Of a stretch of DNA of 37,437 nucleotides, positions 1 through 37,437 are shown one piece after another (position 1 is the first letter of the stretch; the number at the start of each line of letters is the position of its first letter). The notes beneath the pieces are model-generated. The model was given only the letters and a program-made list of their open reading frames with translations, was not told where the DNA came from and did not search any database. The position numbers and the translations under genes are program-made. The stretch lies in the IMG/VR virus record IMGVR_UViG_3300013290_000001; one strand, given 5' to 3'. Source of the DNA: a virus.

Positions 1-127
1 CCTCTCCCGCCACAACCACAATATTCGCGACCCAATCCGGATATGCTTTTATTACCACCAACGAAGAAACAATCTCTTTCGGGTTGGTTGTCACCGTCGC
101 TAGTTTAGCAATATCTCTGTGAAATGA
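1..127. repeat. Terminal direct repeat, copy 1 (identical to 37311..37437); the contig closes into a circle of about 37,310 bp
   Basis: Read directly. Both copies run cctctcccgccacaaccaca...atatctctgtgaaatga. An exact 127-nt identity at both contig ends looks like an assembler k-mer overlap. Confidence 0.9.
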
Positions 128-373
128 CTCTTCGATCTTTGCCTGCACCGCAGGGATCTCCTCTGCAGGCACTTCGGGGATAGACCGTAAAACCTCCACC
201 TTCTCGTAATCCGCCAGCAGACTCTCTGCAGCTTCCACGATTGGCTGCTCAGCAAAATCGACACTATTGATCACAACCCCATACACCAGCTCGCCATCCA
301 CCTCAACTGGTTGCGACTGGGTAACAAACTCGACCAGCTGGCCGAACTCGGGTATTTCTTGATACTTTGGCAT
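1..373 (-). CDS. N-terminal part of a junction-spanning CDS (271 aa in total, continues into 37310..36868); CBM5/12-like carbohydrate-binding repeat protein
   Basis: ATG at 373-371 is preceded by GAGAGGAG. My translation MPKYQEIPEFGQLVEFVTQSQPVEVDGELVYGVV...HRDIAKLATVTTNPKEIVSS stays open to base 1. It is in frame (279 nt upstream) with tracked ORF 36868..37404 once the duplicate end is collapsed. It overlaps the RT 3' end by 71 nt; an alternative GTG start lies at 301. Confidence 0.6.
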   Translation of the reverse strand, partial: MPKYQEIPEFGQLVEFVTQSQPVEVDGELVYGVVINSVDFAEQPIVEAAESLLADYEKVEVLRSIPEVPAEEIPAVQAKIEESFHRDIAKLATVTTNPKEIVSSLVVIKAYPDWVANIVVVAGE

Positions 374-1400
374 GATTTCTTATCACTCCTCTCGCCTGCG
401 TCAGGCTTACTATTCCTCTTACATATTTTCTGTAGAACTTAAAACTATCCGAGCGCTTGATCCATCCCCAATAAGACACGATCGCGCACGCATCCAGGTA
501 GCTCATGCTTTTCTTTTTCGCGATCTTTGCCATACGTCTGCGGATTCGCAATGAGTTTGCTTTTCGAAGCGTGGTCCTGTTTCGATAAAACTTCAATCCG
601 AGAAAATCAATGAAGCGTTTTGAAACCAGAAAAACCTGCCAGTTTTTCTTTAATCGCAGATTTTTATGATTCAAAAACTGTTCAATCTCTTTTCTTACCT
701 GATGAAGTCTTCTTTTATTACCACCCAAAATAACCAGGTCATCCACATATCGAATGTAATTCTTTACTCCTAACTTTTCTTTAATAAAATGATCCAGATC
801 CTGCAGGAAGAAATTGGAAAACCATTGGCTGGTATAGTTTCCGATCGGGAGCCCTGAATCTGTACTTTCAATAATCGTATTCACCAGCCATAAACAGTCC
901 CTGTCTTTAATAATCTTCCTAAACATCTTTTTCAACAAATCCTGATCAATGGATGGATAGAATTTTTCAATATCCATTTTCAGGCAATATTTAGTGCCCT
1001 TGTAATCGGTATCCAGTGCTTTCCTTAAAACCTTCTGGCCGTACGTCGTTCCTCTTCCGGGAACGCTGCCGCAGGTATAGGCATACATACCACGCATCAT
1101 CACCGGTTCCAGTACAAGCATCAATGCCCAGTGGATGATCTGATCCGGATAAAATCTCGGTTTGTAAATCACACGTTCTTTTTTGTGCGCCCCATCATAG
1201 ATTTTTTTCACGCTGTACGGCGACGGAACATACGTTTTTTCAACCAGCATTTTTTGTATTTCATGCGAAAAATATTCTATGTTATCCAGGACCTCTTTCA
1301 CGTGTTTGCGATCACGTTTTCCTAACGAGGCTTTCAACATGGCTGTTTTAATTGTTTGAATGTCGACAATTTTTGGGTAAAGGTATCCATAACGTTTCAT
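303..1400 (-). CDS. DGR-type reverse transcriptase (365 aa)
   Basis: Tracked ORF 303..1586 trimmed to the internal ATG at 1400 (MKRYGYLYPKIVD...). The upstream 62 codons are the template repeat read in frame. RT motifs: LKMDIEKFYPSI, LPIGNYTSQWFSNFFL (DGR-type IGxxxSQ) and IRYVDDLVILG (YxDD). It lies next to a TR/VR pair. Confidence 0.93.
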   Translation of the reverse strand: MKRYGYLYPKIVDIQTIKTAMLKASLGKRDRKHVKEVLDNIEYFSHEIQKMLVEKTYVPSPYSVKKIYDGAHKKERVIYKPRFYPDQIIHWALMLVLEPVMMRGMYAYTCGSVPGRGTTYGQKVLRKALDTDYKGTKYCLKMDIEKFYPSIDQDLLKKMFRKIIKDRDCLWLVNTIIESTDSGLPIGNYTSQWFSNFFLQDLDHFIKEKLGVKNYIRYVDDLVILGGNKRRLHQVRKEIEQFLNHKNLRLKKNWQVFLVSKRFIDFLGLKFYRNRTTLRKANSLRIRRRMAKIAKKKSMSYLDACAIVSYWGWIKRSDSFKFYRKYVRGIVSLTQARGVIRNHAKVSRNTRVRPAGRVCYPVATS

Positions 1401-1520
1401 AGTTTTCTCATTAGCCTCAAGGTTTTTCAATAATGACTTACTAGAGCCTGCTCTTTGCGGCCTGATTTTTGCCAAGTGGCATGGAAGATAGAGTGCAGAT
1501 TTTACAGAAATTCTACTAAT

Positions 1521-1631
1521 GAAAAGGCGACCACCGATATTCACGTTCGTGTTCGCGGAAGAATTATTCAGATTCCAATTCCACAAACCGGCATTCCCAC
1601 TGTTATTCCAGTTCCCGCCGACGATGGCAAT
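1521..1631 (-). repeat. DGR template repeat (TR)
   Basis: Aligns without gaps to 1774..1884 at a constant offset of 253 nt. Of 15 mismatches, 14 are at plus-strand T (A on the sense strand). The sense strand encodes 11 AAY codons (..GGNWNNSGNAGLWNWNLNNSSANTNVNIGGRLF). Confidence 0.9.
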
Positions 1632-1737
1632 CGCGCACCCTAAATCCCAAAAATTTTTTATATCAACCTCTCTCTCTTTTTTTCTTTTAATCTTTTTCTT
1701 TTCTTAAAACCTAGCCCCTAAAACCTCACAACTCATT

Positions 1738-1751
1738 GGGGGGAAGCCCCC
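1738..1751 (-). other. GC hairpin just downstream of the VR/target stop codon (candidate DGR target-recognition hairpin)
   Basis: Plus strand gggggg-aag-ccccc. On the sense strand GGGGGCTTCCCCC begins 8 nt after the TAG at 1761-1759. Confidence 0.5.
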
Positions 1752-1758
1752 AAACCCC

Positions 1759-3120
1759 CTAAAGAGCTTTTTTGAGAAGGCGACCACCGAAATTCACGTT
1801 CGCGGTCGCGGAAGAATAATACAGAAACCAATACCACAAACCGGCATACCAACCGTCACTCCAGCTCCCGCCGACGAAGGCAATTTTCTGCCCCGAAGAC
1901 TGATAATAATAATCTTTGTAGAAATTTGCGCTCACATCCACAGGCAATTCCACCATTGGGTTGGCTGGATCAAAACCCATGTATTTTACATAGTTGTTAG
2001 CATTTTTATTAACATATCCGATCTGCTCATACGGTGCTGCAAAAACATTGCTGGCATAATCATCGGCGTCTTTGCAAAACCAACCCTGGTAATCGTTGAT
2101 ATTGTATCCATCCACAAACTGCCAGACATTTCCATATAGGTTTTCAATGCCCCTGTAATGAAATGGATTTTTACCATTCGTATTATGCGCCAGAGATCCA
2201 CTACTCGCGGAAATTCCAGAACTGAAACCAGATTTCCAGCCAACATTATAGAGATAATTTCCCGTAGATGCGTTGAACGCTGCCCCATCAACCGTGATTG
2301 TCGTGCTTCCAGCTCCTGGAGTGTCCACATCAATTTGCGTGATTTTGCGACCATAAAATATTTGATTACCACCCTGACTTGTACCAAGACCAACCGGTTG
2401 GCCAACCGCAAATTTTGCACCCGTCACATTTGACACAACAATCGTATTTGCTGCCGCCGTGTCTGCTGTCAATAATTCAGTCGCTGTGTAAATACCACTC
2501 GTCCACCCAGCCATGATCGCCTGGCTATCCAAAGTTGCAAACTCAATCGTAAACAAAACCTGCAACATATCATAAACATGGATATCCAATTGCTGATAAC
2601 CATTCAGCCCACCGGTATTATTCGCCTCTGCGTAATCCCTGAAATTTACAATATTTTTATTAATCAATGGATACTGATTCGCAGCGCTCTTCAACTTTCC
2701 ACCGCTTTCGCTGGCCACATACTTCCCAACATCCACATAAGCCAGCTCTGCACCCGTCGTAAAATTGATAAAACACCACGGCAAATAACTGCCAGGCATT
2801 CGCTGCTTACAAATCTGCCAGGTCTTCAACGTGGGCGAGTCCGTCTTCCGGATGTAAAACTTCGGGATCCGGATGAACACATTCCCATCCGCGTCCGTCT
2901 CCTCCGTGAACTCGCTGAAAATCTCCGCAGTGTCAAAATCATTCGTTGCCGCGCCAGCATCCACCCCGGCCTCAGCGGTAAAACCAACCGCGCCATTCGT
3001 GCGAGTCAAAGCCACATCCGCCTTCGTCCAGCTCACGCCATAAATCGCAGCGCCTTTGAAAGTCGTCATCGCCAGGTCAATCTCTTTTCCCGGCACCAAC
3101 AATGTATTCATCCGTCCCAT
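1759..3120 (-). CDS. DGR target protein: tail-fibre/receptor-binding-like protein with a C-terminal FGE-sulfatase/C-type-lectin-like variable domain
   Basis: RBS GGAAGAGGAGAGATT precedes ATG 3120. The C-terminus GIENLYGNVWQFVDG...GGSWSDGWYAGLWYWFLYYSSATANVNFGGRLLKKAL resembles DGR variable proteins. It contains the VR and follows the tail-fibre genes. Confidence 0.88.
   Translation of the reverse strand: MGRMNTLLVPGKEIDLAMTTFKGAAIYGVSWTKADVALTRTNGAVGFTAEAGVDAGAATNDFDTAEIFSEFTEETDADGNVFIRIPKFYIRKTDSPTLKTWQICKQRMPGSYLPWCFINFTTGAELAYVDVGKYVASESGGKLKSAANQYPLINKNIVNFRDYAEANNTGGLNGYQQLDIHVYDMLQVLFTIEFATLDSQAIMAGWTSGIYTATELLTADTAAANTIVVSNVTGAKFAVGQPVGLGTSQGGNQIFYGRKITQIDVDTPGAGSTTITVDGAAFNASTGNYLYNVGWKSGFSSGISASSGSLAHNTNGKNPFHYRGIENLYGNVWQFVDGYNINDYQGWFCKDADDYASNVFAAPYEQIGYVNKNANNYVKYMGFDPANPMVELPVDVSANFYKDYYYQSSGQKIAFVGGSWSDGWYAGLWYWFLYYSSATANVNFGGRLLKKAL
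1774..1884 (-). repeat. DGR variable repeat (VR), the last ~37 codons of the target gene
   Basis: Counterpart of the TR. TR adenines are replaced by C, G or T. It encodes IAFVGGSWSDGWYAGLWYWFLYYSSATANVNFGGRLL. Confidence 0.9.
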
Positions 3121-3134
3121 AATCTCTCCTCTTC

Positions 3135-3204
3135 CCCGGTCGCCTGTTCCCGGTCTCCCGTCTTTTCTTTTCCTACCAGCTACGAGCTACCAGCTATGAG
3201 CTAT
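3135..3204. repeat. Intergenic heptanucleotide array (10 units in one register)
   Basis: cccggtc gcctgtt cccggtc tcccgtc ttttctt ttcctac cagctac gagctac cagctat gagctat. The last unit contains the stop codon (3201-3203) of the upstream gene. Confidence 0.8.
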
Positions 3205-3563
3205 CCTTTAAGAATTAAACTAAAACTCTGCGCTGCCGTCTGATTCTCACTCACCACAGTTCCCACACCCACACTGCGCAACTTCACCCACCGCGCTGCA
3301 AACAACTCATCCGGCAATTTCCTTGCCTCAGCTGCGGTTGTGGATAATCCGGAGATCTTCACGGCTGTTCCGGTCTCATCTTTCAGCGTGGTGAAGACCC
3401 CGTCTTCCTTTTCGCACACATCAAAAACAATATCCGCGGCGGTCCAGTCTTCACCATCATTCTTCAAAATCCCGCCAGCCATCTCGCGCAAATCAATCGC
3501 AGCACTCAACGCTGCCCCGGCTGCAATCGCCGCTTTTCTCACACCACTTTGTCTCGTCAACAT
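3201..3563 (-). CDS. Hypothetical protein (120 aa), tail-module position
   Basis: Strong RBS CAGGAGGATTATT before ATG 3563; TAG stop lies inside the heptad array. No recognisable motif. Confidence 0.7.
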   Translation of the reverse strand: MLTRQSGVRKAAIAAGAALSAAIDLREMAGGILKNDGEDWTAADIVFDVCEKEDGVFTTLKDETGTAVKISGLSTTAAEARKLPDELFAARWVKLRSVGVGTVVSENQTAAQSFSLILKG

Positions 3564-3584
3564 AATAATCCTCCTGAAAATTTT

Positions 3585-4520
3585 CTAAGCTATCAGTCCC
3601 AGGGACTGCAGTTTACTTTCCAATTCATCCATCCGTGTTTGCAAATTCGCGATAGCACTCAAAACACTCAATCCCTCATCCAGCGTAACAAACCCGAACC
3701 CACTCACATCCACCAGATCCTGAATCGCATAATCCGGAGTGCCAGGTGCGCTGTGGGTGATTGTTGTTTCCTGCGCGGTCAGAGCAGTCGGCTGCACCAC
3801 TGGAGTGGCATTGAAAAACGCCAGCTTCTGGGTGGTCGCGGTACCAATCTTCGTACCCGTTGTCGTTCCCAAAATAATATTTACATCACTCAATTCCTGA
3901 TTGGCTGTAAAAACGTTCGCCACAGCCAATAATGCTGCGGTCCCGGTCGCTGGAACTGTTAATGTAAAGCCACCGGTTGCAACCGTTCCACCACCAGTCA
4001 AAGTTCCAACCAGCGAATAACCAGCTGGGAACTTCCCGGCAATCCATCTGGTATTGGCGTTGTCGTACACCAAAAAAGCGATCTCATAATTAGTATCCAG
4101 GGTGATATCCTTCGCACCCACACAGTAAATATTCCCGGTCGCATGCTTGATAACCACATTCCGGCCATCATTCACACTCTGCAAAAACAAAATCAACCCG
4201 GCCGCTCCGGTATTGATCGTATCCAGATCATCACTCGCTGCGCTGGATTGTGTGTCCACCTTGTGATAATTCCCGGTGATCGTAATCACTCCGGAAGAAA
4301 TCGTAAGTGTCGATCCGGGACCACCCTTCACGTACCCGGCATTATTCATTGCATTCGCCAACCTTGTCACCAGATCCGTCGCACTTCCAGCGGGATCCGT
4401 CCCCAACTCGATTTCTATCGCTTCAACAGCGGTTTGTATATCATTTACATGTGCTGCCAAAACTTCATCAACACCATCAACTTTTGTTGTAAAACTATCT
4501 AAACTCGCAGGATACGCCAT
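3585..4520 (-). CDS. Tail fibre-like protein
   Basis: The N-terminus MAYPASLDSFTTKVDGVDEVLAAHVNDIQTAVEAIEIELGTDPAG is the common phage tail-fibre N-terminal pattern. Gly/Thr-rich middle, C-terminal coiled segment. Purine-rich RBS GAGAGGAAAAGAGA. Confidence 0.7.
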   Translation of the reverse strand: MAYPASLDSFTTKVDGVDEVLAAHVNDIQTAVEAIEIELGTDPAGSATDLVTRLANAMNNAGYVKGGPGSTLTISSGVITITGNYHKVDTQSSAASDDLDTINTGAAGLILFLQSVNDGRNVVIKHATGNIYCVGAKDITLDTNYEIAFLVYDNANTRWIAGKFPAGYSLVGTLTGGGTVATGGFTLTVPATGTAALLAVANVFTANQELSDVNIILGTTTGTKIGTATTQKLAFFNATPVVQPTALTAQETTITHSAPGTPDYAIQDLVDVSGFGFVTLDEGLSVLSAIANLQTRMDELESKLQSLGLIA

Positions 4521-4541
4521 TCTCTTTTCCTCTCTTCGTAA

Positions 4542-4577
4542 GGGTAAAGCATTTTATATCTTCAAAATGCTTTACCC
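4542..4577. repeat. 5'-UTR hairpin element, copy 1 (14-bp perfect stem)
   Basis: gggtaaagcatttt-atatcttc-aaaatgctttaccc with shared flanks tcctctcttcgtaa / actcaatcctcaaac. It lies between the stop at 4587 and the start at 4520. Confidence 0.8.
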
Positions 4578-4586
4578 ACTCAATCC

Positions 4587-7070
4587 TCAAACTTCACAAA
4601 TATTTGAAATATAAACATCATAAATTGTCAGCTGCATTGTGCTTGTCGGGTTCAAATCCCAACCCTTTATCTCAACATTGTCCAGGTACTGCCATTTATT
4701 CCACATGGAGTTCACATCAAACTGCCAGCACCTCACTTGTTTTCCATAATTTCCAGCTCCACAGCTTTTTGTCAGCCACGCATCCCCAATCGTCCCGGCA
4801 TATTCCCAGGTGCCATCCGTATAAAGCGTTCCAAATCCGATCCAGGCATTTCCACCATGATCCACATATCCCTTAATGTATGCACCAGCCTGCCCATACA
4901 CCGGAAAATTCGGGAAATAACACCACAGATTATGCACATCAAAACCAATCTGCTCGAGCGGATCAGCATTCACGCCCAAACGGCCATAATAAGACCAGTT
5001 TGCAGGTGCAAATGGTGATCGATACGATGCAGGACCATACGGAGATCCAACCGGGTACGTAGCCAGATTCTGCGGAGCGCAAATCCATCCCTCTGGGCCA
5101 CCACTAAAATCAAACGTATGTCCAATATTGAAATTAAATTCAGGGCTTACAATCGTCTTGACCTTTATTCCACCAATTACCGTACCAACGGCTGGGGCAA
5201 ACTTTGCAGTGATCCATTCTCCGGATGTAACCACCTCAGAAGCCTGAAATAATTCAGCCCCGGTACTGTCAACCGCCCAAATTTCATAAAAACCGGTAGC
5301 TTCCGTCATATACCACTTCCCGGCAACCCAAATCGTCCTCCGAGATCGAATAGTCACCGTTGTCGGGTAAGTAGAGCTGGCCATTCTCACAACCGTGCTC
5401 ACTGGAAAAATGTAATATTTTTGAACCGTCGGAGAAGAAATCAGATCCTTCGAACCGCTGAATATTGAAAAAGGTCCATTCGGCGCAGCATTCGGATCAG
5501 CAATACAATCTACCGGAACATCAATGGGCTCAGGGAATCCGGATCCACTGCCATCACCCGGTAATGTCGGAACTTCAGGCAATCCAGGATCATACGGATC
5601 ATCACTGATCGACGTCGTATCATAAATCAAGGGAGTCAGCGTCAAAATTGTCTGAACACTTTGTCCGCCTTCCTTCAACCAGCGTAGCTCAATTGAACCA
5701 ATATAAAAGGTATTCATAATGCCTAACGTAGTTGAGGTAAACGCCACCTTATCAAGCAAATCAAAATCAAATTGAATATCAGGTCTACCTTGAATGATGA
5801 TTTTCGGCGCTTTGCTCGGGTCCTTTAATTCGTTTTTGATAATTTTAGCAAAAGCCTCAGCATGGTTGATGTTCTGCAAATATTCAGAATCCAGAATAAA
5901 ACGTCTGTTTCCATATGCAGCCCGCGAGTTAGTATCACTCGCATTGAATTTTACAGCCCTGGTTACATATTCACGCCCCTTCAAATCCACTGAGGTAATA
6001 TACCCGTTGATTGGTGTCGCAACCGAAATCGTGATCGATTTCGTAGTGAGCGAATATGTGTAATCAATCACATTCGTGATCCAGATTCCGCTATTATCCG
6101 CTTTGGTGTTCGCCTGCAATCCCTCAAATGTGACATCAATATATTCCCTGTCCAGTTCTAATGTAAACGTGCGCCAGGTTGTAGAAGGCAACTCAATCTT
6201 GAATGGGCTCGGTAATGCGAGAATCGACTTCAATTCTCCCTTGAATGGTTTGTTCGCGATACACGTTACCTCATTACGCACATTTTCCCAGGGCATACTT
6301 ACCAAAATATTTTTCAATGTATCAGTCTGGTCCAGTGTATGAGTGTGTTGCGAGTTGTGCGATCTGGAAAAAAAGCAAAACCGGCCGTGCTTATTCACAA
6401 ACACATTCCCCAGTGAGGCAGTGGCTAATTTCTGCAATGTCCTGGCTGCATTCTCCTGATCTGGTGCCCAGCGAACGATCGGCTGGGTATCCGTATCTAT
6501 CGATCTCCCTCCGGAATAATCGGAATCATCCAGAACGGAATGAATACAATTTGAGATCGTCGTCCGGTAAATCGGTGTATCAACACCAATATCCCCCTCA
6601 GTCAGCAATTTCCACCCATCCACAAGGTCGATGTACATATTCTTACGGTCGTCATTCACCGGTCGAATATTTTCAATGAAACCAGTCATCAAAACAAAAG
6701 ATTCACCTGTGGAATTGTAGCGCACCGATAATTGCGCTCGTCTTCCGGGAACTACATTTGGGTACAAAGGGCTGCTGGCGTTGTAAGGGTCATAGCGACG
6801 ATCAGAATTATCCATCCGCAAAATGGCCTTCCCCATCTGCATCCGTTCAAAGTCATTTCCACCCTGCGCAACGTAATGATCACGGCCACGACGAAAACTC
6901 ACCAGCTCGTGCAGCCACTGCGCTTCATTCACTCCCTCATACGTGCCATCATTATTCCAGTCAACCAGCAAAATCCAGGTGCACTCACTATTCGCATCCG
7001 GCATTGATACCGCGGATCCAGACCCATACAGCGTGGTTGAGGTGTATTTGAAATCTCCATACTTGGCCAT
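4587..7070 (-). CDS. Distal tail/baseplate protein (Dit-like N-terminus with a long C-terminal extension)
   Basis: 827 aa immediately after the tape measure gene (TAATG overlap at 7070). The N-terminal ~200 aa resemble siphovirus distal tail proteins. Function inferred mainly from position. Confidence 0.65.
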   Translation of the reverse strand: MAKYGDFKYTSTTLYGSGSAVSMPDANSECTWILLVDWNNDGTYEGVNEAQWLHELVSFRRGRDHYVAQGGNDFERMQMGKAILRMDNSDRRYDPYNASSPLYPNVVPGRRAQLSVRYNSTGESFVLMTGFIENIRPVNDDRKNMYIDLVDGWKLLTEGDIGVDTPIYRTTISNCIHSVLDDSDYSGGRSIDTDTQPIVRWAPDQENAARTLQKLATASLGNVFVNKHGRFCFFSRSHNSQHTHTLDQTDTLKNILVSMPWENVRNEVTCIANKPFKGELKSILALPSPFKIELPSTTWRTFTLELDREYIDVTFEGLQANTKADNSGIWITNVIDYTYSLTTKSITISVATPINGYITSVDLKGREYVTRAVKFNASDTNSRAAYGNRRFILDSEYLQNINHAEAFAKIIKNELKDPSKAPKIIIQGRPDIQFDFDLLDKVAFTSTTLGIMNTFYIGSIELRWLKEGGQSVQTILTLTPLIYDTTSISDDPYDPGLPEVPTLPGDGSGSGFPEPIDVPVDCIADPNAAPNGPFSIFSGSKDLISSPTVQKYYIFPVSTVVRMASSTYPTTVTIRSRRTIWVAGKWYMTEATGFYEIWAVDSTGAELFQASEVVTSGEWITAKFAPAVGTVIGGIKVKTIVSPEFNFNIGHTFDFSGGPEGWICAPQNLATYPVGSPYGPASYRSPFAPANWSYYGRLGVNADPLEQIGFDVHNLWCYFPNFPVYGQAGAYIKGYVDHGGNAWIGFGTLYTDGTWEYAGTIGDAWLTKSCGAGNYGKQVRCWQFDVNSMWNKWQYLDNVEIKGWDLNPTSTMQLTIYDVYISNICEV

Positions 7071-8239
7071 TACATCCCACCAGCTCCCTGAATTTGCCGC
7101 ATCGCGTCATAAATCACCGGCGTCAAACGCTGTGTCAGTTCGTCTGTAGTGCCAACAATTCCATCTGAATAAACGTTGATAGTCACGCTGCCACCACCCC
7201 CGCCACCACCAGGAACAATATAACCAGGTACTGAAGGCACAAATCTTTCTTTCGTCCGTTCTCCAACATCGTACTCATATCCTGGGAAAACAGGCCCGCC
7301 ACCAGCTCGCCCACCACCGGTTGCTGCCCCATCAGGCGGAGAAGGAATAATAAATTCTTGAAAAACATTTTTCAAACCAACCACAACGGTTTGTACAGCA
7401 CTCAAAATACCAGCATAGCGCATCCAGCTTGCTTCACTGGTGCGAATTTCATCATTTGTATCTAAAATCGCAGTCATTAATTTTGTCCAACCGGGAATAA
7501 CTGTGCTCGCCCATTGATATTGAACTCGCATGGTTGCCTCCTCCATGCGGTCTTGTGCGGCTTTATATTCCATCACCGCTTCTTCTGATTTCCCGGTAAC
7601 AATCATCCACTCTTCAATTGAATCTGCATTATCTCGAATGGCTTCTGATCCTAACTCCATTATCCTTGCCATGTCCTGCCCGGCACGACCAAAGGATTCC
7701 AGTAAAAATTGCGATCTTGCAACAGGATCATCTAGCGCATTATATTGGTCGGCCAGATTGGCCAATCCTTCAATGGAAGGTGCTACACCATTTTGTGTCA
7801 TATACTTCAATGCCATCTCAACACTTTCTAACGGGATTCTCAAATCATCAGTAATCTGGAATAACTTACTCATTTCCTCTGTTGTGGTATTGGTATAAGC
7901 TGCCATGATAGAAATCTGATCTACATAATCAGAATAAATTTCTATTGAATATTTAGTGTATTCAATACCTCCCTTGATTGCTTTACCAAACAATTCCATT
8001 GCAGAAATTGGAATATTCATTCCCAAACCATTCATCAATTCAGTCGTAGAGCCAACATTCTTTCCCATAACGGTCATGCTCTCGTCCAGCTTACCAATGG
8101 TCGTCCTTGTCCCGGCCATCGTCTTCTCAATGTTGCTCAGACCCTTATCAAATTCTTTCAGTTCATCAATTGCATCATCCGTAACATTTCCACCTTCGCG
8201 GATCGTACGAACGATCATATCCAGGTTACTTTCTGCCAT
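7070..8239 (-). CDS. Tail tape measure protein (short, 389 aa)
   Basis: Follows the G/GT chaperone pair. Helical, Ala/Met/Glu-rich, with a Gly-rich C-terminus (PGGGGGGGSV). Confidence 0.75.
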   Translation of the reverse strand: MAESNLDMIVRTIREGGNVTDDAIDELKEFDKGLSNIEKTMAGTRTTIGKLDESMTVMGKNVGSTTELMNGLGMNIPISAMELFGKAIKGGIEYTKYSIEIYSDYVDQISIMAAYTNTTTEEMSKLFQITDDLRIPLESVEMALKYMTQNGVAPSIEGLANLADQYNALDDPVARSQFLLESFGRAGQDMARIMELGSEAIRDNADSIEEWMIVTGKSEEAVMEYKAAQDRMEEATMRVQYQWASTVIPGWTKLMTAILDTNDEIRTSEASWMRYAGILSAVQTVVVGLKNVFQEFIIPSPPDGAATGGGRAGGGPVFPGYEYDVGERTKERFVPSVPGYIVPGGGGGGGSVTINVYSDGIVGTTDELTQRLTPVIYDAMRQIQGAGGM

Positions 8240-8477
8240 GTTTTTCTCTCCACTCTTTCATCTTCGCCTCTACCTTCGCAAATCCTGCCTTGATCTCACC
8301 ATATTGCTCAATACTCAAAATCTGCTCAATCACATCCGATGGCACTTCATTCAAATCCCATGGCCCAAAGAACGGACCGTCCAAAATTGTGTTCAATCTC
8401 CTCGCCAGAAATACATCACCAATCAATTGCTCGCTTGTTTTTCCTCGTCTGGCTGCTTCAAAAATTCCCGCATCCAA
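8226..8477 (-). CDS. T-frame extension of the tail assembly chaperone (expressed as a G-T fusion by -1 frameshift)
   Basis: It is open in the -1 frame relative to 8423..8794 and has no independent ATG (the tracked start is TTG). It begins directly after the A9 slippery run. Confidence 0.7.
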   Translation of the reverse strand: MDAGIFEAARRGKTSEQLIGDVFLARRLNTILDGPFFGPWDLNEVPSDVIEQILSIEQYGEIKAGFAKVEAKMKEWREKHGRK

Positions 8478-8794
8478 TTTTTTTTTAGCAGATTGCGGTG
8501 CTCTTCAATCAGCTTGAAAGTCCGGATAATCAACCAGGTAAAAAACAAAGGATCACTCTCTGCAGAACTATCCATCAATTCCTTTACATCCTCCGCAGCC
8601 ATGTCCCAGATCTTCGCCAATAAATCAACATTTTCCTCAGTAGTCTCTGGTTTGAATTGTTGACCATTTTCATAAAGTTTTTCCAACATACTGCGCGATG
8701 GGTTCACCCACACCGGAATCTGAGCCTCCCCAAACTCCGGAGCATAATCCTTCAACTCAACCTTTTTCCAAATCTTCGGAATCTCAATCCTCAT
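8423..8794 (-). CDS. Tail assembly chaperone G
   Basis: Lies between the major tail and tape measure genes. ATG at 8794 has AGGAAGGG 6 nt upstream (the tracked start at 8800 is TTG). Ends ..LLKKNWMREFLKQPDEEKQASN. Confidence 0.75.
   Translation of the reverse strand: MRIEIPKIWKKVELKDYAPEFGEAQIPVWVNPSRSMLEKLYENGQQFKPETTEENVDLLAKIWDMAAEDVKELMDSSAESDPLFFTWLIIRTFKLIEEHRNLLKKNWMREFLKQPDEEKQASN
8478..8486 (-). promoter_or_regulatory. -1 programmed ribosomal frameshift slippery run (A9 on the sense strand)
   Basis: The sense strand reads CTA AAA AAA AAT TGG in the G frame and AAA AAA AAA TTG GAT in the T frame. Confidence 0.7.
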
Positions 8795-8864
8795 CCTCAA
8801 CCCTTCCTGTACCCCGTAAGGGGTAAATCCTCAATCCTCAAAACTCAAACCTACTAGCTACGAG

Positions 8865-9875
8865 CTAAATCGTTCCCCGATCCGTAATAACCTGTACATT
8901 TAACAACTTCGCGCCTGTCACATCATATTTTCCATGCAAAATCGCAGTCCAAAGATTATTTCCATTGCTTGCACTTGCCAAAGGAATCACTTCTTCCCAT
9001 GTGCCCGAGAAATCTACCTGTAGCATGTGGTACACGCCCGTACCAATTTGCGGTCCCAAAATCTTCAGCCTTGCCACCTGCAACGTCTGCAAATTCAACG
9101 CGTCATAAATTGCCTCAGCGGTCGCATTTCCTTCAAATGTGAATGCTCCATTGATCCCGATCGCGCCTTGCCCATGCGTATCAAAATACTCATTCCCGGA
9201 TCCATGGAACTTTGGGTGCATCCCGGTTATGATGTCGATATCATATGCGCGCAATGTGGAGGCTTTTTCTGTGCCACCCACTCCCGCCCAGGTTGTATCC
9301 AGATAAAACCGCGTCAACTTACTGTTGATCGTGTGCAGCGTCGGGATGGCCAGCGCACCGGTAAAACTGGCTTTCGTGTTCTGCCTGCCAAAATAATTGG
9401 CTTCAATCCGCATCGCACTATCGCCACCGTCCTGGTTGCATTCTCCGGAGAGCTTGATGCGATCGAACATCACATACTCCGATTCAACCATCATTTCATC
9501 ATCACCACGCTCCAGGGTAATCGAATCGGTTTCATTGTCAGTGTCATCATAATTCGGGTCATAATTCCATAAATAATCACCCTGGGAAACCGTCTGTTCC
9601 ACAGCAGTGATATTCCCCTGCAACCCACAGGAAAACAACATCGGCAAACTCTGAAAATAAGCAGAATCCCAACTCAGCTTATCCCGTACCAAACGCCCGG
9701 CAATGTACGAACGCACAGCATCCACATTCACGCCCACATCCTCGCGCGGGTAAGTTGGCTTCCGATCCGGTGTAATGGATGGAACTGCCACTGGTAAAAT
9801 TCTGGTTGCTGCCACCGCAGTACCATGTGTATCCTCAATCCCGTATTGCATCTTTCTCAACTTTTCAACTGCCAT
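8865..9875 (-). CDS. Major tail (tube) protein
   Basis: 336 aa directly upstream of the chaperone pair. No sheath gene is present. Function inferred from gene order. Confidence 0.6.
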   Translation of the reverse strand: MAVEKLRKMQYGIEDTHGTAVAATRILPVAVPSITPDRKPTYPREDVGVNVDAVRSYIAGRLVRDKLSWDSAYFQSLPMLFSCGLQGNITAVEQTVSQGDYLWNYDPNYDDTDNETDSITLERGDDEMMVESEYVMFDRIKLSGECNQDGGDSAMRIEANYFGRQNTKASFTGALAIPTLHTINSKLTRFYLDTTWAGVGGTEKASTLRAYDIDIITGMHPKFHGSGNEYFDTHGQGAIGINGAFTFEGNATAEAIYDALNLQTLQVARLKILGPQIGTGVYHMLQVDFSGTWEEVIPLASASNGNNLWTAILHGKYDVTGAKLLNVQVITDRGTI

Positions 9876-9900
9876 CTCTCACCTCTTTTTTTAATTTTTT

Positions 9901-9991
9901 CCTGAATCCCCAAAACCTCAAAACTCAAACCTCAAACCTCAAAACTTTTTTCCTATCAGCTACGAGCTATCTGCTATGAGCTAACAGCTAA
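9901..9991. repeat. Intergenic heptanucleotide array (13 units in one register)
   Basis: cctgaat ccccaaa acctcaa aactcaa acctcaa acctcaa aactttt ttcctat cagctac gagctat ctgctat gagctaa cagctaa. The stop of the 9974 gene lies inside it. Confidence 0.85.
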
Positions 9992-10432
9992 TCCATTCAT
10001 GATTTCCTTCACCTGCCAATTCACCACCAGCCCCAAATGCGGATCCTCATTCCCATACCGCAAAACGCCCATCGTGATCGGGTTGGTACTTGCTAACAAA
10101 AAATGCTCAACCGCGCCACCTAATTGCAAATTTGCTGCGGCCGCCACAATAATCTTTTCAAAATAAGTCAAAACAAATGGATAATTACTCTTGTTGATAT
10201 TCTTTGCAATGTGAAACTCACTCACCCCGTCATACACAGCCAGGCAAGGACCACCAGCAGAATATTGGATCTTCGGCACCCGCGGAACAATCGTCAAAGC
10301 GCAAGGAAACTCATTCAAACTTTCCGGAAACTCAGCCCGTGAGAACATCTTATATGATTTCAAACTCCCCCCCTTGCCGTTATCAATCGTCCCCCACACC
10401 TCAGCCACCTTATCAATCCAATCTGTAATCAT
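9974..10432 (-). CDS. Hypothetical neck/tail-completion protein
   Basis: 152 aa between the connector-like genes and the tail tube gene. No motif recognised. Confidence 0.55.
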   Translation of the reverse strand: MITDWIDKVAEVWGTIDNGKGGSLKSYKMFSRAEFPESLNEFPCALTIVPRVPKIQYSAGGPCLAVYDGVSEFHIAKNINKSNYPFVLTYFEKIIVAAAANLQLGGAVEHFLLASTNPITMGVLRYGNEDPHLGLVVNWQVKEIMNGLAVSS

Positions 10433-10433
10433 T

Positions 10434-10496
10434 CCTCAAACCTCAATCCTGAATCCTGAATCCTAATCCCTAACACCTAAACCCTAACCCCTAAAT
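10434..10496. repeat. Intergenic heptanucleotide array (9 units, all starting cct)
   Basis: cctcaaa cctcaat cctgaat cctgaat cctaatc cctaaca cctaaac cctaacc cctaaat. Confidence 0.85.
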
Positions 10497-11504
10497 CAAT
10501 GGTACAAAATAGTTGTATTGGATTTGTTCAATGACCGACTTCGGAAACTCATTGAAATAAAACGTCTCACCCGTCTCTACCGATCCAACCTTCCCAGCAA
10601 ATCCGGAATCAGCCTTTTTCAACATCAACGCAGCAATCTGTTTGCACAGATAATTCACATCCGGTGGCACCGTGTAGCGACTGATCGCCTTGGTATCATG
10701 CGCCGCTGCAGTCGTGCCATTCACACCGCGCTCTACATGGAAAGTCCGGTACACATATACATCCAGATTCGTCAGATGGTCCACCCTGGCAGTCCGGTTC
10801 CAGCCGCGTTCTACCAGCAAATCATTCCCGGAAATATCTCGTACCAGCATTTGTTCAAACTCAACCCGGATCACCTCGCCAATGTTAATCACCGTCCCAT
10901 CCAGCACCGTCACCTGGTCCTCTTCCGCATCCAGTGCTTCGTTCGTGTTCGTGGTCGCATCCGTCGCGGATCCAATTCCGGTCACCAGCTCCTGTTCACT
11001 TTCTATCAATAAAACCGCTCCAGGAGAAATTACACTTGCATCATCCACTACCAGCGTGGTCGCGCTGTTTGTCTGGCTGGCGACCGTCGCCTCTGTGCTC
11101 TGCGATTTTTCCCATAATCCCCAATTACCCAAAACAGACGTAACCCGGGCAATCGCAGGAAAGTAATACACCGTCCCAGAGTCCGGGTGCACCTTGATCC
11201 GCATATACGGACCATTCGCCCACAGTTTATTTTGCGGGTACAGGATATAATCACCGCTCTCCAGCTCGTCATCATCCACGGTGATCGTGGTTGCGCTCAG
11301 CAACGCAGGCACCAGCAACTCCTGGGATCCGTCCCCATCAAAATACCGCGTTTCCGAGATCGGGATAAAATTTCCGAATCTGTTCAAAATCCACTGGCTG
11401 GCAGATTGAATCATGTCATACACACGTTGTGCACCATGATTCCTCAATCCCTCATGCTCCAGATCATTCAATAACTCCTGCACCGTACAATAAACCTGTC
11501 CCAT
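10491..11504 (-). CDS. Putative head-tail adaptor/connector protein (function tentative)
   Basis: N-terminus YCTVQELLNDLE...VYDMIQSASQWILNRFG resembles gp6-type connector N-termini. Large central insertion. Position fits the neck module. Confidence 0.45.
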   Translation of the reverse strand: MGQVYCTVQELLNDLEHEGLRNHGAQRVYDMIQSASQWILNRFGNFIPISETRYFDGDGSQELLVPALLSATTITVDDDELESGDYILYPQNKLWANGPYMRIKVHPDSGTVYYFPAIARVTSVLGNWGLWEKSQSTEATVASQTNSATTLVVDDASVISPGAVLLIESEQELVTGIGSATDATTNTNEALDAEEDQVTVLDGTVINIGEVIRVEFEQMLVRDISGNDLLVERGWNRTARVDHLTNLDVYVYRTFHVERGVNGTTAAAHDTKAISRYTVPPDVNYLCKQIAALMLKKADSGFAGKVGSVETGETFYFNEFPKSVIEQIQYNYFVPLI

Positions 11505-11511
11505 AATCTCT

Positions 11512-11581
11512 CCTCAAACCTCAAACCTCAAACCTGAACCCTTCTTTTCCTACCAGCTACCGGCTACCAGCTACGAGCTAT
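11512..11581. repeat. Intergenic heptanucleotide array (10 units)
   Basis: cctcaaa cctcaaa cctcaaa cctgaac ccttctt ttcctac cagctac cggctac cagctac gagctat. Confidence 0.85.
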
Positions 11582-12105
11582 CTCTTATTACTTAAACCGT
11601 TAGCTATGTTTTCTAAGGCCTCTGCAAAATACTCTTTCACATCATCCACGCTCTTCTCAAACCCTTGCTTCAAAAATTCGCGTGCCTTGATCCCGTTCTT
11701 AGCAATCTTCCGTGCCACCAGAAAAGACACGCTCCGGATCTTCGCCTCATCTGTTTCATTGCGCAAAATCACCCGTCTTACCCAGGCAGTGATCGGCTCC
11801 ATCGGTGGGAACCTGCCACCAGGTTCTCGTCCAAATTCCATTACCTTCGGGTACACCTCATCCCGCAGAGAAGAACCCACCCGACCGATAATCGAAAGAG
11901 AAGAGATCTCCTGCACATCTGATCCGATTGACCCCCTCAACCGGCCACGATCCACAGGAACAAACGGAAGAACATTTTGCTCAATCTTCATCACAGTTTT
12001 ATCCATCGCCCGCACCAACTCGCGATTCGACAACTCCTCATAAGATTCCAGCAAAGCAATCTGCTCGCTCAATCCTTCTACCTCAATCTCATACCCAACC
12101 AGCAT
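11578..12105 (-). CDS. HK97 gp10-like head-tail joining protein
   Basis: PFVPVDRGRLRGSIG matches the conserved P-x-D-T/R-G-x-L-R-x-S motif of gp10-type proteins. Size and position fit. Confidence 0.65.
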   Translation of the reverse strand: MLVGYEIEVEGLSEQIALLESYEELSNRELVRAMDKTVMKIEQNVLPFVPVDRGRLRGSIGSDVQEISSLSIIGRVGSSLRDEVYPKVMEFGREPGGRFPPMEPITAWVRRVILRNETDEAKIRSVSFLVARKIAKNGIKAREFLKQGFEKSVDDVKEYFAEALENIANGLSNKR

Positions 12106-12137
12106 AATCTTTTCCTTTGCTCTTTTCTTTCCTCAAA

Positions 12138-12181
12138 CTTATCACACCCTATGGGTGCAAACCTCAATCCTCAAACCTCAA
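12138..12181. repeat. 44-bp intergenic repeat, copy A (identical to 20060..20103)
   Basis: cttatcacaccctatgggtgcaaacctcaatcctcaaacctcaa; contains the small hairpin caccc-tat-gggtg. Confidence 0.85.
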
Positions 12182-12183
12182 TC

Positions 12184-12459
12184 CTATTTTTTCACCGCCT
12201 TGAAAACCGTCTTATCAATTGGCTCCTGTTTACCCTCGGTCGACGGGGGCTTTTCATTAGCTTTCGCCTTACGTGAAAATTCAGCCTCAGCTACCATCCG
12301 ATTTTCTTTTAAATGAGTCTTCGATCCCACTTCCTCCAGAACCCCGGGAGAATCGCGATTTATTGCCTCAGCCATATCTTCCTTCAGGTCAACAACATCA
12401 CCCTTCAACCACGGTCCCCCCAGACTGCTCTTGTAATTCCACTTAACCTTGTACTTCAT
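12184..12459 (-). CDS. Hypothetical protein (91 aa)
   Basis: ATG at 12459 follows a GC hairpin and a purine-rich leader. Lys/Glu-rich. Confidence 0.6.
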   Translation of the reverse strand: MKYKVKWNYKSSLGGPWLKGDVVDLKEDMAEAINRDSPGVLEEVGSKTHLKENRMVAEAEFSRKAKANEKPPSTEGKQEPIDKTVFKAVKK

Positions 12460-12478
12460 TTCGCTCTCTCTTTCGTCC

Positions 12479-12498
12479 GGGCGGGGTCTCCCCCGCCC
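12479..12498. repeat. GC hairpin in a 5' leader, copy 1 (gggcgggg-tctc-ccccgccc)
   Basis: 8-bp perfect stem. The ~30-bp block gggcggggtctcccccgcccttcttttc recurs at 13363. Confidence 0.75.
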
Positions 12499-12505
12499 TT
12501 CTTTT

Positions 12506-12540
12506 CCTAACGCCTAACACCTAACCCCTAAACCCTAATC
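12506..12540. repeat. Intergenic heptanucleotide array (5 units)
   Basis: cctaacg cctaaca cctaacc cctaaac cctaatc; the last unit holds the stop at 12535. Confidence 0.8.
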
Positions 12541-12858
12541 ATCAATCACGTCACCAACATCCACCATGTAAGCCATCACATACCCTTCACCAGCAGTGAT
12601 CGCCTCATCCGGCAACACCACGTCGATCGTATCCGCAGCGCTGTACAGCTTACCACTGCCAGAATAAGCCGCTGTATTGGTCTCTGTTCCGGCATACGCA
12701 CCGACAGTACCCACTGTCACATCAGTATTATCCACCCAGCCATCCGGGTTCGCGCCATCTCCCACATCAATCGTAGGAGTACCACCAGCAAACAGCGTGG
12801 TAATAATACACACCACACTTTGCGGAGGAATAAACGTATTCTTAGGCACATCCAGCAC
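12535..12858 (-). CDS. Hypothetical head-module protein; the 5' end is uncertain (see finding at 12859..12950)
   Basis: The tracked ORF starts at GTG 12858 with no RBS. The same frame is open upstream to an in-frame TGA at 12895-12897. Confidence 0.55.
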   Translation of the reverse strand: MLDVPKNTFIPPQSVVCIITTLFAGGTPTIDVGDGANPDGWVDNTDVTVGTVGAYAGTETNTAAYSGSGKLYSAADTIDVVLPDEAITAGEGYVMAYMVDVGDVIDD

Positions 12859-12962
12859 CGCTTTCGTGCTGTTCTTATCGGCAAAGGTGAACTTTCACGA
12901 TCTCACCCACCGGCCTTTCAAACCATACTGTGCACTTGAACTTCCCACATCTCACCTCTCTT

Positions 12963-13004
12963 CCTAAAACCTAAACCCTAAGGCCTAAACCCTACGAGCT
13001 AACT
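12963..13004. repeat. Intergenic heptanucleotide array (6 units)
   Basis: cctaaaa cctaaac cctaagg cctaaac cctacga gctaact. Confidence 0.8.
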
Positions 13005-13343
13005 CGACGCTCCCACAATCCCAAACCACTGTACCCCATCACACCAGCACAGGATCGCCTCGTTCTGCGTCGGAGTACCGATCGTCGCGGGCGTATCATC
13101 CTGCACCGTGATAATCTCAGCGGCATCCGCCTCATTGCTGATTAAAATCACTACGCCCTTGCAGGCAGCCTCAGCAGGCAATACCACATTTCGGGCCGCG
13201 CCACCCGGATCAAACGAAAACCCATTGAACTGGTTAATCTCCGCCACCGTAATCGTACGATGGGCAGCCAGTGTTTCTTTCAATTTCGTGTTGATCCTAC
13301 TCGCCATATCGCTCGGCGCAATCGCAATTCTTTCTCTTGGCAT
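12999..13343 (-). CDS. Hypothetical head-module protein (114 aa)
   Basis: ATG at 13343 after a GC hairpin leader. Directly downstream of the capsid gene. No motif recognised. Confidence 0.6.
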   Translation of the reverse strand: MPRERIAIAPSDMASRINTKLKETLAAHRTITVAEINQFNGFSFDPGGAARNVVLPAEAACKGVVILISNEADAAEIITVQDDTPATIGTPTQNEAILCWCDGVQWFGIVGASS

Positions 13344-13362
13344 TTCTCACCTCTTTCTATAT

Positions 13363-13382
13363 GGGCGGAGTCTCCCCCGCCC
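13363..13382. repeat. GC hairpin in a 5' leader, copy 2 (gggcggag-tctc-ccccgccc)
   Basis: One mismatch in the stem; same flanking sequence as the copy at 12479. Confidence 0.7.
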
Positions 13383-13398
13383 TTCTTTTCTTCCCTAC

Positions 13399-13426
13399 CA
13401 GCTACGAGCTACGAGCTACAAGCTGA
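13399..13426. repeat. Heptanucleotide array (4 units) spanning the capsid gene stop
   Basis: cagctac gagctac gagctac aagctga; TAG at 13418-13416. Confidence 0.75.
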
Positions 13427-14930
13427 TGTTATACATCACATCCGCGCCTTCAATTCCACTGGCAGCACCGGTGGGAGAGAAGCGACCTAAGCCCATGCGC
13501 ATGGAGTAAACTAACCGGCTTTGATCAGATGCTGGTAACCTTTCGGTCTCCAGTTTGATCCGGCGTCTCCAGCCGACGGTAAATGCGCGGCGGTTGAAGG
13601 TTGCGATTTGGCCCAGAGTATTGTTACCGGCTGTGGTAGATACTTTCCCATCCGCTTCAGTTTTGCTCATGGCCATCGATCCGATCAATGGATGGCGTCC
13701 AACACGTGCCTGTTGACCATTCAACACAGTCGCCTGGCTGCCCATCTTATCGACGGTGATCACTTCGTCAAGCAAAGCGATCTTGTCAGCGGTATCCACA
13801 TCGGCCACATAAACCAGGTCATTCGGGTCAGTTGGATGACCCCAATCGACCTTGTAGGCGTGATCCACCATACGACCGCGCGCTTCAATCAACTTATTGA
13901 AAGTGATCGAACCAGCAACACTCAGACTATTTCCGGTATTATCGACGAGACCTGCATGACGTATACCATCCAACGCCAGGTAATGCTTGGTGTCAGCGGG
14001 ATCTGCGTCATCCAGGTTGATGTTTCCGGTCCCTGCATTGGTGGTATCACCATTCAAAACAAGCGAATCACCATAGAATGCCAGAGCTTTCTGTGCCTGT
14101 CTTCGCAGGAATGGAATGAATGGAATAATCGAATCCTCTTCCATCTCACCAGACCACATTTGATGAATCACGAATTTCTTCGCATCCACCTGCACGCGCT
14201 GCGAACCGGTTTTACTGGTTGAGTAATTGCTCGAATTGTTGGCAGTGCTTTCAGACACAAATAACATCTCAGGGAAATCAACTTCAACCGGTAGGTAAGC
14301 GGTCGGCGCGGTCATTTCAAAACTCTCCAACAATGAAAGAATCATACTCTCACGTCGGGCAGCTTCCCATAAATCGCCAACATACTGTGCACCTATCAAC
14401 TGCGAACCATATCCTGATTCCGCAGAATCCATAGCGCGGATAGCACGTTGGTAGCTTTCGGTAAGTTCGAATGAACCGCGTGCAGCCAGATTGCGATCGG
14501 GGCCATGGAACCAGCGCAGTGGAATCCGTGGGAACAGATCGTCAATTGCTTTTTTATCCATCTCACGCACTTCAGCCTCACTCAGATACATGGCATCCGA
14601 GATCGCGGCAAACGTATTGCGCAACATTTCAGAAGGACCATCATATACACCGCCACCATTGACTTTTCGTTGACCGCGTAGGGACTCCTGTAGATCGTAC
14701 AAAAATTCAATATCAGCAATACTCAAACCCCAACGTGCATACTTGGTGCCCACCAGCTTTGGCTCCACTTCCGAACCAAAACGCATCTTTCGCACGAACT
14801 TTTCATCGTCAATCAACAATGAAAATTGTTCCTGCACCAAACTGCGAATCCGTTCATCTTTTACGTTTTCGCCCAGTGACTCCATACGAGTACTGATTTC
14901 ATTCATTAATTCAACTAACTGATCGCTCAT
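13416..14930 (-). CDS. Major capsid protein (HK97-fold type, with an N-terminal coiled delta-like segment)
   Basis: 504 aa. ATGA overlap with the protease gene. Position after portal and protease, and overall composition, fit. Confidence 0.8.
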   Translation of the reverse strand: MSDQLVELMNEISTRMESLGENVKDERIRSLVQEQFSLLIDDEKFVRKMRFGSEVEPKLVGTKYARWGLSIADIEFLYDLQESLRGQRKVNGGGVYDGPSEMLRNTFAAISDAMYLSEAEVREMDKKAIDDLFPRIPLRWFHGPDRNLAARGSFELTESYQRAIRAMDSAESGYGSQLIGAQYVGDLWEAARRESMILSLLESFEMTAPTAYLPVEVDFPEMLFVSESTANNSSNYSTSKTGSQRVQVDAKKFVIHQMWSGEMEEDSIIPFIPFLRRQAQKALAFYGDSLVLNGDTTNAGTGNINLDDADPADTKHYLALDGIRHAGLVDNTGNSLSVAGSITFNKLIEARGRMVDHAYKVDWGHPTDPNDLVYVADVDTADKIALLDEVITVDKMGSQATVLNGQQARVGRHPLIGSMAMSKTEADGKVSTTAGNNTLGQIATFNRRAFTVGWRRRIKLETERLPASDQSRLVYSMRMGLGRFSPTGAASGIEGADVMYNISL

Positions 14931-15940
14931 TTCAAACTCCTCATTTGTAATTTAAGTTTTTCTTCCATCGCCCGCATCAACAATGCTTTGTCTTTCTCCC
15001 CGTCCTCGCCTTCAACCTCCTGATTCACCTTCGCGCCATCTATTCTGGAAAGGACCTTCTGCAATACGCCAATAGCCTGCTCAACCTCAGCACGTAGGGG
15101 CTGGGCTTGTCCCTGCCCGTCTCCCGTCTTCCGTCTCCCGTCGCTTTCAGCTTTCAGCTGCCTGCCCCGCTCCATGCGGGGTGAGCCGTCAGCCTCTCCC
15201 TCGAGAAAGAGTCCAGAGACTTCCTTCTCATCCAGCGCACTTAGCTCCTCCGCGGTCAAAAACTCTGGGGCAACTTTCCCCAACCGTCGATACTTAGGCA
15301 ATAACGCCCGATATCGCCGCTCGCGTACCTCATCGCTCTCATCACCTGGCGATAAAAAGATCTCGACCATCTCGGCCGCCACCTTCTCCCACTCAGGCTC
15401 TTGCTCACTACGCGCCCCGGCGTTATCTTCCTCTAAATCGGCCCCCCGTCCTCCGTCCCCCGTCTCCTTACCCTCCCCCTCAAACATTCTCTTCAACGCC
15501 TCATACTGCCGTTCCATCAGCGCATCCGGATCACCCGGCACTGGCACTCCGGAAATATCCAGTAATTCCATCTTTCGTTTTTTATCAACTTCCACAAAAT
15601 TCCAGCCCACAGAAACAGTATGCAAAAAACCGTCCCTGTATTTGCGTTCAACAGCCTTCGCAAACTCATCATTCTGATCAAATACCACCTCAGCCATCAA
15701 ACGATCGCCTTCAACCTCGGCATTTACTTTACCAAGCGGTAAATTTTTGCCCCAATAATCGTGCGCCCATAAAAAGACTGGATTTTTATGATAATTATCT
15801 AATAACCAATCATCCATATCCAGATCAATCCCATCGCGCTTGATTCCGGCCGTGCTCGCCGTAAACCGGATCGGTTCACCGGCTTGCGATCCACTCTCTT
15901 CTCTGCTAACATAAGCCCTCAAAAAATTTTTATCTGCCAT
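14927..15940 (-). CDS. Prohead protease (HK97/S78-like) fused to a charged scaffold-like C-terminal region
   Basis: NPVFLWAHDYWGKNLPLGKV resembles the S78 protease core. The C-terminal half is Glu/Arg/Lys-rich and carries two in-frame heptad arrays. Confidence 0.75.
   Translation of the reverse strand: MADKNFLRAYVSREESGSQAGEPIRFTASTAGIKRDGIDLDMDDWLLDNYHKNPVFLWAHDYWGKNLPLGKVNAEVEGDRLMAEVVFDQNDEFAKAVERKYRDGFLHTVSVGWNFVEVDKKRKMELLDISGVPVPGDPDALMERQYEALKRMFEGEGKETGDGGRGADLEEDNAGARSEQEPEWEKVAAEMVEIFLSPGDESDEVRERRYRALLPKYRRLGKVAPEFLTAEELSALDEKEVSGLFLEGEADGSPRMERGRQLKAESDGRRKTGDGQGQAQPLRAEVEQAIGVLQKVLSRIDGAKVNQEVEGEDGEKDKALLMRAMEEKLKLQMRSLK
15116..15164. repeat. In-ORF heptanucleotide array (7 units) inside the protease-scaffold gene
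   Basis: cccgtct cccgtct tccgtct cccgtcg ctttcag ctttcag ctgcctg; no stop in the reading frame (..QLKAESDGRRKTGDGQG..). Confidence 0.8.
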
Positions 15941-15961
15941 CTCTCGCTCCTCTCTTCGTAA

Positions 15962-15997
15962 GGGTAAAGCATTCTATATCTTCAAAATACTTTGTCC
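15962..15997. repeat. 5'-UTR hairpin element, copy 2 (degenerate)
   Basis: gggtaaagcattct-atatcttc-aaaatactttgtcc. 10 of 14 stem positions still pair. Flanks are the same as in copy 1. Confidence 0.7.
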
Positions 15998-16004
15998 ACT
16001 CAAT

Positions 16005-16060
16005 CCTCAAACCTAAAACCTAAAAACTCAAAACTCAAAACTCAAAACTAATTCCTAAAC
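16005..16060. repeat. Intergenic heptanucleotide array (8 units)
   Basis: cctcaaa cctaaaa cctaaaa actcaaa actcaaa actcaaa actaatt cctaaac. Confidence 0.85.
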
Positions 16061-18181
16061 GATCGGGAAGACCGTACACCTGCAATTGATATCTTCCTCA
16101 GCCAGTCCGATCTGTCCAGGAGCAGGACCACTGCCAGCGCCAACTTCAAAATCATCATCCAAATCAATCCCCTCCTGATACTTGCGATGTGCCGCCACAT
16201 GCGAATCACGTGTACGCTCATCTAGGGCAGCCAGCCAGCCTTTCCGGGTCACAACCCCTTTTTGTTTATATGCCAGCAATTTTCCGCCATTGCTCGCTGT
16301 AACAACCTCAGTCCTGGCAATCGTCTCAGCAGAACTCCGGATCCGATCACCCATAATTTCTTCAACCCGTTGTTTTAACTTATCAATCCCCTCGCCAGCA
16401 TCTATTCCCTCTGCTAGTGCTTTTTTCAACGCGTTCCAGGTAGTCTGATTTACTTCCACCGCAAACCGCTGCGCCTGTTGCTCAATAAAACGCACAACCT
16501 CAGGTTGTTTGATATCGAACGAACTCTGGATCTTCAATTCATCCAGCGCAGCCCGTCCCATCTCTTCCACCACAAAACCAAAAATAGGTCGTATTTTCAA
16601 CCTGAATTTTTTGATCCATTCTTTGACATTGAAAGGATTTTTCCAGTCTCTGGTTGCACCTGCACCAGTATTGAGGTTGTCAGCTTCAGCATTCCGTAAT
16701 CCGGCCAAAACGCTTTCACGCTGCGATTTCATTAACTCCTCTACCACATCCCCAAAGCGCTTCTCCAATGGTTCAATCGATCGCACAAATACATTCCACA
16801 TCGCCTCATGTTCCCGCGACCCATACTCAATCACCCTGGTATTTCTTTGCGCCTTTTTATTTCTTTGAGTCTCCGCGTCCTTTTCTTTTTCTTCACTGTC
16901 AGCTGTGAGCTGTGAGCTGTCAGCATCTTTATCCGGTCCCCCGTCCCCCGTCTCCGGTCCCTTCAACAATTCCTCAACGGGAACAGACGTGTATGACGCC
17001 CACCACGTATTCCCCCACGGATAAGGATCCAGCCCCTTCTTTTCCCGCCATTCATTAATCGTTAACGCTCCCAGCATAATCTGGTCTTTCTCTCGCATCC
17101 AGGAATCTGTTTCTAATTCCTGTAAAACTTCAATATCGGATGAATCCAGTTCAATCTCATCCGCCTCGCCCAAAAACATGGGCAATAATTTCTCTTTCAA
17201 TTCATCTGTAATAAATCTACTCGATGGAATAACCGAGTGTGTATATGCTGCTCGCATCGCAGCATTAAAATTCTCATACGTGCGCTGTCCACCCACAAGA
17301 TCCTGTGGCCAATGATAAGCCCGGCAAACCTCTTCCAGCGTAAAACGTAAACCACCCAAAAATTCTGCATCTTTAGGAGTAACACCAAATTCTTTTGCTT
17401 CAATCTCAAACCGGAAAAAATTCCATCTATGCGCTCGGTCAACACCTCTGGTTCGCTTATCAACCTGATTTTCAATTTCCTCAGCCTGTTCCTTTGTTAA
17501 TATCCGTGCTTTTGGCCACATCACACCGCCCATCTGATTTCCATTTTTAAACAGATTCATATTGGATTTCAAAGCACCATTGGCATAATCAACTGAGAGC
17601 CGCGCAGCTGCAATCGGGGATAATCCGGAAAATTCATCAATCGGATTTGGATAGCGGAACCAGATCACCTCATCCGGTTCGAACCATAATTTTTGCCCAT
17701 TTACTTCATATTCATACCCGCGGATATAATTCACTGGATCCGGAAAAACAGTCACTTGTGATGGTTTTCCCCACCAGATTTCTTTAGGAGTTCCCTTCCC
17801 ACTTTCACCACGTTCCAAAAACCAGAAACAAGAACCCCAAATTCCAAGACTCATGTCTGTCATTTGCAATAACCGGTTCCACGTCCAGTGAGGGTTCACC
17901 CTGTGTAATAATTCATATAAACGGCCTGTTTCAACCTCTCGCTTTTTCCCCTTCACAAATCGAAACAACGCCAAATCCAATGTCGCCATCAGCTGCGCCC
18001 GCCAGGTAACGATCGAATAGATACTGTTCGAGGTCGCAATATAATTCCCGTACTCCTCAGGTGTATAAGTCGATGGATCCACACCCCAATAACTCAAACT
18101 CGGGTCCACCAGTGCCTTACCCAGCACAAACTCCCGTAATTTCTTCTGCACCACCAAACTCAACCCGTCAAATAATCCCAT
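16055..18181 (-). CDS. Portal protein fused to a Mu F/SPP1 gp7-like head morphogenesis domain
   Basis: The N-terminal ~400 aa are portal-like (..NPIDEFSGLSPIAAARLSVDYANGALKSNMNLFKNGNQMGGV..). The C-terminus ALDERTRDSHVAAH...EEDINCRCTVFPIV is the Mu F-family signature. The two halves are joined by an in-frame heptad array. Confidence 0.85.
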   Translation of the reverse strand: MGLFDGLSLVVQKKLREFVLGKALVDPSLSYWGVDPSTYTPEEYGNYIATSNSIYSIVTWRAQLMATLDLALFRFVKGKKREVETGRLYELLHRVNPHWTWNRLLQMTDMSLGIWGSCFWFLERGESGKGTPKEIWWGKPSQVTVFPDPVNYIRGYEYEVNGQKLWFEPDEVIWFRYPNPIDEFSGLSPIAAARLSVDYANGALKSNMNLFKNGNQMGGVMWPKARILTKEQAEEIENQVDKRTRGVDRAHRWNFFRFEIEAKEFGVTPKDAEFLGGLRFTLEEVCRAYHWPQDLVGGQRTYENFNAAMRAAYTHSVIPSSRFITDELKEKLLPMFLGEADEIELDSSDIEVLQELETDSWMREKDQIMLGALTINEWREKKGLDPYPWGNTWWASYTSVPVEELLKGPETGDGGPDKDADSSQLTADSEEKEKDAETQRNKKAQRNTRVIEYGSREHEAMWNVFVRSIEPLEKRFGDVVEELMKSQRESVLAGLRNAEADNLNTGAGATRDWKNPFNVKEWIKKFRLKIRPIFGFVVEEMGRAALDELKIQSSFDIKQPEVVRFIEQQAQRFAVEVNQTTWNALKKALAEGIDAGEGIDKLKQRVEEIMGDRIRSSAETIARTEVVTASNGGKLLAYKQKGVVTRKGWLAALDERTRDSHVAAHRKYQEGIDLDDDFEVGAGSGPAPGQIGLAEEDINCRCTVFPIV
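16898..16960. repeat. In-ORF heptanucleotide array (9 units) at the portal/MuF domain junction
   Basis: gtcagct gtgagct gtgagct gtcagca tctttat ccggtcc cccgtcc cccgtct ccggtcc. It translates as GPETGDGGPDKDADSSQLTAD. Confidence 0.85.
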
Positions 18182-18217
18182 ATCTTTTCCTCTAACCTTC
18201 GCGTCTCTTCTTTCTTT

Positions 18218-18252
18218 TCCTATCAGCTATCAGTTTTGAGCTTTGAGCCGTT
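18218..18252. repeat. Intergenic heptanucleotide array (5 units)
   Basis: ttcctat cagctat cagtttt gagcttt gagccgt. Confidence 0.7.
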
Positions 18253-18265
18253 GTCTAATCGGAGA

Positions 18266-19813
18266 TTAGACAACGAGATCCCCATCCGTAAAAATCTCTT
18301 CCTCCGCCGCCATCTCCAGACCACCGCTCACCGTGTCCACCTGGTCATCATGTCGACCGGTCGGGAAATCCAAAGCCTCCATCAAAAACTCCTGAATCCA
18401 CGGACCGCGCACCAGATATAACTTTTTGGCCAAGCCCAAACTGCGCACCGGTCGTGCGCGTGAAACCTTATCCTTATCCACCGTGCGTTCGTGAATCGAA
18501 ATACCACGCAATTTCTCATTCTTCATAAAATCCTTGAAAACCAGCTTCGAAAATGCCACACTCTCCACACCCCAGATCACGCCCTTCTCGTGCGGCATCC
18601 GCATCACTTCAATCATCGTCTCCAGGAAAGAATCAATATCGTGCACCCGCACCATATCGCGAATATAAAAATTGGATTCCTTGTCATACGCCACCCGTGC
18701 GCACGTATTCCAGTCACTCGTAGTCTTCTCTCCCAGTGCCAGGTCCATCAACCCGCACCACACCAGATCATCCGGAGCCTTATTAATCACCTGAAACATC
18801 CGGTCCGAGAAAAACACGCCGTCGCTCGGTCGTGGTTGCTGCTCATAGAGAGAATACCAGTCACTTAACTGCCCGTTCGCTTCCAATGTCGCCCGGATCT
18901 GGTCCAGCATTTCCCTGGGGAACATATCCGGCCATAATGGCTCGCCACTTCCAGGCAGCCTTCCTAATGGATCCTTCAATGGACGGTACAGCCCGCCCAG
19001 CATCGCTTTTCCCTGTTCATCCTTCGAGCTGGCATACTCCTCAATCTGCAGTGGGATCACCGGCAGTGAGACCACTTTCCAGCTCATCGCCCGCTTATCC
19101 GTCGCGGAGGCCTTCAACATCTCACCAATCAGATCTTCCCGGTGCCATCGCGTATGGATCAGCACAATCGCAGTACCCTTCTTCACACGCGAAAGAATCG
19201 AGGAAGTCATCCACTTCTTTACCTTCTGTCGGTTCGTAGGTGAATCAGCCTCTTCCCTGTTCTTGAACGGGTCATCAATCACAATCAAACTTGCAGGTCG
19301 TCCGGTCGCGCCACCTTCCACGCCGATCGCCAGCATACCGCCGCGATGGGGGTGCTCCAGACTCCAGTTACCTTTGGCAAAACTATCTCCGGAGAGCTCC
19401 ACCGGTTTCGGGCTTTTCGATTTCTCCCCAAACAGCGCAGCAAATTCCGGGCTGTCAATAATCCGTCGCACTTCCTTAGAGTGGTCCGAGGAGAAATCAG
19501 CGCTATACGTCGCCAGCATGATATTCGAATCAGGCCGCTTCCCCAGAACCCAGCTCGGCATCAAACGCGAAACAATCGTACTTTTCCCGTGCTGCGGTGG
19601 GACCTCCACAATTAACGCTTGCGTTCCCTCAGCGCCACCCGTCTCAATATAGCGATACACCTGCTCCAGTTCTTCGCAAATCAGCTCATGAAACCTGGTA
19701 GGCTCCCACCAGTCATAAATATAACGGCCAAACTCAGCCAAACGCCTACGAGCCAGCTCCCTCCTGGCCAGCTCAACCCGTGCATCCTCTGGCGCTATCA
19801 CCCTACTACTCAT
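18266..19813 (-). CDS. terL: Terminase large subunit
   Basis: Walker A VPPQHGKSTIVS and Walker B LIVIDDPF, followed by a C-terminal nuclease-like region. ATG at 19813 overlaps the upstream TGA (the tracked start at 19816 is TTG). Confidence 0.9.
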   Translation of the reverse strand: MSSRVIAPEDARVELARRELARRRLAEFGRYIYDWWEPTRFHELICEELEQVYRYIETGGAEGTQALIVEVPPQHGKSTIVSRLMPSWVLGKRPDSNIMLATYSADFSSDHSKEVRRIIDSPEFAALFGEKSKSPKPVELSGDSFAKGNWSLEHPHRGGMLAIGVEGGATGRPASLIVIDDPFKNREEADSPTNRQKVKKWMTSSILSRVKKGTAIVLIHTRWHREDLIGEMLKASATDKRAMSWKVVSLPVIPLQIEEYASSKDEQGKAMLGGLYRPLKDPLGRLPGSGEPLWPDMFPREMLDQIRATLEANGQLSDWYSLYEQQPRPSDGVFFSDRMFQVINKAPDDLVWCGLMDLALGEKTTSDWNTCARVAYDKESNFYIRDMVRVHDIDSFLETMIEVMRMPHEKGVIWGVESVAFSKLVFKDFMKNEKLRGISIHERTVDKDKVSRARPVRSLGLAKKLYLVRGPWIQEFLMEALDFPTGRHDDQVDTVSGGLEMAAEEEIFTDGDLVV

Positions 19814-20010
19814 CAATTTTCTTCACTCAACACTGTGCGAACAAAACAATCTTTTGCTTCAAGTAATTTACGCATACCAGCGGATTTTTCTGCACAATCT
19901 GGTAGGGTTTCTTCCATCAAATTCGCAAGCTCACAAATTGGCTTAGATACTTCCTGCAGTTTTTGCGGAAGATGTTTATATTCGAAAAACTTTATTGTTG
20001 TTGATCCCAT
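19813..20010 (-). CDS. Hypothetical small protein between terS and terL
   Basis: 65 aa, RBS AGGAGAAATT, stop overlaps the terL start. Confidence 0.6.
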   Translation of the reverse strand: MGSTTIKFFEYKHLPQKLQEVSKPICELANLMEETLPDCAEKSAGMRKLLEAKDCFVRTVLSEEN

Positions 20011-20059
20011 AATTTCTCCTGTTTTTTCTCAATCCTTATCACACCCTACTGGTGCAATC

Positions 20060-20103
20060 CTTATCACACCCTATGGGTGCAAACCTCAATCCTCAAACCT
20101 CAA
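20060..20103. repeat. 44-bp intergenic repeat, copy B (identical to 12138..12181), preceded by a partial tandem copy at 20033..20057
   Basis: Read directly. The tandem units are tccttatcacaccctactggtgcaa and tccttatcacaccctatgggtgcaa. Confidence 0.85.
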
Positions 20104-20125
20104 ACCTCAAACCTCAATCCTACGA
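20084..20125. repeat. Intergenic heptanucleotide array (6 units)
   Basis: cctcaat cctcaaa cctcaaa cctcaaa cctcaat cctacga; it contains the terS stop at 20120. Confidence 0.85.
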
Positions 20126-20764
20126 GCTATCACCTTCAGACTTCTTTGCTCTTCTCGCAATTTCCATCAACTCCGCCTCACTCAACTCGCTCATCTCATC
20201 GTCGCCAATCTCAGCCTTTACATCCACCCGGCTCCTGGGAACATAATCACCTGTCATCTCAAAGAACAATTTACGATCAGGATTCGATCGATGATCTGAA
20301 TTGCTCGCGCTATCCACCAAAGCCTTGATCACATCCGCTCTGTGTTCCAGCATCGTGGCCGATTGCAATAGAGAAATCGCCCCATCAATATCCGGGGATT
20401 TCTTTCGCCAGGTGGCAATCACCCGGTCAGATGTCAGACCCAGCACCTTCTGCGCAAACTCATCCTGCGTCTTTGGCCAGCGGTTTAACTTCGGTGAACT
20501 CGCCCACGCCACAAAACACGCAATCCGCCACGGCCATTTGCTGTTCAATAATTGCTGGTAGGTATCCCACCAGCCCAATCTCGCATCTCCCGGTTTAGTC
20601 TGTGTATGTAATTGATCTAGAGCAACCTTTGCACCCATCGAGCGCCGTGCCTTCTCCTCAGTCGTGAAGACAACCTGCGCGTCACCATCCTCCAGCTCAT
20701 CAATCTCCAATCCCAGGCTTAACTGCTCAAAATACTCAGGGTGCAATTTCTTTAAATCAATCAT
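20120..20764 (-). CDS. terS: Terminase small subunit (putative)
   Basis: HTH-like PKTQDEFAQKVLGLTSDRVIATW, acidic C-terminus, position upstream of terL. Confidence 0.6.
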   Translation of the reverse strand: MIDLKKLHPEYFEQLSLGLEIDELEDGDAQVVFTTEEKARRSMGAKVALDQLHTQTKPGDARLGWWDTYQQLLNSKWPWRIACFVAWASSPKLNRWPKTQDEFAQKVLGLTSDRVIATWRKKSPDIDGAISLLQSATMLEHRADVIKALVDSASNSDHRSNPDRKLFFEMTGDYVPRSRVDVKAEIGDDEMSELSEAELMEIARRAKKSEGDSS

Positions 20765-21794
20765 TCATCAACCTCACATACCGCTTATTCAAGTGGTAAG
20801 CCGCAATCCAGCGCTCCGGATCATCCTGAATCTTGATCCAGGCATCCGTCCCCTGAATATCCAGCACATCCACCTCAACACCGCCATAATAATCACCAAC
20901 ATCCGCAAACCGCGTACCCGGACCCGTCCGGATATTCACCATCTGCGCCACAACCTTCGCTCTGGGATAATTCGCAACCGGTCCCCCGTCTCCCGTCCCC
21001 GGTCCTTCTCCCGTCATCTCAAAACCAGAAATCGTATTCCACACCTCCGGCATATACGTCAAACAATTCGCCATCTCCCAGAAATTAAATCCACTTAATC
21101 CCAACGCAACCGCAGTCTCCATAAATTCCTGCACCTGCCCGGCAGTTGCCTGCCATCCATGCTCGTGATACGCTGCCCCAGTGGGAAAAATAGGCCTCTG
21201 CACTTTAACCAAATTTTTGAACTCCTGGATGCATGTCTTCAGCTGGTGACCTGGATTGCTGGCCATCATCCAATACACCTGCGGCGCATTGAAATCACAA
21301 AATTCCAGAAACGCATCAAATGGAAATTCAGGGTGAAAGTGTGGAAAACGATACGAACTCAACCCAATCGGCAAATCAGGTAAAGCTCCCCGCAACATAC
21401 TCATATACCGTCTGGCAACATTCGCGCCTGCACTCTTATACTCGTGCTCAGCATTCACCACAAACCCATCCAGATCCAACTCCTGGATCCGTTTAATAGC
21501 AACTTCTGCTTCCAGTTCCGGGTAGCGAGCATACACATATTGCCACCCCCACGGCGAGATTCCGCGTGTTCTAAGGGCTGACACCAGTTCTTTCGCGAAA
21601 TCTCGCCCATTATAAATGTTGTATCTCCATGATCCATCACATACCTTGATCCAGGCATGTGTCATCCCCGCTTTAACCAGTTCATCAGCAATCAAATCGG
21701 TATCCAGATCCGTAGGGGCAACGGCTTTTCCTTGCCCTAATACCTCCAACAAATACCGCACCTTCCAGATATAAATTCCTTTACCGTTTAACAT
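20757..21794 (-). CDS. Endolysin: glycoside-hydrolase-like TIM-barrel domain plus a C-terminal SH3b-like wall-binding domain
   Basis: C-terminus AKVVAQMVNIRTGPGTRFADVGDYYGGVEVDVLDIQGTDAWIKIQ is SH3b-like. The linker GEGPGTGDGGP is encoded by a heptad array. It follows a holin-like gene. The catalytic family cannot be assigned by eye. Confidence 0.7.
   Translation of the reverse strand: MLNGKGIYIWKVRYLLEVLGQGKAVAPTDLDTDLIADELVKAGMTHAWIKVCDGSWRYNIYNGRDFAKELVSALRTRGISPWGWQYVYARYPELEAEVAIKRIQELDLDGFVVNAEHEYKSAGANVARRYMSMLRGALPDLPIGLSSYRFPHFHPEFPFDAFLEFCDFNAPQVYWMMASNPGHQLKTCIQEFKNLVKVQRPIFPTGAAYHEHGWQATAGQVQEFMETAVALGLSGFNFWEMANCLTYMPEVWNTISGFEMTGEGPGTGDGGPVANYPRAKVVAQMVNIRTGPGTRFADVGDYYGGVEVDVLDIQGTDAWIKIQDDPERWIAAYHLNKRYVRLMND
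20978..21005. repeat. In-ORF heptanucleotide array (4 units) at the endolysin interdomain linker
   Basis: ccggtcc cccgtct cccgtcc ccggtcc. Confidence 0.8.
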
Positions 21795-22145
21795 CTAACC
21801 CCCTACCAACAACTTGATCAGATACGTAGTCATCAACGCTGTCAAAATGCCCAGGATCCACTTAAGTATGCTATTCGTCTGCACCAGCTGATTAACTGAT
21901 TTGACTAGCTCATTGATCTTATTTTCATGTGCGTTGATTTTTTCTTCCTGTGCTTTAAGTTTTTCCCAGGCAAGATCAATTTTACTTGTCAGACTTGGCG
22001 TTGCGTTGGCTGCATTTAATTCAACACATCGTAAACGTTCATTGGTGCTATTCAGCATTTCTTTTAATTCATCAAAACTTTTTTCCATGCGACTTCCCAA
22101 AGAGTTAATCTGATCCTGCAGACCTCGTAATGTACCCTCAGTCAT
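21795..22145 (-). CDS. Coiled-coil protein with a C-terminal TM anchor (XhlA-/spanin-like lysis accessory, tentative)
   Basis: Trimmed to the ATG at 22145 (MTEGTLRGLQDQ...). Heptad-like coil followed by WILGILTALMTTYLIKLLVGG. Lies between the holin-like gene and the endolysin. Confidence 0.45.
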   Translation of the reverse strand: MTEGTLRGLQDQINSLGSRMEKSFDELKEMLNSTNERLRCVELNAANATPSLTSKIDLAWEKLKAQEEKINAHENKINELVKSVNQLVQTNSILKWILGILTALMTTYLIKLLVGG

Positions 22146-22152
22146 AATGATT

Positions 22153-22605
22153 TCACCCGGCATGAGTAGGACCATTGCTGTCCTTCAGCTTTCCACGATT
22201 CAGCAGTGGTTTAATAATCAGGTCATGTAAGTAACTTGCCCCCATACCCACCATGACACCGGTCAAAATTGTCCCAAATACCGTGACCGCAAAAGGATTC
22301 TCTGCCTCAGCTATGACGGAAAATAATTCTGCAATCAGAAATATCAGGTCCAGATCATATAAAAACGCAGCCAGCACTCCCAGCCCGCACGTCACCAGTG
22401 CAATCAGACCTTCGCGTAACCGCGTTTTTTCCAGGAAACCTGCCAACCCGGGAAAGATCGAAATCAGAATACCCTCAATCTTCCCGAATAAAAACTCCGT
22501 CGCGGTCTGAATCACCAGCGCCAATACAAACACAATTCCAAAAATCACCCCAAGGGTTCCACCGATCACCAATAAAACCTGCAAAATCAAATCCAAACTC
22601 ACCAT
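22153..22605 (-). CDS. Putative holin (multi-pass membrane protein)
   Basis: Several hydrophobic segments (LLVIGGTLGVIFGIVFVLALVI; GLIALVTCGLGVLAAFLY; FGTILTGVMVGMGASYL). First gene of the lysis cassette. Confidence 0.5.
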   Translation of the reverse strand: MVSLDLILQVLLVIGGTLGVIFGIVFVLALVIQTATEFLFGKIEGILISIFPGLAGFLEKTRLREGLIALVTCGLGVLAAFLYDLDLIFLIAELFSVIAEAENPFAVTVFGTILTGVMVGMGASYLHDLIIKPLLNRGKLKDSNGPTHAG

Positions 22606-22635
22606 CTTTCTCTCCTCTCTCTAGCTCTTGGTAAG

Positions 22636-22670
22636 AGTAAAGCATTTTTATCTCTCAAAAATGCTTTACT
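22636..22670. repeat. 5'-UTR hairpin element, copy 3 (14-bp perfect stem)
   Basis: agtaaagcattttt-atctctc-aaaaatgctttact, upstream of the holin-like gene start. Confidence 0.8.
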
Positions 22671-22712
22671 CCCTAACACTTAATCCCTAACACCTATCAC
22701 TTGAATCAAAAA

Positions 22713-22740
22713 GCGCCGCGTCAATCACTGACGCAGGCGC
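22713..22740. other. GC-rich imperfect dyad/hairpin in a noncoding region
   Basis: gcgccgcgtca-atcac-tgacgcaggcgc (one bulge). Confidence 0.6.
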
Positions 22741-22783
22741 TCATCTCTGCAAGTGTCCGGAACTACATCCGATCTGCCTTGGC

Positions 22784-22820
22784 GGTGGTGGGAAGTGGAA
22801 GGCTTTCTCCTCCCACCACC
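22784..22820. other. 37-bp dyad (10-bp perfect arms); candidate attP core or structured RNA
   Basis: ggtggtggga-17 nt-tcccaccacc. No T-run follows it on either strand. Confidence 0.5.
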
Positions 22821-22865
22821 TATTCAAATGAAACTTACCCAACCCATTCCGCATTCTCGCGGAAA

Positions 22866-22894
22866 ATGTAAAATTCAACAACTGAATTTTACAT
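22866..22894 (-). terminator. Weak intrinsic-terminator-like hairpin after the early operon
   Basis: atgtaaaattca-acaac-tgaattttacat (12-bp perfect AT-rich stem). The minus-strand sense is followed by TTTCC. It lies ~65 nt after the stop at 22959. Confidence 0.4.
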
Positions 22895-22958
22895 AAATAT
22901 TTTAACACAAACCGATTCTGTTAACAACCCCCAATTACCTCGTAGGCATAAACTACCA

Positions 22959-23312
22959 CTAATTTTTATCAACCGGTATTACCGGAGGTTGCGAGGTTGG
23001 CTTTGATTTTTTCTTTTTTGAATTTCTATCCATATTAGGATTCCATAATGGCTCATCAGATAAAGAGACAGAATAAGTAACAATTCCATTTTTATCCACC
23101 CGTTTTTTAGTAGTCAACTTTCTATTCGGAACTTTAAGCCACCACTTTCCATCAAAAAATTCAAAATCTGAATCTTCCGCGTTCATCCTTGAGCATTGAG
23201 CCAACTCATCCCCCCTCCTGGCGGCAAATAATAAAGAATAAATTAACAACCCAAAATTGGATCCCAAAAACAACCCCAACACCAAAAAACCAACATCTCT
23301 CCAACTCATCAT
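22959..23312 (-). CDS. Hypothetical membrane protein (AT-rich)
   Basis: N-terminal TM VGFLVLGLFLGSNFGLLIYSLLFAA; Lys-rich C-terminus. Confidence 0.55.
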   Translation of the reverse strand: MMSWRDVGFLVLGLFLGSNFGLLIYSLLFAARRGDELAQCSRMNAEDSDFEFFDGKWWLKVPNRKLTTKKRVDKNGIVTYSVSLSDEPLWNPNMDRNSKKKKSKPTSQPPVIPVDKN

Positions 23313-23317
23313 TCCTC

Positions 23318-23566
23318 CTAAAACCTATCTACACCAAGCATCACAGGTGGTGGAATCGGAATTCCACTTTCAGTCATCTTTGGGCCTTTTTCCCATTCAA
23401 TCCACCGCTTCACAAAATCCTTGTTTATCCGCTCGAGCAAATCGGAATATTCTTTTTCATCAACCCAAAGAATAAAAAAAACAATTGCAGTCCCAAAACA
23501 TAGAAATGCAAACCCAATACATACACTTAACAATGACTCCATCTCTCCTCCAATCATTTCTTCCAC
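23318..23566 (-). CDS. Hypothetical membrane protein (AT-rich)
   Basis: TM LLSVCIGFAFLCFGTAIVFFILWV. GTG start overlaps the upstream TAG; an alternative ATG lies at 23557. Confidence 0.5.
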   Translation of the reverse strand: MEEMIGGEMESLLSVCIGFAFLCFGTAIVFFILWVDEKEYSDLLERINKDFVKRWIEWEKGPKMTESGIPIPPPVMLGVDRF

Positions 23567-23913
23567 TAACTACTCACATCAAATAGAGACTGAGGATCCT
23601 TCCATATTTGACCTCTATAAAAACTACTGTAAGGATTTTCGGAAATTTTTACCGTCTCTAAATAAAATTCCTTATTAAGCCTGTTTCCAAAAAGAACAGG
23701 ATGCTCCATAAGATTATTAAATTCTTCTATTTCTTTTCTATATTGACTTTCAAAAACCGGATGAACCAGAAGCATTGCTCCAACCTGAAAAATTGTTGGT
23801 TTCTTTTCTATCCTAATTTTTTGAAATGGCCTCCAGGGAAAAGAAAACAATCGCTCTTTCCAGGTTCTTTTCACCTTAATTTCTTCAACCGCATTCACCG
23901 TATAAATAATCAT
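23566..23913 (-). CDS. Hypothetical protein (AT-rich)
   Basis: 115-aa ORF, ATG at 23913. No motif recognised. Confidence 0.5.
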   Translation of the reverse strand: MIIYTVNAVEEIKVKRTWKERLFSFPWRPFQKIRIEKKPTIFQVGAMLLVHPVFESQYRKEIEEFNNLMEHPVLFGNRLNKEFYLETVKISENPYSSFYRGQIWKDPQSLFDVSS

Positions 23914-23971
23914 TTCTTAATCCTCCAATATTAATCCTCAATCACGTGCCCCGCTACCGCAGGGGTAACCC

Positions 23972-24229
23972 CTATTCCCTACCCTCTATCAGCTTCTCAA
24001 TCGCCTCTTTTCCAGGCACCCACGTCCTAACAGATCCACAAACCGAGCATCTAACCTCAGTCACATACCCCTCAACAATCGCAATCACATCTACCTCCGC
24101 ACTCTCAAACGCATCATAATCCACCGCCTCGCGATACAACAATAACTGACGAATCCCTGTCCCGTTCCTGCGCACCTGTCCCAACACATGCCCATTCCCG
24201 CACTTCCATGGTTTTACATCACGCTCCAT
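23972..24229 (-). CDS. Zinc-ribbon-like small protein
   Basis: Two Cys/His pairs: KCGNGH ... RCSVCG. Confidence 0.55.
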   Translation of the reverse strand: MERDVKPWKCGNGHVLGQVRRNGTGIRQLLLYREAVDYDAFESAEVDVIAIVEGYVTEVRCSVCGSVRTWVPGKEAIEKLIEGRE

Positions 24230-24398
24230 AATCCCCCAATCGATTCAAATCATACAATTTGAAAATTTTTATCTTTTTGCATTTTTTACATTTTTTCTTA
24301 AAAAATTTGTAAACCTTACCGGAATCATGGTCGTAAGAATATCCAGTTGCTATTACTTCAAATTCATGATCACAAGGTTGGCGAGTTTTTTGGTTCAT
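24219..24398 (-). CDS. Unlisted 59-aa Lys-rich Cys-pair protein (below the ORF-track cutoff)
   Basis: My translation: MNQKTRQPCDHEFEVIATGYSYDHDSGKVYKFFKKKCKKCKKIKIFKLYDLNRLGDYGA. RBS GAAAGGAAAAG directly before ATG 24398. The TGA at 24219 overlaps the next start by 11 nt. Confidence 0.5.
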   Translation of the reverse strand: MNQKTRQPCDHEFEVIATGYSYDHDSGKVYKFFKKKCKKCKKIKIFKLYDLNRLGDYGA

Positions 24399-24407
24399 CT
24401 TTTCCTT

Positions 24408-24860
24408 TCAGCTATGAGCTACCACAAAACCCCACGGCACCCACACCGCAGTTCCAACCTTTACCCTGCCAACCTGGCCCTCATATTCCACTTCAACCAC
24501 CGGATCATATATCTTCGGCAGTTTCAATGTCAGGCCATTTTTAGGCATCTTCCCCAGTTCCTCACAAAACAAACTGGCAGCACATTCCAACCCAAAACCA
24601 ATACTCATACCGCCCAGCCACCACCACACCATTACATCATCTTCTTTTTTCACCAGCTCCCGCGCCATCCACGAGATCTCCAGGTGATACACATCCAGCT
24701 CCGGATCACGGACCTCATGCAAAGCCACATTACCCAACGCCACCTCACCCGGCACAAAACCAGACCATTCCTGCTTTGTGATCGCAGCTCCCATCTTCAC
24801 CAACCGCGCCTTCCGTACCCCATCCCTCGTAATTGACGATTCAACCAATTTTACGGTCAT
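24408..24860 (-). CDS. Hypothetical protein (150 aa)
   Basis: Tracked ORF trimmed to the ATG at 24860 (MTVKLVESSITRDG...). No motif recognised. Confidence 0.55.
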   Translation of the reverse strand: MTVKLVESSITRDGVRKARLVKMGAAITKQEWSGFVPGEVALGNVALHEVRDPELDVYHLEISWMARELVKKEDDVMVWWWLGGMSIGFGLECAASLFCEELGKMPKNGLTLKLPKIYDPVVEVEYEGQVGRVKVGTAVWVPWGFVVAHS

Positions 24861-24891
24861 AAAGCCATCCCTTTCTTTTCTTCTTCGCAGT

Positions 24892-25125
24892 TCAATCTTT
24901 AAACAAAGTCGGTGATAAATTCTGCTTAGCAAAATTACGAAAATCATCACTCATTCGCTCACTGACAGAACACTTCAAACAAACTCTCACACCCATAGGC
25001 GATCCACAAACATCCGTACACCAGGAATATATATGTTCACCTGTAATCTCATGGCCACACACAGAACATCGATATGACTTCCTTGGTTTTTTGATAACCT
25101 TTTTGAATATCATCATCCACCTCAT
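24892..25125 (-). CDS. Cys-rich zinc-finger-like small protein
   Basis: CSVCGHE...CTDVCG...CLKC. ATGA overlap with the upstream gene. Confidence 0.6.
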   Translation of the reverse strand: MRWMMIFKKVIKKPRKSYRCSVCGHEITGEHIYSWCTDVCGSPMGVRVCLKCSVSERMSDDFRNFAKQNLSPTLFKD

Positions 25126-25949
25126 TCCGACATCGGAAACTCATTCCACTCGCGACCATCCAATAACCGACCGGCTTGCTTCTTGCCAACCCTATCCGAT
25201 TGATTTCCATCCCCCCAAGAGTAGTATTTATATTCATTTACATATTTTTGTTTTGAAGGAACCCACTCCCCCCACTGCTTAAAGAAAAACGGTACACCGG
25301 CATCAACACACTGATCCCTGATCGATCGTGCCCACTCCGGATGCATCGGACGCGCGTTAGGACCACTCTCCCCGCCAACAATCACCCAGTCTAAAGCGTC
25401 ACGCTCTATTCCATAATCCCGAACATCCTCAATCCAAACATATGGAGAAATATCTAGATTACCCAGCAACGGCTCACAACTCACAAACCTTACTGTAGCT
25501 GGAGTTTGTAGCAATAACGGAATTCTTAAATCAGCTGATTTTTGGTCCTCAATACTAACACCCAGCCAGATATTCTTAGCAATTTCATCATCGGACATAT
25601 TCAGCCATTTTATAAATTCAACCATGCGCTCAGGTCTCTTTGTAAGGATCATAAAGGTATGTTGTTTAGCATCTATCATCACCCGCCAGATATTCAATAC
25701 AACTGTAAATGGAACATCTTTATGAAAAAGGTCACTCATCGAATTCACGAACACCCTTGCCGGCTTTTTCCAGCTCAAAGGCTGAAACAATCGATCCGGA
25801 TGATGTCTAACATCCGAGAATTTACGGTCCTTCCAAAAGCGCTTGGCCATCGTTTCCGCATAACAATGCGCACACCCCGCGCTCACCTTCTCACAACCGG
25901 TTACCGGATTCCAAACCCTGTCCGCCCACTCAATTTTTGTTTTTGTCAT
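25122..25949 (-). CDS. Phage Gp37/Gp68-family (DUF5131) protein
   Basis: Trimmed to the ATG at 25949. MTKTKIEWADRVWNPVTGCEKVSAGCAHCYAETMA matches the conserved N-terminus and Cys cluster of this family. Confidence 0.8.
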   Translation of the reverse strand: MTKTKIEWADRVWNPVTGCEKVSAGCAHCYAETMAKRFWKDRKFSDVRHHPDRLFQPLSWKKPARVFVNSMSDLFHKDVPFTVVLNIWRVMIDAKQHTFMILTKRPERMVEFIKWLNMSDDEIAKNIWLGVSIEDQKSADLRIPLLLQTPATVRFVSCEPLLGNLDISPYVWIEDVRDYGIERDALDWVIVGGESGPNARPMHPEWARSIRDQCVDAGVPFFFKQWGEWVPSKQKYVNEYKYYSWGDGNQSDRVGKKQAGRLLDGREWNEFPMSE

Positions 25950-26181
25950 GATTAATTTCCTCATAATGTTTTTGAAAATTTTCAATTTTTTCGTAAAGCC
26001 CATCACGCCATTCTTTTTCGTTTGCCCTACCGTCAAAATCCATAAATTCTTCATAATCTTCCCAATCGTCATCCCGACCATTAACACCGCACACATGTGG
26101 ACAATCATCTGGAATAGGTAAACCCCAGGTATCATCCCAATCACAATCACATAAAAAATCACAAAATGGACACCTATGCAT
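25930..26181 (-). CDS. Cys-rich acidic small protein
   Basis: MHRCPFCDFLCDCDWDD...CPHVCG. ATG at 26181 after GAGGTGA. Confidence 0.55.
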   Translation of the reverse strand: MHRCPFCDFLCDCDWDDTWGLPIPDDCPHVCGVNGRDDDWEDYEEFMDFDGRANEKEWRDGLYEKIENFQKHYEEINHDKNKN

Positions 26182-26226
26182 CACTCACCTCAACCCTCAA
26201 ACCTGAATCCTAAATCTTGACCGCTT

Positions 26227-26409
26227 TCACCCATGAATCACCTCCTGGCTCACTTCAATGGATGATTCAATACGAATAAACGCACCTTTTTTTTCGTTCA
26301 CATCGTCAAGAAACTCATCATCCATAATCAGCCCATATACCTTATCAATCACTTCCTGACGCACTTTCCTCGGTCCAGAAACTTTTATGTAAATAAAATC
26401 TTCTTTCAT
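26227..26409 (-). CDS. Hypothetical small protein (60 aa)
   Basis: ORF with an ATG at 26409 after a short heptad spacer. Confidence 0.5.
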   Translation of the reverse strand: MKEDFIYIKVSGPRKVRQEVIDKVYGLIMDDEFLDDVNEKKGAFIRIESSIEVSQEVIHG

Positions 26410-26431
26410 CTCTTTTTCCTTTCCTCAATCC

Positions 26432-26704
26432 TCAATCCTCAAACTTGAATTTCTTCATCTTCGCAAAAACCGGATGATCTAACTTATCCTTCGACACCAG
26501 CTCTTCAGAAAATCCGGATTCCACCCAGTCACTTACCCGATAATGGGATATTCTCAAACCGTACTGAATAGCATGCTTGACTGATTTTTCCTGCAGCCAA
26601 TCAGCAGCATCCTTACGTATAAATTCATCCTCTACATAAACATCCCGGATCGCTCGGATTAAAACTGCAGCCATCAAGCGTCGAATTCCCCTCATTTCAT
26701 ACAT
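26432..26704 (-). CDS. Hypothetical protein (90 aa), first gene after the large noncoding region
   Basis: RBS GAGGGGGAGAT before ATG 26704. Confidence 0.6.
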   Translation of the reverse strand: MYEMRGIRRLMAAVLIRAIRDVYVEDEFIRKDAADWLQEKSVKHAIQYGLRISHYRVSDWVESGFSEELVSKDKLDHPVFAKMKKFKFED

Positions 26705-26724
26705 ATCTCCCCCTCAGCAGGCGT

Positions 26725-26762
26725 GTGAACTTCAAATTACGCATAAGTTCACCAAAGTTCAC
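26725..26762. promoter_or_regulatory. GTGAACTT/AAGTTCAC palindrome plus an extra half-site (operator-like)
   Basis: gtgaactt (26725-26732), aagttcac (26745-26752) and aagttcac (26755-26762). It lies 20-60 nt upstream of the 26704 start. Confidence 0.5.
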
Positions 26763-26930
26763 AAACCCATTTTTTATACCAAGACAAAAAACGCCCTTAT
26801 ACCCACTATAAATACATAAATATTCACGATATTCATAGTTTTTAAGGCATAAATGATTATTATGACCCCCATTTTTCCAGATTTTGACCAAAAAATCATA
26901 AAATTCAATGAAAAATCGGTAAAAATGGTG

Positions 26931-27090
26931 TGTGAAGCCAATGAACATTGTGAACTTAGGTAGGGGGTACCCTATTTGTTTTCGCATTAAAATAAGATTA
27001 AAATCATCAATTTTTAATCTTCTTTTAATCTTTTTTGAAAAACAAATGATAGAGGGGGTAGGGTAGTTCACAATGTTCATTGGCTTCACA
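26931..27090. repeat. 160-bp quasi-palindrome: 26-bp perfect inverted repeats flanking an AT-rich core (candidate origin or invertible segment)
   Basis: tgtgaagccaatgaacattgtgaact (26931-26956) is the exact reverse complement of 27065-27090. There are inner inverted repeats aagattaaaa/ttttaatctt (26994-27003 / 27012-27021) and ctatttgtttt/aaaaacaaat..tag. Confidence 0.8.
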
Positions 27091-27120
27091 AATCGCAATT
27101 TTTCACAAAAAATATCCATT

Positions 27121-30100
27121 TCACACCAACTTTTCCTGTTTACCACCGCCCGTAGGGGCTGGGCTTGCCTCTGCCCCCGTCTTCTTCTTGCTCTCCACAA
27201 CCTTTGGCCTCTTGGCGTCCTGCTCTTCCAAATACGTCTTCTCCAACGGTCCCTCCACTGGACCGATCTGATCCAGCTCCAATCCATACCGCAGCGCCAC
27301 ACCCTCCATCCTGGCTTCATCCCAGTAAACGAAAAACCCATCTCTCCGCCTGGCACTCACCTGCAGTTGCAGATCCTCGCGAATAATTCGGCCAACCGTA
27401 TGTGGTTTGATACCCTTTTGCTTGAATTTTTTCTTATCGTCTCCGTCATCCTCCGTATCTTCCGAGTTCATTTTGTCGATGATGTCATTCGCAACCTTAC
27501 AGATCTCCCCAATCTTCATCGCAAACCGTCCATCCGGTTCTTGGGTAACATAAATCTGGCGCATATCCGGAAACTTCCACATCGTCCACATTGCCTCAAT
27601 AACCCGTGCTGTGATCGTCATGCTCTTCGTGATCTGCGATTCGCGGTAATACTCCCGCAAACTTGCCCGGATCATTTCCTGTTGTTCTGGATCATCGCCA
27701 GCAATCGCCAGCAAACCACCCGCCACCTGGTTTAAACGCGCACTCACGGTCAAATCAAAATAATTCGGGTCTACCTTGATCGTCGGTTGCCATGTTTCCA
27801 TTCGAAACCGCAGCAGCAGGTTCCGCAGCGCCCGAGTCTTTTCCCGGATCTGATCATCAATATTTAACGGTACATTTTTCTTCACAAGTTCGATCATCTC
27901 GCGCGGTTGTAATTTGATCATCAGGCTTCTCGATGTCACCGCATCGTCCTGGAAATTGCGTTTCAATGTCATCAACTTGGGGCAGTATGTCTGAAAACTA
28001 CGCTCCTCATAATCATGTCTGCCATCCGGAAGGACCACATCCACACTCTTGGTAATCGCACCCCCGCGCATCGCCCCAGTATTGTAGAATTTGACCATAT
28101 CTTGGGTAGTATCCGATTTCTCCAGATCCGCCTCATCGATCACAACCGACCCCTTATATCGATCGACCATCCGAAACAATGAAGAAACCGAGCTGGCACC
28201 ACTGGCGATGATCGCCCGGTAACAGATCAGACCCACCCGAAACATGAATTGCGACTTGCCGGATCCTGTGTCTCCCATGAATGCCAGGTAACTCACCGCA
28301 TCGAAACAGTCGTATAACCAGGTCAAAAGCACATAGTTTGCGATCAATTTTCCCGTGCTTTCAGACGGTAAAATGAAAGCTGAGTGTAAATACATCTCAA
28401 TGTAAGTCGCCAGCTCCCTGAGGTTCTTCTTATCGCCTAATTTGGATGGCATCAAAACCACGCCCTTTTTGATTCCCTCCGTGGGTGGATACGGCTCATA
28501 TTTCCTGCCATCGATCACAACATACTGTCCCGTCTCAATTTTTCCGCCCGGATCGCGCCAGCACAACCGCGCGTGCCCGCTCTCTGGTTCATAAATATAC
28601 TCAATCAACCATCCATTTACCCACTCACCCCAGGTTTGTACCGGTTCGCCTTCAGAAGCAGCTTCCTTCGTTTTTTCATTGAAGGTCTTGATCATATTTG
28701 CCAGCTCGCGCACCCCTACTCCCAGCCACTTGGCCAGCTTTGCCCGGTATTGGCTCATGTCCAGTTCACCCATGCGCGTGATAATGCTCAGCGCATCCCG
28801 CACCGCCTGGTCGCGCTCGGCGCCTTGCTTGGAGCCTGCCCAAGCAGCAGCCATCTCGGCGAATGTTGGCGATTTTTTTAGCATTTCCGAGACACTGCTA
28901 CGCTGTTGGTCTGGATTCACGTCGACCGAGGTCATGGCCCGCAACAGATCATTCATATCTTTGACCTCGTGCTCCGCTTTCAAATCGAATCTTGCCCACT
29001 CCCCAGGAATAGGAAACGTGAACACCCGTCCCATGGCCTGCACAATCCCGTTCGCCCGCTCGATGTATGCCCTCTGCGTATCCGTCATACTTTCCGACGT
29101 CGGAAACACCACCCCCATCGGATCGCGCGCGCACATCACCCGGCTCATCGGACCCAATGCACTGGCTACCTTCCAGGCGTTATTGATTCCTGCCACATCC
29201 ACATCCAGCGCAACATAGATCGCCTTATGCCTGGACTGCAACACTCCCACCAGTTCATCATCCAGCTTCACACCCGCCAGCGCCACGGCAGGGATATCCC
29301 ACTGTGCCAGACTAATCGCATCCGCCTGCCCTTCCACCACCACCACATACTGTTCACCCGGCGCATACTCATGGTTGAAATATACCTGTCTCTTTCCCAC
29401 CAACACTTCCGGCAGGTTGTAGTGGAACTTATCCACTATCGAACGAGCGCTCAGGTACACCACACGCCCACTCTCCAGATGTGGATACACCAACCGTTCC
29501 CGTCCCACCATGCCAGGGATGTACCCGTTCAACACCCAGTCTTCATTCAGGTCCGTGAGACCATGACCAGCTGCCCAGCTGGGCACATTGCCCTTGTACC
29601 CCAGGATACTCACAGCCACCGGAGAATTGATATCCACACCCCCAGAGATCAGTGCATCGCGCATCTCAATCCGTTCCTGATCCGTCCCCCTGCCCGAAAA
29701 ACCCAGCATCGCCCTACTTACCGTGCCACCATCCCTGTCACTGCCCTCGTCGCTCTCCCTTGCCAGCGTCCAGCCTCGTTTCAGTGCGTACTCCTGTGCC
29801 GCGGGAGATCCCCAGAACCAGCCCGCAAACACCCGCGCCGCAACCGTCAACGCGTCAGCGCGTACCCTGGCTGCCAATCGCAGCGCATGATCAGCTCGTG
29901 ACCATTGCGGCTCAGGTAATCCAGCCTTCCTTGCTAGCTCCGTTACTGCCTCCTTGAAATCGATCTTCTTACGGCTCATTACCCAGGCAATCACATCGCC
30001 ATATTCCCCGGTCCCATTCCAGTGGTATGTCTGGTTGCGTGTGTCAATCACCAACCCGTTCGAGTGTGCTGCCTTACGATATCGCCCACGTTCTGGCAAT

Positions 30101-30174
30101 CTGAAACCGTCCTGGGTAACAATCTCCTCAATCTTTGTTGCCTGTTTCACGCGATCAACAATGTCAGTATCCAT
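27121..30174 (-). CDS. Bifunctional DNA primase / P-loop helicase
   Basis: Toprim-like VVVVEGQADAISLAQWDIPAVALAGV, Walker A MGDTGSGKSQF, Walker B VVIDEADL. ATG at 30174 after GGAGAGGG (the tracked start at 30180 is TTG). Confidence 0.85.
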   Translation of the reverse strand: MDTDIVDRVKQATKIEEIVTQDGFRLPERGRYRKAAHSNGLVIDTRNQTYHWNGTGEYGDVIAWVMSRKKIDFKEAVTELARKAGLPEPQWSRADHALRLAARVRADALTVAARVFAGWFWGSPAAQEYALKRGWTLARESDEGSDRDGGTVSRAMLGFSGRGTDQERIEMRDALISGGVDINSPVAVSILGYKGNVPSWAAGHGLTDLNEDWVLNGYIPGMVGRERLVYPHLESGRVVYLSARSIVDKFHYNLPEVLVGKRQVYFNHEYAPGEQYVVVVEGQADAISLAQWDIPAVALAGVKLDDELVGVLQSRHKAIYVALDVDVAGINNAWKVASALGPMSRVMCARDPMGVVFPTSESMTDTQRAYIERANGIVQAMGRVFTFPIPGEWARFDLKAEHEVKDMNDLLRAMTSVDVNPDQQRSSVSEMLKKSPTFAEMAAAWAGSKQGAERDQAVRDALSIITRMGELDMSQYRAKLAKWLGVGVRELANMIKTFNEKTKEAASEGEPVQTWGEWVNGWLIEYIYEPESGHARLCWRDPGGKIETGQYVVIDGRKYEPYPPTEGIKKGVVLMPSKLGDKKNLRELATYIEMYLHSAFILPSESTGKLIANYVLLTWLYDCFDAVSYLAFMGDTGSGKSQFMFRVGLICYRAIIASGASSVSSLFRMVDRYKGSVVIDEADLEKSDTTQDMVKFYNTGAMRGGAITKSVDVVLPDGRHDYEERSFQTYCPKLMTLKRNFQDDAVTSRSLMIKLQPREMIELVKKNVPLNIDDQIREKTRALRNLLLRFRMETWQPTIKVDPNYFDLTVSARLNQVAGGLLAIAGDDPEQQEMIRASLREYYRESQITKSMTITARVIEAMWTMWKFPDMRQIYVTQEPDGRFAMKIGEICKVANDIIDKMNSEDTEDDGDDKKKFKQKGIKPHTVGRIIREDLQLQVSARRRDGFFVYWDEARMEGVALRYGLELDQIGPVEGPLEKTYLEEQDAKRPKVVESKKKTGAEASPAPTGGGKQEKLV

Positions 30175-30193
30175 CAACAATCCCTCTCCGTCC

Positions 30194-30292
30194 GTTATGC
30201 GAACTAAAAATTAGTAGATAATCACCCAAAAACAGCCCAAAACCACCCCGAAAAGACCAAAACAGTTCGCATAACGAGACCATTATGCGAAC
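30194..30292. promoter_or_regulatory. Three copies of a (G)TTATGCGAAC operator-like motif upstream of the primase gene
   Basis: gttatgcgaac 30194-30204, gttcgcataac (inverted) 30265-30275, ttatgcgaac 30283-30292. The last two form a palindrome with an 8-nt (7-nt) spacer. Confidence 0.6.
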
Positions 30293-30380
30293 CAAAAAAT
30301 CATACACAACACGCACCCAAAGCCCGAAATCCTGGCACACGTCCGCCCCAGACCCGATTTTCTGTGAATTTCGTGAACTG

Positions 30381-30647
30381 TTATACTGCTGCATTTTCCA
30401 CCTCAGTGGGCGCGGGGGTAGGGCAGGCACATCCATGCAATCCTGCCATAATCTGCCCTTGCCGAATCAACCCCTTGGCTCGTCCCAGATCGTCGATCGC
30501 AGGACCCAACAACCCGGGCAATTGCGGTACAGCCAACCCAACACGTATTTCCACCAGCTCCACCAGTATCAATGCATTGCCAAGGCAACCCAAAGCCCCT
30601 TCGTAATGCTCCAAACGTTTTGAATCGATTTTATTCAAACGTGCCAT
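30381..30647 (-). CDS. Hypothetical protein (88 aa), weak call
   Basis: Co-oriented ORF with a 17-nt overlap with the upstream gene. Competing plus-strand ORFs cover the same region. Confidence 0.4.
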   Translation of the reverse strand: MARLNKIDSKRLEHYEGALGCLGNALILVELVEIRVGLAVPQLPGLLGPAIDDLGRAKGLIRQGQIMAGLHGCACPTPAPTEVENAAV

Positions 30648-30957
30648 CCCGCAACTTCCTTTCTACAGCTTCCGCTGCTTCCATACGCTGTTTTTGCGAT
30701 ACATGGCCATCCACCAGATAAGATCCAACCACCACCGTCCCACCAGTAATCACCACAGCCCAGATTGCCGCCAATTCCATCCAGGATTCCCACAACACCA
30801 GTAAAACCGTAATCGGTATCAGCACTGCCAGCATCCCGGCTACATAACGCTCAATAAATCGTAGAGAGCGCCCAAAAACGCCTTTCCATGGAAACCAGTG
30901 CTCAACAGCTAAAAACAAACTCGTCGTCATCATCGCAATTACGATCTGAAATGCCAT
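30631..30957 (-). CDS. Hypothetical membrane protein
   Basis: AAGGAG lies 10 nt before ATG 30957. Three hydrophobic segments. Confidence 0.6.
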   Translation of the reverse strand: MAFQIVIAMMTTSLFLAVEHWFPWKGVFGRSLRFIERYVAGMLAVLIPITVLLVLWESWMELAAIWAVVITGGTVVVGSYLVDGHVSQKQRMEAAEAVERKLRDGTFE

Positions 30958-31069
30958 CACTTAACTCCTTCGCCCTGGTCCATATTTCCTGCATGGCCAA
31001 GAGCCACCTCGAACGTCGCTCCGCAGGCAGGGGAACATACCGAACCTGCATCTCAATTTCGTATTTCAT
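30902..31069 (-). CDS. Possible unlisted 55-aa ORF
   Basis: ATG at 31069 lies 8 nt after the upstream TAG, with GGGGG in front. Translation: MKYEIEMQVRYVPLPAERRSRWLLAMQEIWTRAKELSDG... It overlaps the next gene by about 55 nt. Confidence 0.3.
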   Translation of the reverse strand: MKYEIEMQVRYVPLPAERRSRWLLAMQEIWTRAKELSDGISDRNCDDDDEFVFSC

Positions 31070-31077
31070 TCAACCCC

Positions 31078-31704
31078 CTAAATCAGGCCGTAATGCTTCA
31101 GCCTCTTATCGATCATAAGCTGGACATACCCCTCATCGATCTCGAAGGTTCCACCCTCACCATCCAGCGGTTCATACACCTCTGCTTCGGGATGGCTTTC
31201 TCCAGCGCTCGCATTACCTTTTGGATATTCCGTTTTCAAATAATAATCCCATACCTGTTTGGCCAACGCCAACGCTAGGCGATAATCTTTTACATTTTCA
31301 TGAATGGAATCAATACTCCAATATTTACTATCATCTATATCATCAAAAGACATCAAAGGATTGAAAATCCAGAAACTAATTTCATTGCACATAGTGATGT
31401 GAAATGAAATCAATGCAAAATCAGGGATTTTTACTTTAAACCACCCACCGTATTTTCCATTGCCAATCATTTCTTTTTGCATTTCTTTGTAAGATCTATT
31501 TTCTGGGTAATAAAGATCAACAAGTTTTATCCAAGGCAATAATGGTTCCGGAATTAACCTGATCAAATGATCCTGCAAAAACAACTCAAATTCTTTTTGT
31601 TTATTAATTTTAATTTGTTTTTCCGCAGCTTCCTTATTAATCATTTCAAAACCTACGTCCATCGCATCATAAATTTTGCTCATATCCATATCAATCTCTT
31701 CCAT
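31078..31704 (-). CDS. Hypothetical protein (208 aa)
   Basis: ATG at 31704 after GAGGGAG (the tracked start at 31710 is TTG). Partly AT-rich. Confidence 0.6.
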   Translation of the reverse strand: MEEIDMDMSKIYDAMDVGFEMINKEAAEKQIKINKQKEFELFLQDHLIRLIPEPLLPWIKLVDLYYPENRSYKEMQKEMIGNGKYGGWFKVKIPDFALISFHITMCNEISFWIFNPLMSFDDIDDSKYWSIDSIHENVKDYRLALALAKQVWDYYLKTEYPKGNASAGESHPEAEVYEPLDGEGGTFEIDEGYVQLMIDKRLKHYGLI

Positions 31705-31737
31705 TGCCAACTCCCTCTAAAAATAATTTGCTCATAA

Positions 31738-32031
31738 TCATTTCCTTTTAGCTTTCATTTTTGGACTTTGAACTCCCGTTCCCCCACTTGGCGGATTCAA
31801 TGGACCCGAAACAGTCCCTCGTGGTTGATACCCATTACTAATCACCCGATAATCCGTCACCCTTCCAACCGGTTCGTTAAATTCCTCAAAATACCGCTTA
31901 TTTGCCCGATCATCCTTCCACTTCAAAATCGCGTCACTAATCGCAGCCGCCATCCCAAAACAGAAAAACACCAGGAACAAAAGCACAGCTAAAACAAAAT
32001 TCGCATCCAACTCGTTAATAAATTCAGCCAT
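31738..32031 (-). CDS. Hypothetical membrane protein
   Basis: N-terminal TM FVLAVLLFLVFFCFGMAAAI. TAATG overlap with the upstream gene. Confidence 0.55.
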   Translation of the reverse strand: MAEFINELDANFVLAVLLFLVFFCFGMAAAISDAILKWKDDRANKRYFEEFNEPVGRVTDYRVISNGYQPRGTVSGPLNPPSGGTGVQSPKMKAKRK

Positions 32032-32246
32032 TATTCATCGTCCTTCTGAAAAAATTGATATACCATCTCATCCTCTTCAGTCCATCTTCCGATCAATTTC
32101 TCCTGCTCCCGGATCATCGAATAGACCTTCAGAAAATAAGGCTCATCAAACGCAACCACAACAAAATACTTCCCCTTATCCATCAACTTAAACGCCCGTG
32201 GATATAATTCCCGCAACCGCTTTTCAGCTTTTTCAATCTCAGTCAT
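32031..32246 (-). CDS. Hypothetical protein (71 aa)
   Basis: Co-oriented ORF with overlapping start and stop junctions on both sides. Confidence 0.55.
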   Translation of the reverse strand: MTEIEKAEKRLRELYPRAFKLMDKGKYFVVVAFDEPYFLKVYSMIREQEKLIGRWTEEDEMVYQFFQKDDE

Positions 32247-32472
32247 TTCTACTTACCTTTCCTATGAGCTTTGAGCTTTTAGCCTCCATCTCCAACCGTT
32301 CCTTCACAGCCAGCTGCCGAGCCAACTTCGCCCTCTTCCGCCTCTCATGCCGATTCAGATTCCGAATTTCAACTTCTTCCGCAAGAACAAACTCAGAATC
32401 GCCTACCGCGCCCGAATAACTCTTACTTTCCTCATCAATTATTTTTTTATCAAAATCTTCCGTCGAATCCAT
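32239..32472 (-). CDS. Hypothetical charged protein (77 aa)
   Basis: ATG at 32472 after a heptad spacer. Arg/Lys/Glu-rich helix. Confidence 0.55.
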   Translation of the reverse strand: MDSTEDFDKKIIDEESKSYSGAVGDSEFVLAEEVEIRNLNRHERRKRAKLARQLAVKERLEMEAKSSKLIGKVSRND

Positions 32473-32500
32473 TATTTAATCCTTTCCTCAAACCTCAATC

Positions 32501-33418
32501 CTACGATCTACCAGCCCCAACATCCCCTCTCTCCACCGCCTCCTCCAAATCCCCCATCCCCGGCTGCACATAGCGCGTCGTCGTCGTCACACGTTTATGC
32601 CCTAAAATCTTCTGCACCTCGGTCAACTTTGCCCCCGCATCCAGCATAGATTTCGCGCTCGTGTGTCGCAAAGCATGGGGACTCAATTCCGGCATCCCCA
32701 TGCGTTCTGAGAGCGCCTGCAGGCGTTTCTGAGCGGCTCTGGGTGTCAACTTCTCACCATTTTCGCCAGAAAACACAAACTCACCCGCTCTGAATCGATC
32801 TGAGAGGTGATCTGAGAGCATTTCGCGCACCGATTTCGAAAGCGGTACCACCCGGAACACATCACCCTTACCAGCGCGCACTTTTACCAGTCCTTTGCGC
32901 TCCGAGATTTCAATATCCTCACGCAGCAACCCCAACACCTCAGAAACACGCAGCCCGGCAAACAACATCAAACCTACCATCGCCTGATCGCGGATCGCGC
33001 GCTCGCGTCGCAGGGGTGTGTTGGCAGAGTTCACATCCATCTCCAATAACCGCAACACTTTGCGACGGTCCGCATCCGTCAACCACCTGGGTGCCTGGGA
33101 AACTTCCTCAGCGCGTGGGATTCGTTTCATAGAAAACAATTTCAATCCCAGCTCAGACTCAAAATAAGCGCACAGCATACCTAAACTTGCCCGTTTACGG
33201 TTCCAGGTAGCAGCAGAAAGCCGCTCCGTCTCCAGAGCATAAGAGCGGTAATGGCGCACATCCGTGCTGTTCATTAGATCCGGAGCGAACTTGCAACCCG
33301 CGTTCATCACCTCAAACCAACGCGCGTACAGGGATACATCCAGCAAATATGCGTAAATCGTTTTTTTTGAAACAACCCGCTCTTCCAACCAATCCGAAAA
33401 ACCATCCAGCCAGTTCAT
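32501..33418 (-). CDS. Tyrosine recombinase (phage integrase/XerCD family)
   Basis: AGLRVSEVLGL (Arg I), HALRHTSAKSM (HxxR) and ILGHKRVTTTTRYV (His plus the Tyr nucleophile). Confidence 0.9.
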   Translation of the reverse strand: MNWLDGFSDWLEERVVSKKTIYAYLLDVSLYARWFEVMNAGCKFAPDLMNSTDVRHYRSYALETERLSAATWNRKRASLGMLCAYFESELGLKLFSMKRIPRAEEVSQAPRWLTDADRRKVLRLLEMDVNSANTPLRRERAIRDQAMVGLMLFAGLRVSEVLGLLREDIEISERKGLVKVRAGKGDVFRVVPLSKSVREMLSDHLSDRFRAGEFVFSGENGEKLTPRAAQKRLQALSERMGMPELSPHALRHTSAKSMLDAGAKLTEVQKILGHKRVTTTTRYVQPGMGDLEEAVERGDVGAGRS

Positions 33419-33744
33419 GAGTGCACCAGCTTCTTTGCCAGCGCATCCTGCAGAATGGATAACTGCTTCATCGTGAAATAAACATAATATCCATCATTCC
33501 GCCGAACCTTCATCAAACCCAGTTCGCCAATCAGACGACCGACCAGATTCGGCGTGATATCAAAGTTTGCAGCAATCGCTTTGAGTGGTACCTTCAAATA
33601 ACTGCTGTTTTCGATATTGTGATTCCTGGCATCCAGTAAATAATCAACGATCTGCCAGGCTAAATGGTCATACTCCCCCGGAACATCCGGCGCGGCATTC
33701 AACACCGCTAAATACGTCTTTTGATCCAAAATCTGTGAAAACAT
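33415..33744 (-). CDS. Winged-helix/HTH DNA-binding protein (function unknown)
   Basis: VPLKAIAANFDITPNLVGRLIGELGLMKVRR is HTH-like. RBS AAGGAAGG. ATGA overlap with the recombinase gene. Confidence 0.6.
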   Translation of the reverse strand: MFSQILDQKTYLAVLNAAPDVPGEYDHLAWQIVDYLLDARNHNIENSSYLKVPLKAIAANFDITPNLVGRLIGELGLMKVRRNDGYYVYFTMKQLSILQDALAKKLVHS

Positions 33745-33805
33745 TGTGCCTTCCTTTCAATAGTAAAAAAATTGCGACGCAAATTGTCGCAAAAATCACC
33801 AAAAG

Positions 33806-33985
33806 TTATTGATTCGTTGTAATATCGGATTGAATTTGTTTGATTTCGGTTTGATTATTAATCTCTTTGTTGACTAACATGGAAACTAAACCAGATTTAC
33901 TCAGGAAAGTTCTTTTGCATAATTCTTCAATTTGTTCATTTGTTTTTTCGTCAACATACAAACCAAGTTTTATTTTTTTCATCAT
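33806..33985 (-). CDS. Unlisted ribbon-helix-helix (Arc/CopG-like) regulator, 59 aa; Cro-like position
   Basis: My codon-by-codon translation: MMKKIKLGLYVDEKTNEQIEELCKRTFLSKSGLVSMLVNKEINNQTEIKQIQSDITTNQ. It has a beta-strand/helix/helix pattern. AGGTG precedes the ATG. It is divergent from the HTH repressor. Confidence 0.6.
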   Translation of the reverse strand: MMKKIKLGLYVDEKTNEQIEELCKRTFLSKSGLVSMLVNKEINNQTEIKQIQSDITTNQ

Positions 33986-34016
33986 TCAGCACCTATCAGA
34001 ATATTTATTTTTATAA

Positions 34017-34044
34017 GTTTCTTATATTATATAGTGTTTCTTAT
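34017..34044. promoter_or_regulatory. Direct repeats GTTTCTTAT x2 in the divergent switch region
   Basis: 34017-34025 and 34036-34044, within the 111-bp AT-rich spacer between the RHH and HTH genes. Confidence 0.45.
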
Positions 34045-34096
34045 GAATGTCAAGAAAATTCTAGAAATTAGTGACATAAATAGGTAAAATCAGTTC

Positions 34097-34471
34097 ATGA
34101 AAACATTTAGTGAATGGATCACAGAGAAATTTCTCGATTGGCAAAAATCCGCAGGGGAAAGAAAAACACTTGTTGAATTTGCGGATTGGATTGGAGTATC
34201 TCAACCATCCTTATCTGATTGGATGAGTGGAAAATACAAACCAAAAGGATCAAAAAATATTGATCGCCTTTACATAAAACTGGGACCAGAAATATTTGAC
34301 GTCCTTGAAATGGAAAGACCTCCATACGCACTTCAGTTCGTGGACGATTACATTCAAAATATAGCCAAAGCAATTGCTGAATTGCCAGCGGAGTATAGAG
34401 CATCTGCCAGAAAAGTAATTCAAGATACCCTGGATGAGTTTATGGAAACAGAAGTAAATAAAGACGAATAG
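34097..34471 (+). CDS. CI-like HTH (XRE-family) repressor
   Basis: TLVEFADWIGVSQPSLSDWMSGKYKP is an HTH motif. First gene of the plus-strand lysogeny operon. Confidence 0.7.
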   Translation: MKTFSEWITEKFLDWQKSAGERKTLVEFADWIGVSQPSLSDWMSGKYKPKGSKNIDRLYIKLGPEIFDVLEMERPPYALQFVDDYIQNIAKAIAELPAEYRASARKVIQDTLDEFMETEVNKDE

Positions 34472-34485
34472 AAACGAATAATTGT

Positions 34486-34980
34486 ATGGACATTAAGGAA
34501 GATCATCAACTTGATAAGATTTTAAGTTATTTAGATTTTACTAAAAATGATTTAAATAAATATAGGGACTTCAAAAAAATATTTGTTTCAGATTTTGATT
34601 TGATGAAATTTTTATTCGAAGATTATTACAATTCTTTAGTTATCAACAAAAAACACATTGAATTTCATAACTTTTCTTTTTCATATTTTTCTTTAGCACT
34701 GTATGCTATTGAAAGAGACCTTGAATATATTGACTTACTTTCTAAAGCGAATTATTTCAAATTACTACGTTTTAAATCAGCTGGATTTATAAAAGAAGTA
34801 AAAATATTATCAGGAAATAATTCTAATACATGCGAATCGTGCAAAGAAACAGATGGAAAAATATTTTCATTAGATTATGCTTTAGAACATATGCCATTAC
34901 CTAATAAAAATTGTACAAACGATCATTTTGGAAATGGAAAACCATGGTGTCGTTGTACTTATCTTTCAGTATTTGATTAG
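34486..34980 (+). CDS. AT-rich accessory protein with a Mu F-like C-terminal Cys motif
   Basis: C-terminus [30 protein letters not shown]...WCRCTY parallels the C-x-x-C...G-K-x-F...P-x-x-C-R-C signature of Mu F/SPP1 gp7 domains. Strongly AT-rich. Confidence 0.6.
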
Positions 34981-34988
34981 AGGATGCA

Positions 34989-35288
34989 ATGAAAAAATGT
35001 CCTTACTGCGCAGAAGAAATTCAGGATGAGGCAATCATTTGCCCTCATTGCCGTAAAAGTCTCAAAAAAAGACAGAATATTTTAGTTTCTACATTCCTGA
35101 TAACTTTATTAGTTGATGGAGTTTTTTCCATACCTGCATTTTTCAGTGTACCAGCTTTTTATTATTCATTAACTGATATCAAACTTGCTGCCCAACTTAG
35201 TAACTATACTGGAGAGTATTTAGTTGCTTTCTTTCCAATTTACTTTGTTGTTTTATTAATCGTGTGGATCATAAGAAAATTGACGTGA
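34989..35288 (+). CDS. Zinc-ribbon membrane protein
   Basis: [19 protein letters not shown] followed by two hydrophobic segments. RBS GAGGA. Confidence 0.65.
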
Positions 35289-36871
35289 CCAATAACCCCT
35301 TCCCACCTGGTGCGTCCGTCGCTGCTTACCTGCGCGATTCCGGCGGAGACTCGCAGGATCTCTCCATCCAGCAACAGGAATCCGAAATCCGCAGCTGGTG
35401 CCAATCCAACCAGATCACCCTCTCCCAGATCTTCAAAGACGAAGCCGCACCCGGATCATCCACCGTCGGCCGCGCAGGCTTCCTCGCCATGATCGCCTAC
35501 TTCACTGGTTCTTCCCATCAGGCAATAAATGAATCCGGCATTCTTGTGTGGAAATTCTCCCGCTTCGCCCGCGAAATCGACGACGCCCAATACTACAAAT
35601 CCGATCTGCGACGGCGTGGCTATATCATCCACTCCCTCAACGAGACCATCCCCCAGGGTCTCGACGGCCGTCTCTTCGAAGCCGCCATTGACTGGATGAA
35701 CGCCCGCTACCTGCAGGACCTCTCCAGCGACGTCAAACGCGGACTCCAGCACAACATCACTCAGTACAAAGCCATCGGCGGCACACCCCCGCGCGGTTTC
35801 AAACGCTCCGAGCCCATCACCCTTGGCACGCGTCGCGATGGAAAACCCCACATCGTCCACCGCTGGGAACCCGATCCAGAACTCACGCCCCTCATCCAGC
35901 GCGCTTTTGCGTTGCGATCCCTGGGCACGTCCTATCAGGAACTCGCCAGAGAAACAGGTCTATACCAGCGCAAAAACTCCTGGAACCACTTTTTTTCCAA
36001 TCAGCTCTACATCGGCATCATGCGCTACGGCAACACCATCATCGAAAACTATTGTCAACCAATCATAGACAGAACTACCTGGGAGCGAGTCCAGATGATC
36101 AATCAGAACCCCCTCAAACAGGATCGCGAAGATCCGCAAACCATCCGCAACCATCCGCGCGCCAAATCCAGCGATTACATCCTCACTGGTCTCCTGCGCT
36201 GTGGGATGTGTGGAGCCCCGCTCACCGGAGAAACCGTCCATAGTCGCGCCAAGAATCACACCAACCGTTACTACGCCTGCACCACCAAAAAGAAAACCAA
36301 CGGCGTGGATTGCCAGGCGCTCTGGATCCCCAAAGAAGAGCTCGAACAAACCATCCTGCACCAGCTGGTGACATACATCCTCAGCACCGAAAACATGGCC
36401 CAGCTGCGCGATAGCCTGCTCGCCAACCAATCCGAAACCATGGCACAAACCACAGCTCTGCTCACAGAACTCCACAAACAGCGCACCCAGCTAAAACTCC
36501 AGATCGACCGCCTCACAGACGCCATCGCAGACTCCGGAGGCTCACCAACGCTCCTCAAAAAACTCAACCAGCGCGAACACGAAGAGCGTGACATGGCTTT
36601 GCAAATCGACCAGGCGCAGCAACAACTCCAGCATTTGCAAAACACCCTCACCGACGAGCAGATCCAAACCATCTCAGAGACCCTCATCACCACCCTGCAA
36701 ACCGCCGAACGCAAACCCCTGCGTCGCTGGCTCACCGAACTCATCCATCACATAGAGGTTACGCGCATAGACAAAAAACTCACCGGAGTGATCCACTACT
36801 ACCACCCCGATGAGTTTATGTCTAACGGCCAGAGCCACCGATCCGGCTACATCCATACACATAAATTCTAA
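35264..36871 (+). CDS. int: Large serine recombinase (serine integrase)
   Basis: Resolvase-type catalytic region [12 protein letters not shown] and [13 protein letters not shown]. Zn ribbon [10 protein letters not shown]...YYACTTKKK...C. Long C-terminal coiled coil. A likely alternative GTG start at 35285 overlaps the upstream stop (GTGA). Confidence 0.9.
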
Positions 36872-37437
36872 GGATACGCCCCCAGATCCCTCCATCCTGC
36901 AGGGTAACCCGTCGGACTCCAAACATTCGCATTAATCAACGACTCCCACAAATGCCCCTCAAAAATTACCTTATCCCCAATATTGTAAGCATCGTGAGCT
37001 CCAGCAGGCTGCACCCATTCACTATATTCCGGCTCAGTCACTGGATCACTAATAATTTTCCAGCCTGTCACACCAGGTTCCCATACATTCGCGGCGATCG
37101 TACTTTGCCACACATCACCATTATGTAAAACCTTCGCGCCCATCGGATACGCATCATGTGAGCCCAATGGCTGAACCCATTCCCAGGGATCATCATCCGG
37201 TTCATAATAGCGTTTATACAGCGCCTTCGCCGTCACCGGATCCCAATCTGCCTGTGTGGTGTGCGCTTGAATCACCTGGTACAGATTCCGGTCCACCGGA
37301 TAACGATATACCTCTCCCGCCACAACCACAATATTCGCGACCCAATCCGGATATGCTTTTATTACCACCAACGAAGAAACAATCTCTTTCGGGTTGGTTG
37401 TCACCGTCGCTAGTTTAGCAATATCTCTGTGAAATGA
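36868..37437 (-). CDS. C-terminal part of the junction-spanning CDS: three CBM5/12 (chitin-binding-type-3-like) repeats
   Basis: Three repeats: AYPDWVANIVVVAGEVYRY..LYQVIQAHTTQADWDP, WVQPLGSHDAYPMGAKVLHNGDVWQSTIAANVWEP and WVQPAGAHDAYNIGDKVIFEGHLWESLINANVWSP. The frame stays open to the contig end and continues at 373..128. Its stop overlaps the integrase stop (convergent genes). Confidence 0.75.
   Translation of the reverse strand, partial: SFHRDIAKLATVTTNPKEIVSSLVVIKAYPDWVANIVVVAGEVYRYPVDRNLYQVIQAHTTQADWDPVTAKALYKRYYEPDDDPWEWVQPLGSHDAYPMGAKVLHNGDVWQSTIAANVWEPGVTGWKIISDPVTEPEYSEWVQPAGAHDAYNIGDKVIFEGHLWESLINANVWSPTGYPAGWRDLGAYP
37311..37437. repeat. Terminal direct repeat, copy 2 (identical to 1..127)
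   Basis: Read directly. Confidence 0.9.

Follow-up and report, generated by a model that had tools for sequence, protein, structure and literature searches.

[quoted passage not shown] The DNA analysed (the window; 37,437 nucleotides) represents a circular temperate phage of 37,310 bp that was also found integrated in an Anaerolineaceae chromosome. The host is an Anaerolineaceae bacterium (Chloroflexota), a group for which few phages are known. Megablast of positions 1..25000 against 50,697 phage records gave no match. The cassette lies on one strand in the order target(VR)-TR-RT, with 141 nt between VR and TR and 119 nt between TR and RT (Table 1). Neither gap contains an ORF.

Table 1. Features of the DGR cassette and its surroundings (positions in the window).
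Feature	Position	Strand	Details
Target gene, 453 aa, putative tail-fibre-like variable protein, VR at C-terminus	1759..3120	-	ORF; phrog_5302
Variable repeat (VR)	1773..1884	-	encodes IAFVGGSWSDGWYAGLWYWFLYYSSATANVNFGGRLL
IMH-like constant VR 3' end, 18 nt	1773..1790	-	TCGGTGGTCGCCTTCTCA
GC-rich hairpin	1736..1753	-	7-bp stem TTGGGGG/CCCCCAA, 4-nt loop
Duplex F, 5' strand	1634..1648	-	3 nt upstream of TR; pairs with 1483..1497
Template repeat (TR)	1520..1631	-	27 adenines within 1521..1631; 11 AAY codons; encodes IAIVGGNWNNSGNAGLWNWNLNNSSANTNVNIGGRLF
Duplex P0, 5' strand	1518..1524	-	TR 3' end (IMH*-like); pairs with 1406..1412
Duplex F, 3' strand	1483..1497	-	conserved box TGCACTCTATCTTCC
Rfam RT-18 RNA (RF03021)	1404..1481	-	59.4 bits, gathering 41.3; model 1-84 of 84
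Hairpin P1 of RT-18	1470..1481	-	followed by stems P2-P4 with UAGUA/GAA (sarcin-ricin-type) loop
Duplex P0, 3' strand, AATGAGA	1406..1412	-	proposed primer strand; overlaps RT ribosome-binding region
Predicted DGR reverse transcriptase, 365 aa, pI 10.1	303..1400	-	Pfam RVT_1; phrog_1423, E = 4e-109
242-aa acidic protein, 5' part, CBM5/12-like repeats	1..286, continuing over circular junction to 36868	-	directly after RT

The repeat pair has a strong adenine bias. As the preliminary description of this DNA had claimed, TR and VR align without gaps (1521..1631 with 1774..1884; the coding strand is minus) at a constant offset of 253 nt. A repeat search made the pair one base longer (1520-1631 / 1773-1884, 86% identity). 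We counted 16 mismatches in 1521..1631, one more than the 15 counted earlier, when the pair 1523/1776 had been missed. At fourteen of the 16 the TR has T on the plus strand and hence A on the coding strand, so that 14 of the 27 TR adenines are changed in the VR (hypergeometric P = 8.8e-9 for 14 or more of the 16 mismatches falling on these 27 of the 111 positions). On this count the two analyses agree, as they do on the replacement of adenine by all three other bases (T eight times, G five times and C once). The change at 1598/1851, from Gly (GGG) in the TR to Trp (TGG) in the VR, is real and internal, but it is not the single non-adenine change that it had been taken for: the mismatch at 1523/1776, close to the 3' end, is a T to C change on the coding strand. 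The translations of both repeats and the number of AAY codons (7 AAT and 4 AAC) were exactly as first written. TR adenines are confined to codon positions 1 and 2, and the VR covers residues 413-449 of the target.

An adenine-aware scan of the window returned exactly one TR/VR pair, the one already proposed, and no further VR-like copies of the TR were found on either strand of the window. The IMH-like 3' end of the VR contains no adenine substitution and differs from the TR end by a single T/C (1776 vs 1523). By likeness to BPP-1 (PMC5758913), this segment may be the IMH. The hairpin lies 20 nt 3' of the VR homology, directly past the stop codon, and recurs in 49 of 50 distinct relatives, where the stem sequences differ yet are complementary. 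It has no T-run behind it and did not score as a terminator. The cassette thus appears to have two features of DGRs, the constant IMH/IMH* ends and a GC-rich inverted repeat 3' of the VR.

The RT has the motifs of a DGR enzyme. DGR RTs carry [I/V/L]GxxxSQ where other RTs have QGxxxSP, together with YxDD. The RT ORF contains LPIGNYTSQ and YVDD, as had been pointed out before, and IGNYTSQ fits the published signature [I/V/L]GxxxSQ (PMC7826257). Translation starts at an ATG at 1400; the mechanical ORF (303..1586) continues in frame through the TR. The top PDB match was 8ub7 (E = 4e-28; runner-up 2e-16). We took 8ub7 to be the Bordetella phage RT (bRT) because its residue numbering agrees with the residues named in the bRT paper (K29, F66, R74, I76, I181, G182, Q187, D215 and D216). 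The window's RT keeps K29, R74, I76, I181, G182, Q187, D215 and D216; R74 and I181 of bRT favour adenine mutagenesis (PMC7826257). NCBIfam scores fell well short of the cut-offs for group II intron (99 vs 300), retron (81 vs 235) and Drt (72 vs 200) enzymes. Rfam found RT-18 alone in the window, and no group II intron or retron RNA. The signature and the nearest solved structure support an RT of the DGR type, where the preliminary description had placed it.

We found a conserved RNA scaffold around the TR. RT-18 sits between TR and RT in the window, and it occupied the same position in 20 of 20 relatives tested. The window's score is lower than that of 15 of these 20 (50.6-74.5 bits), and its stem P3 has a C-C mismatch. 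The RT-18 stems covary among relatives. A sarcin-ricin loop has been assigned to both RT-18 and RT-10 (PMC13085918). Duplex F, which brackets the TR, has 15 pairs; compensatory changes occur in 11, and 89.7% of cells are paired. Duplex P0 has compensatory UA<->CG changes (85.7-88.9% of cells paired). Taken together, the 6 helices comprise 38 pairs; 91.4% of their cells were paired, compared with 39-47% when partners were slid, and 26 of the 38 pairs had compensatory changes. The RNA helices are established by this covariation. No sigma-70-like promoter was found on the coding strand upstream of the TR; overall counts were at or below chance level.

We suggest that the RNA over the TR and the ~120-nt spacer folds such that the 15-bp duplex 1648..1634/1497..1483 closes the TR into a loop. 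The 3' end of the TR (1524..1518) would pair with 1412..1406, the strand just past the RT-18 core, which by analogy to the TR:Sp duplex of BPP-1 may act as primer strand. The resulting duplex would be the template-primer duplex, and cDNA would be primed in cis from a spacer adenosine, after the Bordetella phage element. Synthesis would begin near 1525/1526, immediately 5' of the duplex, would put random bases opposite template adenines, and would halt at the TR-bracketing duplex, 3 nt past the 5' edge of the TR/VR homology. The cDNA would then replace the VR, probably targeted by the GC-rich constant VR 3' end and the hairpin downstream of it. Within the C-terminal domain, of C-type-lectin fold, up to 27 positions (11 AAY codons) of the ligand-binding face could be recoded, and the recoded tail-fibre-like protein might have a changed receptor specificity.

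The lineage has 92 confirmed matches in IMG/VR, and the same target-TR-RT layout was present in 66 of 80 IMG/VR relatives. Near-identical contig pairs that share the same TR and flanks have VRs that differ at 16-20 positions, and 132 of 136 of these differences are at TR adenines. Because near-identical relatives differ in the VR only, and at adenines, the DGR lineage is active. This is the pattern that the preliminary description had led us to expect, with an invariant TR and a VR that varies at TR-adenine positions. When the target proteins were clustered at 90% identity, the multi-allelic columns within clusters were concentrated in the last 50 residues. As a control, the adenine-aware caller was run on the relatives' loci with the mutable base swapped, giving 0 calls for C, 11 for G and 8 for T; we read the 19 G and T calls as the same TR/VR pairs in the reverse direction. 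Since the loci had been picked by an adenine call, this control carries little weight, and the unbiased evidence for adenine bias is that from the near-identical contig pairs. One relative (L003) gave no call in the strict scan and has a TR/VR pair with more non-adenine mismatches; in another (L004), the strict scan was also empty and there is no TR/VR pair within 5 kb.

The window's copy might instead be a fossil, a DGR that diversified its target in the past and is now inactive in the phage, with the VR as a frozen allele. We consider this unlikely. The VR and at least 7.4 kb around it are identical in three samples (ENA ERZ27315036, JGI 3300034783 and JGI 3300002498), exact-protein look-ups gave three contigs in all with one shared VR, and the target's own 90%-identity cluster has a single member. 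These observations favour a fossil, as do the internal non-adenine mismatch, the C-C mismatch in P3 and the comparatively low RT-18 score. However, the three samples may be a single culture lineage, and assemblies give the majority allele only. The RT ORF is intact with every catalytic and signature residue kept, and the RNA helices, the hairpin and the constant 3' end are all intact. The VR has not drifted, since 13 of its 27 adenine positions are still A, and the phage is evidently mobile, because it has been observed in both circular and integrated forms. We infer that this copy is probably still active. A scan of metagenome and viral collections for the VR-flank pattern (verified on the window) gave 0 matches, as did a scan of the metagenome collection for a TR/spacer 50-mer.

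The VR of a DGR is usually at the C-terminus of a protein with a C-type-lectin (or Ig) fold. The target matches phrog_5302 'tail protein' (E = 4.7e-38), has zero Pfam matches and has more than 814 homologues. Its AF2 model has a pLDDT of 87 and a pTM of 0.89; the pLDDT minimum (65-73) is over the VR residues. The best Foldseek match in the PDB was TaqVP (5vf4; E = 1.4e-10, probability 1.0, TM 0.42-0.51). PvdO, TvpA and Mtd were also in the list of fold matches, TvpA and Mtd lower than TaqVP. The comparison supports the C-type-lectin fold that had been predicted from the letters of the sequence, and the model points to a tail-fibre-like DGR variable protein. The best BFVD match was a 'Tail collar fiber protein' (E = 8e-36, TMq 0.85). 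The 'tail collar fiber' names of BFVD models are themselves predictions.

The genes run in the order TerL, portal, protease, capsid, neck, tape-measure-like, 827 aa, 311 aa, 120 aa and target. The target had been described as lying among tail-fibre genes. It is indeed the last gene of the structural module and has tail and fibre matches of its own, but its immediate neighbours have no tail function recognisable by Pfam or phrog profiles. A working DGR might therefore diversify something other than a receptor-binding fibre (a decoration, a collar whisker or a lysogen-surface protein), with no switch of host range. The functionless neighbours and the predicted names of the top viral fold matches are compatible with such a target. 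So is the finding that target, TR and RT shift together between unrelated phage backbones, with zero homologues of the three upstream genes in the relatives' loci scanned. We nevertheless regard a target of this kind as improbable. The gene closes a collinear head-to-tail module, after the tape-measure-like gene and the 827-aa distal tail candidate, and it matches a 'tail protein' profile. In the one tested case, Mtd of BPP-1, a phage DGR target of the same fold is receptor-binding (PMC5758913). An ordinary partial gene duplication beside an unrelated RT (from a group II intron, a retron or a defence system), in which case the adenine bias would be a coincidence, could draw on the generic RVT_1 match in Pfam and on the group II intron RT model being the best NCBIfam match by E-value, but it is refuted, and its probability negligible, given the P value of the bias, the NCBIfam scores, the Rfam result, the layout common to 66 relatives and the VR-only changes between near-identical contigs.

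We found no Avd gene. Avd is a basic four-helix bundle of about 128 aa. It was absent from the Pfam families listed (25 of 38) for 113 window ORFs, and in ~30 relatives the 142 small basic ORFs lying up to ~3 kb from the cassette included no Avd. HRDC and MutS families were missing from the Pfam matches listed for window ORFs and for the relatives' cassette neighbourhoods. Both proteins flanking the cassette are acidic (pI 5.1 and 4.5), and Pfam gave no match for either. The 242-aa protein (pI 4.5, not Avd-like) has a homologue after the RT in 17 relatives, and it is uncertain whether it is part of the DGR element. Neither this protein nor the product of the 120-aa upstream gene was counted in the mechanism as an accessory factor, because both are acidic and the latter has zero homologues in the relatives' loci. 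Avd shows little conservation, and these searches may have missed a helper that is divergent or unrelated. Because no Avd gene was found, the gene content places the element in the known accessory-free architecture A, as a candidate A1 member, unlike BPP-1. The preliminary reading of a complete DGR as in BPP-1 is thus upheld for the adenine-templated DGR and not for the architecture. It is also possible, although we offer this tentatively, that the element is a minimal Avd-independent DGR of one RT, with its basic C-terminal extension, and one RNA. RT-18, the TR-bracketing duplex and the TR-3'-end:spacer duplex would then take over the positioning that Avd aids.

Phage tail-fibre DGRs are well catalogued and the class is well populated. 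Therefore the element itself, a well-formed but ordinary example, adds little. Its notable features are the combination of no Avd gene with a conserved RNA scaffold. In an abundant lineage in which Avd was undetected, RT-18, an orphan Rfam family, is tied to the template RNA of the DGR, and two long-range helices defined by covariation mirror the primer duplex and the 'stop' duplex of BPP-1. These parallels suggest that an element without Avd can retain the same RNA-based scheme, in which cDNA synthesis is primed in cis and bounded. The system is compact and apparently has one protein, which makes it a possible mutagenesis tool. If the minimal Avd-independent reading is true, RT-18 gains a function and a two-part cassette of ~1.4 kb (TR RNA and RT) could serve for programmable adenine mutagenesis. 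The phage is itself a complete temperate Anaerolineaceae phage, known in circular and integrated forms, from a phage-poor group.

The BPP-1 DGR (mtd-avd-TR-brt, architecture B) has an avd gene, which was not found in the present element. Both are phage-borne. In each, a tail-fibre-type gene for a protein of C-type-lectin fold (predicted in the present element) carries the VR at its 3' end, an adenine-rich TR (AAY codons) lies immediately upstream of the RT, the RT has IGxxxSQ and YxDD, and a GC-rich hairpin with a 4-nt loop stands 3' of the VR; R74 and I181 of bRT are kept in the present element. BPP-1 forms a TR:Sp primer duplex and a duplex of sequences flanking the TR (10.1101/2023.10.23.563531); the present element likewise has a duplex between TR 3' end and spacer, and one from sequences on both sides of the TR. 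Unlike in BPP-1, VR and TR are separated by only 141 non-coding nt, the spacer RNA is RT-18 rather than RT-10, no Avd-binding-type stem-loop was recognised directly after the TR, the RT is 37 residues longer than bRT (chiefly at the C-terminus), the target cannot be aligned to Mtd by sequence and has a predicted fold nearer TaqVP, and the host belongs to Chloroflexota.

In a curated set of DGRs, 29% are accessory-free; target(VR)-TR-RT without an accessory gene accounts for 75 of 372, and one RT lineage is without avd throughout (Wu et al. 2018, PMC5758913). Architecture A1 is defined by a same-strand order of target(VR), TR and RT and by the lack of avd, HRDC, MSL and CH1 genes; the present element shares this core order, and no accessory gene was found with it. 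The survey describes no RNA scaffold for A1, whereas the present element has RT-18 and two long-range duplexes. TaqVP, a DGR-diversified C-type-lectin-fold protein, is the best structural match over the full length of the target. However, identity is 13-14%, TaqVP is cellular and not a phage tail protein, and the whole-chain RMSD of ~10 A indicates that the domain arrangement differs. RT-18 was published without an assigned function, with only RT-10 tied to a DGR and other roles speculative (Weinberg et al. 2017, PMC5737381). In the present element the RT-18 match is full-length, on the same strand as the RT gene and directly upstream of it, and it is flanked by two further covarying helices outside the Rfam model.

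We found a real, well-formed diversity-generating retroelement (DGR) of the accessory-free kind in a temperate Anaerolineaceae phage; its target is a tail-fibre-like protein with a C-type-lectin fold. The plus-strand stretches 1521..1631 (in TR) and 1774..1884 (in VR) aligned without gaps at an offset of 253, the same alignment as in the preliminary description, and a repeat search made the pair one base longer. Our recount gave 16 mismatches, not the 15 reported there. Fourteen of the 16 were at plus-strand T, which reads as adenine on the minus (coding) strand. As described earlier, 14 of the 27 TR adenines were replaced, by all three other bases: T (8), G (5) and C (1). The probability that at least 14 of 16 mismatches fall on 27 of 111 positions is 8.8e-9. 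The non-adenine change previously taken to be the only one, coding-strand G to T at 1598/1851 (GGG Gly to TGG Trp), was confirmed, and there is a second, T to C at 1523/1776, three bases from the 3' end. TR adenines were confined to codon positions 1 and 2; the 11 AAY codons and both translations were as first given. An adenine-aware repeat caller recovered this TR/VR pair as its sole call in window 1..8000, and no further TR copy was found in the whole window on either strand with adenines treated as wildcards. The 14 substituted adenines show that this element has homed in the past.

Features of the element and its phage
Feature	Coordinates	Strand	Details
Target gene	3120..1759	-	453 aa
VR (repeat search)	1773-1884
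Hairpin	1736..1753		GC-rich; 7-bp stem, 4-nt loop; no T-run
Duplex F	1648..1634 with 1497..1483 (conserved box)		15 pairs, 11 with compensatory changes
TR (repeat search)	1520-1631
Duplex P0	1524..1518 (TR 3' end) with 1412..1406		compensatory UA<->CG changes
RT-18 RNA (RF03021)	1404..1481	-
RT gene	1400..303	-	365 aa
242-aa protein gene	286..1 continuing 37310..36868	-	acidic; directly after RT; three CBM5/12-like repeats
Tandem repeat	3173..3200		14-nt unit, two copies (CTACCAGCTACGAG / CTACCAGCTATGAG)
DUF5131 protein gene	25122..26162	-	strong match, E = 8.5e-101
1019-aa protein gene	27121..30180	-	N-terminal DnaG zinc finger and Toprim domain
Tyrosine integrase	32501..33418	-	one of the phage's two recombinases; does not abut integration junction
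Large serine recombinase	35264..36871	+	abuts integration junction
Direct repeat	1..127 and 37311..37437		exact, 127 nt

Diversification was visible in relatives. The VR-TR-RT layout was recognised in 66 of the 80 IMG/VR relatives, and the others were mostly without upstream sequence; TR lay 177-285 nt downstream of VR, and RT ~120 nt past TR. We compared pairs of contigs that matched at every position of TR, the spacer, 400 nt upstream and 1000 nt downstream. Three pairs (L005/L006, L013/L015 and L022/L023) had 16-20 VR differences each, and in the full set of such pairs TR adenines accounted for 132 of 136 VR differences, which bears out the expectation that relatives would vary there while TR stayed fixed. 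Within 90%-identity clusters of target homologues, multi-allelic columns were concentrated in the last 50 target residues, at TR-AAY positions. For the element itself, three contigs from three samples (ENA ERZ27315036, JGI 3300034783 and JGI 3300002498) carried an identical cassette, VR included; its target was the single member of its 90%-identity cluster, and pattern scans found no further copies.

Some relatives departed from this pattern. Contig L062 compared with L063-L065, and L071 with L073, were otherwise identical, VR included, and differed at 1-2 TR positions; such point variation in TR was rare. In L028 (IMGVR_UViG_3300023257_001212), one TR (4770..4873) matched a VR 187 nt upstream and a second one 3571 nt upstream; two target genes are therefore diversified, and after the distal one comes a homologue of the 242-aa CBM protein. 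The L004 RT (IMGVR_UViG_3300048591_000671) was 66% identical to the window RT, with no TR/VR pair within 5 kb on either side of it, and the L003 TR/VR pair had many non-adenine mismatches. L003 and L004 are possibly decayed or remote-target cassettes.

The target had no Pfam or NCBIfam match. It matched phrog_5302 'tail protein' and had more than 814 homologues. An AlphaFold2 model built with 73 homologues (pLDDT 87, pTM 0.89) had as its best PDB match the Thermus aquaticus DGR variable protein, TaqVP (E = 1.4e-10, probability 1.0). PvdO, TvpA and Mtd ranked below it with weak E-values; the predicted fold is thus closest to TaqVP, and the resemblance to TvpA and Mtd anticipated in the preliminary description is weaker. 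Among predicted viral structures, the model matched 'tail collar fiber' proteins (TMq up to 0.85) and crAss-like phage proteins. The minus-strand order is large terminase, portal-MuF, protease, major capsid, neck, several unknowns, a tape-measure-like gene, genes for 827, 311 and 120 aa, and the target. Because the order ends there, the target is the final gene of the structural module. This position is compatible with a fibre; the earlier placement "among the tail-fibre genes" holds as to the end of the structural module, but the flanking genes have no recognisable function. The CTACCAGCTACGAG / CTACCAGCTATGAG repeats sit in the 80 nt that separate the target gene from the 120-aa gene. In one target homologue (P0176, in the cluster of P0093), the C-terminus resembles unmutated TR (GGNWNNGANAG...NLNNTSSNTNVNIGG) and then departs from the family's conserved ending. 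This is probably an assembly jump from VR to TR; alternatively, it could reflect recent homing without mutation.

The RT matched Pfam RVT_1 and phrog_1423 (E = 4e-109). Its best match in solved structures was 8ub7 (E = 4e-28; runner-up 2e-16), whose residue numbering fits that of the Bordetella phage RT (bRT) of Handa et al. Those authors describe K29, F66, R74, I76, I181, G182, Q187, D215 and D216 (10.1101/2023.10.23.563531), and two bRT residues, R74 and I181, promote adenine mutagenesis (PMC7826257). The window RT keeps K29, R74, I76, I181, G182, Q187 and the YxDD aspartates, and its motif IGNYTSQ agrees with the DGR signature [I/V/L]GxxxSQ (PMC7826257). The NCBIfam scores for RTs of the group II intron, retron, Drt and Abi families were all far under the cut-offs. 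Signature, structural match and these scores together uphold the DGR-type RT proposed earlier. No RNA of the intron or retron kind was found in an Rfam search of the window. Genomes that carry relatives of this RT include those of Bacillus benzoevorans, Pseudogracilibacillus, Atopostipes, Clostridia and Alistipes. A longer mechanical ORF starting at 1586 runs in frame across TR and was rejected as the RT gene. This ORF, 303..1586 (-), fuses part of TR to RT and is an annotation trap; a public 413-aa gene call (L110, 7477..8718) likewise joins part of TR to RT.

The hairpin lies 20 nt past the end of VR homology and was at the equivalent place in 49 of 50 distinct relatives, with stems that differ yet stay complementary. 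RT-18 scored 59.4 bits in the window, above the gathering score of 41.3, and was at the equivalent place in all 20 relatives tested. Weinberg et al. linked RT-10 alone to a DGR, the BPP-1 element, and offered speculation on the other RT motifs (PMC5737381); a later study placed a sarcin-ricin loop in both RT-10 and RT-18 (PMC13085918), and the invariant UAGUA...GAA seen here is that RT-18 loop. Alignments of 45-48 distinct relatives revealed two helices outside the Rfam RT-18 model, the long-range duplexes F and P0, which form a pseudoknot. Over all 38 pairs in 6 helices, 91.4% of cells were paired, compared with 39-47% when partners were slid by 1-3 columns, and 0 of 500 shuffles matched the observed values. 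The P0 partner strand lies right after the RT-18 core, over the RT ribosome-binding region, and therefore template RNA folding could compete with RT translation. The ribosome-binding consensus, CTAATAAGAAGG, is 4-10 nt upstream of the ATG and overlaps this proposed primer strand.

We infer priming and stop roles for P0 and F from the BPP-1 comparison. There, the TR:Sp duplex brings the priming adenosine into the active site together with the first template base (10.1101/2023.10.23.563531). In the same paper, the cPRT Stop element includes a duplex of sequences flanking TR upstream and downstream, and its name and the abstract indicate that cPRT Stop ends cDNA synthesis (10.1101/2023.10.23.563531). 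By analogy, cDNA synthesis would start just 5' of P0, at about 1525, and would halt at F. The 5' strand of F stops 3 nt short of TR, and the TR/VR homology limit at 1631 agrees with the proposed stop. The mismatch at 1523 is inside P0, so this T/C position would never be copied in the proposed scheme.

The contig ends are identical, so the contig is circular (37,310 bp); a JGI contig (3300034783 Ga0376972_00144, 37,365 bp) was identical across the junction. Two other contigs (L081 and L082, position 7880) hold the same sequence in an integrated state. Their identity to the window ends near 36831, in the final 40 nt of the serine recombinase gene; the host DNA past the junction has a patatin-like gene, PRK, MreB and MreC, the MreB being 96-97% identical to Anaerolineaceae bacterium MAG proteins. 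Target, TR and RT recur jointly in relatives as a modular cassette, and the three genes upstream of the target had no homologue among the loci scanned. Elsewhere in the phage, the remaining ~650 residues of the 1019-aa protein are without a family. A different gene caller starts the 242-aa gene from the ATG at 373, which gives 271 aa and a 70-nt overlap with the RT end. Homologues of its product follow RT in 17 relatives, and it may serve as a second adhesin or be carried as a passenger of the cassette.

We found no accessory protein of the BPP-1 type (Avd). The VR-TR gap (141 nt) and TR-RT gap (119 nt) contain no ORF, and the cassette-flanking proteins are acidic (pI 5.1 and 4.5) and without a Pfam family. 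No Avd family was among the Pfam families listed (25 of 38) for 113 window ORFs (75 aa or longer), and the 142 basic ORFs (95-175 aa) lying up to ~3 kb from the cassette in ~30 relatives included none either. The preliminary description of a complete DGR as in BPP-1 is therefore right as to the DGR but not as to the architecture. In a survey of curated DGRs, 75 of 372 were accessory-free and one RT lineage was without avd throughout (PMC5758913). The layout here agrees with the known accessory-free architecture A1; the element belongs to a known kind of DGR, and its added value is modest. That value lies in assigning RT-18 to a DGR template RNA, and in helices that resemble the TR:Sp and TR-flanking duplexes of BPP-1 in a lineage without detectable Avd, which may be a one-protein DGR.

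Follow-up and report, generated by a model that had tools for sequence, protein, structure and literature searches.

Tandem heptanucleotide arrays at the late-operon junctions of a temperate siphovirus-like phage of Anaerolineaceae

The stretch of DNA analysed here, hereafter the window, comprises the 37,437 nucleotides of the IMG/VR record IMGVR_UViG_3300013290_000001. It represents a temperate siphovirus-like phage, circular and 37.3 kb long, that carries a DGR and was found integrated in an Anaerolineaceae (Chloroflexota) chromosome. The host was assigned through a prophage-bearing contig that encodes a PBP2 92% identical to the PBP2 of an Anaerolineaceae MAG. A 12-kb megablast query of 50,697 phage records gave no close cultured relative, and by tblastn the best portal match, in Geobacillus phage GBK2, reached only 26%. 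TerL and the serine recombinase, as delimited here, had no database record, and a metagenome scan with the portal protein returned only 2 loci. The Rfam scan detected the DGR-associated RT-18 and no other known RNA family, and promoters showed no excess at the junctions (26 versus 26.9 expected). TAG is the commonest stop codon, closing 21 of 43 genes; a suppressor tRNA or recoding was rejected as the reason for this usage, since the window holds no tRNA genes and its ORFs are intact in code 11. Three independent assemblies (ENA ERZ27315036, JGI 3300034783 and JGI 3300002498) match the DNA of the window at 100% identity, through the arrays as well, which rules out the assembly artefact that the earlier note had named as a danger, and the array length of 20-60 nt is below the assembly k-mer. 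The arrays are hence real.

Between 9901 and 9991 lie exactly the thirteen consecutive heptamers listed in the earlier note. Read on the minus strand, as are all the arrays with two-dot coordinates below, this segment contains an A-type array (UUAGCUG UUAGCUC AUAGCAG AUAGCUC GUAGCUG AUAG; 9953..9994), recovered by TRF and by a TAG-N4 search, which starts inside gene 9974-10432, in its final 5 codons, and provides its TAG stop (9974-9976), and a B-type array with about five copies of UUUGAGG, UUUGAGU and related units (9908..9947), located 5' of the RBS of gene 8865-9875. From the stop of this latter gene, A-type units are directly followed by B-type units (8823..8869), with a small hairpin at 8805-8830. 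Upstream in the operon, a B-type array at 10429..10497 (GGGTTAG GGTTTAG ... GATTGAGG TTTGAGG) takes up a 58-nt gap entirely; it contains the stop of gene 10491-11504, and its penultimate GAGG lies 8 nt 5' of the ATG of gene 9974-10432. The next junction combines an A-type array of five TAG-N4 units beginning at the stop of gene 11578-12105 (11548..11582) with a B-type array (11510..11543) in which TTCAGG and three TTTGAGG run into the RBS, GAGGAGAGATT-ATG, of gene 10491-11504. Several further arrays begin at a stop codon and are followed by hairpins, namely a B-type array from the stop of gene 12184-12459 (12157..12186) with hairpin H3 (12141-12156), a B-type GTTTAGG/GGTTAGG array from the stop of gene 12535-12858 (12504..12541) with AAAAGAAG and hairpin H1 (12479-12498), an A-type array from the stop of the major-capsid-like gene 13416-14930 (13394..13425) with a second H1 (13363-13382), a B-type array of about eight units from the portal gene stop (15997..16057) with hairpin H2 (15962-15997) and an RBS, and a six-unit B-type array from the stop of gene 20120-20764 (20079..20122) with two H3 hairpins (20030-20086). 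No U-tract was present on the sense strand at the hairpins found after some arrays. Likewise, one A unit and then GTTTAGG-type units extend from the stop of gene 12999-13343 (12961..13001), whereas the array between the TerL and portal genes is a degenerate A-type (GCTCAAA twice, CTGATAG twice; 18218..18252).

At the distal end of the operon, an A-type array of five TAG-N4 units starts at the stop of gene 3201-3563 (3172..3206) and is followed by GAAAAGAAAAGA and by a C-type stretch of GACGGGA/GACCGGG (3136-3163). At the proximal end, gene 22153-22605, which opens the late operon, has its RBS and an H2 hairpin preceded by a B-like array of two 14-nt copies (22664..22697). Smaller B-type arrays consist of four units at 26186..26220, of three units across the stop of gene 26432-26704 (26419..26446) and of two units immediately 3' of the TAG that ends the tyrosine integrase gene (32480..32503). 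Coding regions also harbor arrays, all of them stop-free and sited in hypervariable, disordered protein linkers: CTGACAG/CTCACAG plus GACGGGG in the disordered portal-MuF linker (...PETGDGGPDKDADSSQLTADSE...; 16895..16961), four GACGGGA and two GCTGAAA in gene 14927-15940 (15114..15162), and further heptamer arrays at 15441-15468, 20977-21006 and 32261-32285. Copies of entire junction cassettes occur within the genome at non-orthologous junctions with 94-98% identity; thus the cassette at 4528..4592, composed of a B unit, the H2 hairpin, TTAC and an RBS, is 94% identical to the non-orthologous junction 15948-16012.

The period-7 signal was evaluated by autocorrelation and TRF, the checks that had been named beforehand. 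Identity at lag 7 in pooled intergenic DNA was 0.362 versus 0.277±0.008 in dinucleotide shuffles (z=10.5), with harmonics at lag 14 (z=5.8) and lag 21 (z=3.6); it rose to 0.411 (z=13.2) in the gaps between 3121 and 26431 and was 0.26 in coding DNA. Period 7 was not preferred in control bacterial DNA. TRF returned 57 rows, 39 of them with period 7, 14, 21 or 28; it finds about 25 period-7 arrays, and 20 arrays of period 7 have at least 3 copies. Its rows cover 3173-3203, 8829-8852, 9911-9946, 9953-9990, 10429-10495, 11512-11535, 11550-11580, 12158-12185, 12506-12538, 12963-13002, 13395-13424, 15998-16051, 20080-20121, 22666-22693 and 26422-26442, and a simple period-7 run detector added 18230-18251, 26186-26220 and others. 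TAG-N4-TAG-N4-TAG matched 24 times versus 0.05 expected and AGG-N4 repeated four times matched 17 times versus 0.01 expected, all 41 matches being on the minus (coding) strand. Total array DNA amounts to about 1-1.5 kb, and only about 5 arrays are located outside gene gaps. Fourteen of the fifteen array sites first named contain at least two units, 4578-4590 being marginal (about 1.5 units). The view that nearly every gene junction is built in this way turned out to be overstated, as arrays occupy some 16 of the 42 same-strand junctions clearly and 3 more marginally; it holds better within the late operon (20.1 to 3.1 kb), where about 13-14 of the 16 non-overlapping junctions carry them.

A units are TAG-N4 in tandem, while B units (GAGGATT/GAGGTTT) repeat in tandem the 'SD plus spacer' that array-less relatives have at compact junctions such as TAG-GAGGATTTT-ATG and TGA-GGTTGAT-ATG, and almost every unit family in the repertoire has AG at a fixed phase. 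As had been proposed, most units contain TAG or TGA, the 7-nt period shifts these stops through all frames, and the stop of the upstream ORF is the TAG of the first unit at the six sites originally cited and at others. The proposal that each unit ends in AGG or GAGG was correct for the B family (TTTGAGG, ATTGAGG, GTTTAGG), in which the SD core GAGG recurs each 7 nt and continues into the true RBS, but not for the A family (CTSGTAG), whose units lack an SD-like motif; ATTCAGG, GCTCAAA and GACGGGG, for their part, lack a stop. Similarly, the register common to both families at 9901-9991 does not extend elsewhere, since the A-B phase offsets read from the sequence at the three junctions with both families are 2, 3 and 1. 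When the stop codon is the first unit, all three frames are closed at +5/+12/+19 or +4/+11/+18. Closure of the three frames at most 24 nt from the ORF stop was observed in 9 of the 24 gaps of at least 40 nt, versus 0.89±0.92 in shuffles and 3.24±1.54 at random positions of the same gaps. GAGG reaches 17.5 per kb in sense intergenic DNA, compared with 5.6 in coding DNA and 0.4 on the antisense strand, and the B arrays, present on the sense strand only, end 1-22 nt upstream of the ATG. Most B arrays are predicted to be nearly unstructured (-1 to -5 kcal/mol); 9 of 10 B or mixed arrays fold between -1.1 and -8.2 kcal/mol, and that at 12963-13001 reaches -9.4. Selection for unstructured RNA was nevertheless rejected as a candidate, since array MFEs were no higher than those of composition-matched shuffles and the low structure is hence only compositional.

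The arrays are specific to one lineage, being present in relatives with at least 71% portal identity. Relatives at 71-87% contain 21-57 period-7 bases per kb, while those at 45-60%, as well as phage lambda, mostly contain 0-8 per kb and have junctions of 1-13 nt, the array-less relatives showing compact stop-SD junctions such as TGAGGTTGATATG. The exception, L014 (57%), owes its 12.8 per kb to one period-21 repeat (5381-5453) located inside the portal-homologous region, and not to junction heptamer arrays. ORF lengths are conserved among relatives (504, 337, 336 and 152 aa), so that the array start marks the ancestral stop position; moreover, since related phages have compact junctions, arrays are dispensable for those relatives. 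Nor do they appear as a genome-wide feature of the host. This idea was rejected for about 400 kb of sampled Anaerolineae loci, which had 0.83 period-7 bases per kb versus 21.3 in the phage (about 25-fold fewer), and for the 7.8 kb of host DNA flanking the prophage, which had no array.

Within the lineage, the arrays are hypervariable and turn over very fast. The comparison among related genomes suggested earlier revealed that array content differs at junctions whose flanks are 95-100% identical. Phages L111 and L112 show 100% identity across 1398 nt of their portal genes and 99.7% at the 3' end of TerL, and yet their junction arrays are unrelated, whereas L104, with flanks about 95% identical, has the same 121-nt junction as L112. 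An 18-nt hairpin indel was also found within an array between strains with identical portal protein. Junction cassettes are exchanged among strains by recombination. As a caveat on mutability, the arrays of the window are themselves identical in the three assemblies. At greater distance, in phages whose TerL is 45-49% identical, the only near-identical DNA in common with the window consists of about 10 recurring unit families and the H2 hairpin, and both are present in L100 too despite near-saturated 4-fold sites (identity 0.36-0.62 to the window). Recent module swapping between the window and L100 was discarded, as synonymous identity is uniformly low across 15 genes. Gene order is altered within the array clade: the 175-aa gene has come to precede the 337-aa gene, the 65-aa gene has moved, and all three are at array junctions.

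Beyond the lineage, matches to one unit pattern alone revealed similar arrays in at least 120 unrelated IMG/VR contigs, and period-8 arrays with the same AGCT core exist; hairpin H1 was not found in IMG/VR. In 80 other array-bearing viral contigs, 77% of the arrays are intergenic, with 97 in co-directional, 33 in convergent and 25 in divergent gaps. No protein of the window (region 1759-30180) was common to the sampled stretches of these contigs at E<=1e-8, two weak portal/TerL matches excepted, in a search that small or diverged proteins would escape; if there is a trans-acting partner, a universal one, for example ribosomes or release factors, is therefore more likely. A cultured phage with the same architecture was sought by BLAST of one junction. 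The only yield was one array, (TTGAGGT)x6, in Acinetobacter phage SHI, and this candidate was rejected.

Full-text literature searches retrieved no paper on tandem heptamers as phage junction architecture, in line with the earlier note; such repeats are known from bacterial chromosomes, and their role as the architecture of phage junctions is apparently undescribed. The SAS/ESAS of Cluster K mycobacteriophages are conserved phage-specific motifs that include the SD and are found at many gene starts, but SAS is a single 13-bp motif per gene, neither tandem nor hypervariable. According to the summary of Mrazek et al. (2007) in PMC4679880, heptanucleotides constitute the most abundant class of the 5-11-nt LSSR of prokaryotes; such LSSR were described for bacterial chromosomes, lie mostly outside coding DNA, turn up sporadically among lineages and have been ascribed to polymerase slippage. 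By that summary, the arrays resemble LSSR in their short head-to-tail units, the dominance of heptanucleotides and a mostly non-coding, sporadic distribution, and those of the window are indeed beyond-chance 5-11-nt repeats, mainly non-coding and differing between close genomes; they depart from LSSR in being phage-borne, in occupying most non-overlapping junctions of an operon, in their anchoring on stop and SD, in their strict sense-strand polarity and in the common repertoire of about 10 unit families. Closer in placement are the TAACTGA direct repeats found in intergenic regions of marine Beggiatoaceae, some cyanobacteria and Bacteroidetes (MacGregor 2015, PMC4679880), which occur in 2-6 copies or more, for which a role in translation was proposed and whose patchy distribution suggests horizontal spread. 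They too are stop-containing heptamers (TAA and TGA there), in forward orientation and a few nt 5' of the start, as the B arrays are, and they overlap the position of the RBS. However, TAACTGA is a single unit forming a bacterial genome-wide network, whereas the phage arrays include many families, are anchored on the upstream stop and retain true SDs; the window contains TAACTGA as 4 single copies and none in tandem. Finally, according to PMC2424069, PMC8262952 and PMC12721329, a 7-bp SSR upstream of Haemophilus influenzae hmw1A/hmw2A varies in copy number and underlies phase-variable adhesin expression, sharing with the arrays the tandem heptamers 5' of a gene start, although it is a single contingency locus of a pathogen and not most junctions of an operon.

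Our best explanation, to which we assign roughly even chances, is that the arrays are phage-borne hypermutable simple-sequence repeats of the LSSR/STRR type, which have replaced compact ancestral stop-SD junctions in one Anaerolineaceae siphophage lineage. They lie on the mRNA-sense strand only, start at the ancestral stop-codon position and end in a real Shine-Dalgarno sequence, and single arrays are replaced outright from one near-identical strain to another and copied to junctions that are not orthologous. In disordered protein linkers only stop-free variants are tolerated. Amplification of stop-codon and SD heptamers by slipped-strand or template-switch events could have originated the arrays, and gene conversion or cassette exchange might have spread them. 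They would persist because, to judge from their own sequence, they close three frames within about 21 nt of the upstream gene end and, beyond the stops, could offer, ahead of the next start, SD-like sites as well as a spacer that is poor in C and only weakly structured. In this way a tightly coupled junction would become an insulated one with independent initiation, and no gene would be harmed. Such array-borne insulation or re-initiation of translation may have been selected for, as may a tuning function, or it may merely be what renders the repeats harmless. Some observations run against this explanation. Every downstream gene has its own strong SD and the relatives without arrays get by with compact junctions, so the arrays may not be needed; the A units' lack of an SD-like motif, the stop-less units and a degree of structure no lower than in shuffles count against it as well. 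Simple local slippage also fails to account for the recurrence of unit families and H2 at 45-49% TerL identity and for their presence in L100, the recurrence of the repertoire in diverged phages pointing instead to sequence constraint or active horizontal spread, nor does the explanation account for the near-exclusive period of 7.

Alternatively, the arrays could be purely selfish or neutral repeats, that is, slippage products and hairpin modules spread by gene conversion (molecular drive) with no contribution to fitness, in which stops, SDs, polarity and position simply reflect the filter of purifying selection. We regard this as possible, if on the unlikely side. The complete replacement of arrays at the same junction between near-identical strains, the 18-nt indel between strains with identical portal protein, the arrays in coding linkers, the relatives devoid of them and the indifference to gap orientation in the 80 other viral contigs would all be expected of such repeats. 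Conversely, a small common repertoire and the H2 hairpin persist across phages at synonymous saturation, phage genomes are normally streamlined and yet about 1-1.5 kb is retained, and stop-rich arrays prefer the 5' end of gaps (9 versus 3.2 expected at random positions). A regulatory function has a model in the HutP site of Bacillus subtilis hut mRNA, UAG-N4-UAG-N4-UAG, which the A-type arrays reproduce exactly on the mRNA strand over 4-5 units, with 24 occurrences of at least three UAG spaced 4 nt versus 0.05 expected. Together with the 17 AGG-N4 matches, likewise restricted to the sense strand, with the fixed-phase AG, with a repertoire conserved across divergent phages and with a fixed 7-nt period as expected of a protein register, this resemblance would suit late-mRNA platforms for an oligomeric regulator (HutP-, TRAP-, Csp- or S1-like) that recognizes NAG triplets spaced 4 nt and controls translation, stability or antitermination of every late gene; S1, Csp or CsrA were in fact proposed by MacGregor for the TAACTGA repeats (PMC4679880). 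Even so, we consider such a regulator improbable. Pfam and PHROGs disclosed no HutP-family protein, no TRAP, CsrA, Hfq or KH-like domain and no phage-encoded array binder or annealing protein among about 40 phage proteins, and no window protein is common to the sampled stretches of other array-bearing phages. The arrays also differ from hut in having dozens of sites with varied units, and they seem to lack its terminator/antiterminator pairing. In addition, period-8 arrays share the AGCT core, different families are interchangeable at one junction, and AG is expected anyway, by our estimate, in about half of purine-rich heptamers.

The exchange of junction cassettes independently of their flanks raises the question of whether arrays and hairpins are conserved intergenic linkers, selected as short homologies for the exchange of gene modules in the manner of Botstein-type modular evolution. 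Units and H2 being the sole near-identical DNA in common with phages at 45-49% TerL identity, and the 175-, 337- and 65-aa genes having changed order at array junctions, also speak for it. Nonetheless, little weight can be given to this possibility, given that the uniformly low synonymous identity to L100 over 15 genes gives no sign of recently swapped modules, that direct repeats carry a risk of lethal deletions where they lie between essential genes, and that selection for evolvability is weak, so recombination may be a by-product. Heterocystous cyanobacteria carry the tandem repeats STRR1 (CCCCAGT), STRR2 (TTGGTCA) and STRR3 (CAACAGT), which, like the arrays, are heptanucleotide, intergenic and multi-copy, and the earlier note had read this likeness as a hint at a cyanobacterial host. 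The hint proved mistaken: the PBP2 and prophage contig belong to Anaerolineaceae, the HIP1 motif is absent from the window, STRR1-3 have 0 tandem copies on either strand, the units have other sequences and host-clade DNA is array-poor. A cyanobacterial host, STRR identity and HIP1 were therefore ruled out, and with the three identical assemblies there is next to no probability that the arrays are host-derived STRR in a cyanophage or an artefact, the likeness being limited to the heptamer period. As for the GGGNATC heptamers of Xanthomonas and Nostoc, which have four G3 tracts, form G4 in vitro and are transcribed (Rehm et al. 2015, PMC4692102), they share with the arrays a location between co-directional ORFs, within 50 bp 3' of the stop and on the sense strand. 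Telomere-like arrays in the window (GGGTTAGGGTTTAGG; 10459-10497) and in phage L101 (GGGTTAGGGGTTAGGGGTTAGGG), along with 112 GG x4 motifs on the sense versus 5 on the antisense strand, might also evoke sense-strand G-quadruplexes acting on transcription or mRNA. This reading is very improbable and was rejected, since the canonical G3 x4 motif is absent from all arrays of the window, its sole instance lying in coding DNA at about 29714, A-type arrays have isolated G residues only, and the GG bias follows from the G-richness of the coding strand as a whole. A joint reading, in our opinion unlikely, would make the arrays a functional, unrecognised class of phage cis-elements. Some universal or host factor, such as the ribosome, release factors or an RNA-binding protein that forms oligomers, would recognize a constrained NAG-N4 repertoire and a conserved hairpin along the polycistronic mRNA, and cassettes would pass from junction to junction and also among phages of one host community that are not otherwise related.

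Were the arrays to act on translation, the clade would constitute a natural experiment in which orthologous late operons have either compact coupled junctions or repeat junctions of 60-165 nt, allowing a direct test of how the stoichiometry of virion proteins is set in phages and of the needs of termination-reinitiation in the non-model phylum Chloroflexota. Should they instead be selfish, simple-sequence DNA could colonise streamlined phage genomes by 'paying' with stop and SD signals, and would be shown to create recombination hotspots and changes of gene order. Under the cis-element reading, each late gene would possess an evolvable translation 'knob' and module exchange its crossover points, an arrangement that the at least 120 IMG/VR contigs would make widespread in uncultivated phages. 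Whatever the explanation, the arrays make strains distinguishable even if kilobases of flanking genes are identical, similar arrays occur in many uncultivated viral contigs, so far unsurveyed, and both the array-encoded C-termini and the excess of TAG stops should be considered in annotation.

The heptanucleotide arrays described in the earlier note were confirmed by both TRF and autocorrelation. TRF returned 57 rows, 39 of them at period 7, 14, 21 or 28 and nearly all between minus-strand genes, while lag-7 identity reached 0.362 in the pooled intergenic DNA, where dinucleotide shuffles gave 0.277±0.008 (z=10.5), and 0.411 in the gaps at 3.1-26.4 kb (z=13.2); the lag-7 autocorrelation signal was absent from coding DNA. 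TAG-N4-TAG-N4-TAG was observed 24 times (0.05 expected) and AGG-N4 x4 17 times (0.01 expected), and the coding strand carries all 41 matches to TAG-N4 x3 and AGG-N4 x4. Period 7 accounts for 20 of the 26 arrays of at least three copies, and control bacterial loci (~1.6 Mb) showed no preference for it. The claim that nearly every junction is built in this way goes too far, since only ~16 of the 42 same-strand junctions are clear cases and 3 more are marginal, the others being overlaps, very short gaps or longer gaps free of arrays. Of the 16 non-overlapping junctions of the late operon, ~13-14 have arrays.

On the mRNA strand, the typical order is stop codon, A array, purine tract GAAAAGAAG, B array, optional hairpin, purine-rich RBS and ATG. 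The A array, (CTSRTAG)n, comprises four to five TAG-N4 units with an AGCT core, the TAG of unit 1 typically being the stop codon of the upstream gene; B arrays consist of TTTGAGG, ATTGAGG, GTTTAGG or ATTCAGG units, and a third family in the window reads GACGGGA/GACCGGG. Eight junctions have their next stops at +5, +12 and +16 or +19, and two further ones at +4, +11 and +18, so that all frames are closed within ~21 nt. The predicted rotation of stops through all frames was thus borne out, with three-frame closure within 24 nt in 9 of the 24 gaps of at least 40 nt, against 0.89±0.92 in shuffles and 3.24±1.54 at random positions of the same gaps. TAG is also the commonest stop among the 43 genes (21 TAG, 16 TGA, 6 TAA). 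The density of GAGG in sense intergenic DNA is threefold that in coding DNA, and the antisense strand almost lacks it; the real SD is often the final B unit, as in GGTTTGAGGAGAGATT-ATG and GATTGAGGTTTGAGGA-ATG. The arrays are polar to the sense strand and anchored at the stop codon and the SD. Over the window as a whole, the coding strand is strongly enriched in G (30%) and poor in C (17%; 11.7% in intergenic sense DNA). G4 formation by the window arrays is unlikely.

Relatives of the portal protein form a graded series of identity. Loci at 71% or more (L104, L111 and L112, ~87%; L100, 84%; L101, 76%; L106-L108, 71%) have long, array-filled junctions and 21-57 period-7 bases per kb, whereas syntenic relatives at 45-60% (L103, L105, L109, L110 and L013-L015) mostly have 0-8 bases per kb and compact junctions of 1-13 nt, such as TGA-GGTTGAT-ATG, TAG-GAGGATTTT-ATG and TGA-GAGGTAAGT-ATG. 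The exception among the latter, L014 (57%), reaches 12.8 per kb wholly through one period-21 repeat (5381-5453) in its portal-homologous region, not through junction heptamers. Phage lambda and host-clade chromosomal loci (~400 kb) gave 1.2 and 0.83 period-7 bases per kb. The arrays are phage-specific and lineage-specific. Since ortholog lengths are unchanged (504, 337, 336 and 152 aa), the arrays start where the ancestral stop codon stood. B units are simply tandem copies of the ancestral 'SD plus spacer' (GAGGATT, GAGGTTT or TGAGGTT).

Gene order also varies in this series. A 175-aa gene precedes the 337-aa gene in the window (both within 10491-12105) and L100 and follows it in L103, L109 and L110. 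A 65-aa gene stands before TerL in the window (19813-20010); L103 and L110 have it upstream of their lysis genes, and L100 lacks it. Arrays flank all three of these genes in the window.

The arrays are hypermutable and are exchanged as cassettes. Orthologous junctions of L100 differ in units and length, and a few of the L100 arrays have period 8 with the same AGCT core (AGCTGTTA); even near-identical strains differ wholesale at the same junction. The decisive pair is L111 and L112, whose portal genes match at every one of the first 1398 nt and whose TerL 3' ends are 99.7% identical over 380 nt, but whose TerL-portal junctions consist of ~60 nt of GATTGAGG/ATTCAGG units and of 121 nt of TTGACAG/GCTCAAA/GGCTAAA units, respectively; L104 has exactly the L112 junction, though its flanks are only ~95% identical to L112. 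L108 (~1540-1560) differs from L106, which has an identical portal protein, by an 18-nt hairpin insert, CCCAAAGGGCATGATATA, within an A array. Taken together, these pairs indicate that cassette replacement at junctions is much faster than gene substitution. The L108 insert contains a short self-complementary stem-loop, CCCAAAGGG, and akin ACCCWANGGG-YRTGATA modules recur in L100 and in the window (there as the hairpin family H3), hinting at a mobile module of very small size.

Three families of stable hairpins (-9 to -21 kcal/mol) are scattered among the junctions, and cassettes at non-orthologous junctions show identities in the range of 94-98% (4528-4592 with 15948-16012; 12138-12185 with 20060-20107). 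H2, GGGTAAAGCATTTT-loop-AAAATGCTTTACCC (~-20 kcal/mol), is found at 4546-4581, 15962-15997 and 22636-22672, as well as in L100, L165 and L235-L246, always directly 5' of an RBS and usually with a TTAC tail (ATAC, GTAC and AACA are among the alternatives). Its 21 distinct variants display compensatory changes (TAAAGC/GCTTTA versus CAAAGC/GCTTTG, and in the upper stem), and ~9 IMG/VR contigs hold several copies each, some of these contigs lacking any detectable similarity to the window at the protein level. H1 (GGGCGGGGGAGACCCCGCCC, -20.6 kcal/mol; 12479-12498 and 13363-13382) is followed by a T-run on the plus strand only, and for that reason looks like an intrinsic terminator of antisense transcription within the late operon. 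The A-rich tract GGAAAAGAAG after many A arrays is the complement of this T-run.

At fourfold synonymous sites, each of the 15 genes tested gave an identity of 0.36-0.62 between the window and L100, near saturation, and these sites revealed no recently exchanged module among the 15. Despite saturation, both phages have common unit families, H1 at the same junction, and H2. Sense-strand ATTGAGG, TTTTGAG, CTGATAG, CTCAAAG, GTTGACA, GACGGGG, GGCTAAA and GTTTAGG occur together with H2 in L237, L240 and L242 (TerL 45-49%); in structurally closer relatives (TerL 66-75%), neither these eight families nor H2 are present. Sharing across synonymously saturated phages rules out a repertoire left over, decayed, from old local slippage. 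Common units and H2 in such diverged phages point either to a constraint on the unit sequence or to cassettes that may still be spreading among phages of one community.

Similar arrays occur well beyond these relatives. (TTTGAGG)x3 is present in 12 IMG/VR stretches and (TAGCTNN)x3-TAG in at least 120; for its 18 fixed bases, we estimate that chance alone would yield only a handful in a collection of that order of size. At the threshold used (E<=1e-8), no proteins were common to the window (region 1759-30180) and the sampled stretches of 80 other array-bearing contigs, bar two weak portal/TerL matches. Several such contigs hold 10-20 period-7 arrays per 11-14 kb. In other viral contigs, 182 of 235 arrays (77%) are intergenic, 32 of the 97 between co-directional genes begin within 3 nt of the upstream stop, and convergent and divergent gaps hold arrays too. 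Unrelated array-rich viral contigs of 27-64% GC (L113, L115, L151, L156, L181 and others in L113-L192) have their own, mostly intergenic, unit families (AGAAATT/TTTCCAA, AGCTAAT, CTTCTGA x15). In the further viral contigs L006 (10790-10870), L007 (5226-5303) and L009 (1186-1319), heptamer arrays are paired in inverted orientation, such as (GGTTTGA)n opposite (CCTCAAA)n, and would form long intergenic hairpins. One (TTGAGGT)x6 array, without the junction architecture, is present in a cultured Acinetobacter phage.

The closest described phenomena are all bacterial. The unit sequences of the STRR heptamer repeats are not present in tandem in the window; nor are those of LSSR heptamers, of the Geobacter heptamer elements (PMC2700814), of the GGGNATC repeats just after stops in Xanthomonas and Nostoc (PMC4692102) or of the 7-bp SSR behind phase variation of the H. 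influenzae hmw genes. TAACTGA, the unit repeated ahead of start codons in Beggiatoaceae (PMC4679880), occurs in the window as 4 single copies and never in tandem. As the earlier note had supposed, a full-text literature search found no description of heptamer arrays as phage junction architecture. The junction arrays are a robust phenomenon, seemingly widespread and so far unsurveyed, for which array-bearing versus array-less phages offer a natural comparison.

The most economical account would be that the arrays are simple-sequence repeats amplified from the junction's own signals and retained since every copy would still hold a stop and/or an SD, which might make an insulated spacer out of a coupled junction, with every frame terminated and SD-like landing sites offered. 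Heptanucleotides are reported to be the commonest 5-11-nt LSSR class in prokaryotes and are ascribed to polymerase slippage (PMC4679880). Within genes, arrays appear as stop-free variants only, in disordered linkers: the portal-MuF linker (16895-16961) has CTGACAG/CTCACAG and GACGGGG units encoding PETGDGGPDKDADSSQLTADSE and is hypervariable in length and sequence across homologues, and further coding arrays lie at 15114-15162, 15441-15468, 20977-21006 and 32261-32285. Whatever makes the arrays works genome-wide, and selection sets where and in which form they persist.

From the sequence evidence, we would give about an even chance to arrays selected for insulation, standby sites or tunable translation, including a core that is 'harmless by construction'. 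That they are pure selfish or neutral DNA seems rather unlikely. A protein reading the arrays in register would fit the NAG-N4 regularity and the fixed period, but no candidate was found among about 40 phage proteins, and we consider this improbable; equally improbable is that recombination at the junctions, although demonstrated, was selected as a function in itself.

The two ends of the window overlap by 127 nt, which makes it a circular assembly of a 37,310-bp genome. Genes lie on the minus strand from ~34.0 down to 0.1 kb, and a short block at 34.1-36.9 kb is on the plus strand. Recognisable products include TerL (18266-19816), a fusion of portal and MuF (16055-18181), a protease-like 337-aa protein and, after it, a capsid-like 504-aa protein (13416-14930), tape-measure-like and tail proteins (the latter at 1759-3120, minus strand), a reverse transcriptase (303-1586, minus strand), SH3 lysin, DUF5131, primase, tyrosine integrase and serine recombinase. 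The nearest cultured phage shows only 26% portal identity, and megablast against phage records gave no match. Exactly identical DNA was found in three assemblies, in one of which (ENA k141_169764, 191.7 kb) the phage is integrated beside patatin, PRK, mreBCD, PBP2 and minC. This PBP2 shares 92% identity with the PBP2 of one Anaerolineaceae MAG, and the figure is 84-88% for several further MAGs of Anaerolineaceae or Chloroflexi; the host flank (GC 37.8% versus 46.8% in the phage) contains neither HIP1 motifs nor heptamer arrays. The host is therefore an Anaerolineaceae bacterium, not the cyanobacterium at which the repeats had seemed to hint. A comparison of the window ends with the locus L017 (13599-21362) puts the phage-host boundary just beyond the end of the CBM_5_12 gene, a point at which the circular form continues into the serine recombinase gene.

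Two further regions deserve mention. A complete diversity-generating retroelement (303-1884, minus strand) comprises the reverse transcriptase gene and a template repeat (1520-1631) that matches a variable repeat (1773-1884) at the 3' end of the tail-protein gene; the 112-nt repeats differ at 16 positions, 15 of them template adenines, and an Rfam RT-18 RNA (1404-1481, 59.4 bits) lies within the region. The 353-nt gap at 22606-22958 holds a promoter-like site with an extended -10 (22927-22899) and a sense-strand intrinsic terminator (22736-22716) with its T-run, followed by arrays, H2 and the RBS of the first late gene, a layout that would recall the PR'-tR' late-control region of lambda.
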